Below the pieces are notes generated by a model, which did not search any database, was not told the DNA's origin, and was given only the letters and a program-made list of their open reading frames with translations. The position numbers and the translations under genes were made by a program. Positions 1 to 64,000 of a stretch of DNA of 64,000 nt are shown in pieces. The number at the start of each line of letters is the position of its first letter. Position 1 is the stretch's first letter. The DNA lies in NCBI GenBank assembly GCA_041750655.1, contig JBGSYZ010000007.1:41493-105492 (forward strand). Reading direction: 5' to 3'. Source of the stretch: Minisyncoccia bacterium. Its GTDB lineage: Bacteria > Patescibacteriota > Minisyncoccia > Phycocordibacterales > UBA918.

Positions 1-267
1 GTCGACTGTATGGTGTCGCATTCACAAACCCTCTATCACGCAGCAGATACTCTCTATAGTGAAATTGTAAAAAAAGGTGATTATCGCGAAGAGCAGGCCA
101 TCGCCAAACTCCTACGCCTTTTTGAATCACATGCCAAAACCATGGCTCTCTTTGCTGAACTCAAAGAATACTACCCAGAGGCAGCCAAGCGCGTCGAAGG
201 CTATATTCCGGCTCTTGGCACCTCGGTTGAACATGGAGAAATTATGTGGGAAGAACGTAAGCAATAA
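1..267 (+). CDS. 3' end of an upstream gene (partial; hypothetical protein)
   Basis: Frame 1 is open from the window edge to TAA at 265-267; no recognisable motif. Confidence 0.35.
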   Translation, partial: VDCMVSHSQTLYHAADTLYSEIVKKGDYREEQAIAKLLRLFESHAKTMALFAELKEYYPEAAKRVEGYIPALGTSVEHGEIMWEERKQ

Positions 268-271
268 AAGT

Positions 272-1330
272 ATGAACGTAGACTTTGATACAGAAATAGA
301 GCAACACCTTAGTAATATCCGTCGTCTCCAGACGGAGAGTGGTCTCTTTACGGCTTCAAGCCAAGGAGTGGTGACCGGCTATGATAAAGCCTGGCTGCGA
401 GACGTATATTTCATCGTACTTTCATTTTTGGAAACTGGCGATTTAGACACAACTAAAAAAGCCGCTAAAGCTCTCTTAAATATATTTGTAAAACACACAG
501 ATAAAATAGATTGGGCGATCCAAGAAAAACCACACGAAACATGGCAATTTATTCATGCGCGATTTCATCCAGAAACATTTGAAGAGTTTTGGGAAGAGTG
601 GGGAAATAAACAACATGACGCAGTCGGTGAAGTTCTCAATCTTTTAGTCACTCTAGAACTCATAGGTGAAGGTGTGATTGAAACAGAGGAAGAAAAAAAC
701 ATGATTCAGAAAATCGTTTACTACTTATGCAGCATTGAATACTGGCATGACGCAGATAATGGTATTTGGGAAGAGAATCTAGAGATACACGCTTCGTCGG
801 TTGGGTCAGTGGTGGCGGCCCTCCAGAAAGCTGATGAATTACCGTGGCTTGAGGTTCCCTACGAAGCCATCCGCAATGGACAAAATACCCTGCGCGGTCT
901 TTTACCTCGAGAATCAGCTGAAAAATTTTGTGACTTAGCGTTACTGACACTTTTGTATCCTTTTAAGGTGGCTACTGAAGCCGAAGCTAATGAGATATTA
1001 AAAAATGTTGAGTACCACTTAGCAAAAAATAAAGGAGTGATTCGCTATAAAACAGATCGTTACTACAACAACAACTTTGATGGCTGGAGCGAAGAAGCAG
1101 AGTGGTGCTTTGGTCATTCGTGGTTGGCGATTATTTATGCCGAGCGAGGTGACAAAGACAAAGCGTATCATTATCTAGAATTAGCACGAGCGGAGGTTAC
1201 AAAAGAAGGTTTCGTACCAGAACTGTATTACTCCAATACTGATACACCCAATGAAAATACGCCGTTGGGTTGGGCTGAGAGTATGTTGGTGATAGCTTTA
1301 CAGAAGGTAAAAGAAATGGAAAGTAGATAA
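272..1330 (+). CDS. GH15-like glycoside hydrolase (glucoamylase/glucodextranase-related)
   Basis: ATG at 272, same frame as track ORF 77..1330, directly after the upstream stop; GYDKAWLRD resembles the conserved W-x-RD region of GH15 enzymes. Confidence 0.45.
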   Translation: MNVDFDTEIEQHLSNIRRLQTESGLFTASSQGVVTGYDKAWLRDVYFIVLSFLETGDLDTTKKAAKALLNIFVKHTDKIDWAIQEKPHETWQFIHARFHPETFEEFWEEWGNKQHDAVGEVLNLLVTLELIGEGVIETEEEKNMIQKIVYYLCSIEYWHDADNGIWEENLEIHASSVGSVVAALQKADELPWLEVPYEAIRNGQNTLRGLLPRESAEKFCDLALLTLLYPFKVATEAEANEILKNVEYHLAKNKGVIRYKTDRYYNNNFDGWSEEAEWCFGHSWLAIIYAERGDKDKAYHYLELARAEVTKEGFVPELYYSNTDTPNENTPLGWAESMLVIALQKVKEMESR

Positions 1331-1336
1331 AAAACA

Positions 1337-1362
1337 GCCGCGCCCGAAGGGCGCGGCTTTTG
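1337..1362. terminator. Bidirectional rho-independent terminator between convergent genes
   Basis: GCCGCGCCC-GAAG-GGCGCGGC hairpin, A-run upstream and TTTTG downstream. Confidence 0.7.
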
Positions 1363-1366
1363 TATA

Positions 1367-1807
1367 TCAGCTAGATATATTTGCAGCTGCACAATAATTT
1401 GCTACCGGGCAGACCCGTTGCTGGTCATCAATTTTTACAACCTCTGATGCACAGACTACAGCTTGAACACCTGGAGGAAGCGGTACGTTTAAGTGAACAA
1501 AGACAGATGAGTTTAACGGGCACCATGTTCCGTTGTGATTAAATACCGGTCCGGTTGATAAAAATCTTATTTCAGTAACACGACATTCTGGATTATTGCT
1601 TCCTCCGCAACAATATGTAGTTCCATTAATACGCCTAGATTCTTCATTCAATAATCGATCGACACTACCGTATTCATGAAGAAGATTGTGACCATATCCA
1701 AAAGCACCAAATGGAATTTCTGACATATTTTCATTGGAACTTTGCGCTACTGCAGCGGACGATAATAGTACACAAACAACACTGTACGTGATAATTTTAA
1801 ACATCAC
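1367..1807 (-). CDS. Secreted cysteine-rich hypothetical protein
   Basis: N-terminal signal-peptide-like hydrophobic segment ending AVAQS; several Cys including a CCGG pair; terminator immediately downstream. Confidence 0.45.
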   Translation of the reverse strand: MMFKIITYSVVCVLLSSAAVAQSSNENMSEIPFGAFGYGHNLLHEYGSVDRLLNEESRRINGTTYCCGGSNNPECRVTEIRFLSTGPVFNHNGTWCPLNSSVFVHLNVPLPPGVQAVVCASEVVKIDDQQRVCPVANYCAAANISS

Positions 1808-1890
1808 TTAGCCTCCTCTTTTTTCTGATTAGGTAACTTTTCCTAACTACTATATACACCTTGAATTAATAATAGACAAGTTTTTTATTT

Positions 1891-2973
1891 TTAATACTGT
1901 CGCTTACTAAATCTCTGGGCAAGCTTTAGAATTAGGAACAAAATAAGTAATAGCAGGGTCAGTTGAACCAATATTGGATGAGCGAGAAATTTTGAAAGCA
2001 GGAAGAGTATTCCGTTGTAAACAAAGATGACAATCGCTTTAAGTCCACCAAAAATACTTTTTAGTAAAGTACCAAAGTTACCACTGACTCCTTCGGTGCT
2101 GCGAGTAATTTCACCGATGTGGCTGGTGGTTGCTCCATCATTTTTATCATCAGTGCCCATGTCTTCATTTGTTTCTGATTCTGAAGAGGTAGTGGTGGGA
2201 GCGGCGGCTTCGCCGCCGCTCGTTTCACCCACCTCAGTTTGAGTGGTAGCTTCGGCGCGGCTCTCACGATATTCATCCAGCTTGTCTTTACTGGTATTGA
2301 TAAAATTAGTGACTGACGAAAGAGTATTCCCGGCCCGGTTGTCAGTTAGAAATTGCTCTAAACCAGCCGGTTCATGAGAATTGTTTTCACCAGAGTTTTT
2401 ATTTTCCAGAACACTTTGGTCTTGTTTTTCAGTGTCGCTTTCTTCTTCGTCATTAGTTTTTGGTTTATCGTAGATTAACGGGTTGGTGCCCGCGGCTTTT
2501 TCATCTTCATCACTTACACCATCTCCATCATCGTCAGTATCTTCTGTATTTCCAATATTATCTTTGTCGGTATCTAAATCGACAAAAATAACATCTTCCG
2601 CAATAGCTGAAGTTAGGGTTACTGATTTGGTCCCAGAAGCGGTCGAAGATATTTCTGTTCGAGATAAAGAGGCACTGATAGTGCTGGTCCCGTATTTTGG
2701 TGTCCAATCAGCCCAACTTTCCACAATCCGCCCATCAAGGGCATCGATAAAATTCCGTTCAATCCGTTCACCGTTAACATAAAACTCCACCGCTCCCGAC
2801 AGGTCAGCGCCGGTATTGTTGCGTACGGCCACATAGACACGGATAGGTTCATCAGCAAAGAATAACTCTTGGTCATACCAAAGACCGCGAACAATACCAG
2901 CGTTAGATTCTTCTGCCTTTATAGGCGAAAAAGGAAGAAATAGTAGTATAAAAATAATCAGCCAAATCTGCAT
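1891..2973 (-). CDS. Acidic secreted/membrane-anchored hypothetical protein
   Basis: N-terminal signal peptide (LLFLPFSPIKA), long D/E/T-rich central region, C-terminal hydrophobic helix. Confidence 0.45.
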   Translation of the reverse strand: MQIWLIIFILLFLPFSPIKAEESNAGIVRGLWYDQELFFADEPIRVYVAVRNNTGADLSGAVEFYVNGERIERNFIDALDGRIVESWADWTPKYGTSTISASLSRTEISSTASGTKSVTLTSAIAEDVIFVDLDTDKDNIGNTEDTDDDGDGVSDEDEKAAGTNPLIYDKPKTNDEEESDTEKQDQSVLENKNSGENNSHEPAGLEQFLTDNRAGNTLSSVTNFINTSKDKLDEYRESRAEATTQTEVGETSGGEAAAPTTTSSESETNEDMGTDDKNDGATTSHIGEITRSTEGVSGNFGTLLKSIFGGLKAIVIFVYNGILFLLSKFLAHPILVQLTLLLLILFLILKLAQRFSKRQY

Positions 2974-3006
2974 ATAAATATTATACCCCCATTAAAAAGG
3001 ATTCAG

Positions 3007-3033
3007 CCCGGCGCCCACAAGTGGGGCGCCGGG
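3007..3033 (-). terminator. Rho-independent terminator for the 3044..3697 gene
   Basis: CCCGGCGCCC/GGGCGCCGGG 10-bp stem directly after the TGA stop, T-run on the minus strand. Confidence 0.6.
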
Positions 3034-3043
3034 CCAATAAAGT

Positions 3044-3697
3044 TCAAATATTGTCCATCGACGTGCATGTATTCCAAGCACCGATGAATTCAATTTCTTT
3101 TTTCGGGCCGTAGCCTCGTGTAACAGCCAAGAAAGGATCTCCAAAATCTGCCAGAATACGCACTCTTGTACCCGGAATTTCCTCGGCTACGCTCAGGCGC
3201 AATTTGAGGTTGTCCGGGACGGCGTGCCGTCCAAAGGCATCTGGGGTATAGAACCTCCAGAAACCCATTGTCTCGACCAAGTGATCATTGTTGCTCATCT
3301 CAGCGACAATGATAAAAGCAAAAACCGTCATCCAACTCACCAATGGGAGGTATAACCACCCAGTGTCAAAAGGCATATAACCTCCAGCAAAGAAAGCAAA
3401 GATGAAAAGTACGAATGAGAGGAGTAACGAAAACAGCACGCTTGGGATTTGGCCGACACGTAGCCACATAAACGGAAGCACCAAATTAATCACCATCAGA
3501 CCTTGAAAAAACCAGTGCAAAATTTCGTGCCCAACGGTAGGCCGACTTAATCGTTTCATCTTGGCCACGTGTTCTTCGACGTCTTTTCGGCTGAGGATTG
3601 GTAAATCGTATTGGCCGATCAGTTGAGCCAAGGTCATTGAATGGCTGTTCGTTGTCCGGAATTTTCCCAGAACAGGCATCATATCGACATACGACAT
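3044..3697 (-). CDS. Membrane protein with HExxH motif (putative zinc metallopeptidase)
   Basis: Multiple TM helices; GHEILHWF HExxH motif; ends with TGA followed by a hairpin. Confidence 0.4.
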   Translation of the reverse strand: MSYVDMMPVLGKFRTTNSHSMTLAQLIGQYDLPILSRKDVEEHVAKMKRLSRPTVGHEILHWFFQGLMVINLVLPFMWLRVGQIPSVLFSLLLSFVLFIFAFFAGGYMPFDTGWLYLPLVSWMTVFAFIIVAEMSNNDHLVETMGFWRFYTPDAFGRHAVPDNLKLRLSVAEEIPGTRVRILADFGDPFLAVTRGYGPKKEIEFIGAWNTCTSMDNI

Positions 3698-3845
3698 TTT
3701 TTTCTCCCTATCCAGACAAGATTGTCTAACAAGTAAGTTATGCTTTTATGCATAGTAAGTCAATAAGTAAAAGTATGCATTTACAAAACACAGCCTCTCT
3801 TGTATAGTATTGCCCTCGCAGTTAAGGATGAAAGGTTCCTAACGA

Positions 3846-4277
3846 ATGCAGAAAAAACCTAGCTTTGATGACTCGTTTCCGGTCACGATTTGGACCGACC
3901 TAACGCCGGGAGCAATCCGGATTGCTCGCATGTTGGGTGACAAAATATTGTTTGAGCGTGGGCTCGAGACCTACACTCAGTGGTATAACAAGCTCAAAGC
4001 ATTGGGGCACAGTGCGGTGGACACCGACTTTTTTCCGACCAATGGTCGTAACAAAAGTCTCTACCCGCAGGCCTTGCCGGCAATTATCGACAGGGTAGAG
4101 AATCAAGACGAAGCGGACTTTTTGTATGCGGTTATACGGGATTGTCCGCCGGTTGGCACTGAGAAAGTGTGTGCTGAAAAATGGGCTACCATGCTTGCCC
4201 GTCTCGGTATCGAAGGCGGCCCCACACTCGATGTTTCAGCCTTTCTCGGCCAGCAACAAGTCGCCCGGGCCGCCTAA
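3846..4277 (+). CDS. Hypothetical protein
   Basis: 143-aa ORF with terminator hairpin downstream (4305..4346). Confidence 0.45.
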   Translation: MQKKPSFDDSFPVTIWTDLTPGAIRIARMLGDKILFERGLETYTQWYNKLKALGHSAVDTDFFPTNGRNKSLYPQALPAIIDRVENQDEADFLYAVIRDCPPVGTEKVCAEKWATMLARLGIEGGPTLDVSAFLGQQQVARAA

Positions 4278-4304
4278 GTTCATTGCAAAAAAAAGTTCTT
4301 ATCA

Positions 4305-4346
4305 CCAGCCGGCCAGTTTCCAAACTGGCCGGCTGAATCTTTTTAT
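4305..4346 (+). terminator. Rho-independent terminator
   Basis: CAGCCGGCCAGTTT / AAACTGGCCGGCTG 14-bp stem followed by AATCTTTTTAT. Confidence 0.7.
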
Positions 4347-4372
4347 GCTTAAAATTTGTTATATTTAAGTAT

Positions 4373-4696
4373 ATGAGTATCTTTCGAGAATATATAGCCT
4401 ATTTAAAAGATAACCCGAAAGGGTATTGGTTTAAACGAAAGCTGTATGGGTGGGGGTGGACCCCGGCACGGTGGCAGGGGTGGGTCACATTAATTATTTT
4501 TATCGCTGGTATCATCTGGAATGCTATTCGTCTTGATTCTGCTTCTCATTCTGTTAGTGACACTCTTATAAACGTGGTGCCACAAACTTTTGTGTTACTT
4601 CTTTTGTTGCTTGTGATTTGCTACAAAACCGGCGAGAAACCGAAATGGCAATTTGGTTTCCCTAAAAAGTTAGAAAATGAAGAAACAATCAACTGA
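4373..4696 (+). CDS. Small membrane protein (hypothetical)
   Basis: 107 aa, Trp-rich N-terminus, two hydrophobic helices. Confidence 0.4.
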   Translation: MSIFREYIAYLKDNPKGYWFKRKLYGWGWTPARWQGWVTLIIFIAGIIWNAIRLDSASHSVSDTLINVVPQTFVLLLLLLVICYKTGEKPKWQFGFPKKLENEETIN

Positions 4697-4958
4697 TAGT
4701 TTTTTTATTTATATATTGAAGTGTGCTGACGGTACGCTGTACACTGGGTATACCGATGACCTACAGGAACGGGTTAAAACTCACAATGGTGAGAGCAAAA
4801 AAGTTGGTGCTAAGTACACTCGAGGTCGACGACCGGTGAAGCTGGTCTATAGTGAAGGTTTTAAAACCAAATCCGAGGCCATGAAACGAGAGATAGAAAT
4901 AAAAAAACTTACACGCCTACAAAAAGAAAAGTTATTCACACAGTTGTTAGCATCATAG
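4677..4958 (+). CDS. GIY-YIG nuclease superfamily protein (YhbQ/UPF0213-like)
   Basis: FIYILKCADGTLYTGYTDDLQERVKTHN matches the GIY-YIG core. Confidence 0.8.
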   Translation: MKKQSTDSFFIYILKCADGTLYTGYTDDLQERVKTHNGESKKVGAKYTRGRRPVKLVYSEGFKTKSEAMKREIEIKKLTRLQKEKLFTQLLAS

Positions 4959-5145
4959 TGTAGCGTGTAAAAAATTGTGGCTATATAATTATGTGAACAT
5001 GAGAACAAAGGGGGAAAGGAGGCAACTCCCCATACTACCGGTCATCATGCATTAAAAGTTATGCATAACAAAAAATGGCAGCAAAAAAGAAAGTAGCTAA
5101 AAAAGCTCCAGCTAAAAAAGCTAAGAAGAAATAACTTCTAAAAAA

Positions 5146-5170
5146 GGCGCCCCACAGGGGCGCCTTTTTT
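5146..5170. terminator. Bidirectional rho-independent terminator
   Basis: GGCGCCCC-ACA-GGGGCGCC hairpin flanked by A6 and T6. Confidence 0.75.
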
Positions 5171-5906
5171 ATTTGTCACTCATAAATATACTCAAATCGG
5201 AAGAATTTATTTTACCGTCACGGTTAAAGTCTGAACGCAGATTTTGCGTGGCAAAATCTGCCATAAAAATACTGGTATCAATAAAATTTTTCTTACCATC
5301 ATTATTCAAGTCAGTGTTAATTGGTTCTGGCAATACAGCAAGCATTTTTTTCTCAGTGGCTTTTTCTAGCACTGTCTCTTCTTGTAGTTTTTGGTTTTCA
5401 ATCTCAAAAATAGCGTCAATTGGTTTTTTTACTTCATCATCACTACCTAAACCGTCATGTTTTAATATTCGAATATCATTCAAACCAACTTCAGTTTCTC
5501 CAGTCGATAAGGTTTCAAAAGTTACGTTCAACAATTTTCCGGTGCCAGTGAATCCTCCGGGTACGGTGGTGCCACCAATAAAATTTAAAGTCCCGTCACC
5601 ATTACTGTACCAAGGCAATTCTGCCCACAGGTCCGCAATAGAGGTGTTGTAGTCAATCGATATAACTTTTAAATGGTGTGGGTCAAAATGTACCAGCCCC
5701 TTAAACACATTAACCGGCTGTCCTGCTTCTACGATAATATCGACAACGATTTTTTCACCAACAAAAGTACTACCCGATGTTGGTTCAATTCTCATGTCGG
5801 CGGCTGAAGTAAAATCTATAATATTGAAAATACTATTGATTCCAAAAAAACTAAAAATAGCGATGAGCGTAGTTATTAAAATTCTCCCAAGGGTTAGTTG
5901 TGGCAT
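5169..5906 (-). CDS. Membrane-anchored cohesin-domain protein with C-terminal dockerin-type repeats
   Basis: N-terminal TM helix; central region matches the cohesin fold pattern (VVDIIVEAGQPVNVFKGLVHFDPHHLKVISIDY...GTGKLLNVTFETLSTGETEV); C-terminal DLNNDGKKNFID and DFNRDGKINSSD calcium-binding dockerin repeats. Confidence 0.55.
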   Translation of the reverse strand: MPQLTLGRILITTLIAIFSFFGINSIFNIIDFTSAADMRIEPTSGSTFVGEKIVVDIIVEAGQPVNVFKGLVHFDPHHLKVISIDYNTSIADLWAELPWYSNGDGTLNFIGGTTVPGGFTGTGKLLNVTFETLSTGETEVGLNDIRILKHDGLGSDDEVKKPIDAIFEIENQKLQEETVLEKATEKKMLAVLPEPINTDLNNDGKKNFIDTSIFMADFATQNLRSDFNRDGKINSSDLSIFMSDK

Positions 5907-5970
5907 AATTTATAGTATAACCCCTCGAAATGGTTGAATTTATGTTTATGTACTGTAGGATAGGGGACTT

Positions 5971-7455
5971 ATGTCACGCGCTGCCGGACTCATAACGTTT
6001 AATACCGTTTCATACCAACACGATGCAATCACGCCTATCTTAAAAGAGGCGAGTTTTTCAGTCCGTCGGGGCGGCAAGTTTACTCTTATGGGTCAAAATG
6101 GTGCCGGTAAGAGTACTATTTTTGGTTTGATTGCAGGTGAGTATCAGCCGGATGAAGGTGACATTAATATCATGCCCAAAACTAGTGTCGCCGTGTCACG
6201 ACAAATTATTCCTCGAGCAGAACTGGAACTTACGATGCGGGAATTTTTTGAGAAATGTTTTTCCGAGAAAGTGTACAACATAGACCCAAAAATTGACGAG
6301 ATGCTTGAGGTGGTAAACATGACACCACCGAGTCCGGAAATGGCCAAAGATTTTAAAGATAGAGTGGTCGGCAGTTTTTCTGGTGGTCAGCAGGCTCGTC
6401 TACTTTTAGCCTCAGCCCTGATTCAAGAACCTGATGTTCTCTTGCTTGATGAACCAACCAACAACCTAGATGCTGAAGGTGTTGCTCACCTAACTGAGTT
6501 TCTTAAAGAGTATCGCAAGACCGTGATCGTGATTTCCCATGACGCTGAATTCTTAAATTCATTTACGCACGGTGTTTTGTATCTCAATACCCAAACACGC
6601 ACCGTCGAACAATACGATGGAAACTATAACGACGTGATTAAAGAGATTGCTCTGCGTGTAGATAAAGAAAAAAGACTGAACGCTCAAATGGCTAAAGAGA
6701 TTCAGGCCAACAAAGACAAGGCAAACTTCTTTGCGAACAAAGGTGGTAACTTGCGGGCGGTCGCCAAACGCATGCGCGAGAAAGTAGAAGAATACGAAGA
6801 AAATAAGGTTGATGTTCGTAAAGAAGACCGAACTATCCGACCGTTTGAAATTCCGGTTCAAGACGATGTGCCACTGGAAGTATTAACACTCACTTCTTAC
6901 AAAGTAATTAAAAATCACACTCCAAAAGATGTAGTGTGTGATATCACAATGCGCCGTGGTCAGCATTGGCGAATTGTGGGACCAAACGGAATTGGTAAAA
7001 CCACTCTTTTAGAATCACTAGCGACTGGTCATGCTAAAGGCGAAGTGGTAGCACCGGGTGTGAAGATAGGTTACTACCGACAGGATTTTTCAAACCTCGA
7101 TTTTGAGCAGACAGTATTTGACTGCTTGATGGAAGCTATGGAAAAGAAGCTAGAAGAAAGCATGCGTTCAATCGCCGCTGGCTTTCTCCTAACCGGAGAT
7201 GTGATGAAAAATAAAATTGGCTTGCTCTCGGAAGGACAGAAAGGTTTAGTAGCGTTCGCTCGTTTGGTCATGCAACGACCGGGGCTGCTTATTTTTGACG
7301 AACCCACCAACCATATCAACTTTCGGCATATTCCAGTGATAGCTGACGCACTAAGTAAATACAAGGGCACGATGATTTTGGTTTCCCACGTTCCAGATTT
7401 TGTGGAAAAAATTAGAATTGATGAAACCCTGGATTTAAACAAACTTAAGAAGTGA
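5971..7455 (+). CDS. ABC-F family ATPase (two ABC cassettes, no TM domain)
   Basis: Two Walker A motifs (GQNGAGKST, GPNGIGKTT), two signature/Walker B regions (FSGGQQ...LLLDEPTN, LSEGQKG...LIFDEPTN). Confidence 0.8.
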   Translation: MSRAAGLITFNTVSYQHDAITPILKEASFSVRRGGKFTLMGQNGAGKSTIFGLIAGEYQPDEGDINIMPKTSVAVSRQIIPRAELELTMREFFEKCFSEKVYNIDPKIDEMLEVVNMTPPSPEMAKDFKDRVVGSFSGGQQARLLLASALIQEPDVLLLDEPTNNLDAEGVAHLTEFLKEYRKTVIVISHDAEFLNSFTHGVLYLNTQTRTVEQYDGNYNDVIKEIALRVDKEKRLNAQMAKEIQANKDKANFFANKGGNLRAVAKRMREKVEEYEENKVDVRKEDRTIRPFEIPVQDDVPLEVLTLTSYKVIKNHTPKDVVCDITMRRGQHWRIVGPNGIGKTTLLESLATGHAKGEVVAPGVKIGYYRQDFSNLDFEQTVFDCLMEAMEKKLEESMRSIAAGFLLTGDVMKNKIGLLSEGQKGLVAFARLVMQRPGLLIFDEPTNHINFRHIPVIADALSKYKGTMILVSHVPDFVEKIRIDETLDLNKLKK

Positions 7456-7617
7456 TATACTACTAAAATATAAATATTAAAGAGGACGGATGAAAATATA
7501 ACGCATTATAAAAACTTATTAGATAAATAGTATTTTATGGCTAAAGGCAATTTCTCTCAAAATAAACGAGAAAAAAAGAAACCAAAGAAAGACAAAGGAG
7601 ATACGAAGTAACAGCAA

Positions 7618-7652
7618 GAGGCGCGCCCGTAGGGCGCGCCTCCAGCTTTTTG
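7618..7652 (+). terminator. Rho-independent terminator
   Basis: GAGGCGCGCCC-GTA-GGGCGCGCCTC followed by CAGCTTTTTG. Confidence 0.7.
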
Positions 7653-7661
7653 CACTAAGAA

Positions 7662-7919
7662 GTGAATAATGAGTATGGAAAGGAGGTGGTCAATGTGACT
7701 TACCAGAAAAAATGGCAAAAACCACCTGGTGAACGTTGGCGTAAATTGAGTCAAACCTACAACCCCAGACCGAAACCCGGCGACCATGTCTTACTTCGCA
7801 ATGACGAAGTAGATGTGGTCAAAAGCTACAACGAGGCCTACAAAATGTATACGCTTCAACACCATCAGGGACTGTTCTCGGCTGAAAACCTGATTGTTCT
7901 CAACGAGACAAAAAAATAA
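7662..7919 (+). CDS. Hypothetical protein (likely true start GTG 7695, after AAGGAGG)
   Basis: ORF with AAGGAGG Shine-Dalgarno at 7680-7687; terminator hairpin 7920..7955 downstream. Confidence 0.45.
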   Translation: MNNEYGKEVVNVTYQKKWQKPPGERWRKLSQTYNPRPKPGDHVLLRNDEVDVVKSYNEAYKMYTLQHHQGLFSAENLIVLNETKK

Positions 7920-7955
7920 CCCAGGCCGCGTGCGGCCTGGGTCAACCTATTTTCT
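7920..7955 (+). terminator. Rho-independent terminator
   Basis: CCCAGGCCGC-GTG-CGGCCTGGG hairpin followed by a T-rich tract. Confidence 0.65.
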
Positions 7956-7986
7956 GATACACTATTGGTATATAAGAACTTTATAT

Positions 7987-8190
7987 ATGGAAAACAATAT
8001 TGAACAACGTCTCGCCAACCAAGAAGAAAAAATTGAAGCTATCCTTACTTCAGTTAAAAAAACTGAAAAGTATTTTAAGGTTACTCTTTGGGTAACCGTC
8101 ATTATGTTTGTAGTACCTTTGTTAGGTCTACTATTTGTCATTCCAGCATTTATTGCCAGCTATACGACATCGCTTGGAGGTTTGATTTAA
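7987..8190 (+). CDS. Small membrane protein (67 aa)
   Basis: ATG at 7987 in frame with track ORF 7894..8190; C-terminal hydrophobic helix. Confidence 0.4.
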   Translation: MENNIEQRLANQEEKIEAILTSVKKTEKYFKVTLWVTVIMFVVPLLGLLFVIPAFIASYTTSLGGLI

Positions 8191-8193
8191 TTA

Positions 8194-8595
8194 ATGAAAA
8201 AACGGTCATACAAAATAACTAGTAATGTTTTCATTTGGCCAGGTGAGACAGTCCGGGGGACTGTCGCAAGACCTTTTGTGCCTTTTTCGAGCACGACAGT
8301 TCGAAGAAAAAAGCCAAAAGGTATACAGCACCGGTACGGTGAGCAGGATAAATGGCATTTTGTGTCCGTAACAAAGAAGATTGGAGAAGAAATCAAGAAA
8401 AATTTTGGTAGTAACAGCCGAGGGTTCGGATCATTGCCAGTCGAAGTGATTATTGGCAAAACGAAATGGACAACATCAATTTTCCCAGAAAAGACTTCTG
8501 GTTCGTACATCTTGCCTCTAAAACCTAAGGTAAGAAAAACAGAAGGTATTTGGGAAGGAGATGTGCTTAAGTATTCAATAAAAATTAAAGTTTAG
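8194..8595 (+). CDS. DUF1905 family protein
   Basis: SLPVEVIIGKTKWTTSIFPEKTSGSYILPLKPKVRKTEGIWEGD matches the DUF1905 pattern. Confidence 0.55.
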   Translation: MKKRSYKITSNVFIWPGETVRGTVARPFVPFSSTTVRRKKPKGIQHRYGEQDKWHFVSVTKKIGEEIKKNFGSNSRGFGSLPVEVIIGKTKWTTSIFPEKTSGSYILPLKPKVRKTEGIWEGDVLKYSIKIKV

Positions 8596-8597
8596 GT

Positions 8598-9236
8598 ATG
8601 AAGGTCAATGAAATATACAAAAAGTATAATATAAACAAAGGATTGCAGGAGCATATGCTCCGTGTGGCAGCAGTGTCAAAATTAATTTGTGATAATTTTG
8701 ATACTGATTTAGATAAAGAAAATGTAGTTAATGCATGTTTGCTTCATGATATGGCAAACCTAATAAAGTCAAAACTCGATAGCGCCCCAGAATTATTTGA
8801 ACCGGAAGGAATTGAGTATTGGGAAGGTGTTAAAAATGAAATGATAAGTAAATATGGAAATAATGTTCATGAAGCAACGTCTAAAATAGTTTCAGAAGTC
8901 ACTAACGAAGAAAAAATAAATATACTCGTAAGTGAAATGGCTTTTGATGCGATTAAAGAAATTGCTGAAAAAGGTAAAGTTGAAGTAAAAATTGCTTTAT
9001 ATTCAGATATGAGAGTGGGTATGTACGGCATTATTTCTCTCGATGAAAGATTTGATGATATAAAAGAACGATATGTTCCACGCGGTCGTTTTAGTGCTGA
9101 AGAGATAGAAGCTAGAAGGGAAGCAGCAAAAAGAATTGAAGATAAAATTTTCACGCATTGCAAAATCAAACCAGAAGATATAAATGATGAATCGACAAAA
9201 GTTATTCAGCAGGGATTATTAGGAGTAGAAATTTAA
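8598..9236 (+). CDS. HD-domain phosphohydrolase-like protein
   Basis: [12 protein letters not shown]...[10 protein letters not shown] fits the HD-motif spacing. Confidence 0.45.
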
Positions 9237-9237
9237 A

Positions 9238-9726
9238 ATGATTAAAAAAGCTTATTTAGCTGGGGGTTGCTTCTGGGGTCTCGAAGAACTTTTGCGCACC
9301 CAACCAGGCATTATCAGCACCGAAGCCGGGTACTGTGGTGGTAAAAATGAAAATCCAACGTACCGTGACCACCCTGGTCACGCTGAGTCGTTAGAGATTG
9401 AATACGATGACACAGTGACAAGTTATAAAAAAATTCTCGATTTCTTTTTTCAAATCCATAACCCGACTACCCTTAACCAGCAAGGGAATGATAAGGGCAC
9501 GTCGTATCGCTCTGCTATTTTCTATGCCAATGATGAAGAGAAGGCGGTTGCCCAAGAGATGATAGAGATAGTAAACGAATCAGGTCGCTGGGATAACCCG
9601 GTGGTGACTACTCTCGAGCCGCTGACTCGTTTTTGGCCGGCTGAACCGGAACATCAAGATTACTTACAACGTTTCCCAAGTGGCTACACTTGTCACGCGA
9701 TTTATTTTGATTCATATCTAGATTAG
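9238..9726 (+). CDS. msrA: Peptide methionine sulfoxide reductase MsrA
   Basis: [13 protein letters not shown] active-site motif and overall MsrA similarity. Confidence 0.85.
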
Positions 9727-9737
9727 TAGGGTAGCAA

Positions 9738-9772
9738 AAAGACCGGCGATCTTTACTCACCGGTCTTTTTAT
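9738..9772 (+). terminator. Rho-independent terminator after msrA
   Basis: AGACCGG...CCGGTCT stem followed by TTTTTATTT. Confidence 0.6.
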
Positions 9773-9798
9773 TTATCAACATCATATATTCCAGTACC

Positions 9799-9827
9799 TT
9801 GCAATACATAGTACCTTATGCTATAAT
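9799..9827 (+). promoter_or_regulatory. Sigma70-like promoter for the PadR gene (near-leaderless transcript)
   Basis: TTGCAA - 17 nt - TATAAT; -10 ends 6 nt before ATG 9834; imperfect CATAGTACCTTATG palindrome overlaps (possible operator). Confidence 0.5.
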
Positions 9828-9833
9828 ATTATT

Positions 9834-10196
9834 ATGACAGATACGTCGAGCACATACAGTGTAGAAAACGCCGAATCGCAAATGCGAAAAGGTTTTTTAG
9901 AATTTCCAGTTTTATTAATTATTGGGGCTAAACCAACCTATGCACCGGATATTTTGAAGCAGCTCAAACAAGCGGATTTGTTGGTCGTGGAAGGAACTCT
10001 TTATCCATTGCTTTCCAGAATGAAACGAGCTGAGCTGGTTTCATACACTTGGGAAGAAAGTAAGAGTGGACCACCACGCAAGATGTACACCATCACCGCC
10101 TCTGGAGAAAAAGCCCTTAAACAGTTAGAGATTTCTTGGAAACGTCTCGACTCATCCGTAAACACCTTAATCAAACACTATGAAAAAAGTAATTAA
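9834..10196 (+). CDS. PadR family transcriptional regulator
   Basis: GTLYPLLSRMKRAELV...PRKMYTIT matches the PadR winged-helix signature. Confidence 0.8.
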   Translation: MTDTSSTYSVENAESQMRKGFLEFPVLLIIGAKPTYAPDILKQLKQADLLVVEGTLYPLLSRMKRAELVSYTWEESKSGPPRKMYTITASGEKALKQLEISWKRLDSSVNTLIKHYEKSN

Positions 10197-11376
10197 CATA
10201 ACCCTCGGTGGACTAGTGTTCGCTATTGAACAACCTGCTTACGATGCTTTAGAAAACTATCTTAAAGCAATTAGATCTACACTTACTTCTGATGATGCTG
10301 CAGAGGTAGTGGCTGATATAGAGACAGCTATAGCTGAAAAATTTGTAGCTCGCAATCGTAGTGAAAAAATAGCAGTGACAGAAGAAGACGTAAAAATAAT
10401 CGTTACAGAAATGGGCACACCGGCTGACTTTGGTGGAGAAGAAGACAGTGGGGCAAAAAATACTAAGGATACTAGTGAAGATGATATTAAAAAACGTCTC
10501 TATCGCGATACTGATGACGTAGTAATCGCCGGTGTTGCTTCAGGAATAGCCAAGTATTTTGATATTGATCCAGTGATTGTGCGAGTACTTTTTGTAATAT
10601 CGATTTTCTTTAATGGTCTTGGTCTCATTGTGTACGTGTTGTTATGGTTGGTTGTCCCGGCTGCTGAAACAACTACTCAAAAATACGCGATGCGGGGTGA
10701 GAAAGTAACTCTTAAAGAAATTACGGAACGAGTAAAAAAAAATCTGAACGATTTAGAAAGCAGCAATCTTGAGAAAGCTAGAGGAATTGGTTCGTCGCTA
10801 AGAAATATTCTAGTTAAGTTATTTGAAGTGGTTGGTGTCCTCATACGGGTGCTAGCAAAAGTAATTAGATATATTTTAGGATTTATTTTTGTGGTTGGTG
10901 GAGCTCTAAGTATTGCTGGACTCGTCTCAGCCTACTGCGTAATACTACTTTCAGATCGAGTTTTAATGCCTGCTGAAGTACAAACCTCTCTAGAAATAAT
11001 GTTGAGCTCCACCATGGGTGTAGTAGCAATAACTGCTTCGTTTGTGATGATGATTATTCCGATGCTTATTATTGTGGTAGCTGGGGCATGCTTAATAGCA
11101 AAGCGTAATTATTTTACAGTAACAAAATTAGTGACACTGTTTGTGGTTTGGGTAGTGGCAATAATCTTAGCTTTCACTGCGTCTGCCTTGCAGGTGGAAA
11201 AAGTTATGCAAGCCATTGGTCCTCTTGAAGACACAGAAAAATACAACATCCATATAAATGTTGACGATACCGGAGTTAATATTGAAAGAGAAGTGGTTGA
11301 AGAAGGCGAAAAAAGTCTGCCACCAGAAACTGAACCGATTGAATTACCAGATATTGAGAGTGCAAATATTGAGTAG
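10180..11376 (+). CDS. DUF1700-like / PspC-domain membrane protein
   Basis: N-terminal segment typical of PadR-associated DUF1700; central PspC motif (VIAGVASGIAKYFDIDPVIVRVLFVI); multiple TM helices. Confidence 0.6.
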   Translation: MKKVINITLGGLVFAIEQPAYDALENYLKAIRSTLTSDDAAEVVADIETAIAEKFVARNRSEKIAVTEEDVKIIVTEMGTPADFGGEEDSGAKNTKDTSEDDIKKRLYRDTDDVVIAGVASGIAKYFDIDPVIVRVLFVISIFFNGLGLIVYVLLWLVVPAAETTTQKYAMRGEKVTLKEITERVKKNLNDLESSNLEKARGIGSSLRNILVKLFEVVGVLIRVLAKVIRYILGFIFVVGGALSIAGLVSAYCVILLSDRVLMPAEVQTSLEIMLSSTMGVVAITASFVMMIIPMLIIVVAGACLIAKRNYFTVTKLVTLFVVWVVAIILAFTASALQVEKVMQAIGPLEDTEKYNIHINVDDTGVNIEREVVEEGEKSLPPETEPIELPDIESANIE

Positions 11377-11384
11377 AGTGCTAG

Positions 11385-11417
11385 AAAAAAGCCGGACCTT
11401 CGGTCCGGCTTTTTTCT
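11385..11417. terminator. Bidirectional rho-independent terminator
   Basis: A6-GCCGGACC-TTCG-GGTCCGGC-T7. Confidence 0.75.
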
Positions 11418-11841
11418 ATGTTTCAGCGCGCCAGCGCTTAAGGAGTTTGGAAAGCCCAAGTGAAGTGATGAAAATCAAGACTGAAAGAATGAGAAATTTT
11501 GGTTCTAAAACGTTGAAACTAAAACCTTCCATTTTAAATTCTTCTAAATTAAGTGAAGCCCCGATTGAAACAAATGTTGCTGTGCCAAGCAGGATTCCCA
11601 AGAACGTAGCGGTAATAAAGGGAATAAACTTAGTGTTAAGAATACCGGCAAAATAACTAACACCATCAAATGGGAGAAAGATAAGACGCATGGTAAGGAT
11701 GGCTTCAAAGGTGTTGGCGCGGAGAGTTTCAACCCAGTTACCTAATAGCGAATCTTCAAGGCGTAATCCTTTGCCGAAGAAACGTCCGACAGCATACGCG
11801 ACGGCAGAAGATATGGTAGCGGCAATGATGGTAAGTACAGT
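11416..11841 (-). CDS. C-terminal TVP38/TMEM64 (DedA superfamily) portion, in frame with the upstream ORF across a single TGA
   Basis: No stop codon in the 50 codons between the TGA (11842-11844) and the track ORF 11416..11691; encoded ...AYAVGRFFGKGLRLEDSLLGNWVETL...PFDGVSYFAGILNTKFIPF matches the TVP38 family. Confidence 0.5.
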   Translation of the reverse strand, partial: TVLTIIAATISSAVAYAVGRFFGKGLRLEDSLLGNWVETLRANTFEAILTMRLIFLPFDGVSYFAGILNTKFIPFITATFLGILLGTATFVSIGASLNLEEFKMEGFSFNVLEPKFLILSVLIFITSLGLSKLLKRWRAET

Positions 11842-13494
11842 TCAATAGACAAAACCAAAGAAAATTCCGGAGAGAATGGTGAGGGCAGCAGCCGGAAAGA
11901 AGGTAATTGGTCTAATGGTGTAAAAAAGAATATAGACGAGTGGACCCCAGGCCGTCATCGACACAAAGTCAAAAATCATGAGGGCAGTTTGGGTGGTGTC
12001 CATGCTGTTGGCAGCCTTGTAGTTGGAAATAAGAGAAAGTATAAGTACCCAGATTAGGCCGGCGATTATTTTAGACAGGTGACGCTTGAAAAGATTGAGG
12101 ATGTCGGTTTTAAGTGAACTCAATTGCTCGGCGAAAAAATAATCGCCGGCTTTTTTAATGACAAGAGAGTACGTAGGGTAGGCATAAATTGTTCGACGCA
12201 ATTGCCACATAGAAATCTTGTTATCAATCGCCAAGGTAAAAGGAGTGATAAGTTCACCGGCTCGCGGTCCTATAATGTGTGCACCAAGAACAGCACCGTT
12301 GAGGCGTCTGGCAATAACGACGAGTAAGCCGGCAGTTTCACCATCGGTCTTAGCTCGATCGTTTTCTGAAAATGGCACTTCAATCCGAATCAATTGGTTT
12401 TCCGGGTATTTAATTTTGGCATCATTCCACGACATGCCTACTTGAGCTACTTCTGGAGTAGTGTACGTGACTTTCGGGATAGCTTTTGTATTTTTTACTC
12501 GCAACCAACCTTTGCTCACTACTCGTGTAACTACTTGTCGCGCCGTGTCATCTGCAGTGTGTGTAAATTTATATCTCTGAGCGACGTCGCCAATGACGTA
12601 GACGTATTTGTTGCTGGTTCGATGTTGACTATCGACTTTTACGCCCTGAGCATCAAATGTAATTCCAGCTGCATCTAAACCTTTGGGAATATTAGGAATA
12701 CGCCCAATAGCCACGAGTACGTTGTCAAAAGGAACTGAAAAAGTTTCTGTAACGGTATCACCGTCTTTGCGGTCGAAAATGGCTTTGCCATTTTCGACTT
12801 TTGTTATAAACGCCTGTGTCTCAATTCTGACACCAGTTTCTTCTAAGGCATTTTTTAATATCGGCCTAATAGATTCATCTTCCAATCGGCCAAAGTCGTT
12901 GTCAATGGTAGCGATAGTAACTTGACTACCAAGCATTGATAGAGCTTGGCCCATCTCTAAACCGATAGGTCCAGAACCAATAACCAACGTTTGTTTTGGA
13001 ATTTCAGTTAGTGAAAAAAGATTTTGGTTGGTAAGAATTTCCGATTCGGCTAAACCAGGTACATGTATAAGTCGTGGCGAGGAACCAGTGGCAATAATAG
13101 CGTTTTTATAATGATATATATCCGTACCAATTTTGATAGAACATTTTGTATTAAAAATCGCTTCGCCGAGCACCACGTCTATACCCAATTTTTCAAATGT
13201 TTCCGGTGTTTCCTCATTTAAAATGTTAGTAATAACACCACGTACGTAGTTGAAAGCTTCGGTGCGAAAAGCTTCGCTTTTCGCACCCTCACCAGCTACT
13301 TTTACCGCAGCATAATATTCTTTGGCTTTATGCAGTAGCGCTTTGCTGGGAATACAGCCCGAGTTGGTACATTCACCACCCATATGTTCGCGTTCTACCA
13401 GGAGAACTTTTTTTCCAACTTTTGAAAATCCCACAGCAGCCGTGAGTCCACCTGAGCCAGCCCCTATCACTACCACGTCGTACAATTTCTCCAT
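11842..13494 (-). CDS. FAD-dependent pyridine nucleotide-disulfide oxidoreductase fused to the N-terminal part of a TVP38/DedA domain; ends at an in-frame TGA
   Basis: VVVIGAGSGGLTAA Rossmann motif; redox CxxxxC (GGECTNSGCIPSK); C-terminal dimerisation region; then TM helices of TVP38 interrupted by TGA at 11842-11844. Confidence 0.75.
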   Translation of the reverse strand: MEKLYDVVVIGAGSGGLTAAVGFSKVGKKVLLVEREHMGGECTNSGCIPSKALLHKAKEYYAAVKVAGEGAKSEAFRTEAFNYVRGVITNILNEETPETFEKLGIDVVLGEAIFNTKCSIKIGTDIYHYKNAIIATGSSPRLIHVPGLAESEILTNQNLFSLTEIPKQTLVIGSGPIGLEMGQALSMLGSQVTIATIDNDFGRLEDESIRPILKNALEETGVRIETQAFITKVENGKAIFDRKDGDTVTETFSVPFDNVLVAIGRIPNIPKGLDAAGITFDAQGVKVDSQHRTSNKYVYVIGDVAQRYKFTHTADDTARQVVTRVVSKGWLRVKNTKAIPKVTYTTPEVAQVGMSWNDAKIKYPENQLIRIEVPFSENDRAKTDGETAGLLVVIARRLNGAVLGAHIIGPRAGELITPFTLAIDNKISMWQLRRTIYAYPTYSLVIKKAGDYFFAEQLSSLKTDILNLFKRHLSKIIAGLIWVLILSLISNYKAANSMDTTQTALMIFDFVSMTAWGPLVYILFYTIRPITFFPAAALTILSGIFFGFVY

Positions 13495-13560
13495 GTAAAG
13501 TTAAGTTAACGTTAATAAATAAATTATACACTATTCATACTTACTCCTGAGATAAAAAAT

Positions 13561-13593
13561 TGCCGCCCGAGTGGTCGGGCGGCATGCTTTTGG
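13561..13593 (-). terminator. Rho-independent terminator for 13594..14010
   Basis: TGCCGCCCGA-GTGG-TCGGGCGGCA hairpin; T-run on the minus strand. Confidence 0.65.
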
Positions 13594-14010
13594 TTAGGGT
13601 GATACTTCCGTAACAACGCTTTGTCTGAATGGTCTGTTCGATAGACCATAAAAGATTACCTTATCAAGTGTTACCATGGAAATATAAAGATCATCAACAC
13701 CGTTTATATCGAAGCGTCTTCTAACACCCAATTTTTTAATTTCAAGTGGCTGGATTGAGGTAGAACTAACCCGACACGATTTGTTTGCATATTTTCGTTG
13801 AGTGCTATCCAAGGTAAGAGCTTTTGTTAAAGCAACATCACCGTAGTACTGCCAAGTATGCCACAGAGTGAACGTTTGCCCCATGGTAGGGCAGATGATA
13901 GTAAAATCAGAATTCTCTGGCTGTAAAATCACTTCATCCCCAGTCGTAATTTCAAATATAGAGATTGAAATTCCGTAGATGAAGATGAAGAGAAATTCAA
14001 TTAAAAGCAT
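13594..14010 (-). CDS. Hypothetical membrane-anchored protein
   Basis: N-terminal hydrophobic helix; 138 aa. Confidence 0.4.
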   Translation of the reverse strand: MLLIEFLFIFIYGISISIFEITTGDEVILQPENSDFTIICPTMGQTFTLWHTWQYYGDVALTKALTLDSTQRKYANKSCRVSSTSIQPLEIKKLGVRRRFDINGVDDLYISMVTLDKVIFYGLSNRPFRQSVVTEVSP

Positions 14011-14085
14011 GCGCCACCTCCTTGTCTGTACCTAGATTACGTATTATTTATTTAGGGTCAAGTTATGAGTATGATTAATAAACAA

Positions 14086-14105
14086 GCGCGTGCCCGGGGC
14101 ACGCG
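14086..14105 (-). terminator. Rho-independent terminator for 14108..14410
   Basis: GCGCGTGCCC/GGGCACGCGC palindrome next to the stop, T-rich on the minus strand. Confidence 0.6.
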
Positions 14106-14107
14106 CT

Positions 14108-14410
14108 TCAATTATCACAACTCCATTTGTCAAAATAATGTCTATATACCAAACATTCCAATTCTTTCAGTTTTTTATTGTTGTCGGTATTTATTTTCTT
14201 CAGTTCTTGGAGCGTGGCAATTGCACAGGTAAAGTCATTGGTACATAGCCACAGCACTTCTGACTCAAGTATTGAAGTGTGAAGCTCCAAGCCCGTGGCA
14301 GATTTAAGTACGAACTCGTATCCTCGGCGACCCATCTCGTACATCCACTCTCGACCTAAACCGGGGTTAAAACCAAGTTGAAAGATGAGAATGAAAGGCA
14401 TGATTTTCAT
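14108..14410 (-). CDS. Small secreted hypothetical protein
   Basis: Signal-peptide-like N-terminus (MKIMPFILIFQLGF). Confidence 0.4.
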   Translation of the reverse strand: MKIMPFILIFQLGFNPGLGREWMYEMGRRGYEFVLKSATGLELHTSILESEVLWLCTNDFTCAIATLQELKKINTDNNKKLKELECLVYRHYFDKWSCDN

Positions 14411-14466
14411 TCTATCCTCCTGAGTGTTTCTGATTATAGATTAGCATGTGTTTTACGACTTTAGCG

Positions 14467-14495
14467 TTGCATATATGGATTTAATACCGTATAGT
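14467..14495 (+). promoter_or_regulatory. Sigma70-like promoter upstream of fusA
   Basis: TTGCAT - 17 nt - TATAGT; followed by a ~130-nt leader containing a GTGCGGCGAC-GAAG-GTCGCCGCAC hairpin. Confidence 0.45.
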
Positions 14496-14626
14496 ATTGC
14501 AGCTCAGCCCTTTTTGGGCAATTTTTCTATTGCGGGAGGGAGGTGCGGCGACGAAGTCGCCGCACAAACGCGCTTTAGGGAGGATTATAAACGGCAATTA
14601 ATCATTTAATAACCAAGATATTTATT

Positions 14627-16786
14627 ATGGCGAGGAAATTTCCAATCGAAAAAATGCGTAACTTCGGTATTGTAGCGCACGTTGATGCTGGTAAAACTAC
14701 CACTTCTGAGCGGGTACTTTTTTATACCGGTATGAGCCACAAAATCGGTGAAGTACACGATGGTGCTACTGTTACTGACTGGATGGAGCAAGAGCGAGAG
14801 CGTGGTATCACTATTACCGCTGCCGCTATCTCTTGTAACTGGACTAAGACCATGGTGGAAGATCGTACCTCAGACAACCTAAAGTTTGCGTTTAATATTA
14901 TTGACACTCCCGGTCACATTGACTTTACGGCTGAAGTAAAGCGTTCCATGCGCGTACTTGATGGTGCTGTAGTGGTATTTGACGGCGCAGCCGGCGTAGA
15001 GCCACAAACTGAAACCAACTGGGGGTATGCTGACGAAGCGGCTGTTCCTCGCCTCTGCTTCATCAATAAGATGGACAAACTTGGTGCCGATTATGATGCT
15101 TCGATAAAATCAATTGAAGACAGACTAAGTAAAAAAGCTGTTCGTATCCAACTCCCAATCGGACGCGAAGACACTCTCTCGGGTGTGGTTGATCTCATTA
15201 CTATGAAAGCGTATCGCTTTGGCGGTGAAATGGGTATGACAGTAACTGAAGAAGACATTCCTGCAGATTTAGTTGAAGAAGCTACCAAGCGCCGAGCCGA
15301 AATGATAGAACGAGTAGTAGAACATGATGATGTACTCATGGAAGCCTTCCTCGAAGGAAATGAACCTTCAATGGAAGACCTTAAAAAGACACTTCGTAAA
15401 GCGGTCATTGCCAACGAAATTTTTCCAGTCCTTACTGGTTCAGCTCTTAAAAATATTGGTGTGCAATTGGTACTCGACGCAGTGGTTGACTATCTGCCAG
15501 CGCCAACCGATTTACCACCGGTAGTTGGTATTAATCCAAAGACTGACGAAGAAGTCACTCGTAATCCTTCAGACGAAGACCCATTTGCTGGTTTAGTATT
15601 CAAACTGCAAGACGATAAATTCGTTGGTCAGCTCGCGTTCTTCCGGGTGTATTCTGGAAAAGTGAGTGCTGGTAGTTACATTCTTAACTCAAGTACTGGC
15701 AACAAAGAACGAGTAGGACGAATCGTGCGACTCCAAGCAGACAAGCGAGAAGAAGTGGATGAAGTATACGCTGGTGAAATTGCGGCAGCAGTAGGGCTTA
15801 AAGAAATTAAAACCTCGCATACTTTGTGTGACCAAGACAAGCCAATTATCCTTGAAACCATTACATTCCCAGAACCAGTGGTAGCAGTGCGAGTAGAACC
15901 AAAAACCAAGAATGACCAAGAAAAGATGGGTGTAGCTTTACGACGTCTGTCAGACGAAGACCCAACGTTCAAGGTTTCCACGGATGAAGAAACAATGGAA
16001 ACTATTATTGCTGGTATGGGTGAGTTACATCTTGATATTCTCGTCGACCGAATGAAGCGAGAGTTTGGTGTAGAAGCTAATATCGGTCAGCCGCAAGTGG
16101 CCTATCGAGAAACTATTCAACGCGAAGCTGAAGCTGACCACAAGTACGTGAAGCAGTCGGGAGGTCGTGGACAATATGGACACGCCAAGATTATTATTCG
16201 TCCGCTTAAGCCTTTAGCAGAAGATGAGACGGTTGCTAAGAACGTAACTCGAGAAGATCACTTTGAATTCATCAACAGTATCAAGGGAGGTGTGATTCCG
16301 GCCGAGTACATCCCAGCAGTCATGAAAGGTTGTAAGGAAGCAATGACTCGCGGTTTCGTAGCTGGTTACAAAATGGAAGACGTGTCAGTAGAGCTCGTCG
16401 ATGGTTCATACCATGATGTAGACTCGAGTGAAATTGCTTTCAAACTAGCAGGTATTCAAGCTTTCAAAGAAGCAGCGGCGAAAGCTGGTCCAGTTATTCT
16501 GGAACCAATTATGAAGGTAGAAGTACGAACACCAGATGAATACATGGGTGATATTCAAGGTAATATTTCATCTAAGCGTGGTCAGATTGAAGGCTCTGAA
16601 GAATTGGGAGGGAAGACTATCGTTAATGCTAAAGTGCCGCTATCAGAAATGTTTGGCTACACCAACACACTTCGATCTATGACTCAAGGACGTGCGTCTA
16701 TGACCATGGAGTTTGATCACTACGAAGTAGTGCCACCAAATGTCGCTGAAGATATTAAGAAGGCAAGAGGCGTAAAGAGTGAGTAA
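14627..16786 (+). CDS. fusA: Elongation factor G
   Basis: [35 protein letters not shown] and full-length EF-G similarity. Confidence 0.95.
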
Positions 16787-17058
16787 CCTCACTCTTTACG
16801 GAGGTTGCCTAGCATTTTCGTAGAAAATGGTAGGCAAACTGTACAGATCCTGTAAGGATTTAAAGCTGAACAGTTAAAGCGTTAGCTTTAACTGCCTTCA
16901 CGAGACGGAGCGTTATGAGGAGCGCATTTACTAACGCGACGAATCGCGAGTCCGGGGAGAAAGTACTTAGTAGAATTTATGTGAGACAAAAATTATACTT
17001 AGTAACTTGACCCTGAAAGTGAGTAGCCTTACTTTTTACAGACCTTGCTTAATCAAAA
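16787..17058 (+). other. Highly structured intergenic region downstream of fusA (candidate ncRNA / processing element)
   Basis: 15-bp hairpin TTGCCTAGCATTTTC...GAAAATGGTAGGCAA, perfect 10-bp hairpin CAGTTAAAGC-GTTA-GCTTTAACTG, and a segment homologous to 33560..33690. Confidence 0.35.
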
Positions 17059-17092
17059 ACGACCGGCGCCTTAGGGCGCCGGTCGTTTTAGT
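17059..17092 (+). terminator. Rho-independent terminator
   Basis: ACGACCGGCGCC-TTAG-GGCGCCGGTCGT followed by TTTTA. Confidence 0.7.
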
Positions 17093-17132
17093 TGGGGATA
17101 GTCATTTATTGTCAACAAATGTGGAGTAGAAT

Positions 17133-17585
17133 ATGTATATGGAACAGAATGAGGAAAATGAAAGTTTTCCACCTCAAATTGATGAATCTGAGTACAAAAT
17201 GCCAGAATCTAGCTTTGGAGTTACTACTTCAAAAAGTATTTTTCCTTGGCCGGTTATTTTTGTGGTTATTTTCTTGCTGGTACTACTCACTGGGCTAGGT
17301 TTTTATATTTACATGGGAATGAGTCACACTCCTGCTACAATTTCAGATACAAATCTTGAACCAGTGTCAGAAAATTTATCTGAAACAAATAAAAGTGATT
17401 CAGAGGATATTTCACCTGAAATGATTGCAAAAATGCAATCCATGCAGCGAGATACAATGGTTACTGATGAGGATGTTGCGCGTATGGAATCTATGCAACA
17501 GGAAGCTCCAGATCAAGAGATTGATCAGGAGGTATTAGACCGCATGCAAGCGATGAATCCAGACGTTTCATTACCAAATCCATAA
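17133..17585 (+). CDS. Single-pass membrane protein with acidic Met/Gln-rich C-terminal region (hypothetical)
   Basis: Central TM helix (WPVIFVVIFLLVLLTGLGFYIYM); repeated MQSMQ / MESMQ / RMQAM motifs. Confidence 0.4.
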   Translation: MYMEQNEENESFPPQIDESEYKMPESSFGVTTSKSIFPWPVIFVVIFLLVLLTGLGFYIYMGMSHTPATISDTNLEPVSENLSETNKSDSEDISPEMIAKMQSMQRDTMVTDEDVARMESMQQEAPDQEIDQEVLDRMQAMNPDVSLPNP

Positions 17586-17608
17586 TTCGTTATTTTAATT
17601 TTATAAAT

Positions 17609-18049
17609 ATGAGTAAAAATATAACTATGACCTACACACGTTCACTTTCACAAATTTTTGTTTTAGGAGTCGCTTTACTAATCTTGTTTAGTTACCAGTA
17701 TCTGGGGGCGGCCTGGACCAATCCTCCAAGTTCACCAACCAGCAATAATGTAGACGCGCCGATAAATGTAGGTACAGATCCTCAGATTAAGCTAGGTGAC
17801 ATTACCGCTGTACATCAAAAAGCAGGCTCACAAATGTGGTCACCTGAATACTGTGATGAAAACGGCGCTAATTGTATTGATCCAGCGACAGCAGTTTTTA
17901 TAAATGCGGCTTGTAGTGATGGTAATATACTCTATAAAACTGGTGGTTCGTGGACATGTGTGAACAATGTAACCAACTTATTCCCGTCTTGTTCAAACGG
18001 ACAGGTTTTAATGAAGGACGGTGGAGTGTGGGGTTGTACTGATAAATAA
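17609..18049 (+). CDS. Secreted hypothetical protein
   Basis: N-terminal TM/signal segment; six Cys; 6-nt spacing to the next gene (operon). Confidence 0.45.
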   Translation: MSKNITMTYTRSLSQIFVLGVALLILFSYQYLGAAWTNPPSSPTSNNVDAPINVGTDPQIKLGDITAVHQKAGSQMWSPEYCDENGANCIDPATAVFINAACSDGNILYKTGGSWTCVNNVTNLFPSCSNGQVLMKDGGVWGCTDK

Positions 18050-18055
18050 ATCTTC

Positions 18056-19174
18056 ATGAATTTTGCATATACCATTCGAAATTCAGCCTTTATTGCCTTT
18101 GCTATTTTGTTTGTTTACTTAATTTCTCAAACAACTTTCGCGCAATCTGTAACCAGTACGCTTGGTGGCTACGCCTGGAGTAGTACTATTGGGTGGCTAC
18201 AAATGAGCGGAGTTGCTTCTGATAGCTCAATATACGGAGTAAATCTTGACTCCTCTTCAAATCTGAGTGGCTACGCCTGGAGTAGTACTATTGGGTGGGT
18301 GAAATTTGGTAGCCTGTCTGGTTGTCCAGCTACCTCAAATTGTGATGCCCGTATAGTCAGTGGGGGTGAATTAAGTGGATGGGCTCGCGCTTGTACAGTA
18401 TTTCAATCAGGATGTAGCGGAGCTTTAAAACCAGATACAGCAACAGGAGGTTGGGATGGTTGGATATCACTCAATTGTAATAACACATTGTCGTGTGGTA
18501 CTAGTAACTATAGATGGAAACTAACTGGCTCTACTATTTCAGGGTATGCGTGGGGTGGCAGTGTAGTCGGTTGGTTATATGCCGATAATATTGACCTAGG
18601 ACTATCGCCTGCTACCGTAAATATTGGTGTACGTACACTAGGTTCTAGTAACCCGTTTACCTATACTTCACCATATCCACTTAGTGATGGTGAAGAAATT
18701 GAAGTAGGCTGGGATTCAGCCGACGCCTATGAGTGTTTTTCTACTCAAGGTAGTGGATTTTCAACCAGCGCTCAACTCAATGGTGTTGATGATACAGTTA
18801 GTGAACCAGCTAGTGGTTCCACAGAGACCTTCACAATATTTTGTCGTGGTATAGCAGGTGATGGGGCAGATTCCATTACTGTTGAATACCCTGTATCACA
18901 GGTTAGTATTTGGACTGAACCTATAATAACCGAACTAAACAACACGGTTATGATTTATTGGGATGTGACTGGCAATGATCCAGCAGCCTGCTCAATATCA
19001 GGACCTAATGGCTTTGGGATGACTTTAATCGCTGGCGAAGAATCCGGCTCGGTATCGAGTGACCCAATAGAAGGAGAGTCAGACTACACCATCACGTGCG
19101 CCGCCAACGGTATTAATCCAGCTGCTAATAATGCTGTTAAGGTCCGAGTGAATGCTAGTTCAGTAGAATCATAA
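18056..19174 (+). CDS. Secreted repeat protein (GYAWSSTIGW repeats)
   Basis: Signal peptide (AFAILFVYLISQTTFAQS); three GYAW(S/G)(S/G)(T/S)(I/V)GW repeats; exact 32-nt DNA duplication at 18165..18197 and 18267..18298. Confidence 0.45.
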   Translation: MNFAYTIRNSAFIAFAILFVYLISQTTFAQSVTSTLGGYAWSSTIGWLQMSGVASDSSIYGVNLDSSSNLSGYAWSSTIGWVKFGSLSGCPATSNCDARIVSGGELSGWARACTVFQSGCSGALKPDTATGGWDGWISLNCNNTLSCGTSNYRWKLTGSTISGYAWGGSVVGWLYADNIDLGLSPATVNIGVRTLGSSNPFTYTSPYPLSDGEEIEVGWDSADAYECFSTQGSGFSTSAQLNGVDDTVSEPASGSTETFTIFCRGIAGDGADSITVEYPVSQVSIWTEPIITELNNTVMIYWDVTGNDPAACSISGPNGFGMTLIAGEESGSVSSDPIEGESDYTITCAANGINPAANNAVKVRVNASSVES

Positions 19175-19480
19175 GTTTTGACCAAGTAAATTTAAAATTG
19201 GATAGCGTTAAATTTATTTTTTCTAAATATTTTTCTTGCACAGAGATTATTAATTTTGCTTTGCTATTAAAAAGCAAAAATAACTTGTCAAAAGTGCACC
19301 ACTCCTGTAACATACCGTGCACTACATTGCGCTTTTTCGGTGTGGGGATTCGCATTTTTATGCGTTTACTTATTTGAAGCGTGCTAGGGATGAGGCAAAT
19401 GTTCTCGCCTTCATCTCTGGTAGGTTTTATACCAATATAGCCAGGTGGTATTTATTAGTTCATTAGTATAAAAATTACTT

Positions 19481-20671
19481 ATGGCAGATTTTGATCGTTC
19501 AAAGCCCCATATGAACGTGGGAACCATTGGTCACGTAGACCATGGTAAGACGACTACAACAGCCGCTATCCTTAGCGTCCTTAACGCCCGTGGTGGTGAT
19601 TACGGAGCTAACGTAAAGGCGGTTGAAGATATTGATAAGGCGCCGGAAGAAAAGGCACGTGGTATTACTATTTCACTCTCGCACAGCGAGTACTGGACAG
19701 CTAATCGCCACTACGCTCACATCGACGCTCCTGGTCACGCAGACTACATTAAAAACATGATCACTGGTGCTGCACAGATGGACGGTGCTGTACTTGTGGT
19801 AGCCGCAACAGACGGAGCTATGCCACAGACACGTGAACACGTGCTTCTTGCTAAACAAGTGGGTGTGCCAAAGATTATCGTATTTTTAAACAAGTGCGAT
19901 ATGGTTGAAGACGAGGATATGATTATGCTCGTTGAAGAGGAACTTCGTGAACTTCTAACTAAGAACGGTTTTGATGGTGCTAATGCGCCGGTCATCAAGG
20001 GTTCAGGCCTTAAGGCTCTAGAAGATCCAGCTGGAGAATGGGGTAATAAGATTGTTGAACTGGTTGACGCCATGGACTCATACTTCCCAATGCCAGAACG
20101 TGAATTAGACAAGCCGTTCCTTATGCCGATTGAGGACATCTTTTCAATTGAAGGACGCGGTACTGTAGTAACAGGCCGGGTTGAACGAGGAGCTGTTAAG
20201 GTTGGTGAAACTATTCAAATTGTTGGAATCAAAGATACTGCCGAAACAACTGTAACGGGAGTAGAAATGTTCAATAAGCAACTTGATAAAGCACAAGCTG
20301 GAGACAACGCTGGAATTCTTCTTCGCGGAACTAAAAAGGAAGATGTACACCGTGGTCAAGTACTAGCCGCTAAGGGTTCTGTAACTCCCCACACTGAGTT
20401 CGAAGCTGAAGTATACGTACTGTCAAAAGATGAAGGAGGTCGTCACACACCATTCTTCTCAGGGTACAAACCACAGTTCTACATTCGTACAACTGACGTA
20501 ACTGGAGATGTAACTCTAGCTGATGGCGTAGAGATGGTTATGCCGGGTGATACGGCTCAGTTTAAGGTAAAGCTTGTAGCTCCAGTGGCTCTTGAAGAAA
20601 AGCAAAGTTTTGCGATTCGTGAAGGAGGTAAGACTGTAGGAGCTGGTGTTGTAACAAAGATTGTTGCATAG
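19481..20671 (+). CDS. tuf: Elongation factor Tu
   Basis: [22 protein letters not shown]-motifs; full-length EF-Tu. Confidence 0.95.
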
Positions 20672-20739
20672 TCAACAATACAAAACGTTGACTTTCCCTC
20701 ATATACCTGTATATTTGGGCAAAATCACAGTATAGAACC

Positions 20740-21093
20740 ATGACAACTAAAACGACAGAAAAAACAAAAGCAACAGCTGCTGGCGAAATCGGAAAATTGC
20801 GAATTCGCGTACGTGCCTATGATCACAAGATTTTAGACGCAAGCGTAAAGCAAATAATCGATACCGCCCTGCGGTTTGATGCGAGCGTAGTGGGACCAAT
20901 TCCACTACCAAACGAAGTTAAGAAATATACAGTTAACCGTTCATCATTCGTCTACAAAGATGCGCGAGAACAGTTCGAAATGCGAACCCATAAACGAGTA
21001 ATTGATATATTAAATCCCGCTCCGAAAGTTATCGAAGCATTAACCAATCTGTCGTTACCGTCTGGAGTCAATATTGACGTCAAAATGATGTAA
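20740..21093 (+). CDS. rpsJ: 30S ribosomal protein S10 (with N-terminal extension)
   Basis: [24 protein letters not shown]...RTHKRVIDI matches S10. Confidence 0.9.
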
Positions 21094-21101
21094 AAATAAA
21101 A

Positions 21102-21133
21102 AGACCCGCTGCGAAAGCAGCGGGTCTTTTTAG
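21102..21133 (+). terminator. Rho-independent terminator after rpsJ
   Basis: AGACCCGCTGC-GAAA-GCAGCGGGTCT followed by TTTTTAG. Confidence 0.75.
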
Positions 21134-21259
21134 TTATCCCCACGTATAGCTTGTTATAACAGGTAAAGGATAAGAGAATACTAACAACGGAGGCGTCCCA
21201 GAGAGGGACCGCCTTTTTTGTTGTTTCACCACACATTATTACATTATAAAATTATACAT

Positions 21260-23770
21260 ATGAGTACCGTACTAAATTTATCAAACATACTAAGAACACT
21301 GGCTCTTAGTTCAATCATAGCCTTGTATGTAGCTACTGCACCAATGGCTTCAGCAGCTTCATTAAGTGATATGTCCAATATCCTTACCAAGCTGCAGACT
21401 ACACTAGAACAATATCTAGCAAAGCTGCCTGGTGGAGATGTTTTGGGTGCTACTACTATCGTGGTAACGAACTCATCTGAGTTAGCAAACGCTATGGCTA
21501 ATGCTACTGGGGGAGAAACCATTCAGTTGGCACCAGGTAACTACGGCAAGATTTTCATTCAGACCGGCACCTACGCAAAATTGGTTGTTGGGGGTACTAC
21601 TATAAAGAATGTGCCAAATCCCTCCAGTCCAGTGTTAATTGAGTCACAGAACGCTAGCAATCCTGCTGTACTGACTCAAATTGATATTCGTAACAGTAAC
21701 TACTGGCATTTCAATAATTTGAACATTTTGCCTGGTCCACAAAAACCAACTTACAACGCGGTGAACTTCGCTGGAGATTATTTAACTCTAGAAAATTCAG
21801 TCATCGACTACGGTAACAACACCAACTACACTGCTAGCGATTGGCTCAACAAAGCTGGTCTCGGAGTATATGTAAACGGGAAGCACAATACCGTAAAAAA
21901 TAACTACCTGCATACTGTCGACAACGGCATCATTGTTGTCCACCATGCTGATTATGCGCAGATTATCAACAACACTGTTGATGGACTTTCAGGCGATGCT
22001 TCACGAGCACTTGGACACTATGGTCTTTTTGAGAACAACCTTTTCAAGAACTTCCATAAAGTTGATGCTAACCACGATGACTGTATGCAGTCATATATGG
22101 AAGCTGGTGTAAGTTCTTCACCAAACGCTGAGACCTTTATTACCGGTACCATTGTTCGAAATAACATTTGTATCGACACCACTGGTTCCCGCAGCGATCC
22201 TTTGTATTCAAACCCACAAGGGTATGTGCAGTTTTCTGGCTCAATGAATAATTGGATAGTTGAAAATAACGTCTATATTTCTTCAGCCTATCACGGGATT
22301 AATATGAGCGGTGGTAACGGTTCAACAATTAAGAACAATACAATCCTTGACTCTGACCCGGTTATAAATGGTTCAGATACAGTGTGGATTCGATTTGCTG
22401 GGGCACAAAATAGTGTGATGAAAGATAATGTTTCAAGTAAGTTTACCAATATTGTTTCTGGAGCAACTTATACCAACAACCAAGTGGTGAATTACAGCAA
22501 CTACGACAACCTCTTCCGCGACTGGCGTAACGGTGACGTTCGACTTAAGAGCGGTCAAAGTCTCAGTGGAGCAGGTGCTAATCTCGATCCAGCTACTGTT
22601 GGTAGCAATCGATCAATCACTACCACCACTCCAACCCCAACCCCAACCCCAACCCCAACCCCAACCCCAACTCCAACTCCAACTCCAACTCCAACTCCAA
22701 CTCCAACTCCAACTCCAACTCCAACCCCAACCCCAACAGCAGCTCCAACTCTTGTTTTCACTGCTTCACCAAGCAATATAACTTCAGCAAGACGAGTTAC
22801 GCTTACATGGACAACGACTGGTGCTACTTCATGTATTGCAAGTGGTTCCTGGTCAGGAAACAAAGCAGTTAATGGTTCGATTACTGACACGTTTAAGAGT
22901 ACAGAAACCCTCACCCTTACTTGTACTGGAGCTGGTGGTAGTGTGAGCAAGGATGTGACAGTTACGCTAGGTACAACCCCTACTCCTACTCCTACTCCTA
23001 CCCCTACCCCTACCCCTACTCCTACTCCAGGAAATGGAGAAGTATCTTGGACTTCAAAGTTTGGTCCACAGTCTAGAGTTGTTACAACAGATGTTGTAAA
23101 TGTTAGAAAGTCAGAAAGCTTTACAACACTCGGCACACAAACAGTAGGAAGTGCTGGTACTGTATTAAACATCAGTCCTATACTTAAAGATGGTTATGTT
23201 TACATTCCAGTTGATTTCGACAATTCACCTGATGGATGGGTTGCAGATACTTTTGTTAGAAATGAACCTGTAACGACTCAAATAGCTGAAACCCCAAAAA
23301 CAGAAACTCCTAAGACAGAAACTCCTAAGACAGAGACTCCAAAAACCGAACAACCAACTACTGAAACCCCTAAAACAGAGGTTTCAAAGACAGAGACTCC
23401 AACTACTGAAACCCCTAAAACTACCGAAGGTGTTACTGAAAGAATTATCACTACCGATCGTGTTAATGTTCGAGAAAAAGCTGGTGGTAAAGTCTTGGGT
23501 ATACAACCAGAACGTAGTCAAGGTACAGTATTAAACATTGAACCAAAAGCTAATAGTGGTTACACCTACATCCCAGTCAACTTCGATTCTGGAGTAGACG
23601 GATGGGTAGCTGATAAGTTTGTCACAATTGAAGGTGGTTCAACTTCAGTTGAGACACCACGCACCGAAGGTTCAACGGTTAACGCTGAAACTATTCGAGC
23701 CATGATTAATGATTTGTTAGCTCAGATTGCTGCTCTGCAAGCGCTCTTAGCTCAAATGCAAGGTAATTAA
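21260..23770 (+). CDS. Secreted right-handed beta-helix (pectate-lyase-fold) protein with PT-rich linkers and two SH3b-like domains
   Basis: Signal peptide (likely start M15 of track ORF 21218); NNxxxG / NNYLH parallel beta-helix repeats; (TP)n linkers; two homologous ~60-aa segments (TTDxVNVRxxxxxxxLGxQxxxxxGTVLNIxP...GYxYIPVxFDxxxDGWVADxFV) typical of bacterial SH3 domains; C-terminal coiled coil. Confidence 0.6.
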   Translation: MSTVLNLSNILRTLALSSIIALYVATAPMASAASLSDMSNILTKLQTTLEQYLAKLPGGDVLGATTIVVTNSSELANAMANATGGETIQLAPGNYGKIFIQTGTYAKLVVGGTTIKNVPNPSSPVLIESQNASNPAVLTQIDIRNSNYWHFNNLNILPGPQKPTYNAVNFAGDYLTLENSVIDYGNNTNYTASDWLNKAGLGVYVNGKHNTVKNNYLHTVDNGIIVVHHADYAQIINNTVDGLSGDASRALGHYGLFENNLFKNFHKVDANHDDCMQSYMEAGVSSSPNAETFITGTIVRNNICIDTTGSRSDPLYSNPQGYVQFSGSMNNWIVENNVYISSAYHGINMSGGNGSTIKNNTILDSDPVINGSDTVWIRFAGAQNSVMKDNVSSKFTNIVSGATYTNNQVVNYSNYDNLFRDWRNGDVRLKSGQSLSGAGANLDPATVGSNRSITTTTPTPTPTPTPTPTPTPTPTPTPTPTPTPTPTPTPTPTAAPTLVFTASPSNITSARRVTLTWTTTGATSCIASGSWSGNKAVNGSITDTFKSTETLTLTCTGAGGSVSKDVTVTLGTTPTPTPTPTPTPTPTPTPGNGEVSWTSKFGPQSRVVTTDVVNVRKSESFTTLGTQTVGSAGTVLNISPILKDGYVYIPVDFDNSPDGWVADTFVRNEPVTTQIAETPKTETPKTETPKTETPKTEQPTTETPKTEVSKTETPTTETPKTTEGVTERIITTDRVNVREKAGGKVLGIQPERSQGTVLNIEPKANSGYTYIPVNFDSGVDGWVADKFVTIEGGSTSVETPRTEGSTVNAETIRAMINDLLAQIAALQALLAQMQGN
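22621..22742 (+). repeat. Tandem hexanucleotide repeat (ACYCCA)n, ~20 units, encoding a (TP)n linker
   Basis: ACTCCAACCCCAACCCCA...ACTCCAACTCCA perfect period-6 array inside the CDS. Confidence 0.9.
22975..23030 (+). repeat. Second hexanucleotide array (ACYCCT)n, ~9 units, encoding (TP)n
   Basis: ACCCCTACTCCTACTCCT... period 6. Confidence 0.85.
23288..23425 (+). repeat. Period-15 coding repeat (ETPKT)n
   Basis: GAAACTCCTAAGACA repeated with minor variation, 8-9 units. Confidence 0.8.
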
Positions 23771-23801
23771 TCACAACCAGTCAATCCCTTTGATTGACAA
23801 C

Positions 23802-23832
23802 AAAACCCCGCATGTGCGGGGTTTTGTTTTGT
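23802..23832 (+). terminator. Rho-independent terminator after the 850-aa gene
   Basis: AAAACCCCGCA-TGT-GCGGGGTTTT followed by GTTTTGT. Confidence 0.75.
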
Positions 23833-23986
23833 ACACATATTTTGCTTGTGTTTATTGAGCAAAAGAGAGATAATATAAGAGCAACAGGAGGGCGGTTCCG
23901 AAAGGAACCGCCCTCACTCTGTTGTAGTAGTACCATTGAACACCTTAGTGGTACTGACTTGTTCTTTAGTTCTTTAATCAAATAAA

Positions 23987-24142
23987 TATGTTTGAAGAAA
24001 CATTGCCGGTGGAGATGCCTAAACAAATGGTGTCTTCTGCAAGCGATGATCGCTGGCTCGTAGAGTGTCTTACTCTCGCTGCGTTTGTTGCGCTGGCAAG
24101 CTCCCAGATTTTGGGACAAAATGTATTAGTAGCTCTTCTATA
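23987..24142 (+). CDS. Possible small protein (51 aa), not in the ORF track
   Basis: ATG...TAA ORF MFEETLPVEMPKQMVSSASDDRWLVECLTLAAFVALASSQILGQNVLVALL, followed by terminator hairpin AAAGCCCG...CGGGCTTT (24164..24195). Confidence 0.25.
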
Positions 24143-24340
24143 AGAGATACTCTTCAGCAAATCAAAGCCCGACTAACTATCGGGCTTTTGCTTTTAAGTG
24201 AACAAACGAGCGGAGCGACTATTGTGAACTTATGCAGGAAAGTTCAGGTAGATTGCGACACAGGAGAGCAATATACCGAACTTTGTCGCACAAGTGTCAT
24301 GACGTGATTTAAAGTTTTGAGTCTTAATCTTAATGAAAGA

Positions 24341-24363
24341 AGCCGCCCTCCTTGAGGGCGGCT
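24341..24363 (-). terminator. Terminator hairpin downstream of the high-GC minus-strand gene
   Basis: AGCCGCCCTC-CTTG-AGGGCGGCT; on the minus strand it follows the extended ORF end (24386). Confidence 0.5.
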
Positions 24364-24556
24364 TCGGTCGCAAGGTGCTTTTGGTTCAAGTAGCGATTCT
24401 TTGCTTTCGCTGCTCGTAGAAATTAGCGGCTTCAGCAAATGCATCGCTTGAGCGCCATCGAGCCAGCCAGGAAAGCCGATACGGCTTCTCGGCTGGTGTA
24501 TAGATCACCTGGACATTGTCAGGGTGGTCGTCCGCCGGGTCGGCATTGGTCAGGTT

Positions 24557-24997
24557 TCAGTCGATTTCCTGTTCGGTGCCGAGCAAGTTTCCATCTTCAT
24601 CGAAGATTTCGAAGAAGTCGAGACCATACGAGCGGGCCAGCTTGTGTCTGTAGTCACAGGTCGGCATGAACATGACCGGGCTTGAGAATTGGTCCCACCA
24701 ACGCCCGATGCGCCAGCCTATTGTTCGTTCGAAAATCGGACCGCTGTAATGGTGGTGTTGAAAGCGAACGGCAGCAACGGTGAAATCTGTATAGAGAAGC
24801 AGGAACGTCAGCACGAACGGTGCTCCCAGCCATGTCGGCAATGCCAAGCTGGCACCGGCCAGCATTAGATAGATGAGAGCGTAGGTGGTCCATATGTCGG
24901 CCACGTAGCGAGTCTTCTCGCCTCCCCGGTAGACCGGACAACCGGTCGTAAAAGGGTTGTAGGATTCCATATAATCAGGGCGCATTTTGGCCTCCAA
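24557..24997 (-). CDS. High-GC polytopic membrane protein (hypothetical), ending at an in-frame TGA; the frame continues to 24386
   Basis: About 55% GC against ~40% background; TM helices; HHHY motif; frame stays open for 56 further codons after the TGA at 24557-24559. Confidence 0.4.
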   Translation of the reverse strand: MEAKMRPDYMESYNPFTTGCPVYRGGEKTRYVADIWTTYALIYLMLAGASLALPTWLGAPFVLTFLLLYTDFTVAAVRFQHHHYSGPIFERTIGWRIGRWWDQFSSPVMFMPTCDYRHKLARSYGLDFFEIFDEDGNLLGTEQEID

Positions 24998-25059
24998 AGC
25001 CGAAGTTGTTTTCTATTTACTATTATAGCATATTTAGACCTAAAGTCAAGCAATAAACC

Positions 25060-25087
25060 TTGCAAATACTCAGTAAATCCGTATACT
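25060..25087 (+). promoter_or_regulatory. Sigma70-like promoter for the rplC block
   Basis: TTGCAA - 16 nt - TATACT. Confidence 0.45.
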
Positions 25088-25152
25088 AACCGCAGCTTTT
25101 AAAGACCTACGTTCGTTGATTGTTGGCTTGCCAACATGAGAACCACTGGGCA

Positions 25153-25210
25153 CAAACCGCGCTTTTTTGCTCGAGCTTTGTGCTCGACCATGCGCGGTTT
25201 TGTATTTTAT
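25153..25210 (+). promoter_or_regulatory. Leader stem-loop plus U-run upstream of rplC (attenuator-like)
   Basis: CAAACCGCGC ... GCGCGGTTTG long-range stem enclosing the GCTCGAGC palindrome, followed by TGTATTTT. Confidence 0.35.
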
Positions 25211-25259
25211 ACAAACACCATGCGGTCTAAAGCTAATTTATTAATTAACCAAGAACGCA

Positions 25260-25880
25260 ATGAAATTTATTCTTGGCATCAAAGACAGCATGACGCAAGT
25301 CTTTGACGACAACGGTCTGGCTCATCCAGCTACAATTTTACGTGTCGAACCAAGTGTGATTACTCAGGTGAAAACCAAGGAATCAGACGGGTACGACGCC
25401 GTACAGGTAGCTTCAGTTGAGCAAAAGGAACACCGAGTCGGTAAAGCTGAAAAGGGCCACTTTGGTAATGCGTACAAGCACGCCAAAGAGTTTCGTCCCA
25501 ATGTGATGAAAAAAGAATCACTGGAGGGGCTTGAGAAAGGAGCAACAATCAAAGTGTCGGTTTTCGAACCGGGTGACAAGATTGCGGTTTCGGCTATCTC
25601 TAAAGGTAAAGGATTCCAAGGCGGTGTGAAGCGTCACGGCTTCTCTGGCGGACCAGCGAGTCACGGACATAAGCACAATCACCGGGCTCCAGGCTCAATC
25701 GGTTCAACTGGTCCTGCTCGCGTATTTAAAGGCGTGCGTATGGCTGGCCGAATGGGTGCTGACCGAGTAACGGTTAAAAATCTAACAGTACTGCAAGTAA
25801 ACGAAGAACATAATATTCTGCTCGTAGAAGGTGCAGTACCAGGTCGAAAAGGAACATTAGTGGAGGTGCGTGGCATCTAA
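25260..25880 (+). CDS. rplC: 50S ribosomal protein L3
   Basis: Sequence similarity to L3; operon context. Confidence 0.9.
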   Translation: MKFILGIKDSMTQVFDDNGLAHPATILRVEPSVITQVKTKESDGYDAVQVASVEQKEHRVGKAEKGHFGNAYKHAKEFRPNVMKKESLEGLEKGATIKVSVFEPGDKIAVSAISKGKGFQGGVKRHGFSGGPASHGHKHNHRAPGSIGSTGPARVFKGVRMAGRMGADRVTVKNLTVLQVNEEHNILLVEGAVPGRKGTLVEVRGI

Positions 25881-25897
25881 GTCATAACAACATACAT

Positions 25898-26590
25898 ATG
25901 GAAACAAAAGTATTCGACATCGCTGGAAAAGAAGCTGGAAAAGTTTCTTTACCTGAGTCTGTGTTTGGTGTGGCTTGGAATGCTGACTTGGTACACGAGG
26001 TTGTGGTAGCTATGCAAAGCAACGCTCGCGCTGGTACCGCCCACACTAAAGACCGAAGTGAAGTACGCGGAGGTGGTAAAAAGCCTTGGAAACAAAAAGG
26101 AACAGGACGCGCTCGTCACGGGTCAAGTCGGTCACCGATTTGGACAGGTGGTGGAGTAGCTCATGGGCCTCGAAATGACAAAGACTACAGCAAGAAAGTA
26201 AACAAGAACGCCAAGGCTAAAGCCCTAGCGTCAGTACTATCAAAGAAATTTGCTGATGGAGAAATGATTTTCATCAATGAATTTAATTTTGCTGAACCAA
26301 AGACCACCGAGGCCAAGAAAGCTATTATGGCTATTGCCAAAGGTAGCAAGAACGAAGAGTTAGCGACCAAACGTAAGAATGCTGCTCTGATTGTTCTAAC
26401 TGAACGTGATCTAAACACTGAGAAGAGTCTACGAAACTTCAGCAACCTCGAGGTGGCTCAAGTGAAAGACATCAACCCAGTTTCACTTCTCACTTACAAG
26501 TATGTACTCGTCGCTTCACCAGAAGCAGCCTTTGAAGTACTCACCAATCGGGTGTCTACCAAAGTGGCTCGAGTTACAAAAGATAACTAA
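25898..26590 (+). CDS. rplD: 50S ribosomal protein L4
   Basis: Similarity and context. Confidence 0.9.
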   Translation: METKVFDIAGKEAGKVSLPESVFGVAWNADLVHEVVVAMQSNARAGTAHTKDRSEVRGGGKKPWKQKGTGRARHGSSRSPIWTGGGVAHGPRNDKDYSKKVNKNAKAKALASVLSKKFADGEMIFINEFNFAEPKTTEAKKAIMAIAKGSKNEELATKRKNAALIVLTERDLNTEKSLRNFSNLEVAQVKDINPVSLLTYKYVLVASPEAAFEVLTNRVSTKVARVTKDN

Positions 26591-26595
26591 TTAGT

Positions 26596-26988
26596 ATGGC
26601 ACTCTTTGGAAAGAAAAAAGAAGAAAAGAAGAATGCTGAAGACACTACAGTAGTAGAAAAAACGGTGGCTACAAAGCCAGCAGTTAACTACTCAACACCA
26701 AGTGATCGTAACCTTGAAGGTGTTATCGTTCGTCCTCATCTGACTGAAAAAGCAGTGGGTATGACTGGTAAGAATGTGTACACCTTTGAAGTGAGCGCCC
26801 GAGCAACAAAAATTGATGTTCGTGACGCAGTAGCACTAGTGTATGGTGTCACGCCGGTGAAGGTTAACATCGTTAAAAAAGCACCTCGCTCTTCCATGTC
26901 GCGAGCTCGTGGCCGCAAGGTAACAGTTAGAGGTATGAAGAAGGCCTACGTCTACCTTAAGAAGGGAGACACCATTAATATGGTCTAA
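26596..26988 (+). CDS. rplW: 50S ribosomal protein L23 (with N-terminal extension)
   Basis: Similarity and context. Confidence 0.85.
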   Translation: MALFGKKKEEKKNAEDTTVVEKTVATKPAVNYSTPSDRNLEGVIVRPHLTEKAVGMTGKNVYTFEVSARATKIDVRDAVALVYGVTPVKVNIVKKAPRSSMSRARGRKVTVRGMKKAYVYLKKGDTINMV

Positions 26989-27036
26989 GGACCGTTAGGA
27001 AGATAAGACTATTGTCACTAATTTCTAACTCAGATT

Positions 27037-27885
27037 ATGAAAAAATATAAACCAACCTCAGCCGGACGCCGTGATGGTTCCGTGATTGAGTACAAGAAAA
27101 AACTAACTTCGACGGCGAGTAAGCCACACAAGGCGCTGACCAAAGGTAAACGCTCAACCGGTGGCCGCAACAGCCAGGGAAGGACTACTACCCTACACCG
27201 AGGTGGTGGTAATAAACGAAAATATCGCGACATTGATTTTGTGTTCAATAAGAAAGATATTCCCGCCAAGATTGAAACGATAGAATACGATCCTAACCGC
27301 AGCGCTTTCATCGCACTCGTTTGTTATGCAGACGGGGAACGACGCTACATTCTGGCTGGTAGCGAAATGAAAGCTGGTGATATGGTTATTACTTCAGCTA
27401 AGGCTAGGCCTAAGTCAGGTAATCGACTACCATTGGGGAATATTCCAGCCGGTACCTTCGTGCACAGTGTTGAGCTCAAACCCGGTGCAGGTGCTCGGAT
27501 GGTGCGAAGTGCTGGTAACTACGCAGAAGTGGTAGCTCACGACAGCGGGTACTCACAGTTGAAAATGCCTTCAACTGAAATCCGAAGAGTACTCTCAACG
27601 TGTTGGGCCACAGTCGGAGAAGTTAGTAATGATGAATACCGTTTAGTACGTATTGGTAAGGCTGGACGCGCACGTCATATGGGACTTCGTCCAAAGACAC
27701 GTGGTACTGCTCAAAACCCAGTCGACCACCCACACGGAGGTGGAGAGGGTGTAAGTCCACGTGGACACCGTCGGGCTCGTACAAAGCAAGGACGACCGAC
27801 TGGTAAAGGTCAAAAGACCCGTTCACCAAAGAAGTACAGTAATAAACTTATTGTATCTCGGCGAAAAGTTGGTAAGCGCCGCTAG
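27037..27885 (+). CDS. rplB: 50S ribosomal protein L2
   Basis: GTAQNPVDHPHGGGEG motif; similarity. Confidence 0.95.
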   Translation: MKKYKPTSAGRRDGSVIEYKKKLTSTASKPHKALTKGKRSTGGRNSQGRTTTLHRGGGNKRKYRDIDFVFNKKDIPAKIETIEYDPNRSAFIALVCYADGERRYILAGSEMKAGDMVITSAKARPKSGNRLPLGNIPAGTFVHSVELKPGAGARMVRSAGNYAEVVAHDSGYSQLKMPSTEIRRVLSTCWATVGEVSNDEYRLVRIGKAGRARHMGLRPKTRGTAQNPVDHPHGGGEGVSPRGHRRARTKQGRPTGKGQKTRSPKKYSNKLIVSRRKVGKRR

Positions 27886-27943
27886 ACATCTTTTGAGTAA
27901 ATTTGAATGTCTAGTGGTAAACTAAAGACAGATATACCAAAAA

Positions 27944-27970
27944 CCGGGACGCTATGCGGCCCGGTTTTTG
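27944..27970 (+). terminator. Rho-independent terminator after rplB
   Basis: CCGGGACGC-TAT-GCGGCCCGG (one mismatch) followed by TTTTTG. Confidence 0.6.
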
Positions 27971-28030
27971 TATTGTAAATTGAATATAATTGTAGTATAA
28001 AATATTGCAGAAGAAGTGGAGGAGTGACTC

Positions 28031-28375
28031 ATGTCAATTTACATTGGTTGGGGCTTGATCGGCGCTCTAATTCCTTTTGGATTAGCTGTCTTATTTTTCA
28101 TTTACTTTCATCTATGGCACTTTCCTTTTGTAGTGCAAAAGAAACCAAGGGAAACAACATATAATGAAAACATAAAAAGATGGGAAAATTGGATGATATT
28201 TTATGACTCGGCGGAAAGTACATCTGTGCATGTTTCACGATACCCAATGGTGAATAGAATTTTTTCGTATATCAATCTTGGATTTACCTTCGCACTTGGG
28301 GAGACATTTCCATTAATGGTTGCTATGGGATGTGTTGGATTGATTGGGGAGAATATATATCGATTTTTCTTTTGA
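28031..28375 (+). CDS. Membrane protein (hypothetical)
   Basis: Three hydrophobic helices; 114 aa. Confidence 0.4.
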   Translation: MSIYIGWGLIGALIPFGLAVLFFIYFHLWHFPFVVQKKPRETTYNENIKRWENWMIFYDSAESTSVHVSRYPMVNRIFSYINLGFTFALGETFPLMVAMGCVGLIGENIYRFFF

Positions 28376-28427
28376 AGTATTATGAGTCGGACGCGCAGCG
28401 TCCGGCTTTTTGTTATACTAAAAGTAT

Positions 28428-28676
28428 ATGTTTAATCTGAATAAAATGTTTGGTGGTCCATATAATAAAGTAGAAACGGCATCGACTGAAGAAATTACTA
28501 ACAAAGCAAAAGAAATTCTATTTAATTTACGTGACACTGTACCGGGTCCGAACCCGCATCTTGATAGTTTGTACGCTGAGTTCGCAGCACTTATCGGTGA
28601 AGAAGGTTTAAGTAATGAAGAGCTAAGTGCTAGAGCTCGAGAATTAGCTCAGGATGAAATTAAAGAAGTGGCTTAG
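28428..28676 (+). CDS. Hypothetical protein
   Basis: 82-aa ORF followed by a GC-rich hairpin and T-run (28696..28730). Confidence 0.4.
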   Translation: MFNLNKMFGGPYNKVETASTEEITNKAKEILFNLRDTVPGPNPHLDSLYAEFAALIGEEGLSNEELSARARELAQDEIKEVA

Positions 28677-28744
28677 GTTTAAAATTAATAAATAAAAACA
28701 GGCGCACCCTACGGGCGCACCTGTTTTTATTCTCATGATTGAAA

Positions 28745-29107
28745 TCATTTTCCTGGCTTACGCTCCCGTTCATTAAACGTAAAGTTTTTGAGGGATTTAT
28801 CTTGTTGGAGTTCGTAAAAAATTTCTTTGGCATCTCGTTCGGTGTGCACAGCTACTTTTTGTACGCTCTGACCGCTAATGAGGAGTTCTAGGCCGCCGGT
28901 GGTGTAGGTGGCGGTCGCGAAGCGACCGCCACCGCGCGCTCCCCGCACCATCCGAATCTCTCCCGGGGCAATCATTTTCACCCCATTTATTTTAGTAAGA
29001 GCCCCAACCACCAATTTGGCGGTTTCGGTCAGGCTTGTATGTTCTCGACCGCGGGGTTTAGGCATATGGCGCAATATAGCATAGAAATAAAAAAGAAGGC
29101 CCGGCAC
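28745..29107 (-). CDS. Hypothetical protein (Gly/Ala-rich core)
   Basis: 120-aa ORF; no confident family assignment. Confidence 0.4.
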   Translation of the reverse strand: MPGLLFYFYAILRHMPKPRGREHTSLTETAKLVVGALTKINGVKMIAPGEIRMVRGARGGGRFATATYTTGGLELLISGQSVQKVAVHTERDAKEIFYELQQDKSLKNFTFNERERKPGK

Positions 29108-29128
29108 CTTTTGGCGCCGGGTTAAAAC

Positions 29129-29614
29129 CTAAGCTACTTTTCGAGAAAATACTGTGAAAAGCCAACGTGTAGGATTTTGTTGTGGTTCTTGTTTAGGAAC
29201 TTGCGCCAGTAGTCGACCAATTTCGCTGCAGCTTTCCCAAAATTTTCTTTGCAATACTTGCGACCATACCATTTCTAGTTCTCGTGTATCCTCACGACTC
29301 GAATCAGTTGGTATATCAAAACCCAACATAAACGATTCTTCTGGAGAAAGATTAAACAATCTCTTTACAGCACTAGATGTTGCTCGGTATTTAAATCGTT
29401 TGTCATGGCTGAACGCCAGAGCCAGTACATCGTGATCATAAGTAACAATGTCAATTAGACACACAGGTTTACCGTGGTGATAGGAAAACATATTGAACAC
29501 ATAGCCATTCGGCGCATGTTCATCAAGCCAAGCTTTGCCGCATTTTACACGTTCTTCAAGCGTCATTTGATGGTGGCTGATCATGGTTGTCTCCTTGTTG
29601 AAGCCTCTGCGCAC
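29129..29614 (-). CDS. Hypothetical protein
   Basis: 161-aa ORF. Confidence 0.4.
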   Translation of the reverse strand: MRRGFNKETTMISHHQMTLEERVKCGKAWLDEHAPNGYVFNMFSYHHGKPVCLIDIVTYDHDVLALAFSHDKRFKYRATSSAVKRLFNLSPEESFMLGFDIPTDSSREDTRELEMVWSQVLQRKFWESCSEIGRLLAQVPKQEPQQNPTRWLFTVFSRKVA

Positions 29615-29678
29615 ATAATGCTGGATTCGGGAGTAATGTCAACGGGTTTTGTGTTTAAGGAGCGGCAGCTGCGCTGCC

Positions 29679-29710
29679 GCTCCTTTTATTAGTTGACATT
29701 TACCCGCAAA
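29679..29710 (+). terminator. GC hairpin plus T-run
   Basis: GGAGCGGCAGC-TGC-GCTGCCGCTCC followed by TTTTATT. Confidence 0.45.
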
Positions 29711-29712
29711 TC

Positions 29713-29741
29713 CCGTACCATAGCCCCCGTTCCAACTTAGT
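29713..29741 (+). promoter_or_regulatory. Sigma70-like promoter for the rpsS-rplE block
   Basis: TTGACA - 17 nt - TACCAT; ~145-nt leader before rpsS. Confidence 0.5.
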
Positions 29742-29887
29742 ACGCATTTGTTGTCCATCTAACAACAAACGCACTTATTCAACACTATTTGGGGATTTCT
29801 AATAAGGCTGGCCGTTACCTCGCTTTATAAGAGATTCCCACCAACCATTCCCATTCTCGGGAGGGGTATTTATTTCTAAATTAATCT

Positions 29888-30220
29888 ATGTCACGATCAC
29901 TGTATAAAGGCCCATATGTAGACGCGAAACTCCTTAAAAAAGTTTCCAAGCTCGATGCCAAAACTCATAAGGGTTCAATTAAAACGTGGGCTCGAAACTC
30001 AACTATCTCACCGGAAATGGTTGGATTTACCTTTGGTGTCCACAACGGCAAGCAACACCTTGACGTATTTGTGTCTGAAGAAATGGTTGGACACGTATTG
30101 GGTGAATTCTCACCGACCAAAAAATTCTACCGACACGGAGGTAAGATGCAGAAAGAACTTGATACTAAAAAGAAGGAAGCGGAAATTGCAGCTGCTAAAG
30201 CTGCTAAAGCTGCTGGTTAA
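29888..30220 (+). CDS. rpsS: 30S ribosomal protein S19 (Ala/Lys-rich C-terminal extension)
   Basis: [11 protein letters not shown]...FGVHNGKQH...GHVLGEF matches S19. Confidence 0.9.
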
Positions 30221-30231
30221 TAACATTCTAT

Positions 30232-30576
30232 ATGAAAGCAGTACTCAAAAATTATCGCCAATCACCACGTAAAGTTCGTCTTATTGCTGATTTGGTGCGC
30301 GGGAAGAAAGTAAAAGCCGCTCTAGCCCAACTACAATTCGTTGAAAAACGAGCCGCTCTACCTTTTGCAAAAGTTATCAGCTCTGCTGCGGCTAATGCAA
30401 AATCACAAGGAGTTGATGTAGATGGCCTTATTATTACGAAAGTATCAGTTGATAAGGGTGAAATTTTTAAGCGTTTTATGCCACGAGCTCGTGGTTCAGC
30501 GTCCCGAATTAACAAGCGAAACAGCCATATTTCAGTCGAGCTTGGCACTAAGAAGTCTAAGGCTAAAGTTAAATAA
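30232..30576 (+). CDS. rplV: 50S ribosomal protein L22
   Basis: Similarity and context. Confidence 0.9.
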   Translation: MKAVLKNYRQSPRKVRLIADLVRGKKVKAALAQLQFVEKRAALPFAKVISSAAANAKSQGVDVDGLIITKVSVDKGEIFKRFMPRARGSASRINKRNSHISVELGTKKSKAKVK

Positions 30577-30580
30577 TACT

Positions 30581-31294
30581 ATGACACACGTAGCACATCC
30601 ATACGCCCAACGCCTCGGCATCATTCGTGATTGGAAATCACGGTGGTTTACTAACGATTCTACCAAGTACAAGGAATACATCCGAACCGATGACGCTGTG
30701 CGGACACTTCTCTCCAAAAAACTAAAAGGCATGTCTATTGCTGGAGTAGAAATCGAACGTGACGATAAGGTGTATCGTATTATCATCAAAACGTCTCGTC
30801 CCGGACTCATCATCGGCCGCAGTGGTGAAGGTGCAGTGACGCTTAAGAAAGACATCGATATGTTGATGCGTAAGCTTAAGCTGACTGAAAAGCCAGAACT
30901 TAAGATTGATATTGAAGAAGTTCGTTCTCCTGAGAGCAATGCTTCCATTGTTGGTCAAATGGTAGCTGAAGGACTAGAGAAGCGTATGCCGTTTCGTCGA
31001 GTACTTAAGCAAACTGCCGAAAAAGTAATGGCCAATCGTGACGTTAAGGGAGTTCGCATCCTCTTGGCGGGACGTCTTGGTGGAGCTGATATGGCCCGTC
31101 GTGAACAGCTTAAGAAAGGCCAGATTCCATTGCAGACACTCCGCGCTGATATTGATTTTGCTCGTGAACGAGCGACTCTACCGTATGGTGTTATTGGTAT
31201 TAAGGTTTGGATTTACCGAGGTGAAGTCTTTGTTGATCGCAAAGAAGGCACTGAAGAAGTTAAACCAGCTCCTCGTCGAGCCCGTAATGCATAA
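30581..31294 (+). CDS. rpsC: 30S ribosomal protein S3
   Basis: ATG 30581 in frame with track ORF 30422..31294; KH and S3 C-terminal domain similarity. Confidence 0.9.
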   Translation: MTHVAHPYAQRLGIIRDWKSRWFTNDSTKYKEYIRTDDAVRTLLSKKLKGMSIAGVEIERDDKVYRIIIKTSRPGLIIGRSGEGAVTLKKDIDMLMRKLKLTEKPELKIDIEEVRSPESNASIVGQMVAEGLEKRMPFRRVLKQTAEKVMANRDVKGVRILLAGRLGGADMARREQLKKGQIPLQTLRADIDFARERATLPYGVIGIKVWIYRGEVFVDRKEGTEEVKPAPRRARNA

Positions 31295-31304
31295 TTAAAC
31301 GCGT

Positions 31305-31739
31305 ATGTTATTTCCAAAAAAAGTAAAACACCGAAAATGGCAAGTGGGGCGTATGCACCCAGACAAGCTTCTTCGTCCTGAAACACGAGGGGTGACTGTA
31401 GCGTTCGGTTCATATGGTCTTAAGGCCACTACCCAATCAAGAGTTACGAGTAACCAAATCGAAGCGGCTCGTCGAGTAGTATCACGTACTTTGGGCAAAA
31501 CTGGTAAAATCTGGATTCGTATTTTCCCTGATAAGCCGTTTACAAAGAAACCAGCTGAAGTAGGTATGGGTAAAGGTAAAGGTGATTCAGCCGGTTTTAT
31601 CTTTGATGTTCGACCAGGTCGAATGTTATTTGAAATTGATGGTGTGTCTGAAGAAATCGCTCGCGAAGCGCTTCGCAAAGCAGCGTGTAAACTTCCGGTT
31701 AAAGCCAAGTTTGTCAGTCGTGATGAAACCCGCGTTTAA
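31305..31739 (+). CDS. rplP: 50S ribosomal protein L16
   Basis: MLFPKKVKHRKWQ...; similarity. Confidence 0.9.
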   Translation: MLFPKKVKHRKWQVGRMHPDKLLRPETRGVTVAFGSYGLKATTQSRVTSNQIEAARRVVSRTLGKTGKIWIRIFPDKPFTKKPAEVGMGKGKGDSAGFIFDVRPGRMLFEIDGVSEEIAREALRKAACKLPVKAKFVSRDETRV

Positions 31740-31749
31740 TTAAATACGT

Positions 31750-31962
31750 ATGAGTAACATGAAAGATATCAAAGCCAAAAACGATACAGATTTGGCAACA
31801 TATGTTCAGGAAAAGCGCGAAGCAGTTCGTAAGTTCAGGTTTTCGCTAGCTGGGTCACGACCGCGAAACGTGCGACAAATTCGAGTAGATAAGAAAGAAG
31901 TCGCGCGTGCTTTGACCGAACAAACTTTGCGGACTAAGGAAGCTAAAGCAAATAGCAAATAA
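31750..31962 (+). CDS. rpmC: 50S ribosomal protein L29
   Basis: Similarity and context. Confidence 0.85.
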   Translation: MSNMKDIKAKNDTDLATYVQEKREAVRKFRFSLAGSRPRNVRQIRVDKKEVARALTEQTLRTKEAKANSK

Positions 31963-31967
31963 TTATT

Positions 31968-32243
31968 ATGGCAAACAAAGAAACAACAAATACTGCTGAA
32001 ACTACTACTAAAGGACGCGTCCTTCGTGGTCGAGTAGTATCAACTAAGATGCAAGATACGATTGCAGTTATTGTGGACCGCTACGTAAAACATCCAAAGT
32101 ACAAGAAATTCCAGAAGCGAAGTAAGAAATTTTTGGTACATGACGCTGGTAATACTGCTAACGAAGGAGATTTGGTTTCAATTCGCGAAGTGGCTCCAAT
32201 GAGTAAAAGAAAACACTTCACTCTCATAACCGATACTAAATAA
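31968..32243 (+). CDS. rpsQ: 30S ribosomal protein S17
   Basis: Similarity and context. Confidence 0.85.
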   Translation: MANKETTNTAETTTKGRVLRGRVVSTKMQDTIAVIVDRYVKHPKYKKFQKRSKKFLVHDAGNTANEGDLVSIREVAPMSKRKHFTLITDTK

Positions 32244-32249
32244 ACGCGT

Positions 32250-32621
32250 ATGATTCAACCTCAAACAATAGTAAAAATAACCGATAACACAGGAGCCAAA
32301 GTTGGTCGTGTATTTAAGGTACTTGGTGGTTCAAAGAAGCGTTACGCTGAACTCGGAGAAATGGTAGTACTGTCTGTACAAACAGCCGAACCGCGTAAGC
32401 AAGTAAAAAAGAAAGATGTGGTGTACGGAATTATCGTGCGTCAACGAAAGCCATTTCGTCGTAAGGATGGTTCGTACATCAGTTTTGATGACAATGCCGT
32501 AGTCTTGGTCGACAAAGAAAAGAAAGAGCCAAAAGCCAACCGTGTGTTTGGTCCAATCCCACGCGAAATTGCTGAGGCAGGTTACCAGAAAATAGTTTCC
32601 CTCGCTCCTGAGGTTGTGTAA
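32250..32621 (+). CDS. rplN: 50S ribosomal protein L14
   Basis: MIQPQTIVKITDNTGAK...; similarity. Confidence 0.9.
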   Translation: MIQPQTIVKITDNTGAKVGRVFKVLGGSKKRYAELGEMVVLSVQTAEPRKQVKKKDVVYGIIVRQRKPFRRKDGSYISFDDNAVVLVDKEKKEPKANRVFGPIPREIAEAGYQKIVSLAPEVV

Positions 32622-32631
32622 TACATTTCAT

Positions 32632-32943
32632 ATGAAAATCAAAAAAGGAGACAAAGTAATTGTGCTATCAGGCAAAGAAAAAGGCAAGACCGGAAAGGTT
32701 GAACGGGTGCTGGCTGAAAGCAACCAAGTAATTGTTGAAGGAATCAACACTGTCACTCGACACTCAAAGAACAAACGAGTTCGTTCTCATGGTCAAATCA
32801 TCGAGAAACAAATGCCGATCAACGCTTCGAAAGTCGGAGTAGTAGTAGACGGTAAACCGGTTAGGGTTGGGTTCGTCTTTGAAGGAGAAGGTGACAAGAG
32901 AAAGAAGGTTCGCGTTGCTCGACCAAGCGGTACTAAGATTTAA
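32632..32943 (+). CDS. rplX: 50S ribosomal protein L24
   Basis: ATG 32632 (MKIKKGDKVIVLSGKEKGKTGKV) in frame with track ORF 32614..32943. Confidence 0.85.
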   Translation: MKIKKGDKVIVLSGKEKGKTGKVERVLAESNQVIVEGINTVTRHSKNKRVRSHGQIIEKQMPINASKVGVVVDGKPVRVGFVFEGEGDKRKKVRVARPSGTKI

Positions 32944-32947
32944 TACA

Positions 32948-33493
32948 ATGCCTATGGAAATGCTAAAAGACAAAATGAATACTGCGTTTGATGCCATGAA
33001 AAAAGATTTCGGGTACACAAACGTTATGCAAACCCCAAAGATAACTAAGGTAGTAGTTTCAACTGGTACTGGTAAAGTTGATGATAAAGGTAAGTTGGAA
33101 ATCATTAAAGATCGTCTTGCTACTATCACTGGTCAAAAGGCCTCACCACGACCAGCCAAGCAATCAATCGCGTCCTTTAAATTGCGTGAAGGCGATATTA
33201 TTGGGTATCAAGTGACCTTGCGAGGGAAGCGTATGCACGATTTCCTTAATAAGCTTATTCACGTAGCATTACCACAGACTCGTGACTTTCGTGGTCTTAA
33301 GGTAACAGCTATTGATGAGATGGGTAATATTACTCTGGGTATTAAGGAACATTCTATCTTCCCCGAAACTGCTGATGAGGACTTGCGAGATATTTTCTCT
33401 TTAGCTGTGACTATTGTGACTACAGCTAAGAATAAGGCTGAAGCCGAGGCGTTGCTGAGACATATTGGCTTGCCGTTGCAAAAAGTCGAATAG
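32948..33493 (+). CDS. rplE: 50S ribosomal protein L5
   Basis: ATG 32948 in frame with track ORF 32867..33493; similarity. Confidence 0.85.
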   Translation: MPMEMLKDKMNTAFDAMKKDFGYTNVMQTPKITKVVVSTGTGKVDDKGKLEIIKDRLATITGQKASPRPAKQSIASFKLREGDIIGYQVTLRGKRMHDFLNKLIHVALPQTRDFRGLKVTAIDEMGNITLGIKEHSIFPETADEDLRDIFSLAVTIVTTAKNKAEAEALLRHIGLPLQKVE

Positions 33494-33706
33494 ACTTTTT
33501 AGGAAGCAAACTGCTTTGCTTCCGGCAACGGTAAGAAGCACAGCGATGTCACAGCTATTCCTAATGCTGTGACCGCGAGCTGGGGTCGACAGTACTTACT
33601 ATAATTTGCACGAAGTGAAAAATTATAGTTAGTAACTGGTGACAGCCGTTGCAGAAGCCAGTTGAAGAAGTGACTAAATAGTTTTAACTATACATACTAA
33701 GTGAAA
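33494..33706 (+). other. Structured intergenic element downstream of rplE, homologous to the fusA-downstream element
   Basis: GGAAGCAAA-CTGC-TTTGCTTCC and GTCACAGC...GCTGTGAC hairpins; ~70% identity over ~85 nt with 16950..17040 (shared AGTACTTA and AAAATTATAnTTAGTAACT cores). Confidence 0.35.
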
Positions 33707-33745
33707 GAACGGCGGCCCCTAGGGCCGCCGTTCTTTCGTCGTCTT
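33707..33745 (+). terminator. Rho-independent terminator after the rplE block
   Basis: GAACGGCGGCCC-CTA-GGGCCGCCGTTC followed by TTTCGTCGTCTTT. Confidence 0.7.
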
Positions 33746-33765
33746 TGTGATTCCAATATTAAAAA

Positions 33766-33795
33766 ACGGGCGGGGCTGTTGCCCCGCCCGTTAAA
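33766..33795 (-). terminator. Rho-independent terminator for 33808..34593
   Basis: ACGGGCGGGGC-TGTT-GCCCCGCCCGT with T6 on the minus strand. Confidence 0.7.
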
Positions 33796-33807
33796 AGAGC
33801 AGTAGTA

Positions 33808-34593
33808 CTATTCGGCCGGTAATTGATTGGCGGCGGTCATCGAGCGCAGCTTTTCAACAAGAGTATGAACCTCCTCGCCGACCTCACTTGGCGCCGGTTC
33901 TTCCATTTTTTGTTCAACCATAAAGTCAATGATTTGGTTAACAGCCGACAGTAGTTCGCGTTTTTCCGATAGCCGCATTAGGCCACCGTTGGTATCAAGG
34001 TGTTGGAGTAATTCTTCCAATAACTTTTCCATCTGGCCAAGAACAGCGGTTGCTTCATCCTCTTCTTTCTGTAAAGCTTGGGCGAGACTGAAACAACCCT
34101 TATTTCTTAGGAAATTATCCTTTGTACCGGTTACATATCGATACATGGCCGTTTCCACCACTGCCGCTAGGTTTAGTTCAAGGAACTCAGTTCGGGCGGC
34201 TGTGGTGACTGATGTACTCATGCCAAAGCACATAAGGGCCAGCAAAGCGGGTAAAAGCATAATCAGAGCCAAAACCAGAACGCTGAACCAATGTAGTTCA
34301 AACGGAGCGGTGTGCCACCACTCGTAGTACGTACTAGACAATTCCAGCACCAAATAGCCGGTGACCAGGAATAATCCTGATAAGCACCAACCGCCGAATC
34401 TCCACCATTTTCCAGGCTTCAGCGCCTGCTTGATGTCGTGTTGGCGCTGATATTGGACACGCTCATGTGCTTCCTGTGCAGTCAGCGGCCGCACTTCCTG
34501 TATAACAGTGGTCATTTTCACCCTTCCCAAGGTTGATTTTCCATATAAAACAATACCTTGAAAAATTTTATAGTCAATATACAGATGATACAA
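33808..34593 (-). CDS. Membrane protein with coiled-coil C-terminal domain (hypothetical); GC higher than surroundings
   Basis: Probable start at internal M (MTTVIQEV...); two TM helices; inserted between rplE and rpsN. Confidence 0.4.
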   Translation of the reverse strand: MYHLYIDYKIFQGIVLYGKSTLGRVKMTTVIQEVRPLTAQEAHERVQYQRQHDIKQALKPGKWWRFGGWCLSGLFLVTGYLVLELSSTYYEWWHTAPFELHWFSVLVLALIMLLPALLALMCFGMSTSVTTAARTEFLELNLAAVVETAMYRYVTGTKDNFLRNKGCFSLAQALQKEEDEATAVLGQMEKLLEELLQHLDTNGGLMRLSEKRELLSAVNQIIDFMVEQKMEEPAPSEVGEEVHTLVEKLRSMTAANQLPAE

Positions 34594-34769
34594 ATGGCGA
34601 TTAGAGGTTGCTATTTATACATATTCAGGTATAGTAGCTCGCATTACGACCAGGAGAGATTTTGGTGGTGAAGGTGAGCTTTGGCGTTAGCCATTGCGAG
34701 CCGGATTATTAGGAGACAAGGTCGTCAATTCTAGACGAAACCAGTCTCAAACATTAAATACTTCATTCA

Positions 34770-34955
34770 ATGGCACGAAAGTCTATTATTGCGCGCGCGA
34801 AGCGCGAGCCGAAGTTCAAAAGCCGCGTAGTTCATCGTTGCTTTAAGTGTGGTCGAAAACGAGGTTACATGCGTGACTTCGATATGTGTCGAGTTTGCTT
34901 CCGCGAAGCGGCACTAGAGGGACATATACCAGGTATAAAGAAATCATCATGGTAA
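34770..34955 (+). CDS. rpsN: 30S ribosomal protein S14, type Z (zinc-binding)
   Basis: 61 aa, [21 protein letters not shown]4 motif. Confidence 0.9.
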
Positions 34956-35341
34956 GCGACACAGTAGGAGATTTCATCATCCAGCTTAAGAATGCTGGAG
35001 CGGTAGGCAAGGGCGAAATTACTTTGCCATATTCAAAACTAAAGCACGCGATTGCCGATAAGCTTGTAGCGGCTGGTTTTATTACTAGCGTGAATAAGAA
35101 AGGTAAAGGTGTCAAAAAAGAGCTGTCTATTGAGCTCAAATATGACAATGACCAACACTTTATCCGTGGTGTACAACGTATCAGCAAGCCTGGTCGTCGT
35201 CTGTACGCTGGCGTTGCTGAAATTCACCCAGTGAAATTTGGTCACGGAAAGCTTATTCTCTCAACCCCAGCAGGTATTTTGACTGACGACGAAGCACGTC
35301 ACCAAAACGTTGGCGGTGAGCAATTATTTAAAATTTGGTAA
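34949..35341 (+). CDS. rpsH: 30S ribosomal protein S8
   Basis: ATG 34949 overlaps the rpsN stop (ATGGTAA); [16 protein letters not shown] matches the S8 N-terminus. Confidence 0.85.
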
Positions 35342-35343
35342 GT

Positions 35344-35877
35344 ATGAGCAGACTAGGAAAACTACCAATAACGGTTCCGTCAGGCGTTGAAGCAACGTTG
35401 GCTGATGGAGTACTAACAGTGAAGGGTCCAAAAGGAACCCTTTCACGTAAACTCGTCAAAGAAGTAACAGTAACCATCGACAATGGTGAAATTGTAGTGG
35501 CTCCCGCTAAGGAGGATGGTTCAGCCAAGGCTTTGTGGGGAACATTCGCCGCTCACGCCAATAATATGGTGAAAGGTGTAACTGAAGGTTTTACTAAAGT
35601 TCTAGAGATTGAAGGAGTTGGGTATCGAGCAGAAATGAAGGGTGCCAACTTAGCTTTAAGTATGGGCTTTTCACACCCAGTCGAGATGGCACTTCCGGAA
35701 GGACTGTCCGCTACAGTAGAGAAGAACGTCATAACGATTACTGGTTCTGACAAAGAGGCGATCGGCCAATTTGCTGCTGACGTACGAAACGTTCGAAAGC
35801 CTGAGCCGTACAAAGGTAAAGGCATTCGGTATCAAGGTGAACACATTATTCGTAAGCAAGGTAAGAAGGCTGTGTAG
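35344..35877 (+). CDS. rplF: 50S ribosomal protein L6
   Basis: ATG 35344 (MSRLGKLPITVP) in frame with track ORF 35335 (TTG); similarity. Confidence 0.85.
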   Translation: MSRLGKLPITVPSGVEATLADGVLTVKGPKGTLSRKLVKEVTVTIDNGEIVVAPAKEDGSAKALWGTFAAHANNMVKGVTEGFTKVLEIEGVGYRAEMKGANLALSMGFSHPVEMALPEGLSATVEKNVITITGSDKEAIGQFAADVRNVRKPEPYKGKGIRYQGEHIIRKQGKKAV

Positions 35878-35895
35878 TCTTGTAAATACATTCAT

Positions 35896-36246
35896 ATGAA
35901 CAAAACAGCACAAAAAACCCAAGAACGAAATCGACGACACGCGCGTATTCGCGCTCGGGTTACCGGAACAGAAGCCCGACCACGTCTGGCAGTATTTCGC
36001 AGTAATAAATACCTGTACGCTCAGCTTATAAACGATGAAACAGGCACCACTTTAGCTTCAGTTGATACACGTAAAATGAAGGGTGATAGTACAAGCGCTA
36101 AAGCCAGCGAGGCCGGAAAAGCGATTGCTGAAGCCGCTCAAAAATTAAAAATCGAGGCTGTAGTCTTTGACCGAGGTGGCTTCAAATACCAAGGTGGTAT
36201 TGCTGCTTTAGCGGATGGCGCTCGAGAAGGAGGACTAACGTTTTAG
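35896..36246 (+). CDS. rplR: 50S ribosomal protein L18
   Basis: Similarity and context. Confidence 0.85.
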   Translation: MNKTAQKTQERNRRHARIRARVTGTEARPRLAVFRSNKYLYAQLINDETGTTLASVDTRKMKGDSTSAKASEAGKAIAEAAQKLKIEAVVFDRGGFKYQGGIAALADGAREGGLTF

Positions 36247-36277
36247 CCAAACAAATTTAATTAATTAACAAACAAAC

Positions 36278-36955
36278 ATGTCAGAAAAAGAACAGGAAGC
36301 TACAACTACTCCCGAAGTAGAAAAGACAACCGATACGGTTGTCGCTGATGCACCTGTGGCTGAAAAGACGGAAGTGGCAAATGATGCTACAGACGCTACA
36401 GCTCCAGATGCTCGTCCTCGTCGCGGTGGTCCACGAGGTGGCGGTGATAAAAATGATCGTCGTAATCCACGTCGGGCTCGTCGTAATGATCGTCGTGGCG
36501 AACGACAAAAGCCAGAATTTGACCAGAAAATTATTAGCATCCGCCGCGTAACGCGTGTTATGGCTGGTGGTCGTCGTTTCTCATTTTCTGTGGCGATGGT
36601 GATTGGTGACAAGAAAGGAAAGGTGGGTGTAGGAATCGGCAAAGCCGGTGACACGCAGCTAGCGATCGAAAAGGCGGCTCGCAACGCTAAGAAAAATCTG
36701 TTCACTGTACCAGTCAACAAAGACATGCACATTCCTCATGACGTGCAGGTGAAGTATGCTTCAAGTGAAGTTATGATTATGCCAGCTCCTGGTCGTGGAC
36801 TCGTAGCCGGTTCTTCAGTGCGAACTGTACTTGAACTAGCGGGGGTAAAGGATGTGACTGCTAAGGTCTTCTCTCGTTCAAAGAACAAGTTAAATAATGC
36901 TAGAGCTGCTATCTTAGCGTTGAAGCAACTACGAGTTAATTCATCACAAAAATAG
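36278..36955 (+). CDS. rpsE: 30S ribosomal protein S5 (with ~75-aa acidic/Arg-rich N-terminal extension)
   Basis: IISIRRVTRVMAGGRRFSFSVAMVIGDKKGKVGVGIGKA core matches S5. Confidence 0.9.
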   Translation: MSEKEQEATTTPEVEKTTDTVVADAPVAEKTEVANDATDATAPDARPRRGGPRGGGDKNDRRNPRRARRNDRRGERQKPEFDQKIISIRRVTRVMAGGRRFSFSVAMVIGDKKGKVGVGIGKAGDTQLAIEKAARNAKKNLFTVPVNKDMHIPHDVQVKYASSEVMIMPAPGRGLVAGSSVRTVLELAGVKDVTAKVFSRSKNKLNNARAAILALKQLRVNSSQK

Positions 36956-37013
36956 TATGCACTCAGGAGCACTAAGTGTTTCTAAAACTCATTAATCATT
37001 CGTTAAGAAATCT

Positions 37014-37460
37014 ATGCAGTTACATGAACTAAAACCGAATACAAAAAAGAAGACAGCTCGACGAATTGGTCGCGGTGGTAAGCGCGGTAAAACGTCTGGT
37101 CGTGGTATGAAAGGACAAACTGCCCGTGCTGGTAACAGTACTCGTCCTGAAATGCGAGATATAATCAAGAAATTACCAAAACTTCGTGGTCATGGTAAAA
37201 ACCGAGCTAAGACAGTAAACGCCGATAAGATTCTTCCAACAGTTATCAATGTATCAGCTCTAGAACAGCTAGAAGCTGGGACAGCAGTAAACCCAAAAAG
37301 CTTAGTAGCGATTGGTTTGGTTAATGCACGTCGTAAGAAAGCCCCAGTGGTAAAAATTCTTGGAAATGGGGAACTTACCAAGAAATTGACTATAACTGAT
37401 TGTCTGGTTTCTAAAACAGCTAAAGACAAGATTGAAAAGGTGGGAGGTAGTGTGGCGTAA
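37014..37460 (+). CDS. rplO: 50S ribosomal protein L15
   Basis: Similarity; directly follows rpsE with a 58-nt gap and no rpmD (L30). Confidence 0.9.
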   Translation: MQLHELKPNTKKKTARRIGRGGKRGKTSGRGMKGQTARAGNSTRPEMRDIIKKLPKLRGHGKNRAKTVNADKILPTVINVSALEQLEAGTAVNPKSLVAIGLVNARRKKAPVVKILGNGELTKKLTITDCLVSKTAKDKIEKVGGSVA

Positions 37461-37536
37461 ACTCGCTTCACTACAGGGAGTAGGCTACAATAGTCTACAC
37501 AAACATTGTACGTAATTACGGTATATCCGACTTCTT

Positions 37537-38808
37537 ATGGATACATTCATCCACAAACTAAAAATTATTATCAAAGATAAAAGTATTCGCAATCGGATTC
37601 TTTTCGTACTCGGAGCATTAATTGTCTTCCGAGCCTTGGCGGCAATTCCAATTCCTGGAGTCGATATTTTCGTACTACAAGAATTTTTCAGCAATAACCA
37701 ATTCTTGGGGCTCATGAACATCTTTTCAGGTGGTGGATTAGCTAACCTCTCGATTGTGATGCTTGGAGTCGGTCCGTATATTACAGCGTCTATCATCATG
37801 CAGTTGATGACGGTGATGTCTCCGGCTCTAAAATCTATGCAGACAGAAGACGGTGAAGCTGGTAAGCAGAAATTCATGCAATACAGTCGTATGCTGACGT
37901 TGCCACTAGCCATCCTTCAAGCCTTTGGTTTTCTGACATTGCTTCAGAACCAGGGCGTCATTGCTGGGCTTGATACTTTTGGTTTTGTTACCAACGTGAT
38001 TCTTGTGGTAGCTGGCTCGATGCTACTGATGTGGATTGGTGAGCTAGTGACTGAATACGGTATTGGAAACGGAGTATCCATTCTTATCTTTGCAGGTATA
38101 GTGGCTTCGATTCCGACTACCATTTCTCAGTTATTCTTCAGCTACAATCCATCACAGTTACCGCTGTACTTAGGGGCAACCTTAGTGACCTTTATCATCA
38201 CCTACGCAGTAGTAGTAATGACTGAAGCCGAACGGCCAGTGCCAATTACGTATTCTAAGCAGGTGCGCGGAGGAAAGACGTATGGCGGGACTCAGACGTA
38301 TCTGCCGCTTCGTCTCAATCAAGCGGGTGTGATTCCAATTATCTTTGCCCTCTCTATTCTTTTGTTCCCGCAAATGGCTATTAATATCCTAGCAACTTTC
38401 AATTGGCCATGGGTAGCGACGTTCTCAGATTACGTACTACGTTTCTTCAATAACTTGCCACTGTATGCGGCGGTATACTTTGTATTCGTATTTCTCTTTA
38501 CCTTCTTCTACACCGCGGTAACCTTTGATCCAGAGTCAGTATCAAAGAACCTGCAACGCAATGGTGCTTTTATTCCTGGAATTCGTCCTGGTGGTCAAAC
38601 TTCCGATTATCTTGGCAACTTAGTCACACGTCTTACGTTAGTAGGAGCCATTTTCCTCAGTTTGGTTGCAGTACTCCCGATCGGGATGCAAATTGTGACC
38701 GGAGTAGCAGCACTGTCTATTGGTGGTACGGCGCTTCTTATTGTGGTGAATGTGGTACTCGATCTCATCCGACGCATCGACGCCCAAGTCTCACTGAGAG
38801 AGTATTAA
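37537..38808 (+). CDS. secY: Preprotein translocase subunit SecY
   Basis: 10-TM topology; similarity and context. Confidence 0.95.
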   Translation: MDTFIHKLKIIIKDKSIRNRILFVLGALIVFRALAAIPIPGVDIFVLQEFFSNNQFLGLMNIFSGGGLANLSIVMLGVGPYITASIIMQLMTVMSPALKSMQTEDGEAGKQKFMQYSRMLTLPLAILQAFGFLTLLQNQGVIAGLDTFGFVTNVILVVAGSMLLMWIGELVTEYGIGNGVSILIFAGIVASIPTTISQLFFSYNPSQLPLYLGATLVTFIITYAVVVMTEAERPVPITYSKQVRGGKTYGGTQTYLPLRLNQAGVIPIIFALSILLFPQMAINILATFNWPWVATFSDYVLRFFNNLPLYAAVYFVFVFLFTFFYTAVTFDPESVSKNLQRNGAFIPGIRPGGQTSDYLGNLVTRLTLVGAIFLSLVAVLPIGMQIVTGVAALSIGGTALLIVVNVVLDLIRRIDAQVSLREY

Positions 38809-38963
38809 ATCATTTAATACTTCGTTGCATTGCAGAAAAAGCGCCTCGCTGTACAACTAGTACACCTCGGGCGTTTTTTAAGTGTGCGCCTCGTCTAAAA
38901 CGATTTACTATTTCTCTCAACCTTGGTGAAGAATATAGATTTTAAGGTGACTCAACCAAAGCA

Positions 38964-39000
38964 AAAGTCGCGTGCCCGAAGGGCACGCGACTTTTGTTTC
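38964..39000. terminator. Bidirectional rho-independent terminator
   Basis: AAAAGTCGCGTGCCC-GAA-GGGCACGCGACTTTT followed by GTTTC. Confidence 0.75.
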
Positions 39001-39616
39001 ATTGCAACGACTGACCGACACTGGCGCGTTCAATCTTTTGTTTCCATTTTTCAGTACGGAGCCAGAGTTTGTATTCATCGAAAATTTTGAGCGCTACACT
39101 CATGGGATTGTTTTGAGCGGTGTCGATAACTAAGTCAAAATGAGATGGATGATAGGGGTTGATACCATATAGTTTTTCGTAGCGGCGTCGCTCACTGTCC
39201 ATGCGTTCGCGTATACCGTTCTCTACCTCACTGACGTCTATGGCGTATTCGGCACTTTTCATCCGGCTGTCGATATCATGAAAAATTCGAGCCGCTGCCA
39301 CATCCATATCTAAATACAAAAATACTTTAAAAGAGTCAGGAATCCAGTGGAAGCCTAAGCGAGCGTCAACAATATACTGATCCTGATTGGCGTACTTTTT
39401 AATTTCTTCATCAATCTCGCGGTCAATCCCCTCTTCATTCTCAGCAATTTTATTGAGTTGCCCAAGTGACAAACCTCGTCGTTTAGCAATTTCGCGCACC
39501 ACCGCTCCTGAATAAAACCGTTGGTAACCTAATAGCTTAGAAAGTTGTTCAGCGGTCGAGGACTTACCACTGCCCGGTCGGCCAGAAATTGTAATAATGT
39601 GTTTTTTTTGTTGCAT
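38999..39616 (-). CDS. Cytidylate kinase-like P-loop nucleotide kinase (track ORF extends to 39652)
   Basis: ITISGRPGSGKSSTAEQLSKLLGYQRFYSGAVVREIA resembles the CMP-kinase N-terminus; start probably at MQQKK. Confidence 0.55.
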   Translation of the reverse strand: MQQKKHIITISGRPGSGKSSTAEQLSKLLGYQRFYSGAVVREIAKRRGLSLGQLNKIAENEEGIDREIDEEIKKYANQDQYIVDARLGFHWIPDSFKVFLYLDMDVAAARIFHDIDSRMKSAEYAIDVSEVENGIRERMDSERRRYEKLYGINPYHPSHFDLVIDTAQNNPMSVALKIFDEYKLWLRTEKWKQKIERASVGQSLQ

Positions 39617-39677
39617 AGATTTCGTAGTGAATGAAATGATTCCGAGAAACACTTAGTGCTTGGGAATTACTTTCTAT

Positions 39678-40250
39678 CTATAATACACGCCACACATTGA
39701 ATGCGGCAATAATCTCTTGCGCCACTTCCTCAGCTTTCATGTCGCTGTTGTCTATTACTAAATCAAATTGGGATACGTCGTACACGTTAATCCCATAATG
39801 TTTCATGTAGCGTAGTTTGTGGTTCTCAATACGTTTCTTGGTACGCTCTAAAGCTTCTTCGTAACTAGCCATACTATCACCACTTTTTACTCTGATGGAT
39901 GCGTTGCGATCCTCGTAGATGCGTTTGGCAGAGGTTTCAATGGGAATCATCAAAAACACCTTAAAGCCACTCGGAATGAAATGAAAACCAATATGAGCGT
40001 CAACTACATATTCGTTTTCCTCTTTTTCTATGCGTTTTTGTTCTTCATCAATCAGATGGTCCAATTCCTCACCTTCCTTTGCAATATACTCATTCAGCTC
40101 CTCCAAAGTCATACCTCGTTCTTGAGCTAATTGGCGGCTAAAATCACCGGCTGAGAAAGATTTGTAACCTAATTTCTCAGCTAGTATTTTTCGGACAGTA
40201 GACTTTCCGCTCCCAGGGTAGCCGCCGATGACAATAATGTCTTTCTTCAT
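39678..40250 (-). CDS. Second cytidylate kinase-like paralogue
   Basis: IIVIGGYPGSGKSTVRKILAEKLGYKSFSAGDFSRQLA; paralogous to 38999..39616. Confidence 0.55.
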   Translation of the reverse strand: MKKDIIVIGGYPGSGKSTVRKILAEKLGYKSFSAGDFSRQLAQERGMTLEELNEYIAKEGEELDHLIDEEQKRIEKEENEYVVDAHIGFHFIPSGFKVFLMIPIETSAKRIYEDRNASIRVKSGDSMASYEEALERTKKRIENHKLRYMKHYGINVYDVSQFDLVIDNSDMKAEEVAQEIIAAFNVWRVL

Positions 40251-40324
40251 GCTGCCTAGAATACCATATTGACATTGGAGTTTTGGCTTGTATTTTCGCG
40301 TAAGTTACGTACACTTAACTCGAT

Positions 40325-40921
40325 ATGCATCCAAAAACTGTTATATTTATTGGTCCACAGGGTAGTGGAAAAGGTACACAAATCGCCAAGCTTAAAGAGG
40401 TCTTAGAAACCAAAGATACCGGACGAAGAGTAGTCGATATCCAGACTGGTCGGCGTTTCCGAGCGCTGGCCGCCAAGCAAGAAACCTTTGCGGAGGAAAA
40501 AGTGGCCGCTACACTCGACTCCGGAGTTCTTCAGCCAGATTTCTTAGTAGCAGTCTTGTGGGGACAAGCGATGATCGATCAGCTCGACGATAAGAGTCAT
40601 CTGCTCATCGACGGTTTCCCGCGCACAGTAGCGCAGGTGGCTGATCTAGAAGATGCGTTTAAATTTTTTGAACGAACCCAGATTGAAATAATAAATCTTG
40701 AGACTCCTGAAGCAGTAGTCCGAGATCGAATGTATAGCCGCGCTCGCGTAGATGACACCGATGCATCGATTGAAGAACGATTACGTTGGTATCGAGAAGA
40801 TACGTTGCCGGTCGTGGAATATTTCCGCCACCGTCAAAATACTATTGTGCATGATGTGGATGGTACTAGCACCATCGAAGTGGTGCATGCCGATATTTTG
40901 ACTGCTTTGCAACTTACATAA
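40325..40921 (+). CDS. adk: Adenylate kinase
   Basis: GPQGSGKGTQ P-loop, IDGFPRT motif. Confidence 0.85.
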   Translation: MHPKTVIFIGPQGSGKGTQIAKLKEVLETKDTGRRVVDIQTGRRFRALAAKQETFAEEKVAATLDSGVLQPDFLVAVLWGQAMIDQLDDKSHLLIDGFPRTVAQVADLEDAFKFFERTQIEIINLETPEAVVRDRMYSRARVDDTDASIEERLRWYREDTLPVVEYFRHRQNTIVHDVDGTSTIEVVHADILTALQLT

Positions 40922-41697
40922 TGATTACTAAAAAAACACACGAAGAGATATTGGTCCTGCGCGAAGCGGGGGGTATCTTGGCAACCATCCTAGATAAGTT
41001 GGCGAGTGAAGCCAAGCCCGGGGTCAGTACCGAACACCTCAATGACGTAGCCATTAAAATGTGCGAAGAGTATGAAGTTGAGCCAGTGTTGCTCGGTTAT
41101 CACCCGAGTTTTGCGCCTGCTCCATACCCGGCAGCGGTCTGTACCTCAGTCAATGATGTCGTACAGCACGGTATTCCCTTGGAGGATGAGATTTTAGTGG
41201 AAGGGGACATTATTAATATTGATATGTCGATAGGCCTAAAAGGTCTGGTTGTAGATTCTGGTATTACGGTGCCGGTTGGGAAAGTCGATGGCCGAGCAAC
41301 CGAATTGATAAGTGTTACTAAAGGTGCTCTTTTGGCGGCTATCGAAGTTGCTAAGCCCGGTAATCATATTGGCGATATTAGCGCCACAATCCAACAATAC
41401 GTGGAAAGTCGTGGCTTTGGCCCGGTAGCGGCTCTCTGCGGCCACGGGGTGGGTTATGGTGTCCATGAAGAGCCGCAGATACCCAATGTCGGCAAGAAAG
41501 GTACCGGGCCTTTGATAGAGGTGGGTCACGTGTACGCCATTGAGCCAATTGTGAACGAAGGCAGCGGGGAAGTGATTTTTGATGATGAAGGTGATGGCTA
41601 CCGAGTGTTTTCCGAAGACGGGTCCCGTAGCGCCCATTTTGAGCACACGGTCGTGATTACTGAAGCTGGGGCGGAAGTGCTAACGACTAAAAATTAA
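40921..41697 (+). CDS. map: Type I methionine aminopeptidase
   Basis: Start overlaps the adk stop (TAATG); GHGVGYGVHEEPQIPN metal-site region. Confidence 0.9.
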   Translation: MITKKTHEEILVLREAGGILATILDKLASEAKPGVSTEHLNDVAIKMCEEYEVEPVLLGYHPSFAPAPYPAAVCTSVNDVVQHGIPLEDEILVEGDIINIDMSIGLKGLVVDSGITVPVGKVDGRATELISVTKGALLAAIEVAKPGNHIGDISATIQQYVESRGFGPVAALCGHGVGYGVHEEPQIPNVGKKGTGPLIEVGHVYAIEPIVNEGSGEVIFDDEGDGYRVFSEDGSRSAHFEHTVVITEAGAEVLTTKN

Positions 41698-41726
41698 GCT
41701 TTAAATAAATTTAAAAACCTGTATAG

Positions 41727-42086
41727 TTGCTGGGGATTTGTCTATATGAGGAAATGGTAATGCCACTATATGAATCACCAGCTTTGATACTGGCTGGTTT
41801 TGGAGACGAAAAAACATGGCGCAAAGATTGGCGCCTTTGGAATCATTATCATGTGTGCCATATTGTTAGAAGTATTGAGTATACTAAGGGGAAACTTCCG
41901 ACTAGTGAGAGATTCGCTTTGGCTAAAAAATACTTTAAGGCTGTTGCTGAACACAATTTCGGCACCTCAAGTTATATAGTATACATGAATCAAAAAAGGG
42001 CGGCATTTAAGGCGTTAAGAGAAAGTTTAAACTCAACACCAGATTTCATGATCGGTGAAACTCCCCTGTTCAAGGTCTATGATTGA
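41727..42086 (+). CDS. Hypothetical protein
   Basis: 119-aa ORF. Confidence 0.35.
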   Translation: MLGICLYEEMVMPLYESPALILAGFGDEKTWRKDWRLWNHYHVCHIVRSIEYTKGKLPTSERFALAKKYFKAVAEHNFGTSSYIVYMNQKRAAFKALRESLNSTPDFMIGETPLFKVYD

Positions 42087-42201
42087 AAAAGATCCGCGAC
42101 GAAAGTCGCGGGCCTTTCTTTTTTTACCCAGTACGCTATACTGCCTCACGAATTACTGGAGGTAATCACTCTTTTGTTTATAAATAATTTTTAATATTTT
42201 T

Positions 42202-42816
42202 ATGTCAAAACTACCACACCAAGAACGGACCTTTGTTATGTTTAAGCCTGATACAGTGCAGCGCAGTCTAATTGGTGAAATCATCAAGCGCTTTGAAGCG
42301 ACTGGTCTAAAGTGTACCGCTATGAAGATGTTTATGGCGGACGAGGAGCGTCTTTTCAAACACTACAACAAAGATGAGGCGTGGTTTATGAAGAAAGGGA
42401 CTGGTATTGTGGAGAACCTCAAAGCTCAAGGCTTGCCAGTTGAGAAAGAAGCGCTTGAGTACGGCAAGGATATCATTCGAGCCAACGCCACATTCATGAT
42501 GTCAGCACCAGTGGTAGCGATGGTGTGGGAAGGTAACCAGGCCGCAGCGGTCATCAAAAAGATTGTCGGTTCGACCGAACCGGCTACTTCAGATGTAGGG
42601 ACTGTGCGCGGTGATTATACAGTCGACTCTTACTCACATGCGGCGGTTGAAGATCGCGCGGTGCGCAATCTCATCCACTGTACTGACCCAGAAGATGGTC
42701 CAGATGAAGCGGAGCGTGAGATTGCTCTCTGGATGAAAGAAGATGAAGTGATGAATTATGTGACGGCTCAAGAACGGATTATGTACGACGTTAATTTCGA
42801 CGGCACCCCTGAATAA
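42202..42816 (+). CDS. ndk: Nucleoside diphosphate kinase (extended form)
   Basis: ERTFVMFKPDTVQRSLIGEII...NLIHCTDPED (active-site His region). Confidence 0.7.
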   Translation: MSKLPHQERTFVMFKPDTVQRSLIGEIIKRFEATGLKCTAMKMFMADEERLFKHYNKDEAWFMKKGTGIVENLKAQGLPVEKEALEYGKDIIRANATFMMSAPVVAMVWEGNQAAAVIKKIVGSTEPATSDVGTVRGDYTVDSYSHAAVEDRAVRNLIHCTDPEDGPDEAEREIALWMKEDEVMNYVTAQERIMYDVNFDGTPE

Positions 42817-43191
42817 TCCAAAATGAATTTCTAACTTCGTTGTACTACAAAAAAAGATTCTCGCTGGGCTTCAGCCCCACTTGTGTCTTTTTTCTTGTAC
42901 GCCTCGTTAGAAAATCATTTTCAGCTATTCAGAATTTGGAGTTAAAGAAAGACTGGTGAAAAAATAATTTAGTGTTCTGGTTATGAAGAGTGTGAACGAG
43001 CCGCAGCTTTGCTGCGGCTCGTTTGCTATAATTGACTATGGAACCACTATTCGTATGTTCCGGAATACATGTGCTCAGGGCTGCCTGTAGTCGCGAGGCG
43101 TAATGAGAACTGGCAACAGATTTCAGACACAAATCGGAAAGGGTGCCCACCTGATATTTAATAGTCAGGAGCATGCGTTTGTGGTTCCTTC

Positions 43192-43222
43192 GAAAAAACC
43201 GCTTTCGGGCGGTTTTTTCGTT
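43192..43222 (+). terminator. Rho-independent terminator/attenuator just before the 43250 gene
   Basis: A6-CCGCTTTCGGGCGG-T6. Confidence 0.7.
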
Positions 43223-43249
43223 GTTTGCTTATCGTGATACAATTTTCCA

Positions 43250-43630
43250 ATGCTTAAGACTAATACGCTACTTTTCTTGATAGCCGCCTCAATTTTAGCT
43301 GTCGTTCATTATATTTCTTTAGAGTTGTATCTCTATTGGCGTTATCTATGGTTAGACATACCAGTACATTTTTTAGGAGGAGCTGTCGCTGCTCTTGGAG
43401 CGTATGCGTTTTTTGACCTTAGGCTACCACTAGCCAAACACATTGTCGGTGAGTGGTGGCGGACTATGTTGTTTGTGGTATTAATTATGATTGCATGGGA
43501 GTTATTTGAGTTATGGTCAGGAATGCCGATTCAAGATAGCTATGCCCGCGACACAGCTTCAGATTTAGTGAATGGTTTTATCGGGGGTTTATTTGGTTAT
43601 TTTATTGCTAAGCGTATGCGCACACTATAA
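43250..43630 (+). CDS. Small 4-TM membrane protein, possibly VanZ-like
   Basis: RDTASDLVNGFIGGLFGY resembles the VanZ-like D-x-DD/N-x-G C-terminal motif. Confidence 0.35.
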   Translation: MLKTNTLLFLIAASILAVVHYISLELYLYWRYLWLDIPVHFLGGAVAALGAYAFFDLRLPLAKHIVGEWWRTMLFVVLIMIAWELFELWSGMPIQDSYARDTASDLVNGFIGGLFGYFIAKRMRTL

Positions 43631-43633
43631 TGT

Positions 43634-44992
43634 ATGTCAGTACTTGGATTTTACGGTGGAGTAGGAAGTGTAACCGGAGCAAATTTTTTGTTAGATACCG
43701 GTAACGCCGCTTTTTTAGTTGATTGCGGTTTGATTCAAGGTGACCGCTTCGCACAAGAAGCTAACGCTGATCCGTTTATTTATAATCCAGCTGATATCGA
43801 TGTGTTAATGGTCACTCACGCTCACGCCGACCATATTGGCCGTATCGGTAAGCTCATCAAGGATGGCTTTACCGGCACTATCTATTCCACTCCTCCGACA
43901 AAAGATTTGGCTAATGTCATGTTACGAGACGCTATAAAAGTTATGCGTTTTGAGGAAGAAAAGTACGGCACAGAAGTATTGTATGAAGAGTCAGATATTG
44001 ATGAAGCCTTGCGCCACTGGAAAACCGCTCCGTACAATCAACCAATTGAAATGCCTGACGATGTTATCGCTACCTTCACTGATGCTGGACACATTCTTGG
44101 CTCGGCGATGGTGCATTTTGAGCGTAATGGCAAGCACATTGTCTTTACTGGTGACATTGGCAATGTGCCTCAACCACTTCTTAACCCACCGGTTCCACCC
44201 ACCAACTATCAATATTTAGTGATGGAAAGTGTGTATGGTGATCGCACTCATGAAGAGGTAAAGGAGCGAACTGATTTACTGCGTTTTTATATTGAAGATA
44301 CAATTAAAAAAGGAGGGACACTGCTTATTCCTGCTTTTTCACTCGAACGTACTCAGGGAATGTTGTATGAAATAAATAATCTGGTTGAGGAGGCGGGAAT
44401 GGCACCAGTACCGGTTTTTCTTGATTCTCCCCTAGCTATCAGCGTAACTGGTATTTACAAGGAACACCATGAATATTTAAAGGATTCAGTCCGTAAAGAA
44501 ATTGAAAGTGGCGATGATATTTTTTACTTTCCAAAGCTCGAGTTTACTAACACTCGCAAAGATTCCGAAGAGATACACGAAGAAAAAGGTCCTAAAGTTA
44601 TTATTGCTGGTAGTGGCATGAGCCACGGAGGTAGGATTTTAGGTCACGAAAAACGATACCTCGAAGATAAAAATAGCACGCTGCTTCTTGTTGGTTATCA
44701 GGCAGTGGGAAGTATTGGTCGACTCCTCAACGATGGCGCCAAGAAAGTGACAATCGATAATGTCGAAGTAAAAGTAAAAGCTCGAGTAGCGCGCATTCGT
44801 GGGTATTCCGGGCACGCTGATCGCGACCAGCTGGTAGAGATAGTGGCTGCTGGTGGCGAGAATGCCAAGCAGGTATTTGTGACCATGGGTGAAGAACGGT
44901 CCTCACTTTTTTTGGTGCAACGATTACGCGATTATTTAGGAGTAAATGCGGTGGCACCGGAGCAAGACCAGGAAGTAGAAATCGACTTCTGA
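43634..44992 (+). CDS. MBL-fold beta-CASP family ribonuclease-like hydrolase
   Basis: VTHAHADHIG zinc motif; C-terminal GYSGHAD (beta-CASP motif C). Confidence 0.6.
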   Translation: MSVLGFYGGVGSVTGANFLLDTGNAAFLVDCGLIQGDRFAQEANADPFIYNPADIDVLMVTHAHADHIGRIGKLIKDGFTGTIYSTPPTKDLANVMLRDAIKVMRFEEEKYGTEVLYEESDIDEALRHWKTAPYNQPIEMPDDVIATFTDAGHILGSAMVHFERNGKHIVFTGDIGNVPQPLLNPPVPPTNYQYLVMESVYGDRTHEEVKERTDLLRFYIEDTIKKGGTLLIPAFSLERTQGMLYEINNLVEEAGMAPVPVFLDSPLAISVTGIYKEHHEYLKDSVRKEIESGDDIFYFPKLEFTNTRKDSEEIHEEKGPKVIIAGSGMSHGGRILGHEKRYLEDKNSTLLLVGYQAVGSIGRLLNDGAKKVTIDNVEVKVKARVARIRGYSGHADRDQLVEIVAAGGENAKQVFVTMGEERSSLFLVQRLRDYLGVNAVAPEQDQEVEIDF

Positions 44993-45144
44993 CCAAAAAA
45001 CAATGAGCGCAAGCGATTGTGTTTTTAGGTCGTTCCGTTAGGCATTTTCATCCCAAAAAATGACTAGGAACACTGCAGTTTATAGTTTAGTCAAATCTAT
45101 TTCTTTGTTCGCTGCACGTCTGCTGCAATCTGAAAATTTTAAAT

Positions 45145-45182
45145 AAAAAAGAGCGGCGCCAAAGGCGCTGCTCTTTTTGTTT
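45145..45182. terminator. Bidirectional rho-independent terminator
   Basis: A7-GAGCGGCGCC-AAA-GGCGCTGCTC-T5. Confidence 0.75.
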
Positions 45183-45193
45183 TTACCAGTAGC

Positions 45194-45541
45194 TTACTTA
45201 GCGGCCACCTCTAGAAATCTAGTGAAAGCGGCTGGTCGATCTTTGGCCATAGTGGCCATAATTTTGCGATCAACTTTAATTTCTTTGTCAGCTAATTGTT
45301 TGATGAATTGGCTGTACTTCATGCCGTTGTTCTTCAGAACAGCATTGATGCGAGTAATCCAAAGTTTTCGGAAGTCATTCTTCTTTTTCTTTCGATGGTC
45401 GAATGAGTACAAGCTAGCATGAAAGATCGCCTCGCGAGCCACTCGCTTCTTCTTAGAGCGGTCAAAGCGGTAACCTTTTGTTTCCTCAAGAATATTCTTT
45501 CGGCGTTTATTAGCGGTAACGCCTCCTTTTACACGTGCCAT
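45194..45541 (-). CDS. rplT: 50S ribosomal protein L20
   Basis: MARVKGGVTANKRRKNILE...; similarity. Confidence 0.9.
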   Translation of the reverse strand: MARVKGGVTANKRRKNILEETKGYRFDRSKKKRVAREAIFHASLYSFDHRKKKKNDFRKLWITRINAVLKNNGMKYSQFIKQLADKEIKVDRKIMATMAKDRPAAFTRFLEVAAK

Positions 45542-45565
45542 AGATTAGGAATTAATTAGTAATAG

Positions 45566-45757
45566 TTACGCGCCTGTCTTTGGAAGAAAGCGGCGAGTAA
45601 TTCTTTTTGAAAGAGTCAAAGTTTGAGTGCGTTTTCGGGCTTGTCGCTGTGTACCTGATTGCTTAGCATTAAAGTGGTTCTGACCCGGTTTTCGTGCCAC
45701 CAACTTGCCGTTCTTGGTCACTTTTATTCGTTTGCTGTACGACTTGTTTGTTTTCAT
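45566..45757 (-). CDS. rpmI: 50S ribosomal protein L35
   Basis: MKTNKSYSKRIKVTKNGKLVARK...; similarity. Confidence 0.85.
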   Translation of the reverse strand: MKTNKSYSKRIKVTKNGKLVARKPGQNHFNAKQSGTQRQARKRTQTLTLSKRITRRFLPKTGA

Positions 45758-45911
45758 AGTAAATTTTGTGTTTTTTGATCGGGCTGTGCTATTGGGTGAG
45801 AAAGCCTGGGAGGCTTTCGCAGGGGTTGCCAGCTATTTTTAAGAAGAAAATAGCGTCAGCCCAAATAAGCAAAGTGGGCAAAATATAACGTATTTAGTGT
45901 TAAAAGTAAAG

Positions 45912-46568
45912 CTATATCATCCCGCTTTCTAGTAGTTCATCCAAGCTCTTTTTCTTAGACTTCTCTTTAGTAGTATCGGCTTTCTTAGCAGATTTTTTTT
46001 CTGCTTCAGCTGGGTCTTCTTTGAGTTTGCCAGCCTTCACCGCCTTACCTTCGCGCTCAATAGTGGTTGTCCAGCCTTTAGGGCTTTTTTTGATCGGGTC
46101 AGCCAATTTGTATTCAGCCGGGATGATCTTCAGAAATCGTTCTAGTCGTTCTTTGAGAAAAGCTTCTTCCATGTACTTATACCGTCCCCAAAGAAAGAGG
46201 TCGACTTTCACCCTGTGACCTTCTTGTAGCCACTCAGCTGCTCGTTTAGCCTTAAGTTGTTGGTCATGCTCTCCAGTACCAATCTTTACCTGCACACTCT
46301 TTGTTTCAGTGACGTGACTCTTAGCCTTCACTTCGCTGGCTTTACGCTTTGTTTCATAGCGATATTGTCCGAAGTCCATAATTTTAGCTACCGGTGGTTT
46401 AGCTCCTGGAGAAATCTCAATTAAATCCAAGTTAGCATCATCAGCCGCCTTAAGAGCTTCATCACGTGAAAGAACGCCAAGGTTTTCCCCTTGGGCTCCA
46501 ATTACGCGCAATTCTTTAGCACGGATAGCTTGATTAATTTTGGTTCGAGTATCTTTTCGCGGTGGCAA
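45912..46568 (-). CDS. infC: Translation initiation factor IF-3 (Lys-rich C-terminal tail)
   Basis: IF-3 N- and C-domain similarity; track start is TTG; an in-frame ATT lies 2 codons upstream (46572-46574). Confidence 0.85.
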   Translation of the reverse strand: MPPRKDTRTKINQAIRAKELRVIGAQGENLGVLSRDEALKAADDANLDLIEISPGAKPPVAKIMDFGQYRYETKRKASEVKAKSHVTETKSVQVKIGTGEHDQQLKAKRAAEWLQEGHRVKVDLFLWGRYKYMEEAFLKERLERFLKIIPAEYKLADPIKKSPKGWTTTIEREGKAVKAGKLKEDPAEAEKKSAKKADTTKEKSKKKSLDELLESGMI

Positions 46569-46748
46569 AGTAATGGGTCTTAATGAATAATTCGCTTAGC
46601 TCTTTCAAATGTTAGTTGTAGAGTTGTATCGCAATATTTATGGGGAACTATACTATAAAAACGAGTAATTGCAACGAATAGTATTTGAATTTATGTTTGT
46701 TTATGATAATCTCCGTCTTGGATGCAGAGTCATTTTAGGAGATGTTAA

Positions 46749-47312
46749 ATGGGTGCCAAGGATTGGACCGAGGAAAAAATCTCTAAATTACAAGAAATGT
46801 GGCTGAACGGAAAGCCCGCTCGGTACATTGCTTCAGAGCTAGGTGCTCCTATTACTCGAAATGCAGTAATAAGTAAAGTAATGGCTCTTGGTATTTATGA
46901 AAAAAGAAGGAGTACCTGTCACTCTCTTTCAGTAAAGCGTGCACCAACTCAAAGACTTGGTGGTCTTAGACCTAAACCAAGGTCTAAAAAAACAAGGTGC
47001 AAAAAAGACCAAGACAAGCCAGACTGTAAAGTGTTGAGGACAGGTCAATTGCTGAATAAGTCTGGTTGGTTAGATGATGATGCGGTTAAACATCGAGTTC
47101 AACAGCTTGAAGGAGAAGCCCTCAAGATACCAGTTGAGAAAAGGTGTGGTGTCATGGATTTGACTGATAACACCTGTCGTTGGTCAATTGGAGACCCAGC
47201 GTCTGAAGAATATTTTTTCTGTGGTAAACCAGTTTGTAAAAAAGCTAATGGAGCACGTTCACCGTACTGTGCCGACCACACAGAAACTGCGTATCATCCC
47301 CAGAAGGTATAG
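46749..47312 (+). CDS. GcrA-like cell-cycle regulator family protein
   Basis: N-terminal WTEEKISKLQEMWLNGKPARYIASELGAPITRNAVISKVMALGI; C-terminal CRWSIGDP...FCG...YC..H matches the GcrA C-terminal domain. Confidence 0.6.
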   Translation: MGAKDWTEEKISKLQEMWLNGKPARYIASELGAPITRNAVISKVMALGIYEKRRSTCHSLSVKRAPTQRLGGLRPKPRSKKTRCKKDQDKPDCKVLRTGQLLNKSGWLDDDAVKHRVQQLEGEALKIPVEKRCGVMDLTDNTCRWSIGDPASEEYFFCGKPVCKKANGARSPYCADHTETAYHPQKV

Positions 47313-47352
47313 ACGTAGTAAAATTGGTAAAATAACGATGTATCGTAGTATG

Positions 47353-47387
47353 AAAAAAGGCGGGCCGACAGGCCCGCCATTTTTATT
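47353..47387. terminator. Bidirectional rho-independent terminator
   Basis: A6-GGCGGGCC-GACA-GGCCCGCC-ATTTTTATT. Confidence 0.75.
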
Positions 47388-48195
47388 CTAGATTTACTTT
47401 TGGTTTCCAGAGAATAAAGTAACTAGTTTTCTTTTGGTACTCTCGATATTCGTCACCATATTTTTCAATAAATATGTTTTCCAGCATCGGGCCAGTAATT
47501 CTGGTTACGATGTAGGTTATTAGCAAAGGAGAAACAAGTCCAACATAGCCATAGGCAAACGGCACCACCATGACAGCCAAACCCCACCACATAAGTGTTT
47601 CGCCAAAATAATTTGGTCGGCGGCTGTATTTAAACAAACCAGTGGTCATGAGATTGGCTTTTTCTAGGCCACTTTTTTTTGCGGCAATAAATTTATCTAG
47701 CTGCCAATCAGCAGTTGTTTCAATGGCAAAACCTACCAACCAAATAATGCATCCACCAATAATAAATCGTATATCAAATGAAAAGGGATTTGCAATCGCC
47801 AGAACAATCGGTAGTGATACTAAAGTAATGATTATTCCTTGTAGTAGGAATACTTGTGCGTAGCTACGAAAAATAAAATACAACATGCCGTTACTCTGCC
47901 ACGCCACCCGCCAGGCGGCATAACGAGCGTCTTCTGGTTGCCCATAATTTTTATGAAATATGCGTAAACAGAGACGGGCTGACCACACGGCAATGAGAGT
48001 ACTTACTATAGTCGGTACTAATCCAAACGCACCGGTTAAGTACACCGTAGTAACGGTGGCAACAAGATAAATCGGACCATAGGCAATATCCATAATACTA
48101 TTGTCTTCACGAGCTATTGCTACAAGAAAAACCGTAGTAACTGAAATAAGCACTACAAAAAAATAAATACCTAAAGTTGTAAGAGCTATCGACAT
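47383..48195 (-). CDS. DUF1295 / steroid-5-alpha-reductase-ICMT-like membrane protein
   Basis: Polytopic; YSRRPNYFGE and C-terminal LENIFIEKYGDEYREY motifs. Confidence 0.55.
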   Translation of the reverse strand: MSIALTTLGIYFFVVLISVTTVFLVAIAREDNSIMDIAYGPIYLVATVTTVYLTGAFGLVPTIVSTLIAVWSARLCLRIFHKNYGQPEDARYAAWRVAWQSNGMLYFIFRSYAQVFLLQGIIITLVSLPIVLAIANPFSFDIRFIIGGCIIWLVGFAIETTADWQLDKFIAAKKSGLEKANLMTTGLFKYSRRPNYFGETLMWWGLAVMVVPFAYGYVGLVSPLLITYIVTRITGPMLENIFIEKYGDEYREYQKKTSYFILWKPKVNLE

Positions 48196-48239
48196 ACGTT
48201 GTAGCTTATATAATAGCAGATGCTACAATATTCTTACGT

Positions 48240-48764
48240 ATGGCCGATGAACCTGTCAAAAAAACCGTAAAGAAACAAACCCGTAAAACCACTACTAAGA
48301 AAGTAGTGGGTAAAGCTGTTACTCCAACAGCAACCAAGGTGGTAACTCCAAAAGCAACCAAGAAAGGTTTGTCATTAAAATTTGTTCTATTTACCATTCT
48401 GGTTTTATTCTTGGCGTCCGGAGGAGCTTTTTACGTAGGGTATTCAGCTGATGGTGCTATTGATGTTAACGAAAAGTTATCAGATGGTTCGACGATGGTT
48501 GAAGGAGCTCAAAATTCAGAAGGAGCCAGCAACACCAATCCACCTCCGTTAAAAGAAAGACCCAAACTTGAACCAGCTAGTGTCGAAACACCAGCGCCAA
48601 CTCCTGAGCCAGAGGTTGAAGGGGTAGCTACCAGTAGTAACGAATCAGCCGAAATCAATGAAGGAGAGAGTAAGGTAGAAAGCGAAACTACAGCACCTGA
48701 AGATGAAGGTGTTATTTCTACCGACGAAGCAGTAGATCCTGCTGAAGAAACACCAACAGAGTAG
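48240..48764 (+). CDS. Lys-rich N-terminus / single TM / acidic C-terminal tail protein (hypothetical)
   Basis: KKxxKK-rich N-terminus, TM helix LKFVLFTILVLFLASGGAFYV, Glu/Thr/Pro-rich tail. Confidence 0.4.
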   Translation: MADEPVKKTVKKQTRKTTTKKVVGKAVTPTATKVVTPKATKKGLSLKFVLFTILVLFLASGGAFYVGYSADGAIDVNEKLSDGSTMVEGAQNSEGASNTNPPPLKERPKLEPASVETPAPTPEPEVEGVATSSNESAEINEGESKVESETTAPEDEGVISTDEAVDPAEETPTE

Positions 48765-48769
48765 GGGGC

Positions 48770-49162
48770 TTATTTCTTTTTCTGTGAACACTTTGTGCAA
48801 CGACAGGGTTGGCAGTGATCTAGCCAATACTCTTGGCCGTAATCATAGGTAATTTCCTCACCATTTTTGATATAGTTCAGGGCTCTGATTAGTATCTTTT
48901 CTTCTTCTTCGTCTATTTCGGCTTCACAATTGGGGTCACATGAATGGTTTATATACCGAGAAGTATTTGAGCGATCTTTACCATCGATAATCCAGTCATC
49001 ATCTAAAGTAAACAGGTACTTGCCGCCCCGCCTATCACCTTCAGCAGTGGTAATTCTCTCTCCAGTGTATTCGATAACCACGGTGTCTGGTTTAATATCT
49101 TCGTGTGCAAACAATCCTAAACCAGCCTTTGAGCGTTTCACTTTTACTTTTGGAAATTTCAT
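48770..49162 (-). CDS. SET-domain protein (putative protein-lysine methyltransferase); track ORF extends to 49192
   Basis: GLGLFA...EYTGE...NTSRYINHSCDPNC...GEEITYDYG plus post-SET Cys cluster (CQPCRCTKC). Confidence 0.7.
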   Translation of the reverse strand: MKFPKVKVKRSKAGLGLFAHEDIKPDTVVIEYTGERITTAEGDRRGGKYLFTLDDDWIIDGKDRSNTSRYINHSCDPNCEAEIDEEEEKILIRALNYIKNGEEITYDYGQEYWLDHCQPCRCTKCSQKKK

Positions 49163-49220
49163 AACGATTATTTTTACCAGGATACATAGCATTTTACAAA
49201 TGTGATGTGGGATAACAAAA

Positions 49221-49243
49221 ACCGGCGCCCTCCGGGCGCCGGT
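49221..49243 (-). terminator. Terminator for the 49265..49951 gene
   Basis: ACCGGCGCCC-TCC-GGGCGCCGGT, T-run on the minus strand. Confidence 0.65.
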
Positions 49244-49264
49244 TTCGATCGCATATAACCTCGC

Positions 49265-49951
49265 CTATCGATTGTTGGCTAATTGTTCAGTCAATAATTT
49301 GATAAGAAGTTGCAGTAACTCACGAAGTTGCATTTGTAGTTCTGCTTGATCTGTACTTCGACCGTAGTCTCGATATTTTTCATCAAGTCGATCACGGTCA
49401 CGATCTCTATCACGGTCTTGATCCCTGTCTTCATCACAGTCTCCCTCTCGGTCACCGTGGGCAATGTGGGCCTGTACGGCTGATTGGGCTACTTCGATAG
49501 TTCGACCGTCATGACAAAGTTGACGTTTCCGGTCGTCTTCTCGACTATCGTCACTATCGTCGCTATCGTTATCCATTTCTTCATCATCTGTACTAGCCAG
49601 CTTAGCGGCTGCTTTGTCAGCAATTTCGGTAGCACTTTGAGCTTTTTCTTTAGCGTTGGCATACTTTTCATCATCGAAATCATCTATAGCGTTGGCCAAC
49701 TTTTCTTTTGCTTTGCTCAATTCTTCCTCGGCATCATTTATAGTACTGGTTGCAGCCTCACTATTATCAATATCAGACTCTAGGTTTTCAATAGCGTCTT
49801 CAGCATCATTGATAGCATCAGTTGCCTGTCCTTCTGTAACAGTTGCAGCATAGGCCATATTAGCCAAACCAAAACTCATGAATATAGCGAATACTGCAGA
49901 AAATAATACCGGCAAGACTACTCTCAGGTTTATTTCTAATGTCTTTGTCAT
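49265..49951 (-). CDS. Secreted acidic protein with (DR)n repeat (hypothetical)
   Basis: Signal peptide ...ANMAYAATV; Asp/Glu-rich; DRDQDRDRDRDRDR tract. Confidence 0.4.
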   Translation of the reverse strand: MTKTLEINLRVVLPVLFSAVFAIFMSFGLANMAYAATVTEGQATDAINDAEDAIENLESDIDNSEAATSTINDAEEELSKAKEKLANAIDDFDDEKYANAKEKAQSATEIADKAAAKLASTDDEEMDNDSDDSDDSREDDRKRQLCHDGRTIEVAQSAVQAHIAHGDREGDCDEDRDQDRDRDRDRDRLDEKYRDYGRSTDQAELQMQLRELLQLLIKLLTEQLANNR

Positions 49952-50467
49952 AAATAATATTGTTAATTATAAATTTTATCTTTTAATACCACCCATCATG
50001 CAGTATTGGAAAATCCAAACTCAATCAAGTGTACTATAAAAATGATGACGTTGGGTAAACACTTAAGTTACATAAAATTTGTACTCTTGTGTAAAGCTAT
50101 TGTTAAATAAAATTATTGTATTGCAACTACACTGTTCGAGTTTTTATACTATCTAAAATCAGCCTTTACGCATGACTTTTACACAGACTTATTCACTCGT
50201 TATACACAGCTATACGATTATATGGCTAGCTATATAAACCAATTAAGACTCTCTACTTACATAGCCTTGTGTAGATAAAGTCAAGGCAAAATTGACAGTA
50301 GTTTTTTGTAGGAGTACCGTCAATATACAGACCACGATTGATGGGCGTGGTAGCTAAAAAAAGGGGATTACCACTTAACTCGGTCGGCCTGGTCTTAGGT
50401 CGCCTTTTTGGCGTTTAGTTTATTAGGGGTATTTATCAAATAATACTTATTTAACATTTAACAAATT

Positions 50468-52036
50468 ATGACGAGTTCAATTAATTACACAAAAATCATC
50501 ATGAGCGTGGGCATGATTGCCTTCGTCGCTGCTCTGGTGGTTGGAGCGACCGGTGCGTTCTTTAGTGACTCCGAAACTTCAACTGGTAACGTGTTTACCG
50601 CTGGAGCGATTAATCTCACTGTAGATAGTGAACAGCATTACAACAATGCAGTTTGTAATGACAATATTTGGGTACTAACAGGTCCTGCTGAGAATCCACA
50701 ATATCCAATCCCGGGCACACCTTGTTCAGGAACGTGGGCAGCTACTGATTTAGGCGCACAAACATTCTTCAATTTCACTGACGTGAAGCCTGGTGATGAA
50801 GGTGAGAACACTATCTCACTACATGTAGACAGCAACGATGCTTACGCTTGTGTGGATGTGACTCTCACTAAAAACGATGACGTCAGTACAGTATCCCCAG
50901 AGTTAGATGCTGGTGACACTCCAAATACCGGTAGTCTGTTTGACGGTGAGCTAGCACAGAATATGACTTTCTTTGCGTGGGCTGACAATGGTAAGGATAT
51001 TACTGGCGCTACAGTTGGTATAGAAGGTGACAATATTTGGCAAGCTGGTGAAGTGCCTTTATTCTCAAACGTTTCTGGTCCTGCTAGCGATGTGCTAGAT
51101 GGTGAAAGCTACACTCTTGCTGACAGCAGCACTGGTGCTTTGCCGGGTGGTGTAACAAGCTACATTGGACTAGCCTGGTGTGCGGGAACAATCGACGCTT
51201 CTGTACCGGGAACCATTACTTGTGACGGTGGCACTATGGGTAACATTGCTCAAACTGACTCTATGGAAGCCACTATTGCTTTCCGAATTGAACAAGCTCG
51301 AAATAACGAGAACTTTGAGTGTGGAGATATTCTGGGTGCTAATACTGATGTGGCAGTTAACACCAACGAAGTGTTTTCTCAAACTGATCGTGCGGCTGCA
51401 GCAGCCGCTGGAAATTGGTTCTTCTACAATGACACCAATGACACAATCATGACAGTTGATGAATTCAGTGGTACAGCCGGCCTAAACCACATGGACACAA
51501 TTGGTGGTTCAGTCGGTGCATATATGAAGCTTGGTACAGAGACAAATCCTCGTTATAACATTGCAACCTATCAGTTTGGTTCAATACCACTTGCTTCGAT
51601 TGGTACATTGAAATACCGAGTGTACGACGCAACTAGTGACGGCGATCAACCATTTATGAATATTGATGTAGACTTTGCGACTACTTCGATTTCTGGATAT
51701 CAAAATCGTCTTATCTACGTACCAGGTGCCTCAACAAATCCGGCACTAGCGGTGAGCACGTGGACTGACATTGATACATTGAGTGGTATGTGGGGATGGT
51801 CTGGTTATGCAAAAGGACCAGATAAAATTGCAACCACTTTAGACGACAATAGTTGGCCAGATGGTAATACGAATGAATACCGTACTTGGGGCGACATAGT
51901 AGCGTCATTCCCTAGTGCAACTATTTTCCCTAGTGGATTCTTGGGTGTTCGCGTAGGCGAGCCAGGACCTGCAGCAGCAGAGGGTTATATAGATTGGATA
52001 GAGTTTGACGGTGTCAAATACGACTTCCAAAACTAG
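50468..52036 (+). CDS. TasA/camelysin-like secreted protein with SipW-cognate-type signal peptide (paralogue 1)
   Basis: N-terminal TM helix then GAFFSDSETSTGNVFTAGAINLTVD and FFNFTDVKPGDEGENTISLHV (resembles the TasA/CalY N-terminal signature). Confidence 0.6.
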   Translation: MTSSINYTKIIMSVGMIAFVAALVVGATGAFFSDSETSTGNVFTAGAINLTVDSEQHYNNAVCNDNIWVLTGPAENPQYPIPGTPCSGTWAATDLGAQTFFNFTDVKPGDEGENTISLHVDSNDAYACVDVTLTKNDDVSTVSPELDAGDTPNTGSLFDGELAQNMTFFAWADNGKDITGATVGIEGDNIWQAGEVPLFSNVSGPASDVLDGESYTLADSSTGALPGGVTSYIGLAWCAGTIDASVPGTITCDGGTMGNIAQTDSMEATIAFRIEQARNNENFECGDILGANTDVAVNTNEVFSQTDRAAAAAAGNWFFYNDTNDTIMTVDEFSGTAGLNHMDTIGGSVGAYMKLGTETNPRYNIATYQFGSIPLASIGTLKYRVYDATSDGDQPFMNIDVDFATTSISGYQNRLIYVPGASTNPALAVSTWTDIDTLSGMWGWSGYAKGPDKIATTLDDNSWPDGNTNEYRTWGDIVASFPSATIFPSGFLGVRVGEPGPAAAEGYIDWIEFDGVKYDFQN

Positions 52037-52130
52037 TTTTCTCTAGCCGTACAAAACCTCAGCTTGGCTGGGGTTTTGCGGGCTGGCCGGGAACAGGACA
52101 GCGTCTTATCACTATCTAAATATTTATATT

Positions 52131-53771
52131 ATGCAGCGCATTATTTTAAGTCTTATGCTTATCGTGGGAGTGGCTGGGGCACTCACTTACGGAGCGACTA
52201 ACGCCTTCTTTAGCGACACTGAGAGTTCAGTCGGTAACACATTTGCCGCTGGAGCGATTGACCTCAAAGTCGATAACGAAAGTTACTACAACGGTGTTCT
52301 CAATGCGTCTACTACGTGGGAGCAAACAGATTTAACAATCGAAAAATTTTTTGATTTTCTTGATTTGAAACCCACCGACTATGGTGAAGATACTATCTCG
52401 CTTCACGTAGCTACCAACGACGCGTATCTGTGTGCCAATGTGACGCTCACGAGTAATGATGACAATGGTATCAATGAACCAGAATCTGAAGTCGATCAAA
52501 CTGATGGTCCGGGTAATGGCGAACTCGCTGACCTCGTAAATTTCCTCTGGTGGGCTGACGATGGCGATAATGTGCTTGAGGAGGATGAGACAGTGATCAC
52601 TCAAGGTAATCTTGGCCAACTCGGTGTCGGTAATTCCTACCCACTGGCACTGGCTGATAGTGATGAAAATATTTGGACTGGAGAGGGTGGCCCTGTTCCC
52701 GGCAACGAAACCCTTTATATCGGCAAGGCGTGGTGCTTTGGTGATATTGCTCCCGCCCCGCTCGCACAAGATGATGAAAATGATGCTATGTCACCAGCCG
52801 GTGATAATAACAACAATGCTACTGCGGGTGAACCAGAAGACGGTGGTATCACCTGTGACGGCACACAGTTGGGCAACGAAAGTCAGACCGACTCACTGAC
52901 AGCGGACGTTTCTTTCTTCGCTGTACAAGCGCGACACAATGATGGTTTCCAGTGTGATTTTCCTCAGGGTCCGCGCACTACTTTGACTCTCGTAAAGCAG
53001 GTACTTAATGGTGAAGCTACTGTCGCTGATTGGACTCTTTCAGCCGCTGGCCCAACTCCACTGACTGGTATTTCTGGCACTGTTGATGTAACCGGTGTGT
53101 CAGTAACTCCCGGCACGTACGACCTTTCAGAATTAGGTATTGACGGTGAGTATTTAGCTTCCAACTGGTCATGTACTGGTGGTAATCAAACCGATTTTGA
53201 CACTATTGAAATTAGTGAGGGTGACAATGTGGAGTGTCGTATTTCCAACTACTTAGTATGTGATCCATCTCAGGCTTACGCTGATCATGTGGTGACCTCT
53301 AGTCAGGCGTTACGAAAGAATGGTACTGCAGTTCTGCCAGAGCGTTCTAATGCTAGCTCAAGTCTTGGTGCTCCAGAAAGTAGTGGCTTGCCAAGTGACC
53401 CAGCGGTAGCGGCCGGCACCTTCTTTAGTCTTGGGTTTGGCGGCTCTATAGTGGTGGAATTCTTGAACAACTACATAGTGGATGGACCTGGCCCTGACCT
53501 ACAAGTGTGGGAAGTAACTGGTGGAGTATATCCGGACGAGTTGATTCAGCTTGACGCAAGTAAAGATGGAGTGACTTGGTTCCCAATTGGCACTGGTCTA
53601 ACTCGTGACGCGCAGACTGACTTAGCACTGTCCGGACTGTCATGGGCGCGTTATATTCGACTAACCGATATATCTAATCCGGGCGATTTCGCAGATGCTA
53701 CTGCTGATGGCTACGACCTCGATGCCTTCAGCGCGCTCAACTGTGCTGATAGAACCCTTATTCCAGACTAG
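52131..53771 (+). CDS. TasA/camelysin-like secreted protein (paralogue 2) with C-terminal prealbumin-fold-like domain
   Basis: NAFFSDTESSVGNTFAAGAIDLKVD, FFDFLDLKPTDYGEDTISLHV; later TLVKQVLNG...GTYDLSE...GY...WSC (Cna-B/prealbumin-like pattern). Confidence 0.6.
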   Translation: MQRIILSLMLIVGVAGALTYGATNAFFSDTESSVGNTFAAGAIDLKVDNESYYNGVLNASTTWEQTDLTIEKFFDFLDLKPTDYGEDTISLHVATNDAYLCANVTLTSNDDNGINEPESEVDQTDGPGNGELADLVNFLWWADDGDNVLEEDETVITQGNLGQLGVGNSYPLALADSDENIWTGEGGPVPGNETLYIGKAWCFGDIAPAPLAQDDENDAMSPAGDNNNNATAGEPEDGGITCDGTQLGNESQTDSLTADVSFFAVQARHNDGFQCDFPQGPRTTLTLVKQVLNGEATVADWTLSAAGPTPLTGISGTVDVTGVSVTPGTYDLSELGIDGEYLASNWSCTGGNQTDFDTIEISEGDNVECRISNYLVCDPSQAYADHVVTSSQALRKNGTAVLPERSNASSSLGAPESSGLPSDPAVAAGTFFSLGFGGSIVVEFLNNYIVDGPGPDLQVWEVTGGVYPDELIQLDASKDGVTWFPIGTGLTRDAQTDLALSGLSWARYIRLTDISNPGDFADATADGYDLDAFSALNCADRTLIPD

Positions 53772-53808
53772 TAGTAAAAAATTCAGTGGTTGAAGTCATT
53801 AAAAACTC

Positions 53809-54741
53809 ATGTCTAAATACCAACGTTCACAAATAAAAATCGTAATTCTGGCAGTTTTTGTGCTGTTGGTTGGTGTATTAGTGGTGCGTGGAGAAACAGT
53901 TGGTTCAACATTTGCGACTGGCTCAGGAACTGGTGGTCTGGAGTTACAGATAGACAGCAGGACTTACTACAATGGTGTTTTGCAACCGAAATTGTCTTGG
54001 GGATTGAAAAACTTAAAACCATGGAGTGATCGTTTCTTCAAATTTGAAGATGTAAAACCAGGGGACACCGGTACGACCACCATCAGTATTCACATTAAGA
54101 AAAACCCGGCCTGGGTGTGTTTAGATTTTCAAAATCTAAAAGACAAAGAGAACGGTGAAAATGAACCAGAATCATATGAAGATGGTAATGACGGAGGCGA
54201 GCTCTCAAAAGAGCTTGAATTCTTTGCGTGGCGTGATGATGGCGACAATATCTTTGAAGTTGGAGAAAAACCCCTCTTTGGAACCAGTAGCCAATCAGCT
54301 AAAGAGGTTTTAAAAGGGAAATCGTATGCTATTGCTGATAGTACACATGGTCCGGCTCAAGCATCTAATCAAACCAAATACGTGGGAATCAATTGGTGTG
54401 CCGGAGATTTGTCAGTCAATGTCGCGACTGCTGAAATTACGTGTGATGCGGAAGCGATGGGCAATGAAGCCCAAACTGATTCAATGACACTTGATGTTTC
54501 ACTGCGGGCGGTCGCATCTAAACAACAGTCAAAGTTTAAGTGTGTGATGGATGACGAAGGTGAACATCATGGTGGACCAAAAGGTGATCATGATGACGAT
54601 GATGAAGACGATAATCACAACGATGACGATGATGACACTTCATGGCACCACGGTGGGTCAAAAGATAATGCTTGGAATAAGACAAAAAATTACTGCAAGA
54701 ACGCGTGGCAGAAAGTAAAAAATTATAAAAGACATTCATGA
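53809..54741 (+). CDS. TasA/camelysin-like secreted protein (paralogue 3, divergent N-terminus, His/Asp-rich tail)
   Basis: FFKFEDVKPGDTGTTTISIHI and overall collinearity with paralogues 1-2; C-terminal HHGGPKGDHDDDDEDDNHNDDDDD. Confidence 0.5.
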   Translation: MSKYQRSQIKIVILAVFVLLVGVLVVRGETVGSTFATGSGTGGLELQIDSRTYYNGVLQPKLSWGLKNLKPWSDRFFKFEDVKPGDTGTTTISIHIKKNPAWVCLDFQNLKDKENGENEPESYEDGNDGGELSKELEFFAWRDDGDNIFEVGEKPLFGTSSQSAKEVLKGKSYAIADSTHGPAQASNQTKYVGINWCAGDLSVNVATAEITCDAEAMGNEAQTDSMTLDVSLRAVASKQQSKFKCVMDDEGEHHGGPKGDHDDDDEDDNHNDDDDDTSWHHGGSKDNAWNKTKNYCKNAWQKVKNYKRHS

Positions 54742-56291
54742 AGTATATTTTTTACATTATAAATAGTATTTTTGTTCTGCTGATGCTAGCGGTAGCCGGT
54801 TTGTTCTTGGTACCTCTTTTACCAATTGAGCACAATTTGGAACTCAAGATTGTGGAGTCGGGCTCGATGGAGCCAGCGATTATGACCGGGTCACTGGTGG
54901 CTATTTGGCCAGCGACCCACTATGGAGTAGGTGATATCATTACGTTTAAAAGTAAAAGTTCTGAGGTACCTACTACTCACCGTATAGCCAATATTTATGA
55001 AGAGAATGGTCAGACCTGGTTTATTACTAAAGGTGACGCCAACGAAGAAGCTGACTCACAAGCCACAGCAGCTACAGATGTTATCGGTTCAGTCAAAGTA
55101 GCTGTTCCGTACGCTGGCTTTATATTAGATTTTGCTCGTCAGCCGATTGGATTCGCGTTTCTCATTTTATTACCAGCCTTGATGCTTATCTTGAGTGAGG
55201 TAGGGAAAATCTGGTCAGAGATTAAAAAACGAAAAAATACCGAAGCAGCTAGTTCTGCTGAAGTTGAAACAAAGTCAGTTGTCGCTGAAAAAGTAGAACC
55301 AAAACTCGCTTCAAATTCGACTGCTCGTCCAATGATGGATATTTCAACTCCAACTCGTTTTTATGTTTTACCGACATTAGATTTGCGGGGACTGACTCCC
55401 TATCCACGAAGTCAATCGCTCGCGCTTAACCAAAAACCGCCTTCTCGTTGGTTTATTTTGCCTGGCGTTTTCTTGTTTTGTGCCACTGTTATTGGTTCAG
55501 GTTTTCTTGGCTCGACCGTTTCGTATTTTAACGACATTGAGCGCAGCGTTGGTAATGGGCTTCGAGCCATCTCGCTTGATTTTACTGTATTGCCTGACGG
55601 AGAACAGTATAGTTTTGAGAACGGTGAATTACTGGCTGATGATGATGGTGCCTTAGTAACAGTGGTTACTCCAGAGCCCGGCAGTGTGTCCATGCGCTAC
55701 GATGTTTCAGTGGAAGTTACTGGTGGTAACGCACTGTTTTGTGATGCAATTAGTGCTTCGTCCGTTAGTCCGGTTTTGTACAGTGGTTCGCTCTCGGCCC
55801 TTAATGCTAATGATATTTTGTTTGATACTCCGTGGCCTCTCGCACTATCGTTACCTGATAGCACCGGTTTCTTTAATGGTGAAATGTGCTCCCTCGATAT
55901 AATCTTCACTGCTTGGCATTACGATGTTGCGACCGATCAAGGCTACTTTGATGAAGAGCGGGCGCCACTTTCGTTTGAACTAATTTTACCGAACGTCGCT
56001 CCACAACAGTTGCTGATTACTTCGTTTGATGTTGCCACTGACACACCGACTAGCACTCCCGAAACAAAAGCCAGCTCTACCATAGCTCTACCACCAGTAT
56101 TGGATGAAGTAGACAACGCATCACGCACCGAGAATAAACTTGCAGGTGTCGAAACTGAAGCTGTGTTAGAGCCAGAAGTTACACAATCTGATGAAGAGAC
56201 TGAAAAAACTCCTGTTACAGAGAGTGAGGTGGAAAGTACCGACGATGTACACGTGGTTGAAGATGATGTGCAACCAGAAATAGTTGAATAA
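54738..56291 (+). CDS. SipW/Sec11-type (archaeal/ER-type) signal peptidase I fused to a C-terminal TasA-like domain
   Basis: ESGSMEPAIMTGSLV (catalytic Ser box), TTHRIANI (His box), ITKGDANEEAD; then a second TM segment followed by STVSYFNDIERSVGNGLRAISLDFTV (SipW-cognate-like motif) and an acidic tail. Confidence 0.6.
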   Translation: MKYIFYIINSIFVLLMLAVAGLFLVPLLPIEHNLELKIVESGSMEPAIMTGSLVAIWPATHYGVGDIITFKSKSSEVPTTHRIANIYEENGQTWFITKGDANEEADSQATAATDVIGSVKVAVPYAGFILDFARQPIGFAFLILLPALMLILSEVGKIWSEIKKRKNTEAASSAEVETKSVVAEKVEPKLASNSTARPMMDISTPTRFYVLPTLDLRGLTPYPRSQSLALNQKPPSRWFILPGVFLFCATVIGSGFLGSTVSYFNDIERSVGNGLRAISLDFTVLPDGEQYSFENGELLADDDGALVTVVTPEPGSVSMRYDVSVEVTGGNALFCDAISASSVSPVLYSGSLSALNANDILFDTPWPLALSLPDSTGFFNGEMCSLDIIFTAWHYDVATDQGYFDEERAPLSFELILPNVAPQQLLITSFDVATDTPTSTPETKASSTIALPPVLDEVDNASRTENKLAGVETEAVLEPEVTQSDEETEKTPVTESEVESTDDVHVVEDDVQPEIVE

Positions 56292-56319
56292 ATTTTAATA
56301 AAGAGAGAATAGTAAATTA

Positions 56320-56350
56320 AGTCACGGATACCAGTCCGTGACTTTTGATA
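56320..56350 (+). terminator. Rho-independent terminator after the fibre/peptidase module
   Basis: AGTCACGGA-TACCAG-TCCGTGACT followed by TTTGAT. Confidence 0.6.
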
Positions 56351-56394
56351 TGAGCAGTGTTCTTATTGACATAGGGTAGGGGGTACCCTATAAT

Positions 56395-56655
56395 ATGCCT
56401 ATGCAAGAAGATAGAAAAAAAATAATCGACCACATAAGTCGTCTGGAAGGACAGCTTGCTTCAGTAAAATCAGAGCTTTCGCTTGATAATCCAGATTGTG
56501 AAAAAGCTAGTCAAACCCTCCAATCAGCTGCTCGCTCTTTTGCTGGTCTTCGTGAACAGTTTGTTGAAACATTTTTACTAACCCATTTTATAAACAGTAA
56601 AAAAATTAAAAACCAGAGATTATTTAATCAGCTTATTGCCTTAATAAAAAGTTAA
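56395..56655 (+). CDS. CsoR/RcnR/CstR-family metal/persulfide-sensing repressor
   Basis: LSRLEGQLASVKSEL...PDCEK...ARSFAGLREQFVETFL matches DUF156/CsoR helices with a conserved Cys. Confidence 0.6.
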   Translation: MPMQEDRKKIIDHISRLEGQLASVKSELSLDNPDCEKASQTLQSAARSFAGLREQFVETFLLTHFINSKKIKNQRLFNQLIALIKS

Positions 56656-56658
56656 CTT

Positions 56659-57180
56659 ATGAAACATGTTGATGTACATACCTTTAAAGAGGTGGTTGAA
56701 GCCGAGCGTGATAACGAGACTGTTGATTTTATTAATGTGTGCACGCCAGCTGAATATAAAGAAAAACATATTCCAGGCGTAAGAAACGTACCACTTGATG
56801 AGATTGAAAAGAGAGCTGGTGAGTTTGCTAACAAGAAAACACTCTATATTCACTGCCGCAGTGGTAACCGTGGCCGTCAGGCGATGGAAAAATTAGCTAA
56901 GCTTGGCGTAACGGCCGAACTAGTTAATGTTGAAGGAGGAATTATAGCTTGGGATCAAGCGGGATTTGTAACCGACTCACTGACAAATAGAATTCCCATT
57001 ATGCGACAAGTTTTAATCGCAGCTGGTGGTTTGATACTACTCGGGTATGTTCTGTCAGTATCTGTGTTCGATCAATTTATCTTTCTTAGTGTTTTTGTGG
57101 GGGCAGGTTTAATGTTTGCTGGTATAAGTGGTTGGTGTGGAATGTCGTACGTACTCGCTAAAATGCCCTGGAATAAATAA
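56659..57180 (+). CDS. Rhodanese-domain protein with C-terminal DUF2892-like membrane segment (YgaP-like)
   Basis: Active-site loop YIHCRSGNRGRQA; C-terminal two hydrophobic helices. Confidence 0.6.
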   Translation: MKHVDVHTFKEVVEAERDNETVDFINVCTPAEYKEKHIPGVRNVPLDEIEKRAGEFANKKTLYIHCRSGNRGRQAMEKLAKLGVTAELVNVEGGIIAWDQAGFVTDSLTNRIPIMRQVLIAAGGLILLGYVLSVSVFDQFIFLSVFVGAGLMFAGISGWCGMSYVLAKMPWNK

Positions 57181-57202
57181 TTAATAAATTAAAAAATAAA
57201 TT

Positions 57203-58012
57203 ATGCGCTATCTCATTGGACTACTAGGGCTCATTGCTCTTTCAATTGGAGTTTGGAACTTTGGTGGTGAAGAATTAGAAGAAAAACAGCAAAATCAATT
57301 TAAGGTTGAGTCTCAAAAAAATGAAGATTTAGTTGACGAACTGGAAAACTATCAGGTGACTGCAGCTGATTTTGTGAATGCTGATGAGCTCATATCGAAT
57401 GAAGTGACAAATGAACTGTCACAAACTGAAATCGAAGGACTTAAGTATATGCGGGAAGAGGAAAAACTGGCTAGAGACGTTTACTTGGCTTTGTACGAAT
57501 ACTGGAACATTCCTATCTTTAACAATATTGCCGGAAGCGAATCCACCCACATGTCAGCCGTGCTTACATTATTGGAAAAATACAATTTAACCGATCCAGC
57601 TAGTGATAAAAGAGGGGAATTTACAAACAACGACCTTCAAGCTCTCTACAATCAACTAGTAGCTGAAGGTAAAAAAACAAAAGCAGCCGCTTTCACTGTT
57701 GGGGCTAAAATTGAAGATTTAGATATCCGCGATTTGGAAGAAAATATTAATGCGACAGATAATCAGGATATTCGCATTGTCTATGAATCTTTACAACGCG
57801 GATCAAGAAATCATCTCCGGGCCTTCAATCGCCAGTTGATAAACGAAACTGGTACTAACTATGAACCAGAGTTCATGTCAGTCGAAGAGTTTAACGCTCT
57901 TATCTCTACTGGGGTTGAGAAAGGTAATGTACAAGGCCAAGGCAATCAAGGGAGTTTTGAAGGAGGTCAAAATAGAAACTCTGGACAGGGGCAAGGTACT
58001 GGTAGCAGATAG
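57203..58012 (+). CDS. DUF2202 (ferritin-like) secreted protein
   Basis: Signal peptide; YMREEEKLARDVYLALYEYW...NIAGSESTHMSAVLTLLEKY matches the DUF2202 pattern. Confidence 0.5.
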   Translation: MRYLIGLLGLIALSIGVWNFGGEELEEKQQNQFKVESQKNEDLVDELENYQVTAADFVNADELISNEVTNELSQTEIEGLKYMREEEKLARDVYLALYEYWNIPIFNNIAGSESTHMSAVLTLLEKYNLTDPASDKRGEFTNNDLQALYNQLVAEGKKTKAAAFTVGAKIEDLDIRDLEENINATDNQDIRIVYESLQRGSRNHLRAFNRQLINETGTNYEPEFMSVEEFNALISTGVEKGNVQGQGNQGSFEGGQNRNSGQGQGTGSR

Positions 58013-58034
58013 GGTAGACATTAATCTTTTATCT

Positions 58035-58961
58035 ATGACAGACAAAATTAACTATCAAAAATATTTAGCGTATAAGCCAGAAGTGCAGGGTTTCTTCGAT
58101 GGACGAACCAATACTATCAGTTACGTAGTAGCCAATCCGGAAACCAAAAAGTGCGCCATTATCGATAGCGTGATGGATTACGAACCACACAGTGCCACCA
58201 TTTTCTTTGAAAATGCTGATGCAATTGTGAAGTATGTAAAAAATAAGGGTTATGAAGTGGAGTGGATTTTGGAAACCCATGTTCATGCTGACCACCTTTC
58301 GGCCGCACCGTACTTAAAAGAAAAATTAGGCGGTACTATGGCCATCGGTAAGTACATAGTCGATGTGCAAAATATCTTCGGCAAAGTCTTCAATGAAGGA
58401 ACTGAGTTTGAGCGCGATGGTAGTCAGTTTGATCGGCTGTGGAATGATGGTGACACGTTTACTCTAGGTAATATTACAGCGAGTGTCATCCACACTCCCG
58501 GCCATACTCCTGCTGATATGGTCTATGTCATTGGCGATGCTGTCTTTGCTGGGGATACTATGTTTATGCCAGACTTTGGGACAGCTCGATGTGATTTCCC
58601 CGGCGGAAGCGCTGAAACGCTATATGAATCCACTCAAAAAATATTTGCCCTACCTGAAGAGATGAGGATGTTCATGTGCCACGACTACTTACCAGAAGGA
58701 CGAACTGAATATGTTTGGGAGACAACAGTTGGTGAGCAGAAGAAAAATAATATTCACCTCAAAGAGGGAACAGACCCTGAACGATTCAAGTCTATGCGCG
58801 ATGAACGCGACGCGAAGCTCGGTATGCCTAAACTCATCATTCCATCAATTCAGGTAAATATGCGGGCCGGCAATATACCTAAAGAAAAAGAGACAGGAAA
58901 CATGATGCTAAAGATGCCAGTTAATAGTGTGTTTTCTAAGCAGCCAACAAATAAGTCTTAG
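58035..58961 (+). CDS. MBL-fold hydrolase, persulfide dioxygenase (ETHE1/Blh)-like
   Basis: ATG 58035 (MTDKINYQKY) in frame with track ORF 57861; ETHVHADHLSAAPYLKEKLGG metal-binding motif. Confidence 0.55.
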   Translation: MTDKINYQKYLAYKPEVQGFFDGRTNTISYVVANPETKKCAIIDSVMDYEPHSATIFFENADAIVKYVKNKGYEVEWILETHVHADHLSAAPYLKEKLGGTMAIGKYIVDVQNIFGKVFNEGTEFERDGSQFDRLWNDGDTFTLGNITASVIHTPGHTPADMVYVIGDAVFAGDTMFMPDFGTARCDFPGGSAETLYESTQKIFALPEEMRMFMCHDYLPEGRTEYVWETTVGEQKKNNIHLKEGTDPERFKSMRDERDAKLGMPKLIIPSIQVNMRAGNIPKEKETGNMMLKMPVNSVFSKQPTNKS

Positions 58962-58974
58962 ACATAAAAATATA

Positions 58975-59025
58975 AAAAAGCTCAGGCCGGGCATCCTAGC
59001 GGATGCCCGGCCTATGTGTTGTTGT
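58975..59025. terminator. Bidirectional rho-independent terminator
   Basis: AGGCCGGGCATCC-TAGC-GGATGCCCGGCCT flanked by A/T runs. Confidence 0.7.
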
Positions 59026-59035
59026 ACAGATTTCT

Positions 59036-59740
59036 TCACACTGGGTTGAGAATAAAAACCAAGCTGGTTATTGATGCCCCTACTGAGAGGATGCAATGAC
59101 CTGACTCAGGTGTTTCCCACACGTTCCAGATAAGTTTCCCTTTTCCCGAAGTGTAGAAGTACAGCTTACCGATGAAGCAAGTCGTCGCGACCACAATCCA
59201 GAATCCGGTCCAGCTCAGAGCGTCAACCCCGATAGCGGCAAACCCGAAGGTAACCACCAGAGCGAAACTGAGTGATCCGGTTGCAAAGAAGAACAAAGCG
59301 CCAACCAGATAAGCTTGTTTGGGTTTAAGCCAGCTAATCCTAGCGGCCAACTTTTCTTCCCACCCGTACCATTTACTAATCGCCGACAGAGTCATGAGTG
59401 ACAGAATCATCGGCAATGCCCACGGTTCGTGGTAAATGAGTGGCATCGGAATGACTATCACGTACCAGCTAATCATGGTCTGGTCCACGAAACGCAAGAA
59501 CCGACTAGGTCGCCACGTATGATACGCAGCGCTGCTGTTATATAGGCAGATTTTGATTAGTATGTACAAAACCAGCCCGGGAGACATATGGCCCCACAAC
59601 AGATACGACACAAGTATCAATAACGATATATAGGCGAGGTGACAATATACCACTATTGGGTGTCTTGGATGATGAAGGTCGGGGTTCTCCTCGTTGTGAA
59701 CGGGGAGGCCAGCCAGCGTAAATTGCAAAGAACGCAGCAT
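59036..59740 (-). CDS. Polytopic membrane protein, possibly hemolysin-III/PAQR-like
   Basis: 7 predicted TM helices; NEENPDLHH near the N-terminus and SSAAYH motif. Confidence 0.35.
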   Translation of the reverse strand: MLRSLQFTLAGLPVHNEENPDLHHPRHPIVVYCHLAYISLLILVSYLLWGHMSPGLVLYILIKICLYNSSAAYHTWRPSRFLRFVDQTMISWYVIVIPMPLIYHEPWALPMILSLMTLSAISKWYGWEEKLAARISWLKPKQAYLVGALFFFATGSLSFALVVTFGFAAIGVDALSWTGFWIVVATTCFIGKLYFYTSGKGKLIWNVWETPESGHCILSVGASITSLVFILNPV

Positions 59741-59865
59741 CAGACTCTCCTCCTAAGATTGAGATTTCTGTATCCAATTTGTATTTTGCTACTATTATAT
59801 ATTTTGTCAAGTTTTTTATGCACAGTGGTCAAAAAATAAAAAATACAAAAGTAAATGTAAAAAGA

Positions 59866-59890
59866 AAGGGCCCGCGCGTACGCGCGGGCC
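59866..59890 (-). terminator. Terminator for 59891..60541
   Basis: GGGCCCGCGCG-TA-CGCGCGGGCC next to the stop; T-run on the minus strand. Confidence 0.65.
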
Positions 59891-60541
59891 TTAAGTGTTT
59901 GAACGAAGATGACTGGCAATTTTTTCCAGCACTTCACCGTCTGTGTCAGTTACCGGTAAGTCATGCCCACCCGGTACTTCCAGTAGTGTACCTGATACCC
60001 GAGCAGCCACTTCACGCACGTGTGATGGTGGTGTGATGGTGTCTTCGTTGGCACTCACCACGAGCACGTTTTCAAGGTTTTTACCCACCGGCACACTGCC
60101 GACGGCCGCCGACATGAGCGATGTCAGTGACTCGGGCCGTTTTGGCCAGACTGTCAGCATCTGGCGGATCGCTCCAAACGGGTTGCTCGCTAGGTAGACA
60201 GCTTCATCGAGATCAAACCGGCTACAGTTACCACCGATCATCCCAGTATTTACGAGAGCGGTGCCACGCACCAATCCGTTAGGTGCCAGCTGAGCGACGG
60301 TGTAAGCCACCAATGCCCCGAGCGAGTGCCCGCACAGAAGTACTGGTGTACCTAGCGTAGACAGCTCTTCGAGAATAACTCGGGCTCGAGACTCGATACC
60401 ACCGACCAAATCCATGTTGGCTCCAACCAAGCACGTGTGGTGCTGATCGCGTGTTTCCGGCCACAAGTAGTCCGGATGTCGAAATGCTCCCCCAATCATC
60501 GCGATGGGGAGCGAGCGTTTCTTGCGCATAGCTTCCTCCAT
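59891..60541 (-). CDS. Alpha/beta-hydrolase (GHSLG esterase/lipase-type); high GC
   Basis: LLCGHSLGALVAY nucleophile elbow; ~55% GC. Confidence 0.6.
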   Translation of the reverse strand: MEEAMRKKRSLPIAMIGGAFRHPDYLWPETRDQHHTCLVGANMDLVGGIESRARVILEELSTLGTPVLLCGHSLGALVAYTVAQLAPNGLVRGTALVNTGMIGGNCSRFDLDEAVYLASNPFGAIRQMLTVWPKRPESLTSLMSAAVGSVPVGKNLENVLVVSANEDTITPPSHVREVAARVSGTLLEVPGGHDLPVTDTDGEVLEKIASHLRSNT

Positions 60542-60706
60542 TCATAAAGCGTAGGGATTAATCTTATTGTGTCGGCAATCTGGGTGGGCGTCAATCAGAA
60601 TGTGGTACTTGTGGGGCAGCTTTTTTAATGTAAGAACTGGTCTGACTGAAATGGAGTGTGCTAATTTCTTGAAGGTGGTTGATTCATGGTGAGGTAAAAA
60701 GAAAAG

Positions 60707-60752
60707 CCCCGCGAGTTGTGAAGTCTCGGGGACTTCTCTTGCGGGGCTTGTT
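60707..60752 (-). terminator. Terminator for 60759..61250
   Basis: AAGCCCCGC...GCGGGGCTT long stem, T-run on the minus strand. Confidence 0.55.
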
Positions 60753-60758
60753 GGTTGA

Positions 60759-61250
60759 TTATTGGTGCTCTGACTTCAGGTGGTCGATGAAGCTGTCGAG
60801 CATTTCAGGCGACATAGCTCCAAAGACCGACCCTTGACACACGTACGAGGTTGCACCGAGTCGACGAAACTCGTTGTAGTGAAACCCCATCATGGCGGCA
60901 AAGGCTTGTACTTGTGCAGGTGTGACGTCGACAGACCTTGGCTTGTGCGCCTTGACACGCACCAGTTCGAGCCAGTTGTAGGCACGTAGACAAGTTGCGA
61001 AGGCATGGTCCCTGAGATTGCCCATGTTTTCTGGCAGTCCGTGCTCTTTCAACAGGGCTGCAGCACGAGTCATGTTCTCGAGCCGATATCGCAAAGAGTT
61101 CGGGCAGGGCCAGTGTTGGTCGATGCTCTCGTAGACGATACGGGCGACTTTCCAGCGCAGTACGCAGTTCATCTCCGGCTTGTGTTTCGTAATCTTCCCG
61201 AAGATCGCTTGCGTACGGATCTTTCGAGGAAAGGGTGGGATGTCCATCAT
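60759..61250 (-). CDS. Hypothetical protein; high GC
   Basis: 163-aa ORF with GC-rich codon usage. Confidence 0.4.
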   Translation of the reverse strand: MMDIPPFPRKIRTQAIFGKITKHKPEMNCVLRWKVARIVYESIDQHWPCPNSLRYRLENMTRAAALLKEHGLPENMGNLRDHAFATCLRAYNWLELVRVKAHKPRSVDVTPAQVQAFAAMMGFHYNEFRRLGATSYVCQGSVFGAMSPEMLDSFIDHLKSEHQ

Positions 61251-61353
61251 TGGAAAGACCTCTTCTTTCTAGTGTTTCAGAATTAGTAAAATAATACATT
61301 AAATATTAAAAAAGTCAAATAGATTCTAATTTCCAAACATCTCTCCCTAATAC

Positions 61354-61420
61354 AGCAAAACGATCCTTATTTTATAAGGCTCGTTTTGCTTCAGATTTGG
61401 TGGAGATGGTGGAAACGAAC
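61354..61420 (-). repeat. Duplicated tmRNA 3'-terminal fragment plus its own terminator (att-like remnant)
   Basis: 61398..61415 TGGTGGAGATGGTGGAAA is identical to the true ssrA 3' end at 61615..61632; preceded on the minus strand by AGCAAAACGA...TCGTTTTGCT hairpin. Confidence 0.6.
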
Positions 61421-61614
61421 CATCAAGTTACTAACCAAAATATTTGTTGCCCAAATATTTTGCTAAGTACTTGCAGGCCCACCTCGCGGTTCACGGCATT
61501 TGTAAAGCCATGAACATCGCTGCGGTTGATTCGATTTCACGAAAGCAAAGTAGTTTGCTTTCTCACCATCTTCACCTAAAACACAAAACCACCCCAAAGA
61601 GGGTGGTCGTGTTT

Positions 61615-62007
61615 TGGTGGAGATGGTGGAAATCGAATCCACGTCCGAGAATGGTCACACATATGATTCTTCAATGCATAGCTACACTTTTAAGTTTTAA
61701 TATGATGATAGGAAGTGTAGCCAAAGCTCACCATATCTAGTTCGTACATCTCGGTTTCCTAGCCGAACAGTTTAGGATTCCGCAGTCTCATTTTTATTCC
61801 ACCCCACGCCACTTATGAGACTTCAGTGGGTGAAGCGTCGCTCCGGCCGGCGTTATTTACGCGAAAGCGGGTGCGAATCCAAACGCGTTAGCGTACGGAC
61901 TTGGTACAGATTTGTTTGCATCTATACGTGGTTGCCTTTTAACGAATGGCGACCAATTTCGACATTGCACATATGTATGGGTCAAACCGTCGATGCCTGT
62001 CATCCCC
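61615..62007 (-). ncRNA. ssrA: tmRNA (transfer-messenger RNA), 393 nt, one-piece
   Basis: 5' GGGGAUGACAGGCAUCGACGG... and 3' ...GGACGUGGAUUCGAUUUCCACCAUCUCCACCA (T-arm, acceptor, CCA); G3-U70 wobble in the acceptor stem; tag ORF GCA AAC ... TAA (61857..61919) after UAGAU encodes ANKSVPSPYANAFGFAPAFA; terminator ACCACCC...GGGTGGT plus U-run downstream; smpB upstream. Confidence 0.8.
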
Positions 62008-62036
62008 TGAAAAAGTCCGGGGGACTTTTTCAGTTG
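62008..62036 (-). other. Perfect 12-bp hairpin abutting the tmRNA 5' end
   Basis: CTGAAAAAGTCC-GGG-GGACTTTTTCAG. Confidence 0.4.
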
Positions 62037-62183
62037 AGCTCGGTGACTGTTCGAATTTTGGTCTGGTATCTTACCAGATGTATTCGAAAGGTATCGAACT
62101 TTCACTGAAGTCTGTAAGCAGACTCTTTCAGGGAATTTCAGTAGAAGAAAGTGGGGAGGCAGGGCGCCGCAGGCGCCCTGCAC

Positions 62184-62459
62184 TCATGTTTCTGGATTCG
62201 TATCAGGGTGGCCGAAGTTGTGAGACCTCGGCACAGTACCCGCAATTGCGAGGCCAATGTCTTCGTCGACAGTAGTCTGGTCGCCTGGGGGATTTTCAAC
62301 ATGATTGTCAGCGGTGTTGCGACCACCAGCAAAAGAAATTTCTTCAGATTCAGACAAGTTCGTCTGGACTCCAAAGCAGGCAAGAAGCCAAGCAAACCAT
62401 TTTGGCATGACGGGCATCATTCGGGCTTCAGCCATGAACGGATCTGTTTCTTGCTTCAT
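62184..62459 (-). CDS. Hypothetical protein (high-GC region)
   Basis: 91-aa track ORF; coding status uncertain. Confidence 0.25.
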   Translation of the reverse strand: MKQETDPFMAEARMMPVMPKWFAWLLACFGVQTNLSESEEISFAGGRNTADNHVENPPGDQTTVDEDIGLAIAGTVPRSHNFGHPDTNPET

Positions 62460-62729
62460 GCGACTGCTCCCGTACAGTCTTGTTTCACTAGGGTATTTTC
62501 TGCTTTGGTGGTGGCACAGTCGTTGTCGTCCATGTAGCCACTTTCACGCATTGCCATTTTGTCTTTTTCAGACAAATTTCGGCCATGCCCCAAAAGCACT
62601 AGCCAAGCCAGTGCACTCAAATTTCCATCCATTCCGTACACGATAGGTCCTCCCTCGTTTCTTCAAAAAATTTCAGTTACACACAGGTGGTGCGCAGGCC
62701 GGTGGGGTACCGGCCTGCGCGAAAGTTCA

Positions 62730-63074
62730 TCAGGCAGTCTTTTCTGCCCTCTTGCCGGACGGAGTGAGTTCTCCGAGTTCAAGCAAAACCCAAGCAATGA
62801 GCGACTCGTATAGCTCTTCGCGGTCGAGGTAAAGATTGACCGTGAGCTGGGCCAGGGTTTGGCGAGCTTTCTCTTCGGCGTAGTCTTCGGCCATCTCCAG
62901 GATATCATCCTGGTATTTTTCCTTGAGGAGACGCCACAGAAGCTTTCGAAGCTCCCTTTCTGGGTGTCCATTCAAATCTCGGTGTTCGTGAAGGAAAATG
63001 ACTTCGCATTTCTTTTTTGGGGGCATTTTTCTGTCCGTTTTTGGGTTGGGGTATGGCAGTTCACTCTGAACCAC
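62730..63074 (-). CDS. Hypothetical protein (high-GC region)
   Basis: 114-aa ORF with charged helical sequence. Confidence 0.3.
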   Translation of the reverse strand: MVQSELPYPNPKTDRKMPPKKKCEVIFLHEHRDLNGHPERELRKLLWRLLKEKYQDDILEMAEDYAEEKARQTLAQLTVNLYLDREELYESLIAWVLLELGELTPSGKRAEKTA

Positions 63075-63092
63075 CTGTATGTAACCAAAATT

Positions 63093-63548
63093 TTACTGAA
63101 ATTTCAAAGATCGTCTGAGCTCGCGCTCGGTGTCACGCTTTTTAATTGATTCACGCTTATCTGCCTTCTTTTTACCACGTGCTACAGCAATTTCAAGCTT
63201 GATAGTGCTCTTTTTATTATACAACGAAATAGGCACTATTGTCAAACCAGATTGTTCGCTCTGTTTGTACAGTTCAGCCAGCTGTTTCTTGTTCAAAAGA
63301 AGTTTTCGAGTACGTTCTGGATCGTAATCAGCGCTAACGTTCTTTTTTTGGAAGGCCGGGATACTGGAGCCAGTTAAAAAAGCTTCGCCACCACGAATTA
63401 CCACATGGGCGCCCTCGAGCTTGCCCTGGCCTTTTCGGACTGATTTTACCTCAGTACCAAGCAGCGAAATACCCGCCTCGTAGGTCTCAAGGATTTCAAA
63501 ATCAAAGTAGGCCTTTTTGTTGCTCACTAATGCCATAGGTGTGGTCAT
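63093..63548 (-). CDS. smpB: SsrA-binding protein SmpB
   Basis: Full-length similarity to SmpB; basic C-terminal tail. Confidence 0.9.
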   Translation of the reverse strand: MTTPMALVSNKKAYFDFEILETYEAGISLLGTEVKSVRKGQGKLEGAHVVIRGGEAFLTGSSIPAFQKKNVSADYDPERTRKLLLNKKQLAELYKQSEQSGLTIVPISLYNKKSTIKLEIAVARGKKKADKRESIKKRDTERELRRSLKFQ

Positions 63549-63682
63549 AACTATACCCCGACCCTAGTTCTCAGTCTATTCAAGCACTCAGAGACTTCAT
63601 AAAATACTGTAATTTAAAAACCAGGGCAGGGTATAGCAAATTCCTCGCAAAATGGGGTGATTTCTGTATAATGACGGGCACT

Positions 63683-64000
63683 ATGAATAAGGAGCAAAAA
63701 GAAGTCATTAATTCACCAATTGTGGCTGAAAATCACGAAAAAAACAAAGAAAAAAAATCTGACAAAAAAAATCAAAGTAACTTATCTACGGAACACAAGC
63801 GTCGGATTAAGATGCCAGAAAAAATGCCGGTTGGCCCGGGTAATTTTTGGAATAACATACTTACCACTGTATTAATTTTGGTAGGATTAACTTTTTTGTA
63901 TTCTTATATAGCTGAATCACAGAATCCAGTTGATGAACTATCAGTGTCGGAAGTGGTCCAACAAGTGAAGAATGGCGAAGTGTCAGAAATCGTGGTCCAA
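63683..64000 (+). CDS. ftsH: ATP-dependent zinc metalloprotease FtsH, N-terminal part (runs off the window)
   Basis: ATG 63683 preceded by TATAAT; N-terminal TM helix and FtsH extracellular-domain pattern (NFWNNILTTVLILVGLTFLYSY...); ORF open to the window end. Confidence 0.65.
   Translation, partial: MNKEQKEVINSPIVAENHEKNKEKKSDKKNQSNLSTEHKRRIKMPEKMPVGPGNFWNNILTTVLILVGLTFLYSYIAESQNPVDELSVSEVVQQVKNGEVSEIVVQ

Follow-up and report, generated by a model that had tools for sequence, protein, structure and literature searches.

A 217-bp, ORF-less insert behind ssrA closed by a second copy of the tmRNA 3′ end: a candidate non-autonomous integrative module

Introduction

In Dehalococcoides, genomic islands inserted at the tmRNA gene (ssrA-GIs) are bounded by 20-bp direct repeats of ssrA, occur in tandem, are associated with a serine integrase, and include integrase-less members that are mobilizable in cis (McMurdie et al. 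2011, PMC3146451). These ssrA islands, with their integrase-less cis-mobilizable members, are the closest known system to the locus described here. With respect to tRNA and tmRNA genes as targets, Williams is said to have reported in 2002 a preference for certain sublocations of integration within the gene. For islands at such genes, an integration splits the gene, the island restores it, and a displaced fragment marks the far end (Islander database, PMC4383910). In Prochlorococcus, the islands called tycheposons encode tyrosine recombinases and also carry genes for replication (Hackl et al., bioRxiv 10.1101/2020.12.28.424599).

The locus analyzed here lies in a 64-kb stretch of DNA (the window, to which all coordinates refer). 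Behind its ssrA gene is an insert of 217 bases that is ORF-less and rich in hairpins and is closed by a second copy of the tmRNA tail. The genomes of CPR/Patescibacteria are tiny, and the ssrA 3′ end in Paceibacteria looks like a site-specific integration hotspot at which small gene cassettes are swapped, with exchange of the tmRNA T arm as well.

Results and Discussion

An intact tmRNA gene downstream of smpB

The ssrA gene occupies positions 61615–62007 on the minus strand and was recognized as intact by both ARAGORN and the Rfam tmRNA family RF00023. The covariance-model search that had been suggested as a check on the original prediction was run, and RF00023 matched end to end (model positions 1–374 of 374) and scored 111 bits, where the gathering score is 47 (E = 1.7e-42), bearing out a gene that runs from 62007 to 61615. 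The proposed tag reading frame was likewise recovered by ARAGORN, which gives ANKSVPSPYANAFGFAPAFA with its resume codon and stop, and related tags of the form ..SPYANAFGFAPA[FVL]A were seen repeatedly across many relatives. The tRNA-like domain has a 7-bp acceptor stem in which 5′ GGGGAUG pairs with 3′ CAUCUCC, a T arm, and an encoded CCA; its canonical 5′ and 3′ ends and its alanine-type G3–U pair, both read earlier from the letters, were confirmed by sequence and covariance-model alignment. The gene for the tmRNA partner protein, smpB (63093–63548, minus strand; Pfam PF01668 SmpB, E = 2.2e-51), sits 1.1 kb upstream of ssrA. This order is kept in relatives: of 80 genome loci, 63 have the tmRNA downstream of smpB.

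The tmRNA 3′ end is present twice

The tmRNA 3′ end, comprising the 3′ part of the T loop, the 3′ half of the T stem, the 3′ strand of the acceptor stem, and CCA, lies at 61613–61639 (X, minus strand). A second direct copy (X2, 61396–61421, minus strand) forms the 3′ end of the module and its boundary to the next cassette. This duplication is present as originally claimed, with the amendment that the exact identity is 20 nt rather than 18: TTTGGTGGAGATGGTGGAAA is found at 61396–61415 and 61613–61632, a spacing of 217. If two 1-nt gaps are allowed, the similarity of X and X2 extends to ~26 nt, back into the T loop.

Apart from the shortness of the repeat, nothing favors the view that it arose by chance or through an assembly artefact. 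With ≤3 mismatches allowed, chance alone would give 0.02 matches to the 18-mer in the 64-kb window, and X and X2 are the sole tail copies there. The identical arrangement is present in a second, independently assembled sequence, the 22.9-kb Logan contig L083, which is 100% identical over the 3′ part of the tmRNA, the insert, X2, and the next gene and so excludes an artefact confined to the assembly of the window itself. L083 may come from the same sample, leaving room for a shared repeat-collapse error. Dozens of independent genomes show the same architecture, and we regard chance or artefact as already refuted, with a negligible residual probability.

Architecture of the 217-bp module

Read along the minus strand, the order is tail X, terminator h1, inverted tail X′, three-hairpin core, and direct tail X2. 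A terminator scan placed an intrinsic terminator hairpin with its U tract (h1, 61578–61614, minus strand) directly 3′ of ssrA, the stem at 61587–61608 being followed by the U tract (−18.8 kcal/mol, z = −4), in agreement with the terminator earlier assigned to the intact gene. The inverted tail copy X′ right behind this terminator, like the covarying three-hairpin core, had escaped the earlier reading. X′ consists of two parts on the minus strand: AGGTGAAGATGGTG at 61564–61577, an inverted acceptor 3′ strand with CCA (12 of 13 pairs, from inverted repeats and folds), and GTGAAATCGAATC at 61528–61540, an inverted repeat of the T loop and T-stem 3′ half. The two are split by a hairpin, P1 (61541–61563, minus strand), which shows compensatory double changes at 8 of 9 pairs among 19 sequences. 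X′ lengthens the terminator into a hairpin of ~115 nt; X, h1, and X′ fold as a single hairpin at −63.7 kcal/mol (z = −11), and palindromes span 61526–61641 and 61322–61421.

The conserved core (61424–61527, minus strand), delimited by a 19-sequence alignment, covariation, and the covariance model R1, comprises a junction stem, P2, and P3. Its junction stem holds a GA-rich internal loop (..AGCGAUGU / GCGAG..), and of its hairpins P2 is variable and P3 is long (ACUUAG...CUUAGUAACUUG). The whole module, or unit (61397–61578, minus strand), matched model positions 1–181 at 123.2 bits (cmsearch, E = 1.5e-34), in a model whose training set included this ssrA-site module but not the rplE and fusA copies described below. 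Its minimum free energy is −78.7 kcal/mol (z = −7.8). The original suggestion that most of the element had been lost is not supported, the 217 bp being a complete conserved module at 123 bits; the alternative offered with it, a miniature element, is the better reading.

A conserved closing stem between X′ and X2 was considered and dropped on comparing 27 loci, where X′ follows the tmRNA's own tail. Specifically, in 22 of the 27 the better pairing partner of X′ part 2 is the T part of the tmRNA itself and not X2, and X2 is often a tmRNA-tail type other than the host's own.

A module family with a covarying fold

The module is a member of a conserved, ORF-less family of ~180 nt (about 150–190 nt), in which a terminator is followed by an inverted copy of the tmRNA tail, three hairpins that covary, and a direct copy of the tail. 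The covariance model found same-strand matches in both sets of 80 loci searched: 33 matches in 27 of the genome loci and 29 in 24 of the metagenome loci. Among the 90 tmRNA loci of Paceibacteria relatives with enough flank, a module starts 34–48 nt after ssrA in 35, and the position is without one in 55 (61%). The module lies on the strand of the upstream gene in all cases; it is also found after tRNA-Ile and tRNA-Ala in relatives, in some of which copies are tandem.

The fold is well conserved across the 19-sequence alignment. Paired cells amount to 96.5% versus 32–44% in slid controls, double-change cells to 128 versus 9–21, and the covariation score to 0.61 versus ≤0.11, a value that 0 of 500 shuffles attain; double changes occur at 21 of 34 pairs. 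That three hairpins are kept by compensatory changes implies selection on the folded strand, which fits a functional RNA and a mobile element equally; the fold may serve the movement of the module or may act as an RNA in the host. Copies in different genomes, and the three in the window, are well diverged, with near-identical pairs absent. Module divergence correlates weakly with that of SmpB (rho 0.20), which does not separate vertical from horizontal descent.

At gathering thresholds, tmRNA alone matches Rfam 15, and at E ≤ 10 the interval 61250–61660 gave nothing relevant, only spurious miRNA-type hairpin matches. Our literature search found no prior description of the module or of mobile elements at CPR ssrA. 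Scanning metagenome contigs for exact copies of the species-specific tail of the tmRNA gave no match, and an exact look-up of the SmpB sequence returned only two 3.4-kb contigs, both stopping short of ssrA. In viral contigs, two conserved module 16–17-mers gave 0 and 33 matches, and the 33 are attributed to chance because a profile search finds the module in none of them.

A folded module of ~180 nt with >20 covarying pairs, new to Rfam 15 and found behind the most highly expressed translation genes, would be of interest under either reading. If it is an RNA, it would represent a new, widespread class of non-coding RNA tied to tmRNA and tRNA gene ends; if mobile, it would count as one of the smallest site-specific integrative modules, and the way in which the inverted arm is matched to each target would call for explanation. 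In both cases it offers a testable handle on the genome plasticity of organisms that are not yet genetically tractable.

A host or cis-acting structured RNA is a doubtful but serious candidate. The module would then be a vertically inherited 3′ trailer reached by read-through from the highly expressed tmRNA, tRNA, fusA, and rplE genes; X′ would extend a terminator or processing hairpin, X2 would sequester X′ and free the tmRNA acceptor stem, and absences in relatives would be deletions between direct repeats. The strong compensatory covariation of three helices, the conserved purine-rich internal loops, the invariable use of the upstream gene's strand, and the fixed distance of 34–48 nt all suit this account, yet a U-tract terminator separates gene from module, so that most transcripts should end ahead of it. 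The tracking of the host tmRNA tail by X′ in 22 of 27 loci also agrees with a host RNA, whereas the frequent foreign tail type of X2 is unexpected for a folding decoy. Old and diverged copies with no near-identical pairs are in keeping with vertical descent, and direct repeats of 20 nt delete easily and would mimic empty sites; the module is nonetheless dispensed with in 61% of tmRNA loci.

Several other RNA and retroelement systems were considered and rejected. For a group I intron or intervening sequence, the tmRNA model is complete without splicing, the terminator precedes the module, and no intron family matches. Primer binding by a retroelement, with X′ pairing to mature tmRNA, was rejected as X′ continues with genomic trailer sequence (CCACGA in the relative L007, for instance) and not with an added CCA. 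Retrons, TIGR arrays, IS110 bridge RNAs, and TnpB/IscB guide RNAs were set aside because reverse transcriptase, recombinase, and nuclease genes went undetected in Pfam scans of the window ORFs, with a phmmer screen covering recombinases only. They are further disfavored by the sense and antisense target copies, which here cover one common segment and are complementary.

Presence and absence of the module in relatives

In two relatives, L033 and L023, the tmRNA is joined directly to the sequence that follows X2 in the window. The closest relative, L117 (SmpB 88%, tmRNA ~91–92%), lacks the module and has an unrelated toxin–antitoxin cassette between ssrA and a homologue of window positions 59826–58964. 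The T arms of L117 and the window differ at 8 of 17 positions, compared with 5.8% in the rest of the tmRNA (P = 1.8e-6). This swapped T arm, together with the unrelated cassette DNA, fits the original proposal that the incoming element supplies a new 3′ end, and the direct junction in L033 and L023 and the different cassette in L117, from the comparison with relatives that had been advised, support the original reading of the duplicated tail as a mark of integration into this end of ssrA. The exchange of the T arm itself between close relatives argues against a host RNA, as does a hypervariable cassette region in which shared junction modules surround unrelated cargo. No excised circle or empty-site allele of the same population was seen, the one other assembly being identical.

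In none of the sizeable ORFs of the 64-kb window did Pfam or phmmer reveal a domain of a recombinase or transposase. Integrase genes, which the original prediction had advised looking for, were not detected in the window; the one located at an ssrA gene is a large serine recombinase that abuts ssrA in the relative L042, and it is the sole one in 160 related loci by a crude screen.

Building from these observations, we propose that the insert is a non-autonomous integrative module of 217 bp, free of ORFs, that sits at the 3′ end of ssrA and has X2 as its far boundary, a reading on which our confidence is evenly balanced. The older tail would have been pushed downstream by the inserted DNA, and ssrA would stay functional because that DNA brings a replacement 3′ end and terminator. 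Both att-type boundaries, the tail copies, are intact at the ssrA module and no ORF is present, as in a cis-mobilizable element. Insertion would have been carried out by a site-specific recombinase acting in trans, for which the candidate class, by analogy with L042 ssrA and the Dehalococcoides ssrA islands, is a large serine recombinase. The palindrome of tail, hairpin, and inverted tail may act as a recombination site and/or a terminator, and the conserved core is probably needed for persistence or mobility of the module. Against the integrative reading stand the failure to detect a recombinase in the window, the lack of an observed excised circle or empty-site allele, and the divergence of the copies, which show no sign of recent movement.

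The main reading of the original prediction was a decayed stump of a kilobase-sized, integrase-carrying island or prophage. The direct repeat of the ssrA tail, the high-GC, foreign-looking genes just downstream, and the recombinase-bearing element at ssrA in L042 are all compatible with such a stump, but 217 bp is the full length of the family in >50 loci with the same ends and purifying selection on the fold, and the same module occurs at other genes. A conserved full-length family largely refutes a random deletion remnant, and we consider the stump very improbable.

Like the Dehalococcoides ssrA-GIs, the locus has several tandem elements downstream of ssrA, a strain-variable region, and many elements without an integration module, and the serine recombinase of L042 resembles theirs, which lies on the reverse strand next to attL, in class and placement (PMC3146451). 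Those islands, in contrast, are kilobases long and carry genes, whereas the module is 217 bp and ORF-less, and neither an inverted tail copy nor a conserved folded core is described for them (PMC3146451). The module family also differs in occurring at the ends of tRNA genes, fusA, and rplE, and in the lack of a recombinase in the window. As in the tRNA/tmRNA islands, a displaced gene fragment marks the far end, the identity block here spanning the T loop to the 3′ end; those islands depend on a tyrosine integrase that they encode and exceed the module in size by one to two orders of magnitude (PMC4383910), and no such integrase is present here. Tycheposons similarly lie next to tRNA/tmRNA genes, where successive integrations displace older elements and partial tRNA remnants occur, but their partial tRNAs are scars and not conserved parts of a folded module (10.1101/2020.12.28.424599).

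Further copies after rplE and fusA

The module is present three times in the window, after ssrA, rplE, and fusA, and each copy sits between the 3′ end of a gene and a duplicate of that end. The order of tail, hairpin, inverted tail, core, and second tail recurs after rplE and fusA, as it does after tRNA-Ile and tRNA-Ala in relatives, and this recurrence favors the integrative reading. The earlier reading had overlooked the copies after fusA and rplE, as well as the continuation of the cassette array downstream. The core copy directly after rplE (L5 by Pfam) lies at 33502–33647 on the plus strand (cmsearch 91.6 bits, E = 3e-25), with direct repeats GCCGTTGCAAAA (33472–33483) and GCCGTTGCAGAA (33645–33656) and an inverted copy, GGCAACGG, located behind a small hairpin. 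The second repeat runs on into an alternative L5 C-terminus (..PLQKPVEEVTK and stop); judged from these letters, the module cuts the C-terminus short and substitutes another while the old one persists, which is a further point against a host RNA. The core copy after fusA (EF-G by Pfam) lies at 16872–17016 on the plus strand (cmsearch 58.9 bits, E = 1.2e-15), and the direct repeats of the fusA 3′ end (16774–16808 and 17016–17048) are diverged, at ~82% alike. A third tail copy, sought after the fusA and rplE sites and at the far edge of the high-GC patch, was found at none of them. For annotation, duplicated tmRNA or tRNA tails and truncated C-termini of ribosomal proteins in these genomes would best be regarded as products of the module, not as assembly errors.

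In structured intergenic repeats of the MITE type, such as ERIC, Correia/NEMIS, RUP, and BOX, the terminal inverted repeats are characteristic of each family, and the target duplications are short and of fixed length. The module is like them in being short, ORF-less, multicopy, and strongly folding and in lying in transcribed gene-end regions, and it differs in that its terminal inverted sequences copy the local gene tail and its duplications are 12–35 nt. A related alternative is a MITE-type repeat, non-autonomous and with its transposase encoded elsewhere, that prefers terminator hairpins at gene ends. Three copies in 64 kb, a length of about 150–190 nt with strong folding and no ORF, direct repeats at all three window sites, and tandem copies in relatives would be in line with this; its terminal inverted sequences, however, are not conserved among copies and instead equal the local target, differing among ssrA, rplE, fusA, and tRNA sites. 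The flanking duplications are ~20–26 nt at ssrA, ~12 nt at rplE, and ~33–35 nt at fusA, a range of ~12 to ~35 nt as opposed to the fixed length typical of DDE transposons, the orientation of insertion is tied to the upstream gene, and no transposase was found in the window. Such a repeat is accordingly unlikely.

The match of X′ to the local upstream tail, whether of tmRNA, tRNA, rplE, or fusA, makes a fixed element end unlikely and also counts against the integrative reading that we prefer. Simple Campbell integration fails for X′ unless extras are added, such as palindrome correction by template switching or selection for the hairpin.

A cassette array downstream of the module

The module would be the ssrA-proximal member of a short, recombinase-less cassette array, which would continue with a hairpin module, then a 163-aa ORF, and then a closing junction module. 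The hairpin, h2 (61354–61390, minus strand), has 17-nt arms and folds at −20.7 kcal/mol (z = −5); with a decayed inverted tmRNA 3′ end (GGGAGAGATGTTTGGAAATTAGAATC, 61322–61347), it makes up a unit at 61322–61395 on the minus strand, identified by blastn, profile search, and fold. X2, h2, and this inverted tail (61322–61421) form a second palindrome of ~100 nt, at −41.1 kcal/mol (z = −7.2). The original prediction had assigned the second tail copy a terminator of its own; the strong hairpin at 61354–61390 is real, but the U tract is absent in this genome, the h2 tail GUAUUAGGG not being U-rich and h2 being omitted by the terminator scan. Homologues of h2 in relatives do have U-rich tails; the h2 module is common to L033, L023, L055, L062, and L007 at 83–86% (blastn), and in some relatives it lies directly behind tmRNA.

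Integrons include ORF-less cassettes. The array of small, mostly single-gene cassettes resembles integron attC sites and the folded attP of CTX phage and IMEX in working only: each cassette boundary is an imperfect palindrome of ~100 nt whose single strand would fold into a target-copying duplex. The integron core sites GTTRRRY and RYYYAAC are absent from both strands at 61300–61660, and membership among attC sites was rejected on that ground. Pfam and phmmer turned up neither intI nor any other tyrosine recombinase gene in the window, and no dif-like site was recognized. The ORF163 cassette, unlike those of integrons, has its own promoter-like site.

A rather unlikely extension of this analogy is that tail, hairpin, and inverted tail make up a new kind of recombination site, within an integron-like, integrase-remote cassette system of Paceibacteria that would be reprogrammed by copying its target. 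The ~100-nt palindrome, as single-stranded DNA or RNA, would rebuild the duplex of the target 3′ end, and the ~150-nt covarying core would be a cofactor or recognition element of the putative enzyme. The system would be anchored on ssrA plus other translation genes (tRNA, fusA, rplE).

The cargo of the next cassette is the 163-aa ORF (60759–61250, minus strand), which is also called as a gene on L083 and has no Pfam match. Ahead of it lies the promoter-like site TTGACT-16-TATTAT (61291–61318, minus strand), identified by consensus match only (10 of 12). The GC content of the ORF is ~54% against a background of ~42%, and the ORFs at this position vary between relatives, so that the cargo between junction modules is variable. 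The cassette is closed by a "type B" junction module (..CACTCCATTTCA..GCTGCCCCACA; 60606–60699, minus strand; nhmmer E = 5e-22), for which nhmmer found 20 matches in 17 genome loci. In relatives, type B is palindromic, and its terminal ..AACTTGTAGTAAACTGCTCCAC corresponds to the final bases of the tmRNA tail.

The tmRNA gene and its duplicated 3′ end

The tmRNA gene of the original prediction (61615-62007, minus strand) was borne out by an ARAGORN call, which gave the tag ANKSVPSPYANAFGFAPAFA*, and by a full-length match to the Rfam tmRNA model (111 bits versus a gathering score of 47). As read from the sequence, the acceptor stem is GGGGAUG/CAUCUCC with a G3-U pair, the T arm is GUGGA-UUCGAUU-UCCAC, and CCA is encoded. 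The smpB gene lies upstream on the same strand (63093-63548, minus). The reported duplication of the tmRNA tail (X) is likewise real, with the second direct copy (X2) at a spacing of 217; the exact repeat is 20 nt (61396-61415 and 61613-61632), slightly above the 18 nt first given, and reaches into the T loop if two single-base gaps are allowed. No further copies were found in the window, where ~0.02 matches would be expected by chance. As for the two proposed terminators, the one after ssrA (h1) passes a terminator scan, whereas the hairpin after X2 (h2) is strong (-20.7 kcal/mol) but lacks a U tract in the window. The whole arrangement of tmRNA, insert and second copy is identical in L083, a 22.9-kb Logan contig assembled separately from a public run.

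The 1.1-kb smpB-ssrA spacer (62008-63092) has a GC content of ~50%, compared with a background of ~42%, and yielded no convincing ORF or Pfam match; parts of it show 86-90% identity in L117, the closest relative found. A hairpin with a 12-bp stem (62007-62033) adjoins the tmRNA 5′ end. The window spans the str, S10 and spc ribosomal region, yet ARAGORN found no tRNA genes in its 64 kb.

A conserved folded family behind ssrA

The best SmpB match among species-representative genomes is 74% identical, and the SmpB relatives place the organism in the Patescibacteria/Paceibacteria (CPR). In eight other genome loci the locus's own tmRNA tail is duplicated 170-230 nt downstream, and the segments between the copies are homologous. 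In a plain MAFFT alignment of 19 such units, a 34-pair structure had 96.5% of cells paired, compared with 32-44% when partners were slid; changes on both sides of a pair occupied 128 cells (9-21 in the slid controls), and the observed covariation was reached by none of 500 shuffles. Run on 80 genome loci and 80 metagenome loci, a covariance model built from this alignment gave 33 same-strand matches (in 27 loci) and 29 (in 24), respectively. Among the 90 tmRNA loci with enough flank, 35 have a unit beginning 34-48 nt (median 40) past the tmRNA, and units stand in tandem in L008, L055, L002, L141 and L151. Rfam 15 holds nothing resembling the unit. The 217-bp insert is thus a member of a conserved folded family, contrary to the suggestion that most of an element had been lost, and this evidence contradicts the decayed large island, which we consider very improbable.

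Anatomy and folds of the insert

In minus-strand order, X is followed by h1 (61578-61614) and then by an inverted tail copy (X′) in two parts, AGGUGAAGAUGGUG (61564-61577), the reverse complement of the acceptor 3′ strand plus CCA, and GUGAAAUCGAAUC (61528-61540), the reverse complement of the T loop and T-stem 3′ half, between which sits the 23-nt hairpin P1 (61541-61563). The core (61424-61527) combines a junction stem, whose internal loop is purine-rich, with two hairpins, the variable P2 and the long P3; X2 follows at 61396-61421. All of these features are on the minus strand. The sequence can fold in two ways: the unit may fold by itself (-78.7 kcal/mol, z=-7.8), or the tmRNA tail, h1 and X′ may form a single long hairpin from which P1 branches off (-63.7 kcal/mol, z=-11). 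The same design recurs at X2, which together with h2 (61354-61390) and a decayed inverted tail (61322-61347) folds at -41.1 kcal/mol (z=-7.2), so that each tmRNA tail copy forms the 5′ arm of an imperfect palindrome of ~100 nt. The core also carries invariant loop letters, for example C-GGA-GC opposite GC-GA-G, then AUGU (61478-61527). Their pattern suggests tandem sheared G-A pairs, possibly a kink-turn-like protein-binding site, which would favour a role as RNA over one as DNA.

We had considered X′ and X2 as a conserved closing stem; this was dropped, as in 22 of the 27 tmRNA-linked units the part of X′ past P1 pairs better with the T part of its own tmRNA than with that of X2. The mean duplex energies are -17.8 and -10.9 kcal/mol, respectively, and X′ runs on into the genomic trailer rather than an added CCA. 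X2 is often of another tail type than the host tmRNA, being window-type in L002 and L151 and L069-type in L053, and looks, from these tail types, like an older or foreign tail. The constant feature is therefore the palindrome of tail, terminator and inverted tail. In L053 (6585-7210) the tmRNA 3′ end appears degenerate and ARAGORN makes no call, while the copy after the unit is a perfect tail of another lineage's (L069-like) type; the gene may be damaged, or its real 3′ end ill-defined.

Units at rplE, fusA and tRNA genes

Two further plus-strand units in the window, both matches from outside the training alignment, lie directly downstream of rplE (33502-33647, E=3e-25) and after fusA (16872-17016, E=1e-15), each gene being assigned by Pfam, and carry the same signature as the ssrA unit. 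At rplE, a small hairpin with the new stop codon comes after GCCGTTGCAAAA (33472-33483), and then, in order, P1, the inverted copy GGCAACGG and the core; the site ends with GCCGTTGCAGAA (33645-33656), which continues into an alternative C-terminus, ..PLQKPVEEVTK*. The fusA unit lies between direct repeats of ~34 nt that are ~82% alike, and here too a small hairpin is followed by an inverted copy of the bases preceding it. In relatives, three tandem units stand behind tRNA-Ile in L002 and one behind tRNA-Ala in L051, with the inverted copy matching the last six tRNA bases.

The spc ribosomal-protein operon is broken between rplE and rpsN by 1.28 kb (33494-34770). Besides the unit copy and the displaced 3′ end of rplE, this stretch has a pair of strong hairpin terminators (33700-33795) and, on the reverse strand, an ORF of 261 aa (33808-34593) with a weak ARM-like match only. 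The fusA-tuf distance is 2.7 kb (16787-19480). Two ORFs past the fusA unit (17133-17585 and 18056-19174) have no Pfam match and may be inserted cargo; a third repeat copy was sought at fusA-tuf and not found.

Cassette turnover behind ssrA

Comparison across relatives marks the ssrA 3′ end as a hotspot where cassettes are swapped. In L033 and L023 the DNA directly downstream of the tmRNA shares 83-86% identity with the stretch that here follows X2, made up of h2 and the decayed inverted tail; in L055, L062 and L007 this stretch is matched by DNA behind units or behind other cassettes. The inverted tail of the stretch keeps the window type even where the tmRNA T arm differs, which indicates that this module moved between lineages. 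A second, type B junction module (60606-60699, ending ..CTGCTCCAC) closes a cassette with a 163-aa ORF and recurs in 17 genome loci and further metagenome loci. The ORFs between junction modules are unrelated across genomes and include a Gp49/HigB-like toxin with an HTH antitoxin, a GNAT acetyltransferase, an SRPBCC protein, a UbiA prenyltransferase and several proteins without assigned function. L117 (SmpB 88%, tmRNA ~91-92% identical, same tag) has no unit, and the distance from ssrA to its homologue of window 59826-58964 is 0.9 kb, with a toxin-antitoxin cassette, versus 1.8 kb in the window. Between L117 and the window, 8 of 17 T-arm positions differ, compared with 5.8% in the rest of the tmRNA (P=1.8e-6), and this, with the different downstream DNA, indicates that the tmRNA 3′ end was exchanged together with the DNA behind it.

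The main rival to an integrative reading is a cis-acting or processed RNA inherited vertically and lost by deletion between repeats. We regard it as less likely but plausible; weighing against it, the terminator stands ahead of the module, X2 is of foreign tail types, the T arm has been swapped and cassettes turn over around the module.

A high-GC patch (59000-61300, 52-59%) holds three minus-strand genes, encoding the 163-aa ORF without assigned function, an alpha/beta hydrolase and a 234-aa membrane protein; L117 keeps only the last, and the end of the array probably lies between 59826 and 60600. A third junction module (..ATATAGAAATATGTAGAAATACATGGAAC..TTACTC..GGGTAAGC) follows the tail core at L117:7064-7140, L017:8217-8290, L055:6105-6160 and L007:9185-9240, typically ahead of Gp49/HigB-HTH cassettes. 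The longest array seen, L130:6092-9750, runs tmRNA, unit, hairpin module, type B, hairpin module, type B, second unit, type B, and would serve well as a reference for the cassette system.

Proposed mode of insertion

Window ORFs of ~140 aa or more contain no recombinase, integrase or transposase Pfam domains. A transposase-driven MITE is distinctly improbable, as the insert lacks the defining features of one. A crude screen of all ORFs in 160 related loci, with XerD, lambda Int and Hin queries, gave one match, a 667-aa large serine recombinase (Resolvase, Recombinase and Zn_ribbon_recom) at L042:6283-8523. The gene is on the reverse strand and runs into the tmRNA 3′ end, the arrangement described for Dehalococcoides ssrA islands (PMC3146451). 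With a ClpP-like SDH protease gene close by, this points to a prophage or island inserted at ssrA in L042.

With about even confidence, we read the 217 bp as a non-autonomous miniature integrative module, ssrA-proximal in a small cassette array and put in place by a trans-acting recombinase; it would bring a replacement tail and terminator for the gene it enters. This reading leaves unexplained the constant match between the inverted arm and the local gene tail, and the compensatory changes that preserve the core of three hairpins. Template switching is a known mutational route to palindrome correction and could keep X′ in step with X; instead, the hairpin itself might be under selection as a recombination site or terminator. 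The bolder idea, that the site recombines as a folded strand mimicking its target within an integron-like array, seems unlikely.

Integration at ssrA, tail duplication, and tandem and integrase-less elements are already known in general. A 180-nt covarying ORF-less module, palindromic junctions made from the target's tail, and spread over tmRNA, tRNA, fusA and rplE ends in Paceibacteria were found neither in Rfam 15 nor in the literature searched.

Elsewhere in the window are genes for a GcrA-like cell-cycle regulator and a SET-domain protein (46749-47312 and 48770-49192). An operon at 50468-56291 encodes camelysin/TasA-like (Peptidase_M73) and SpaA-like proteins, one protein having a SipW-type signal-peptidase motif by eye with no Pfam match, and is probably a surface-fibre or pilus system.
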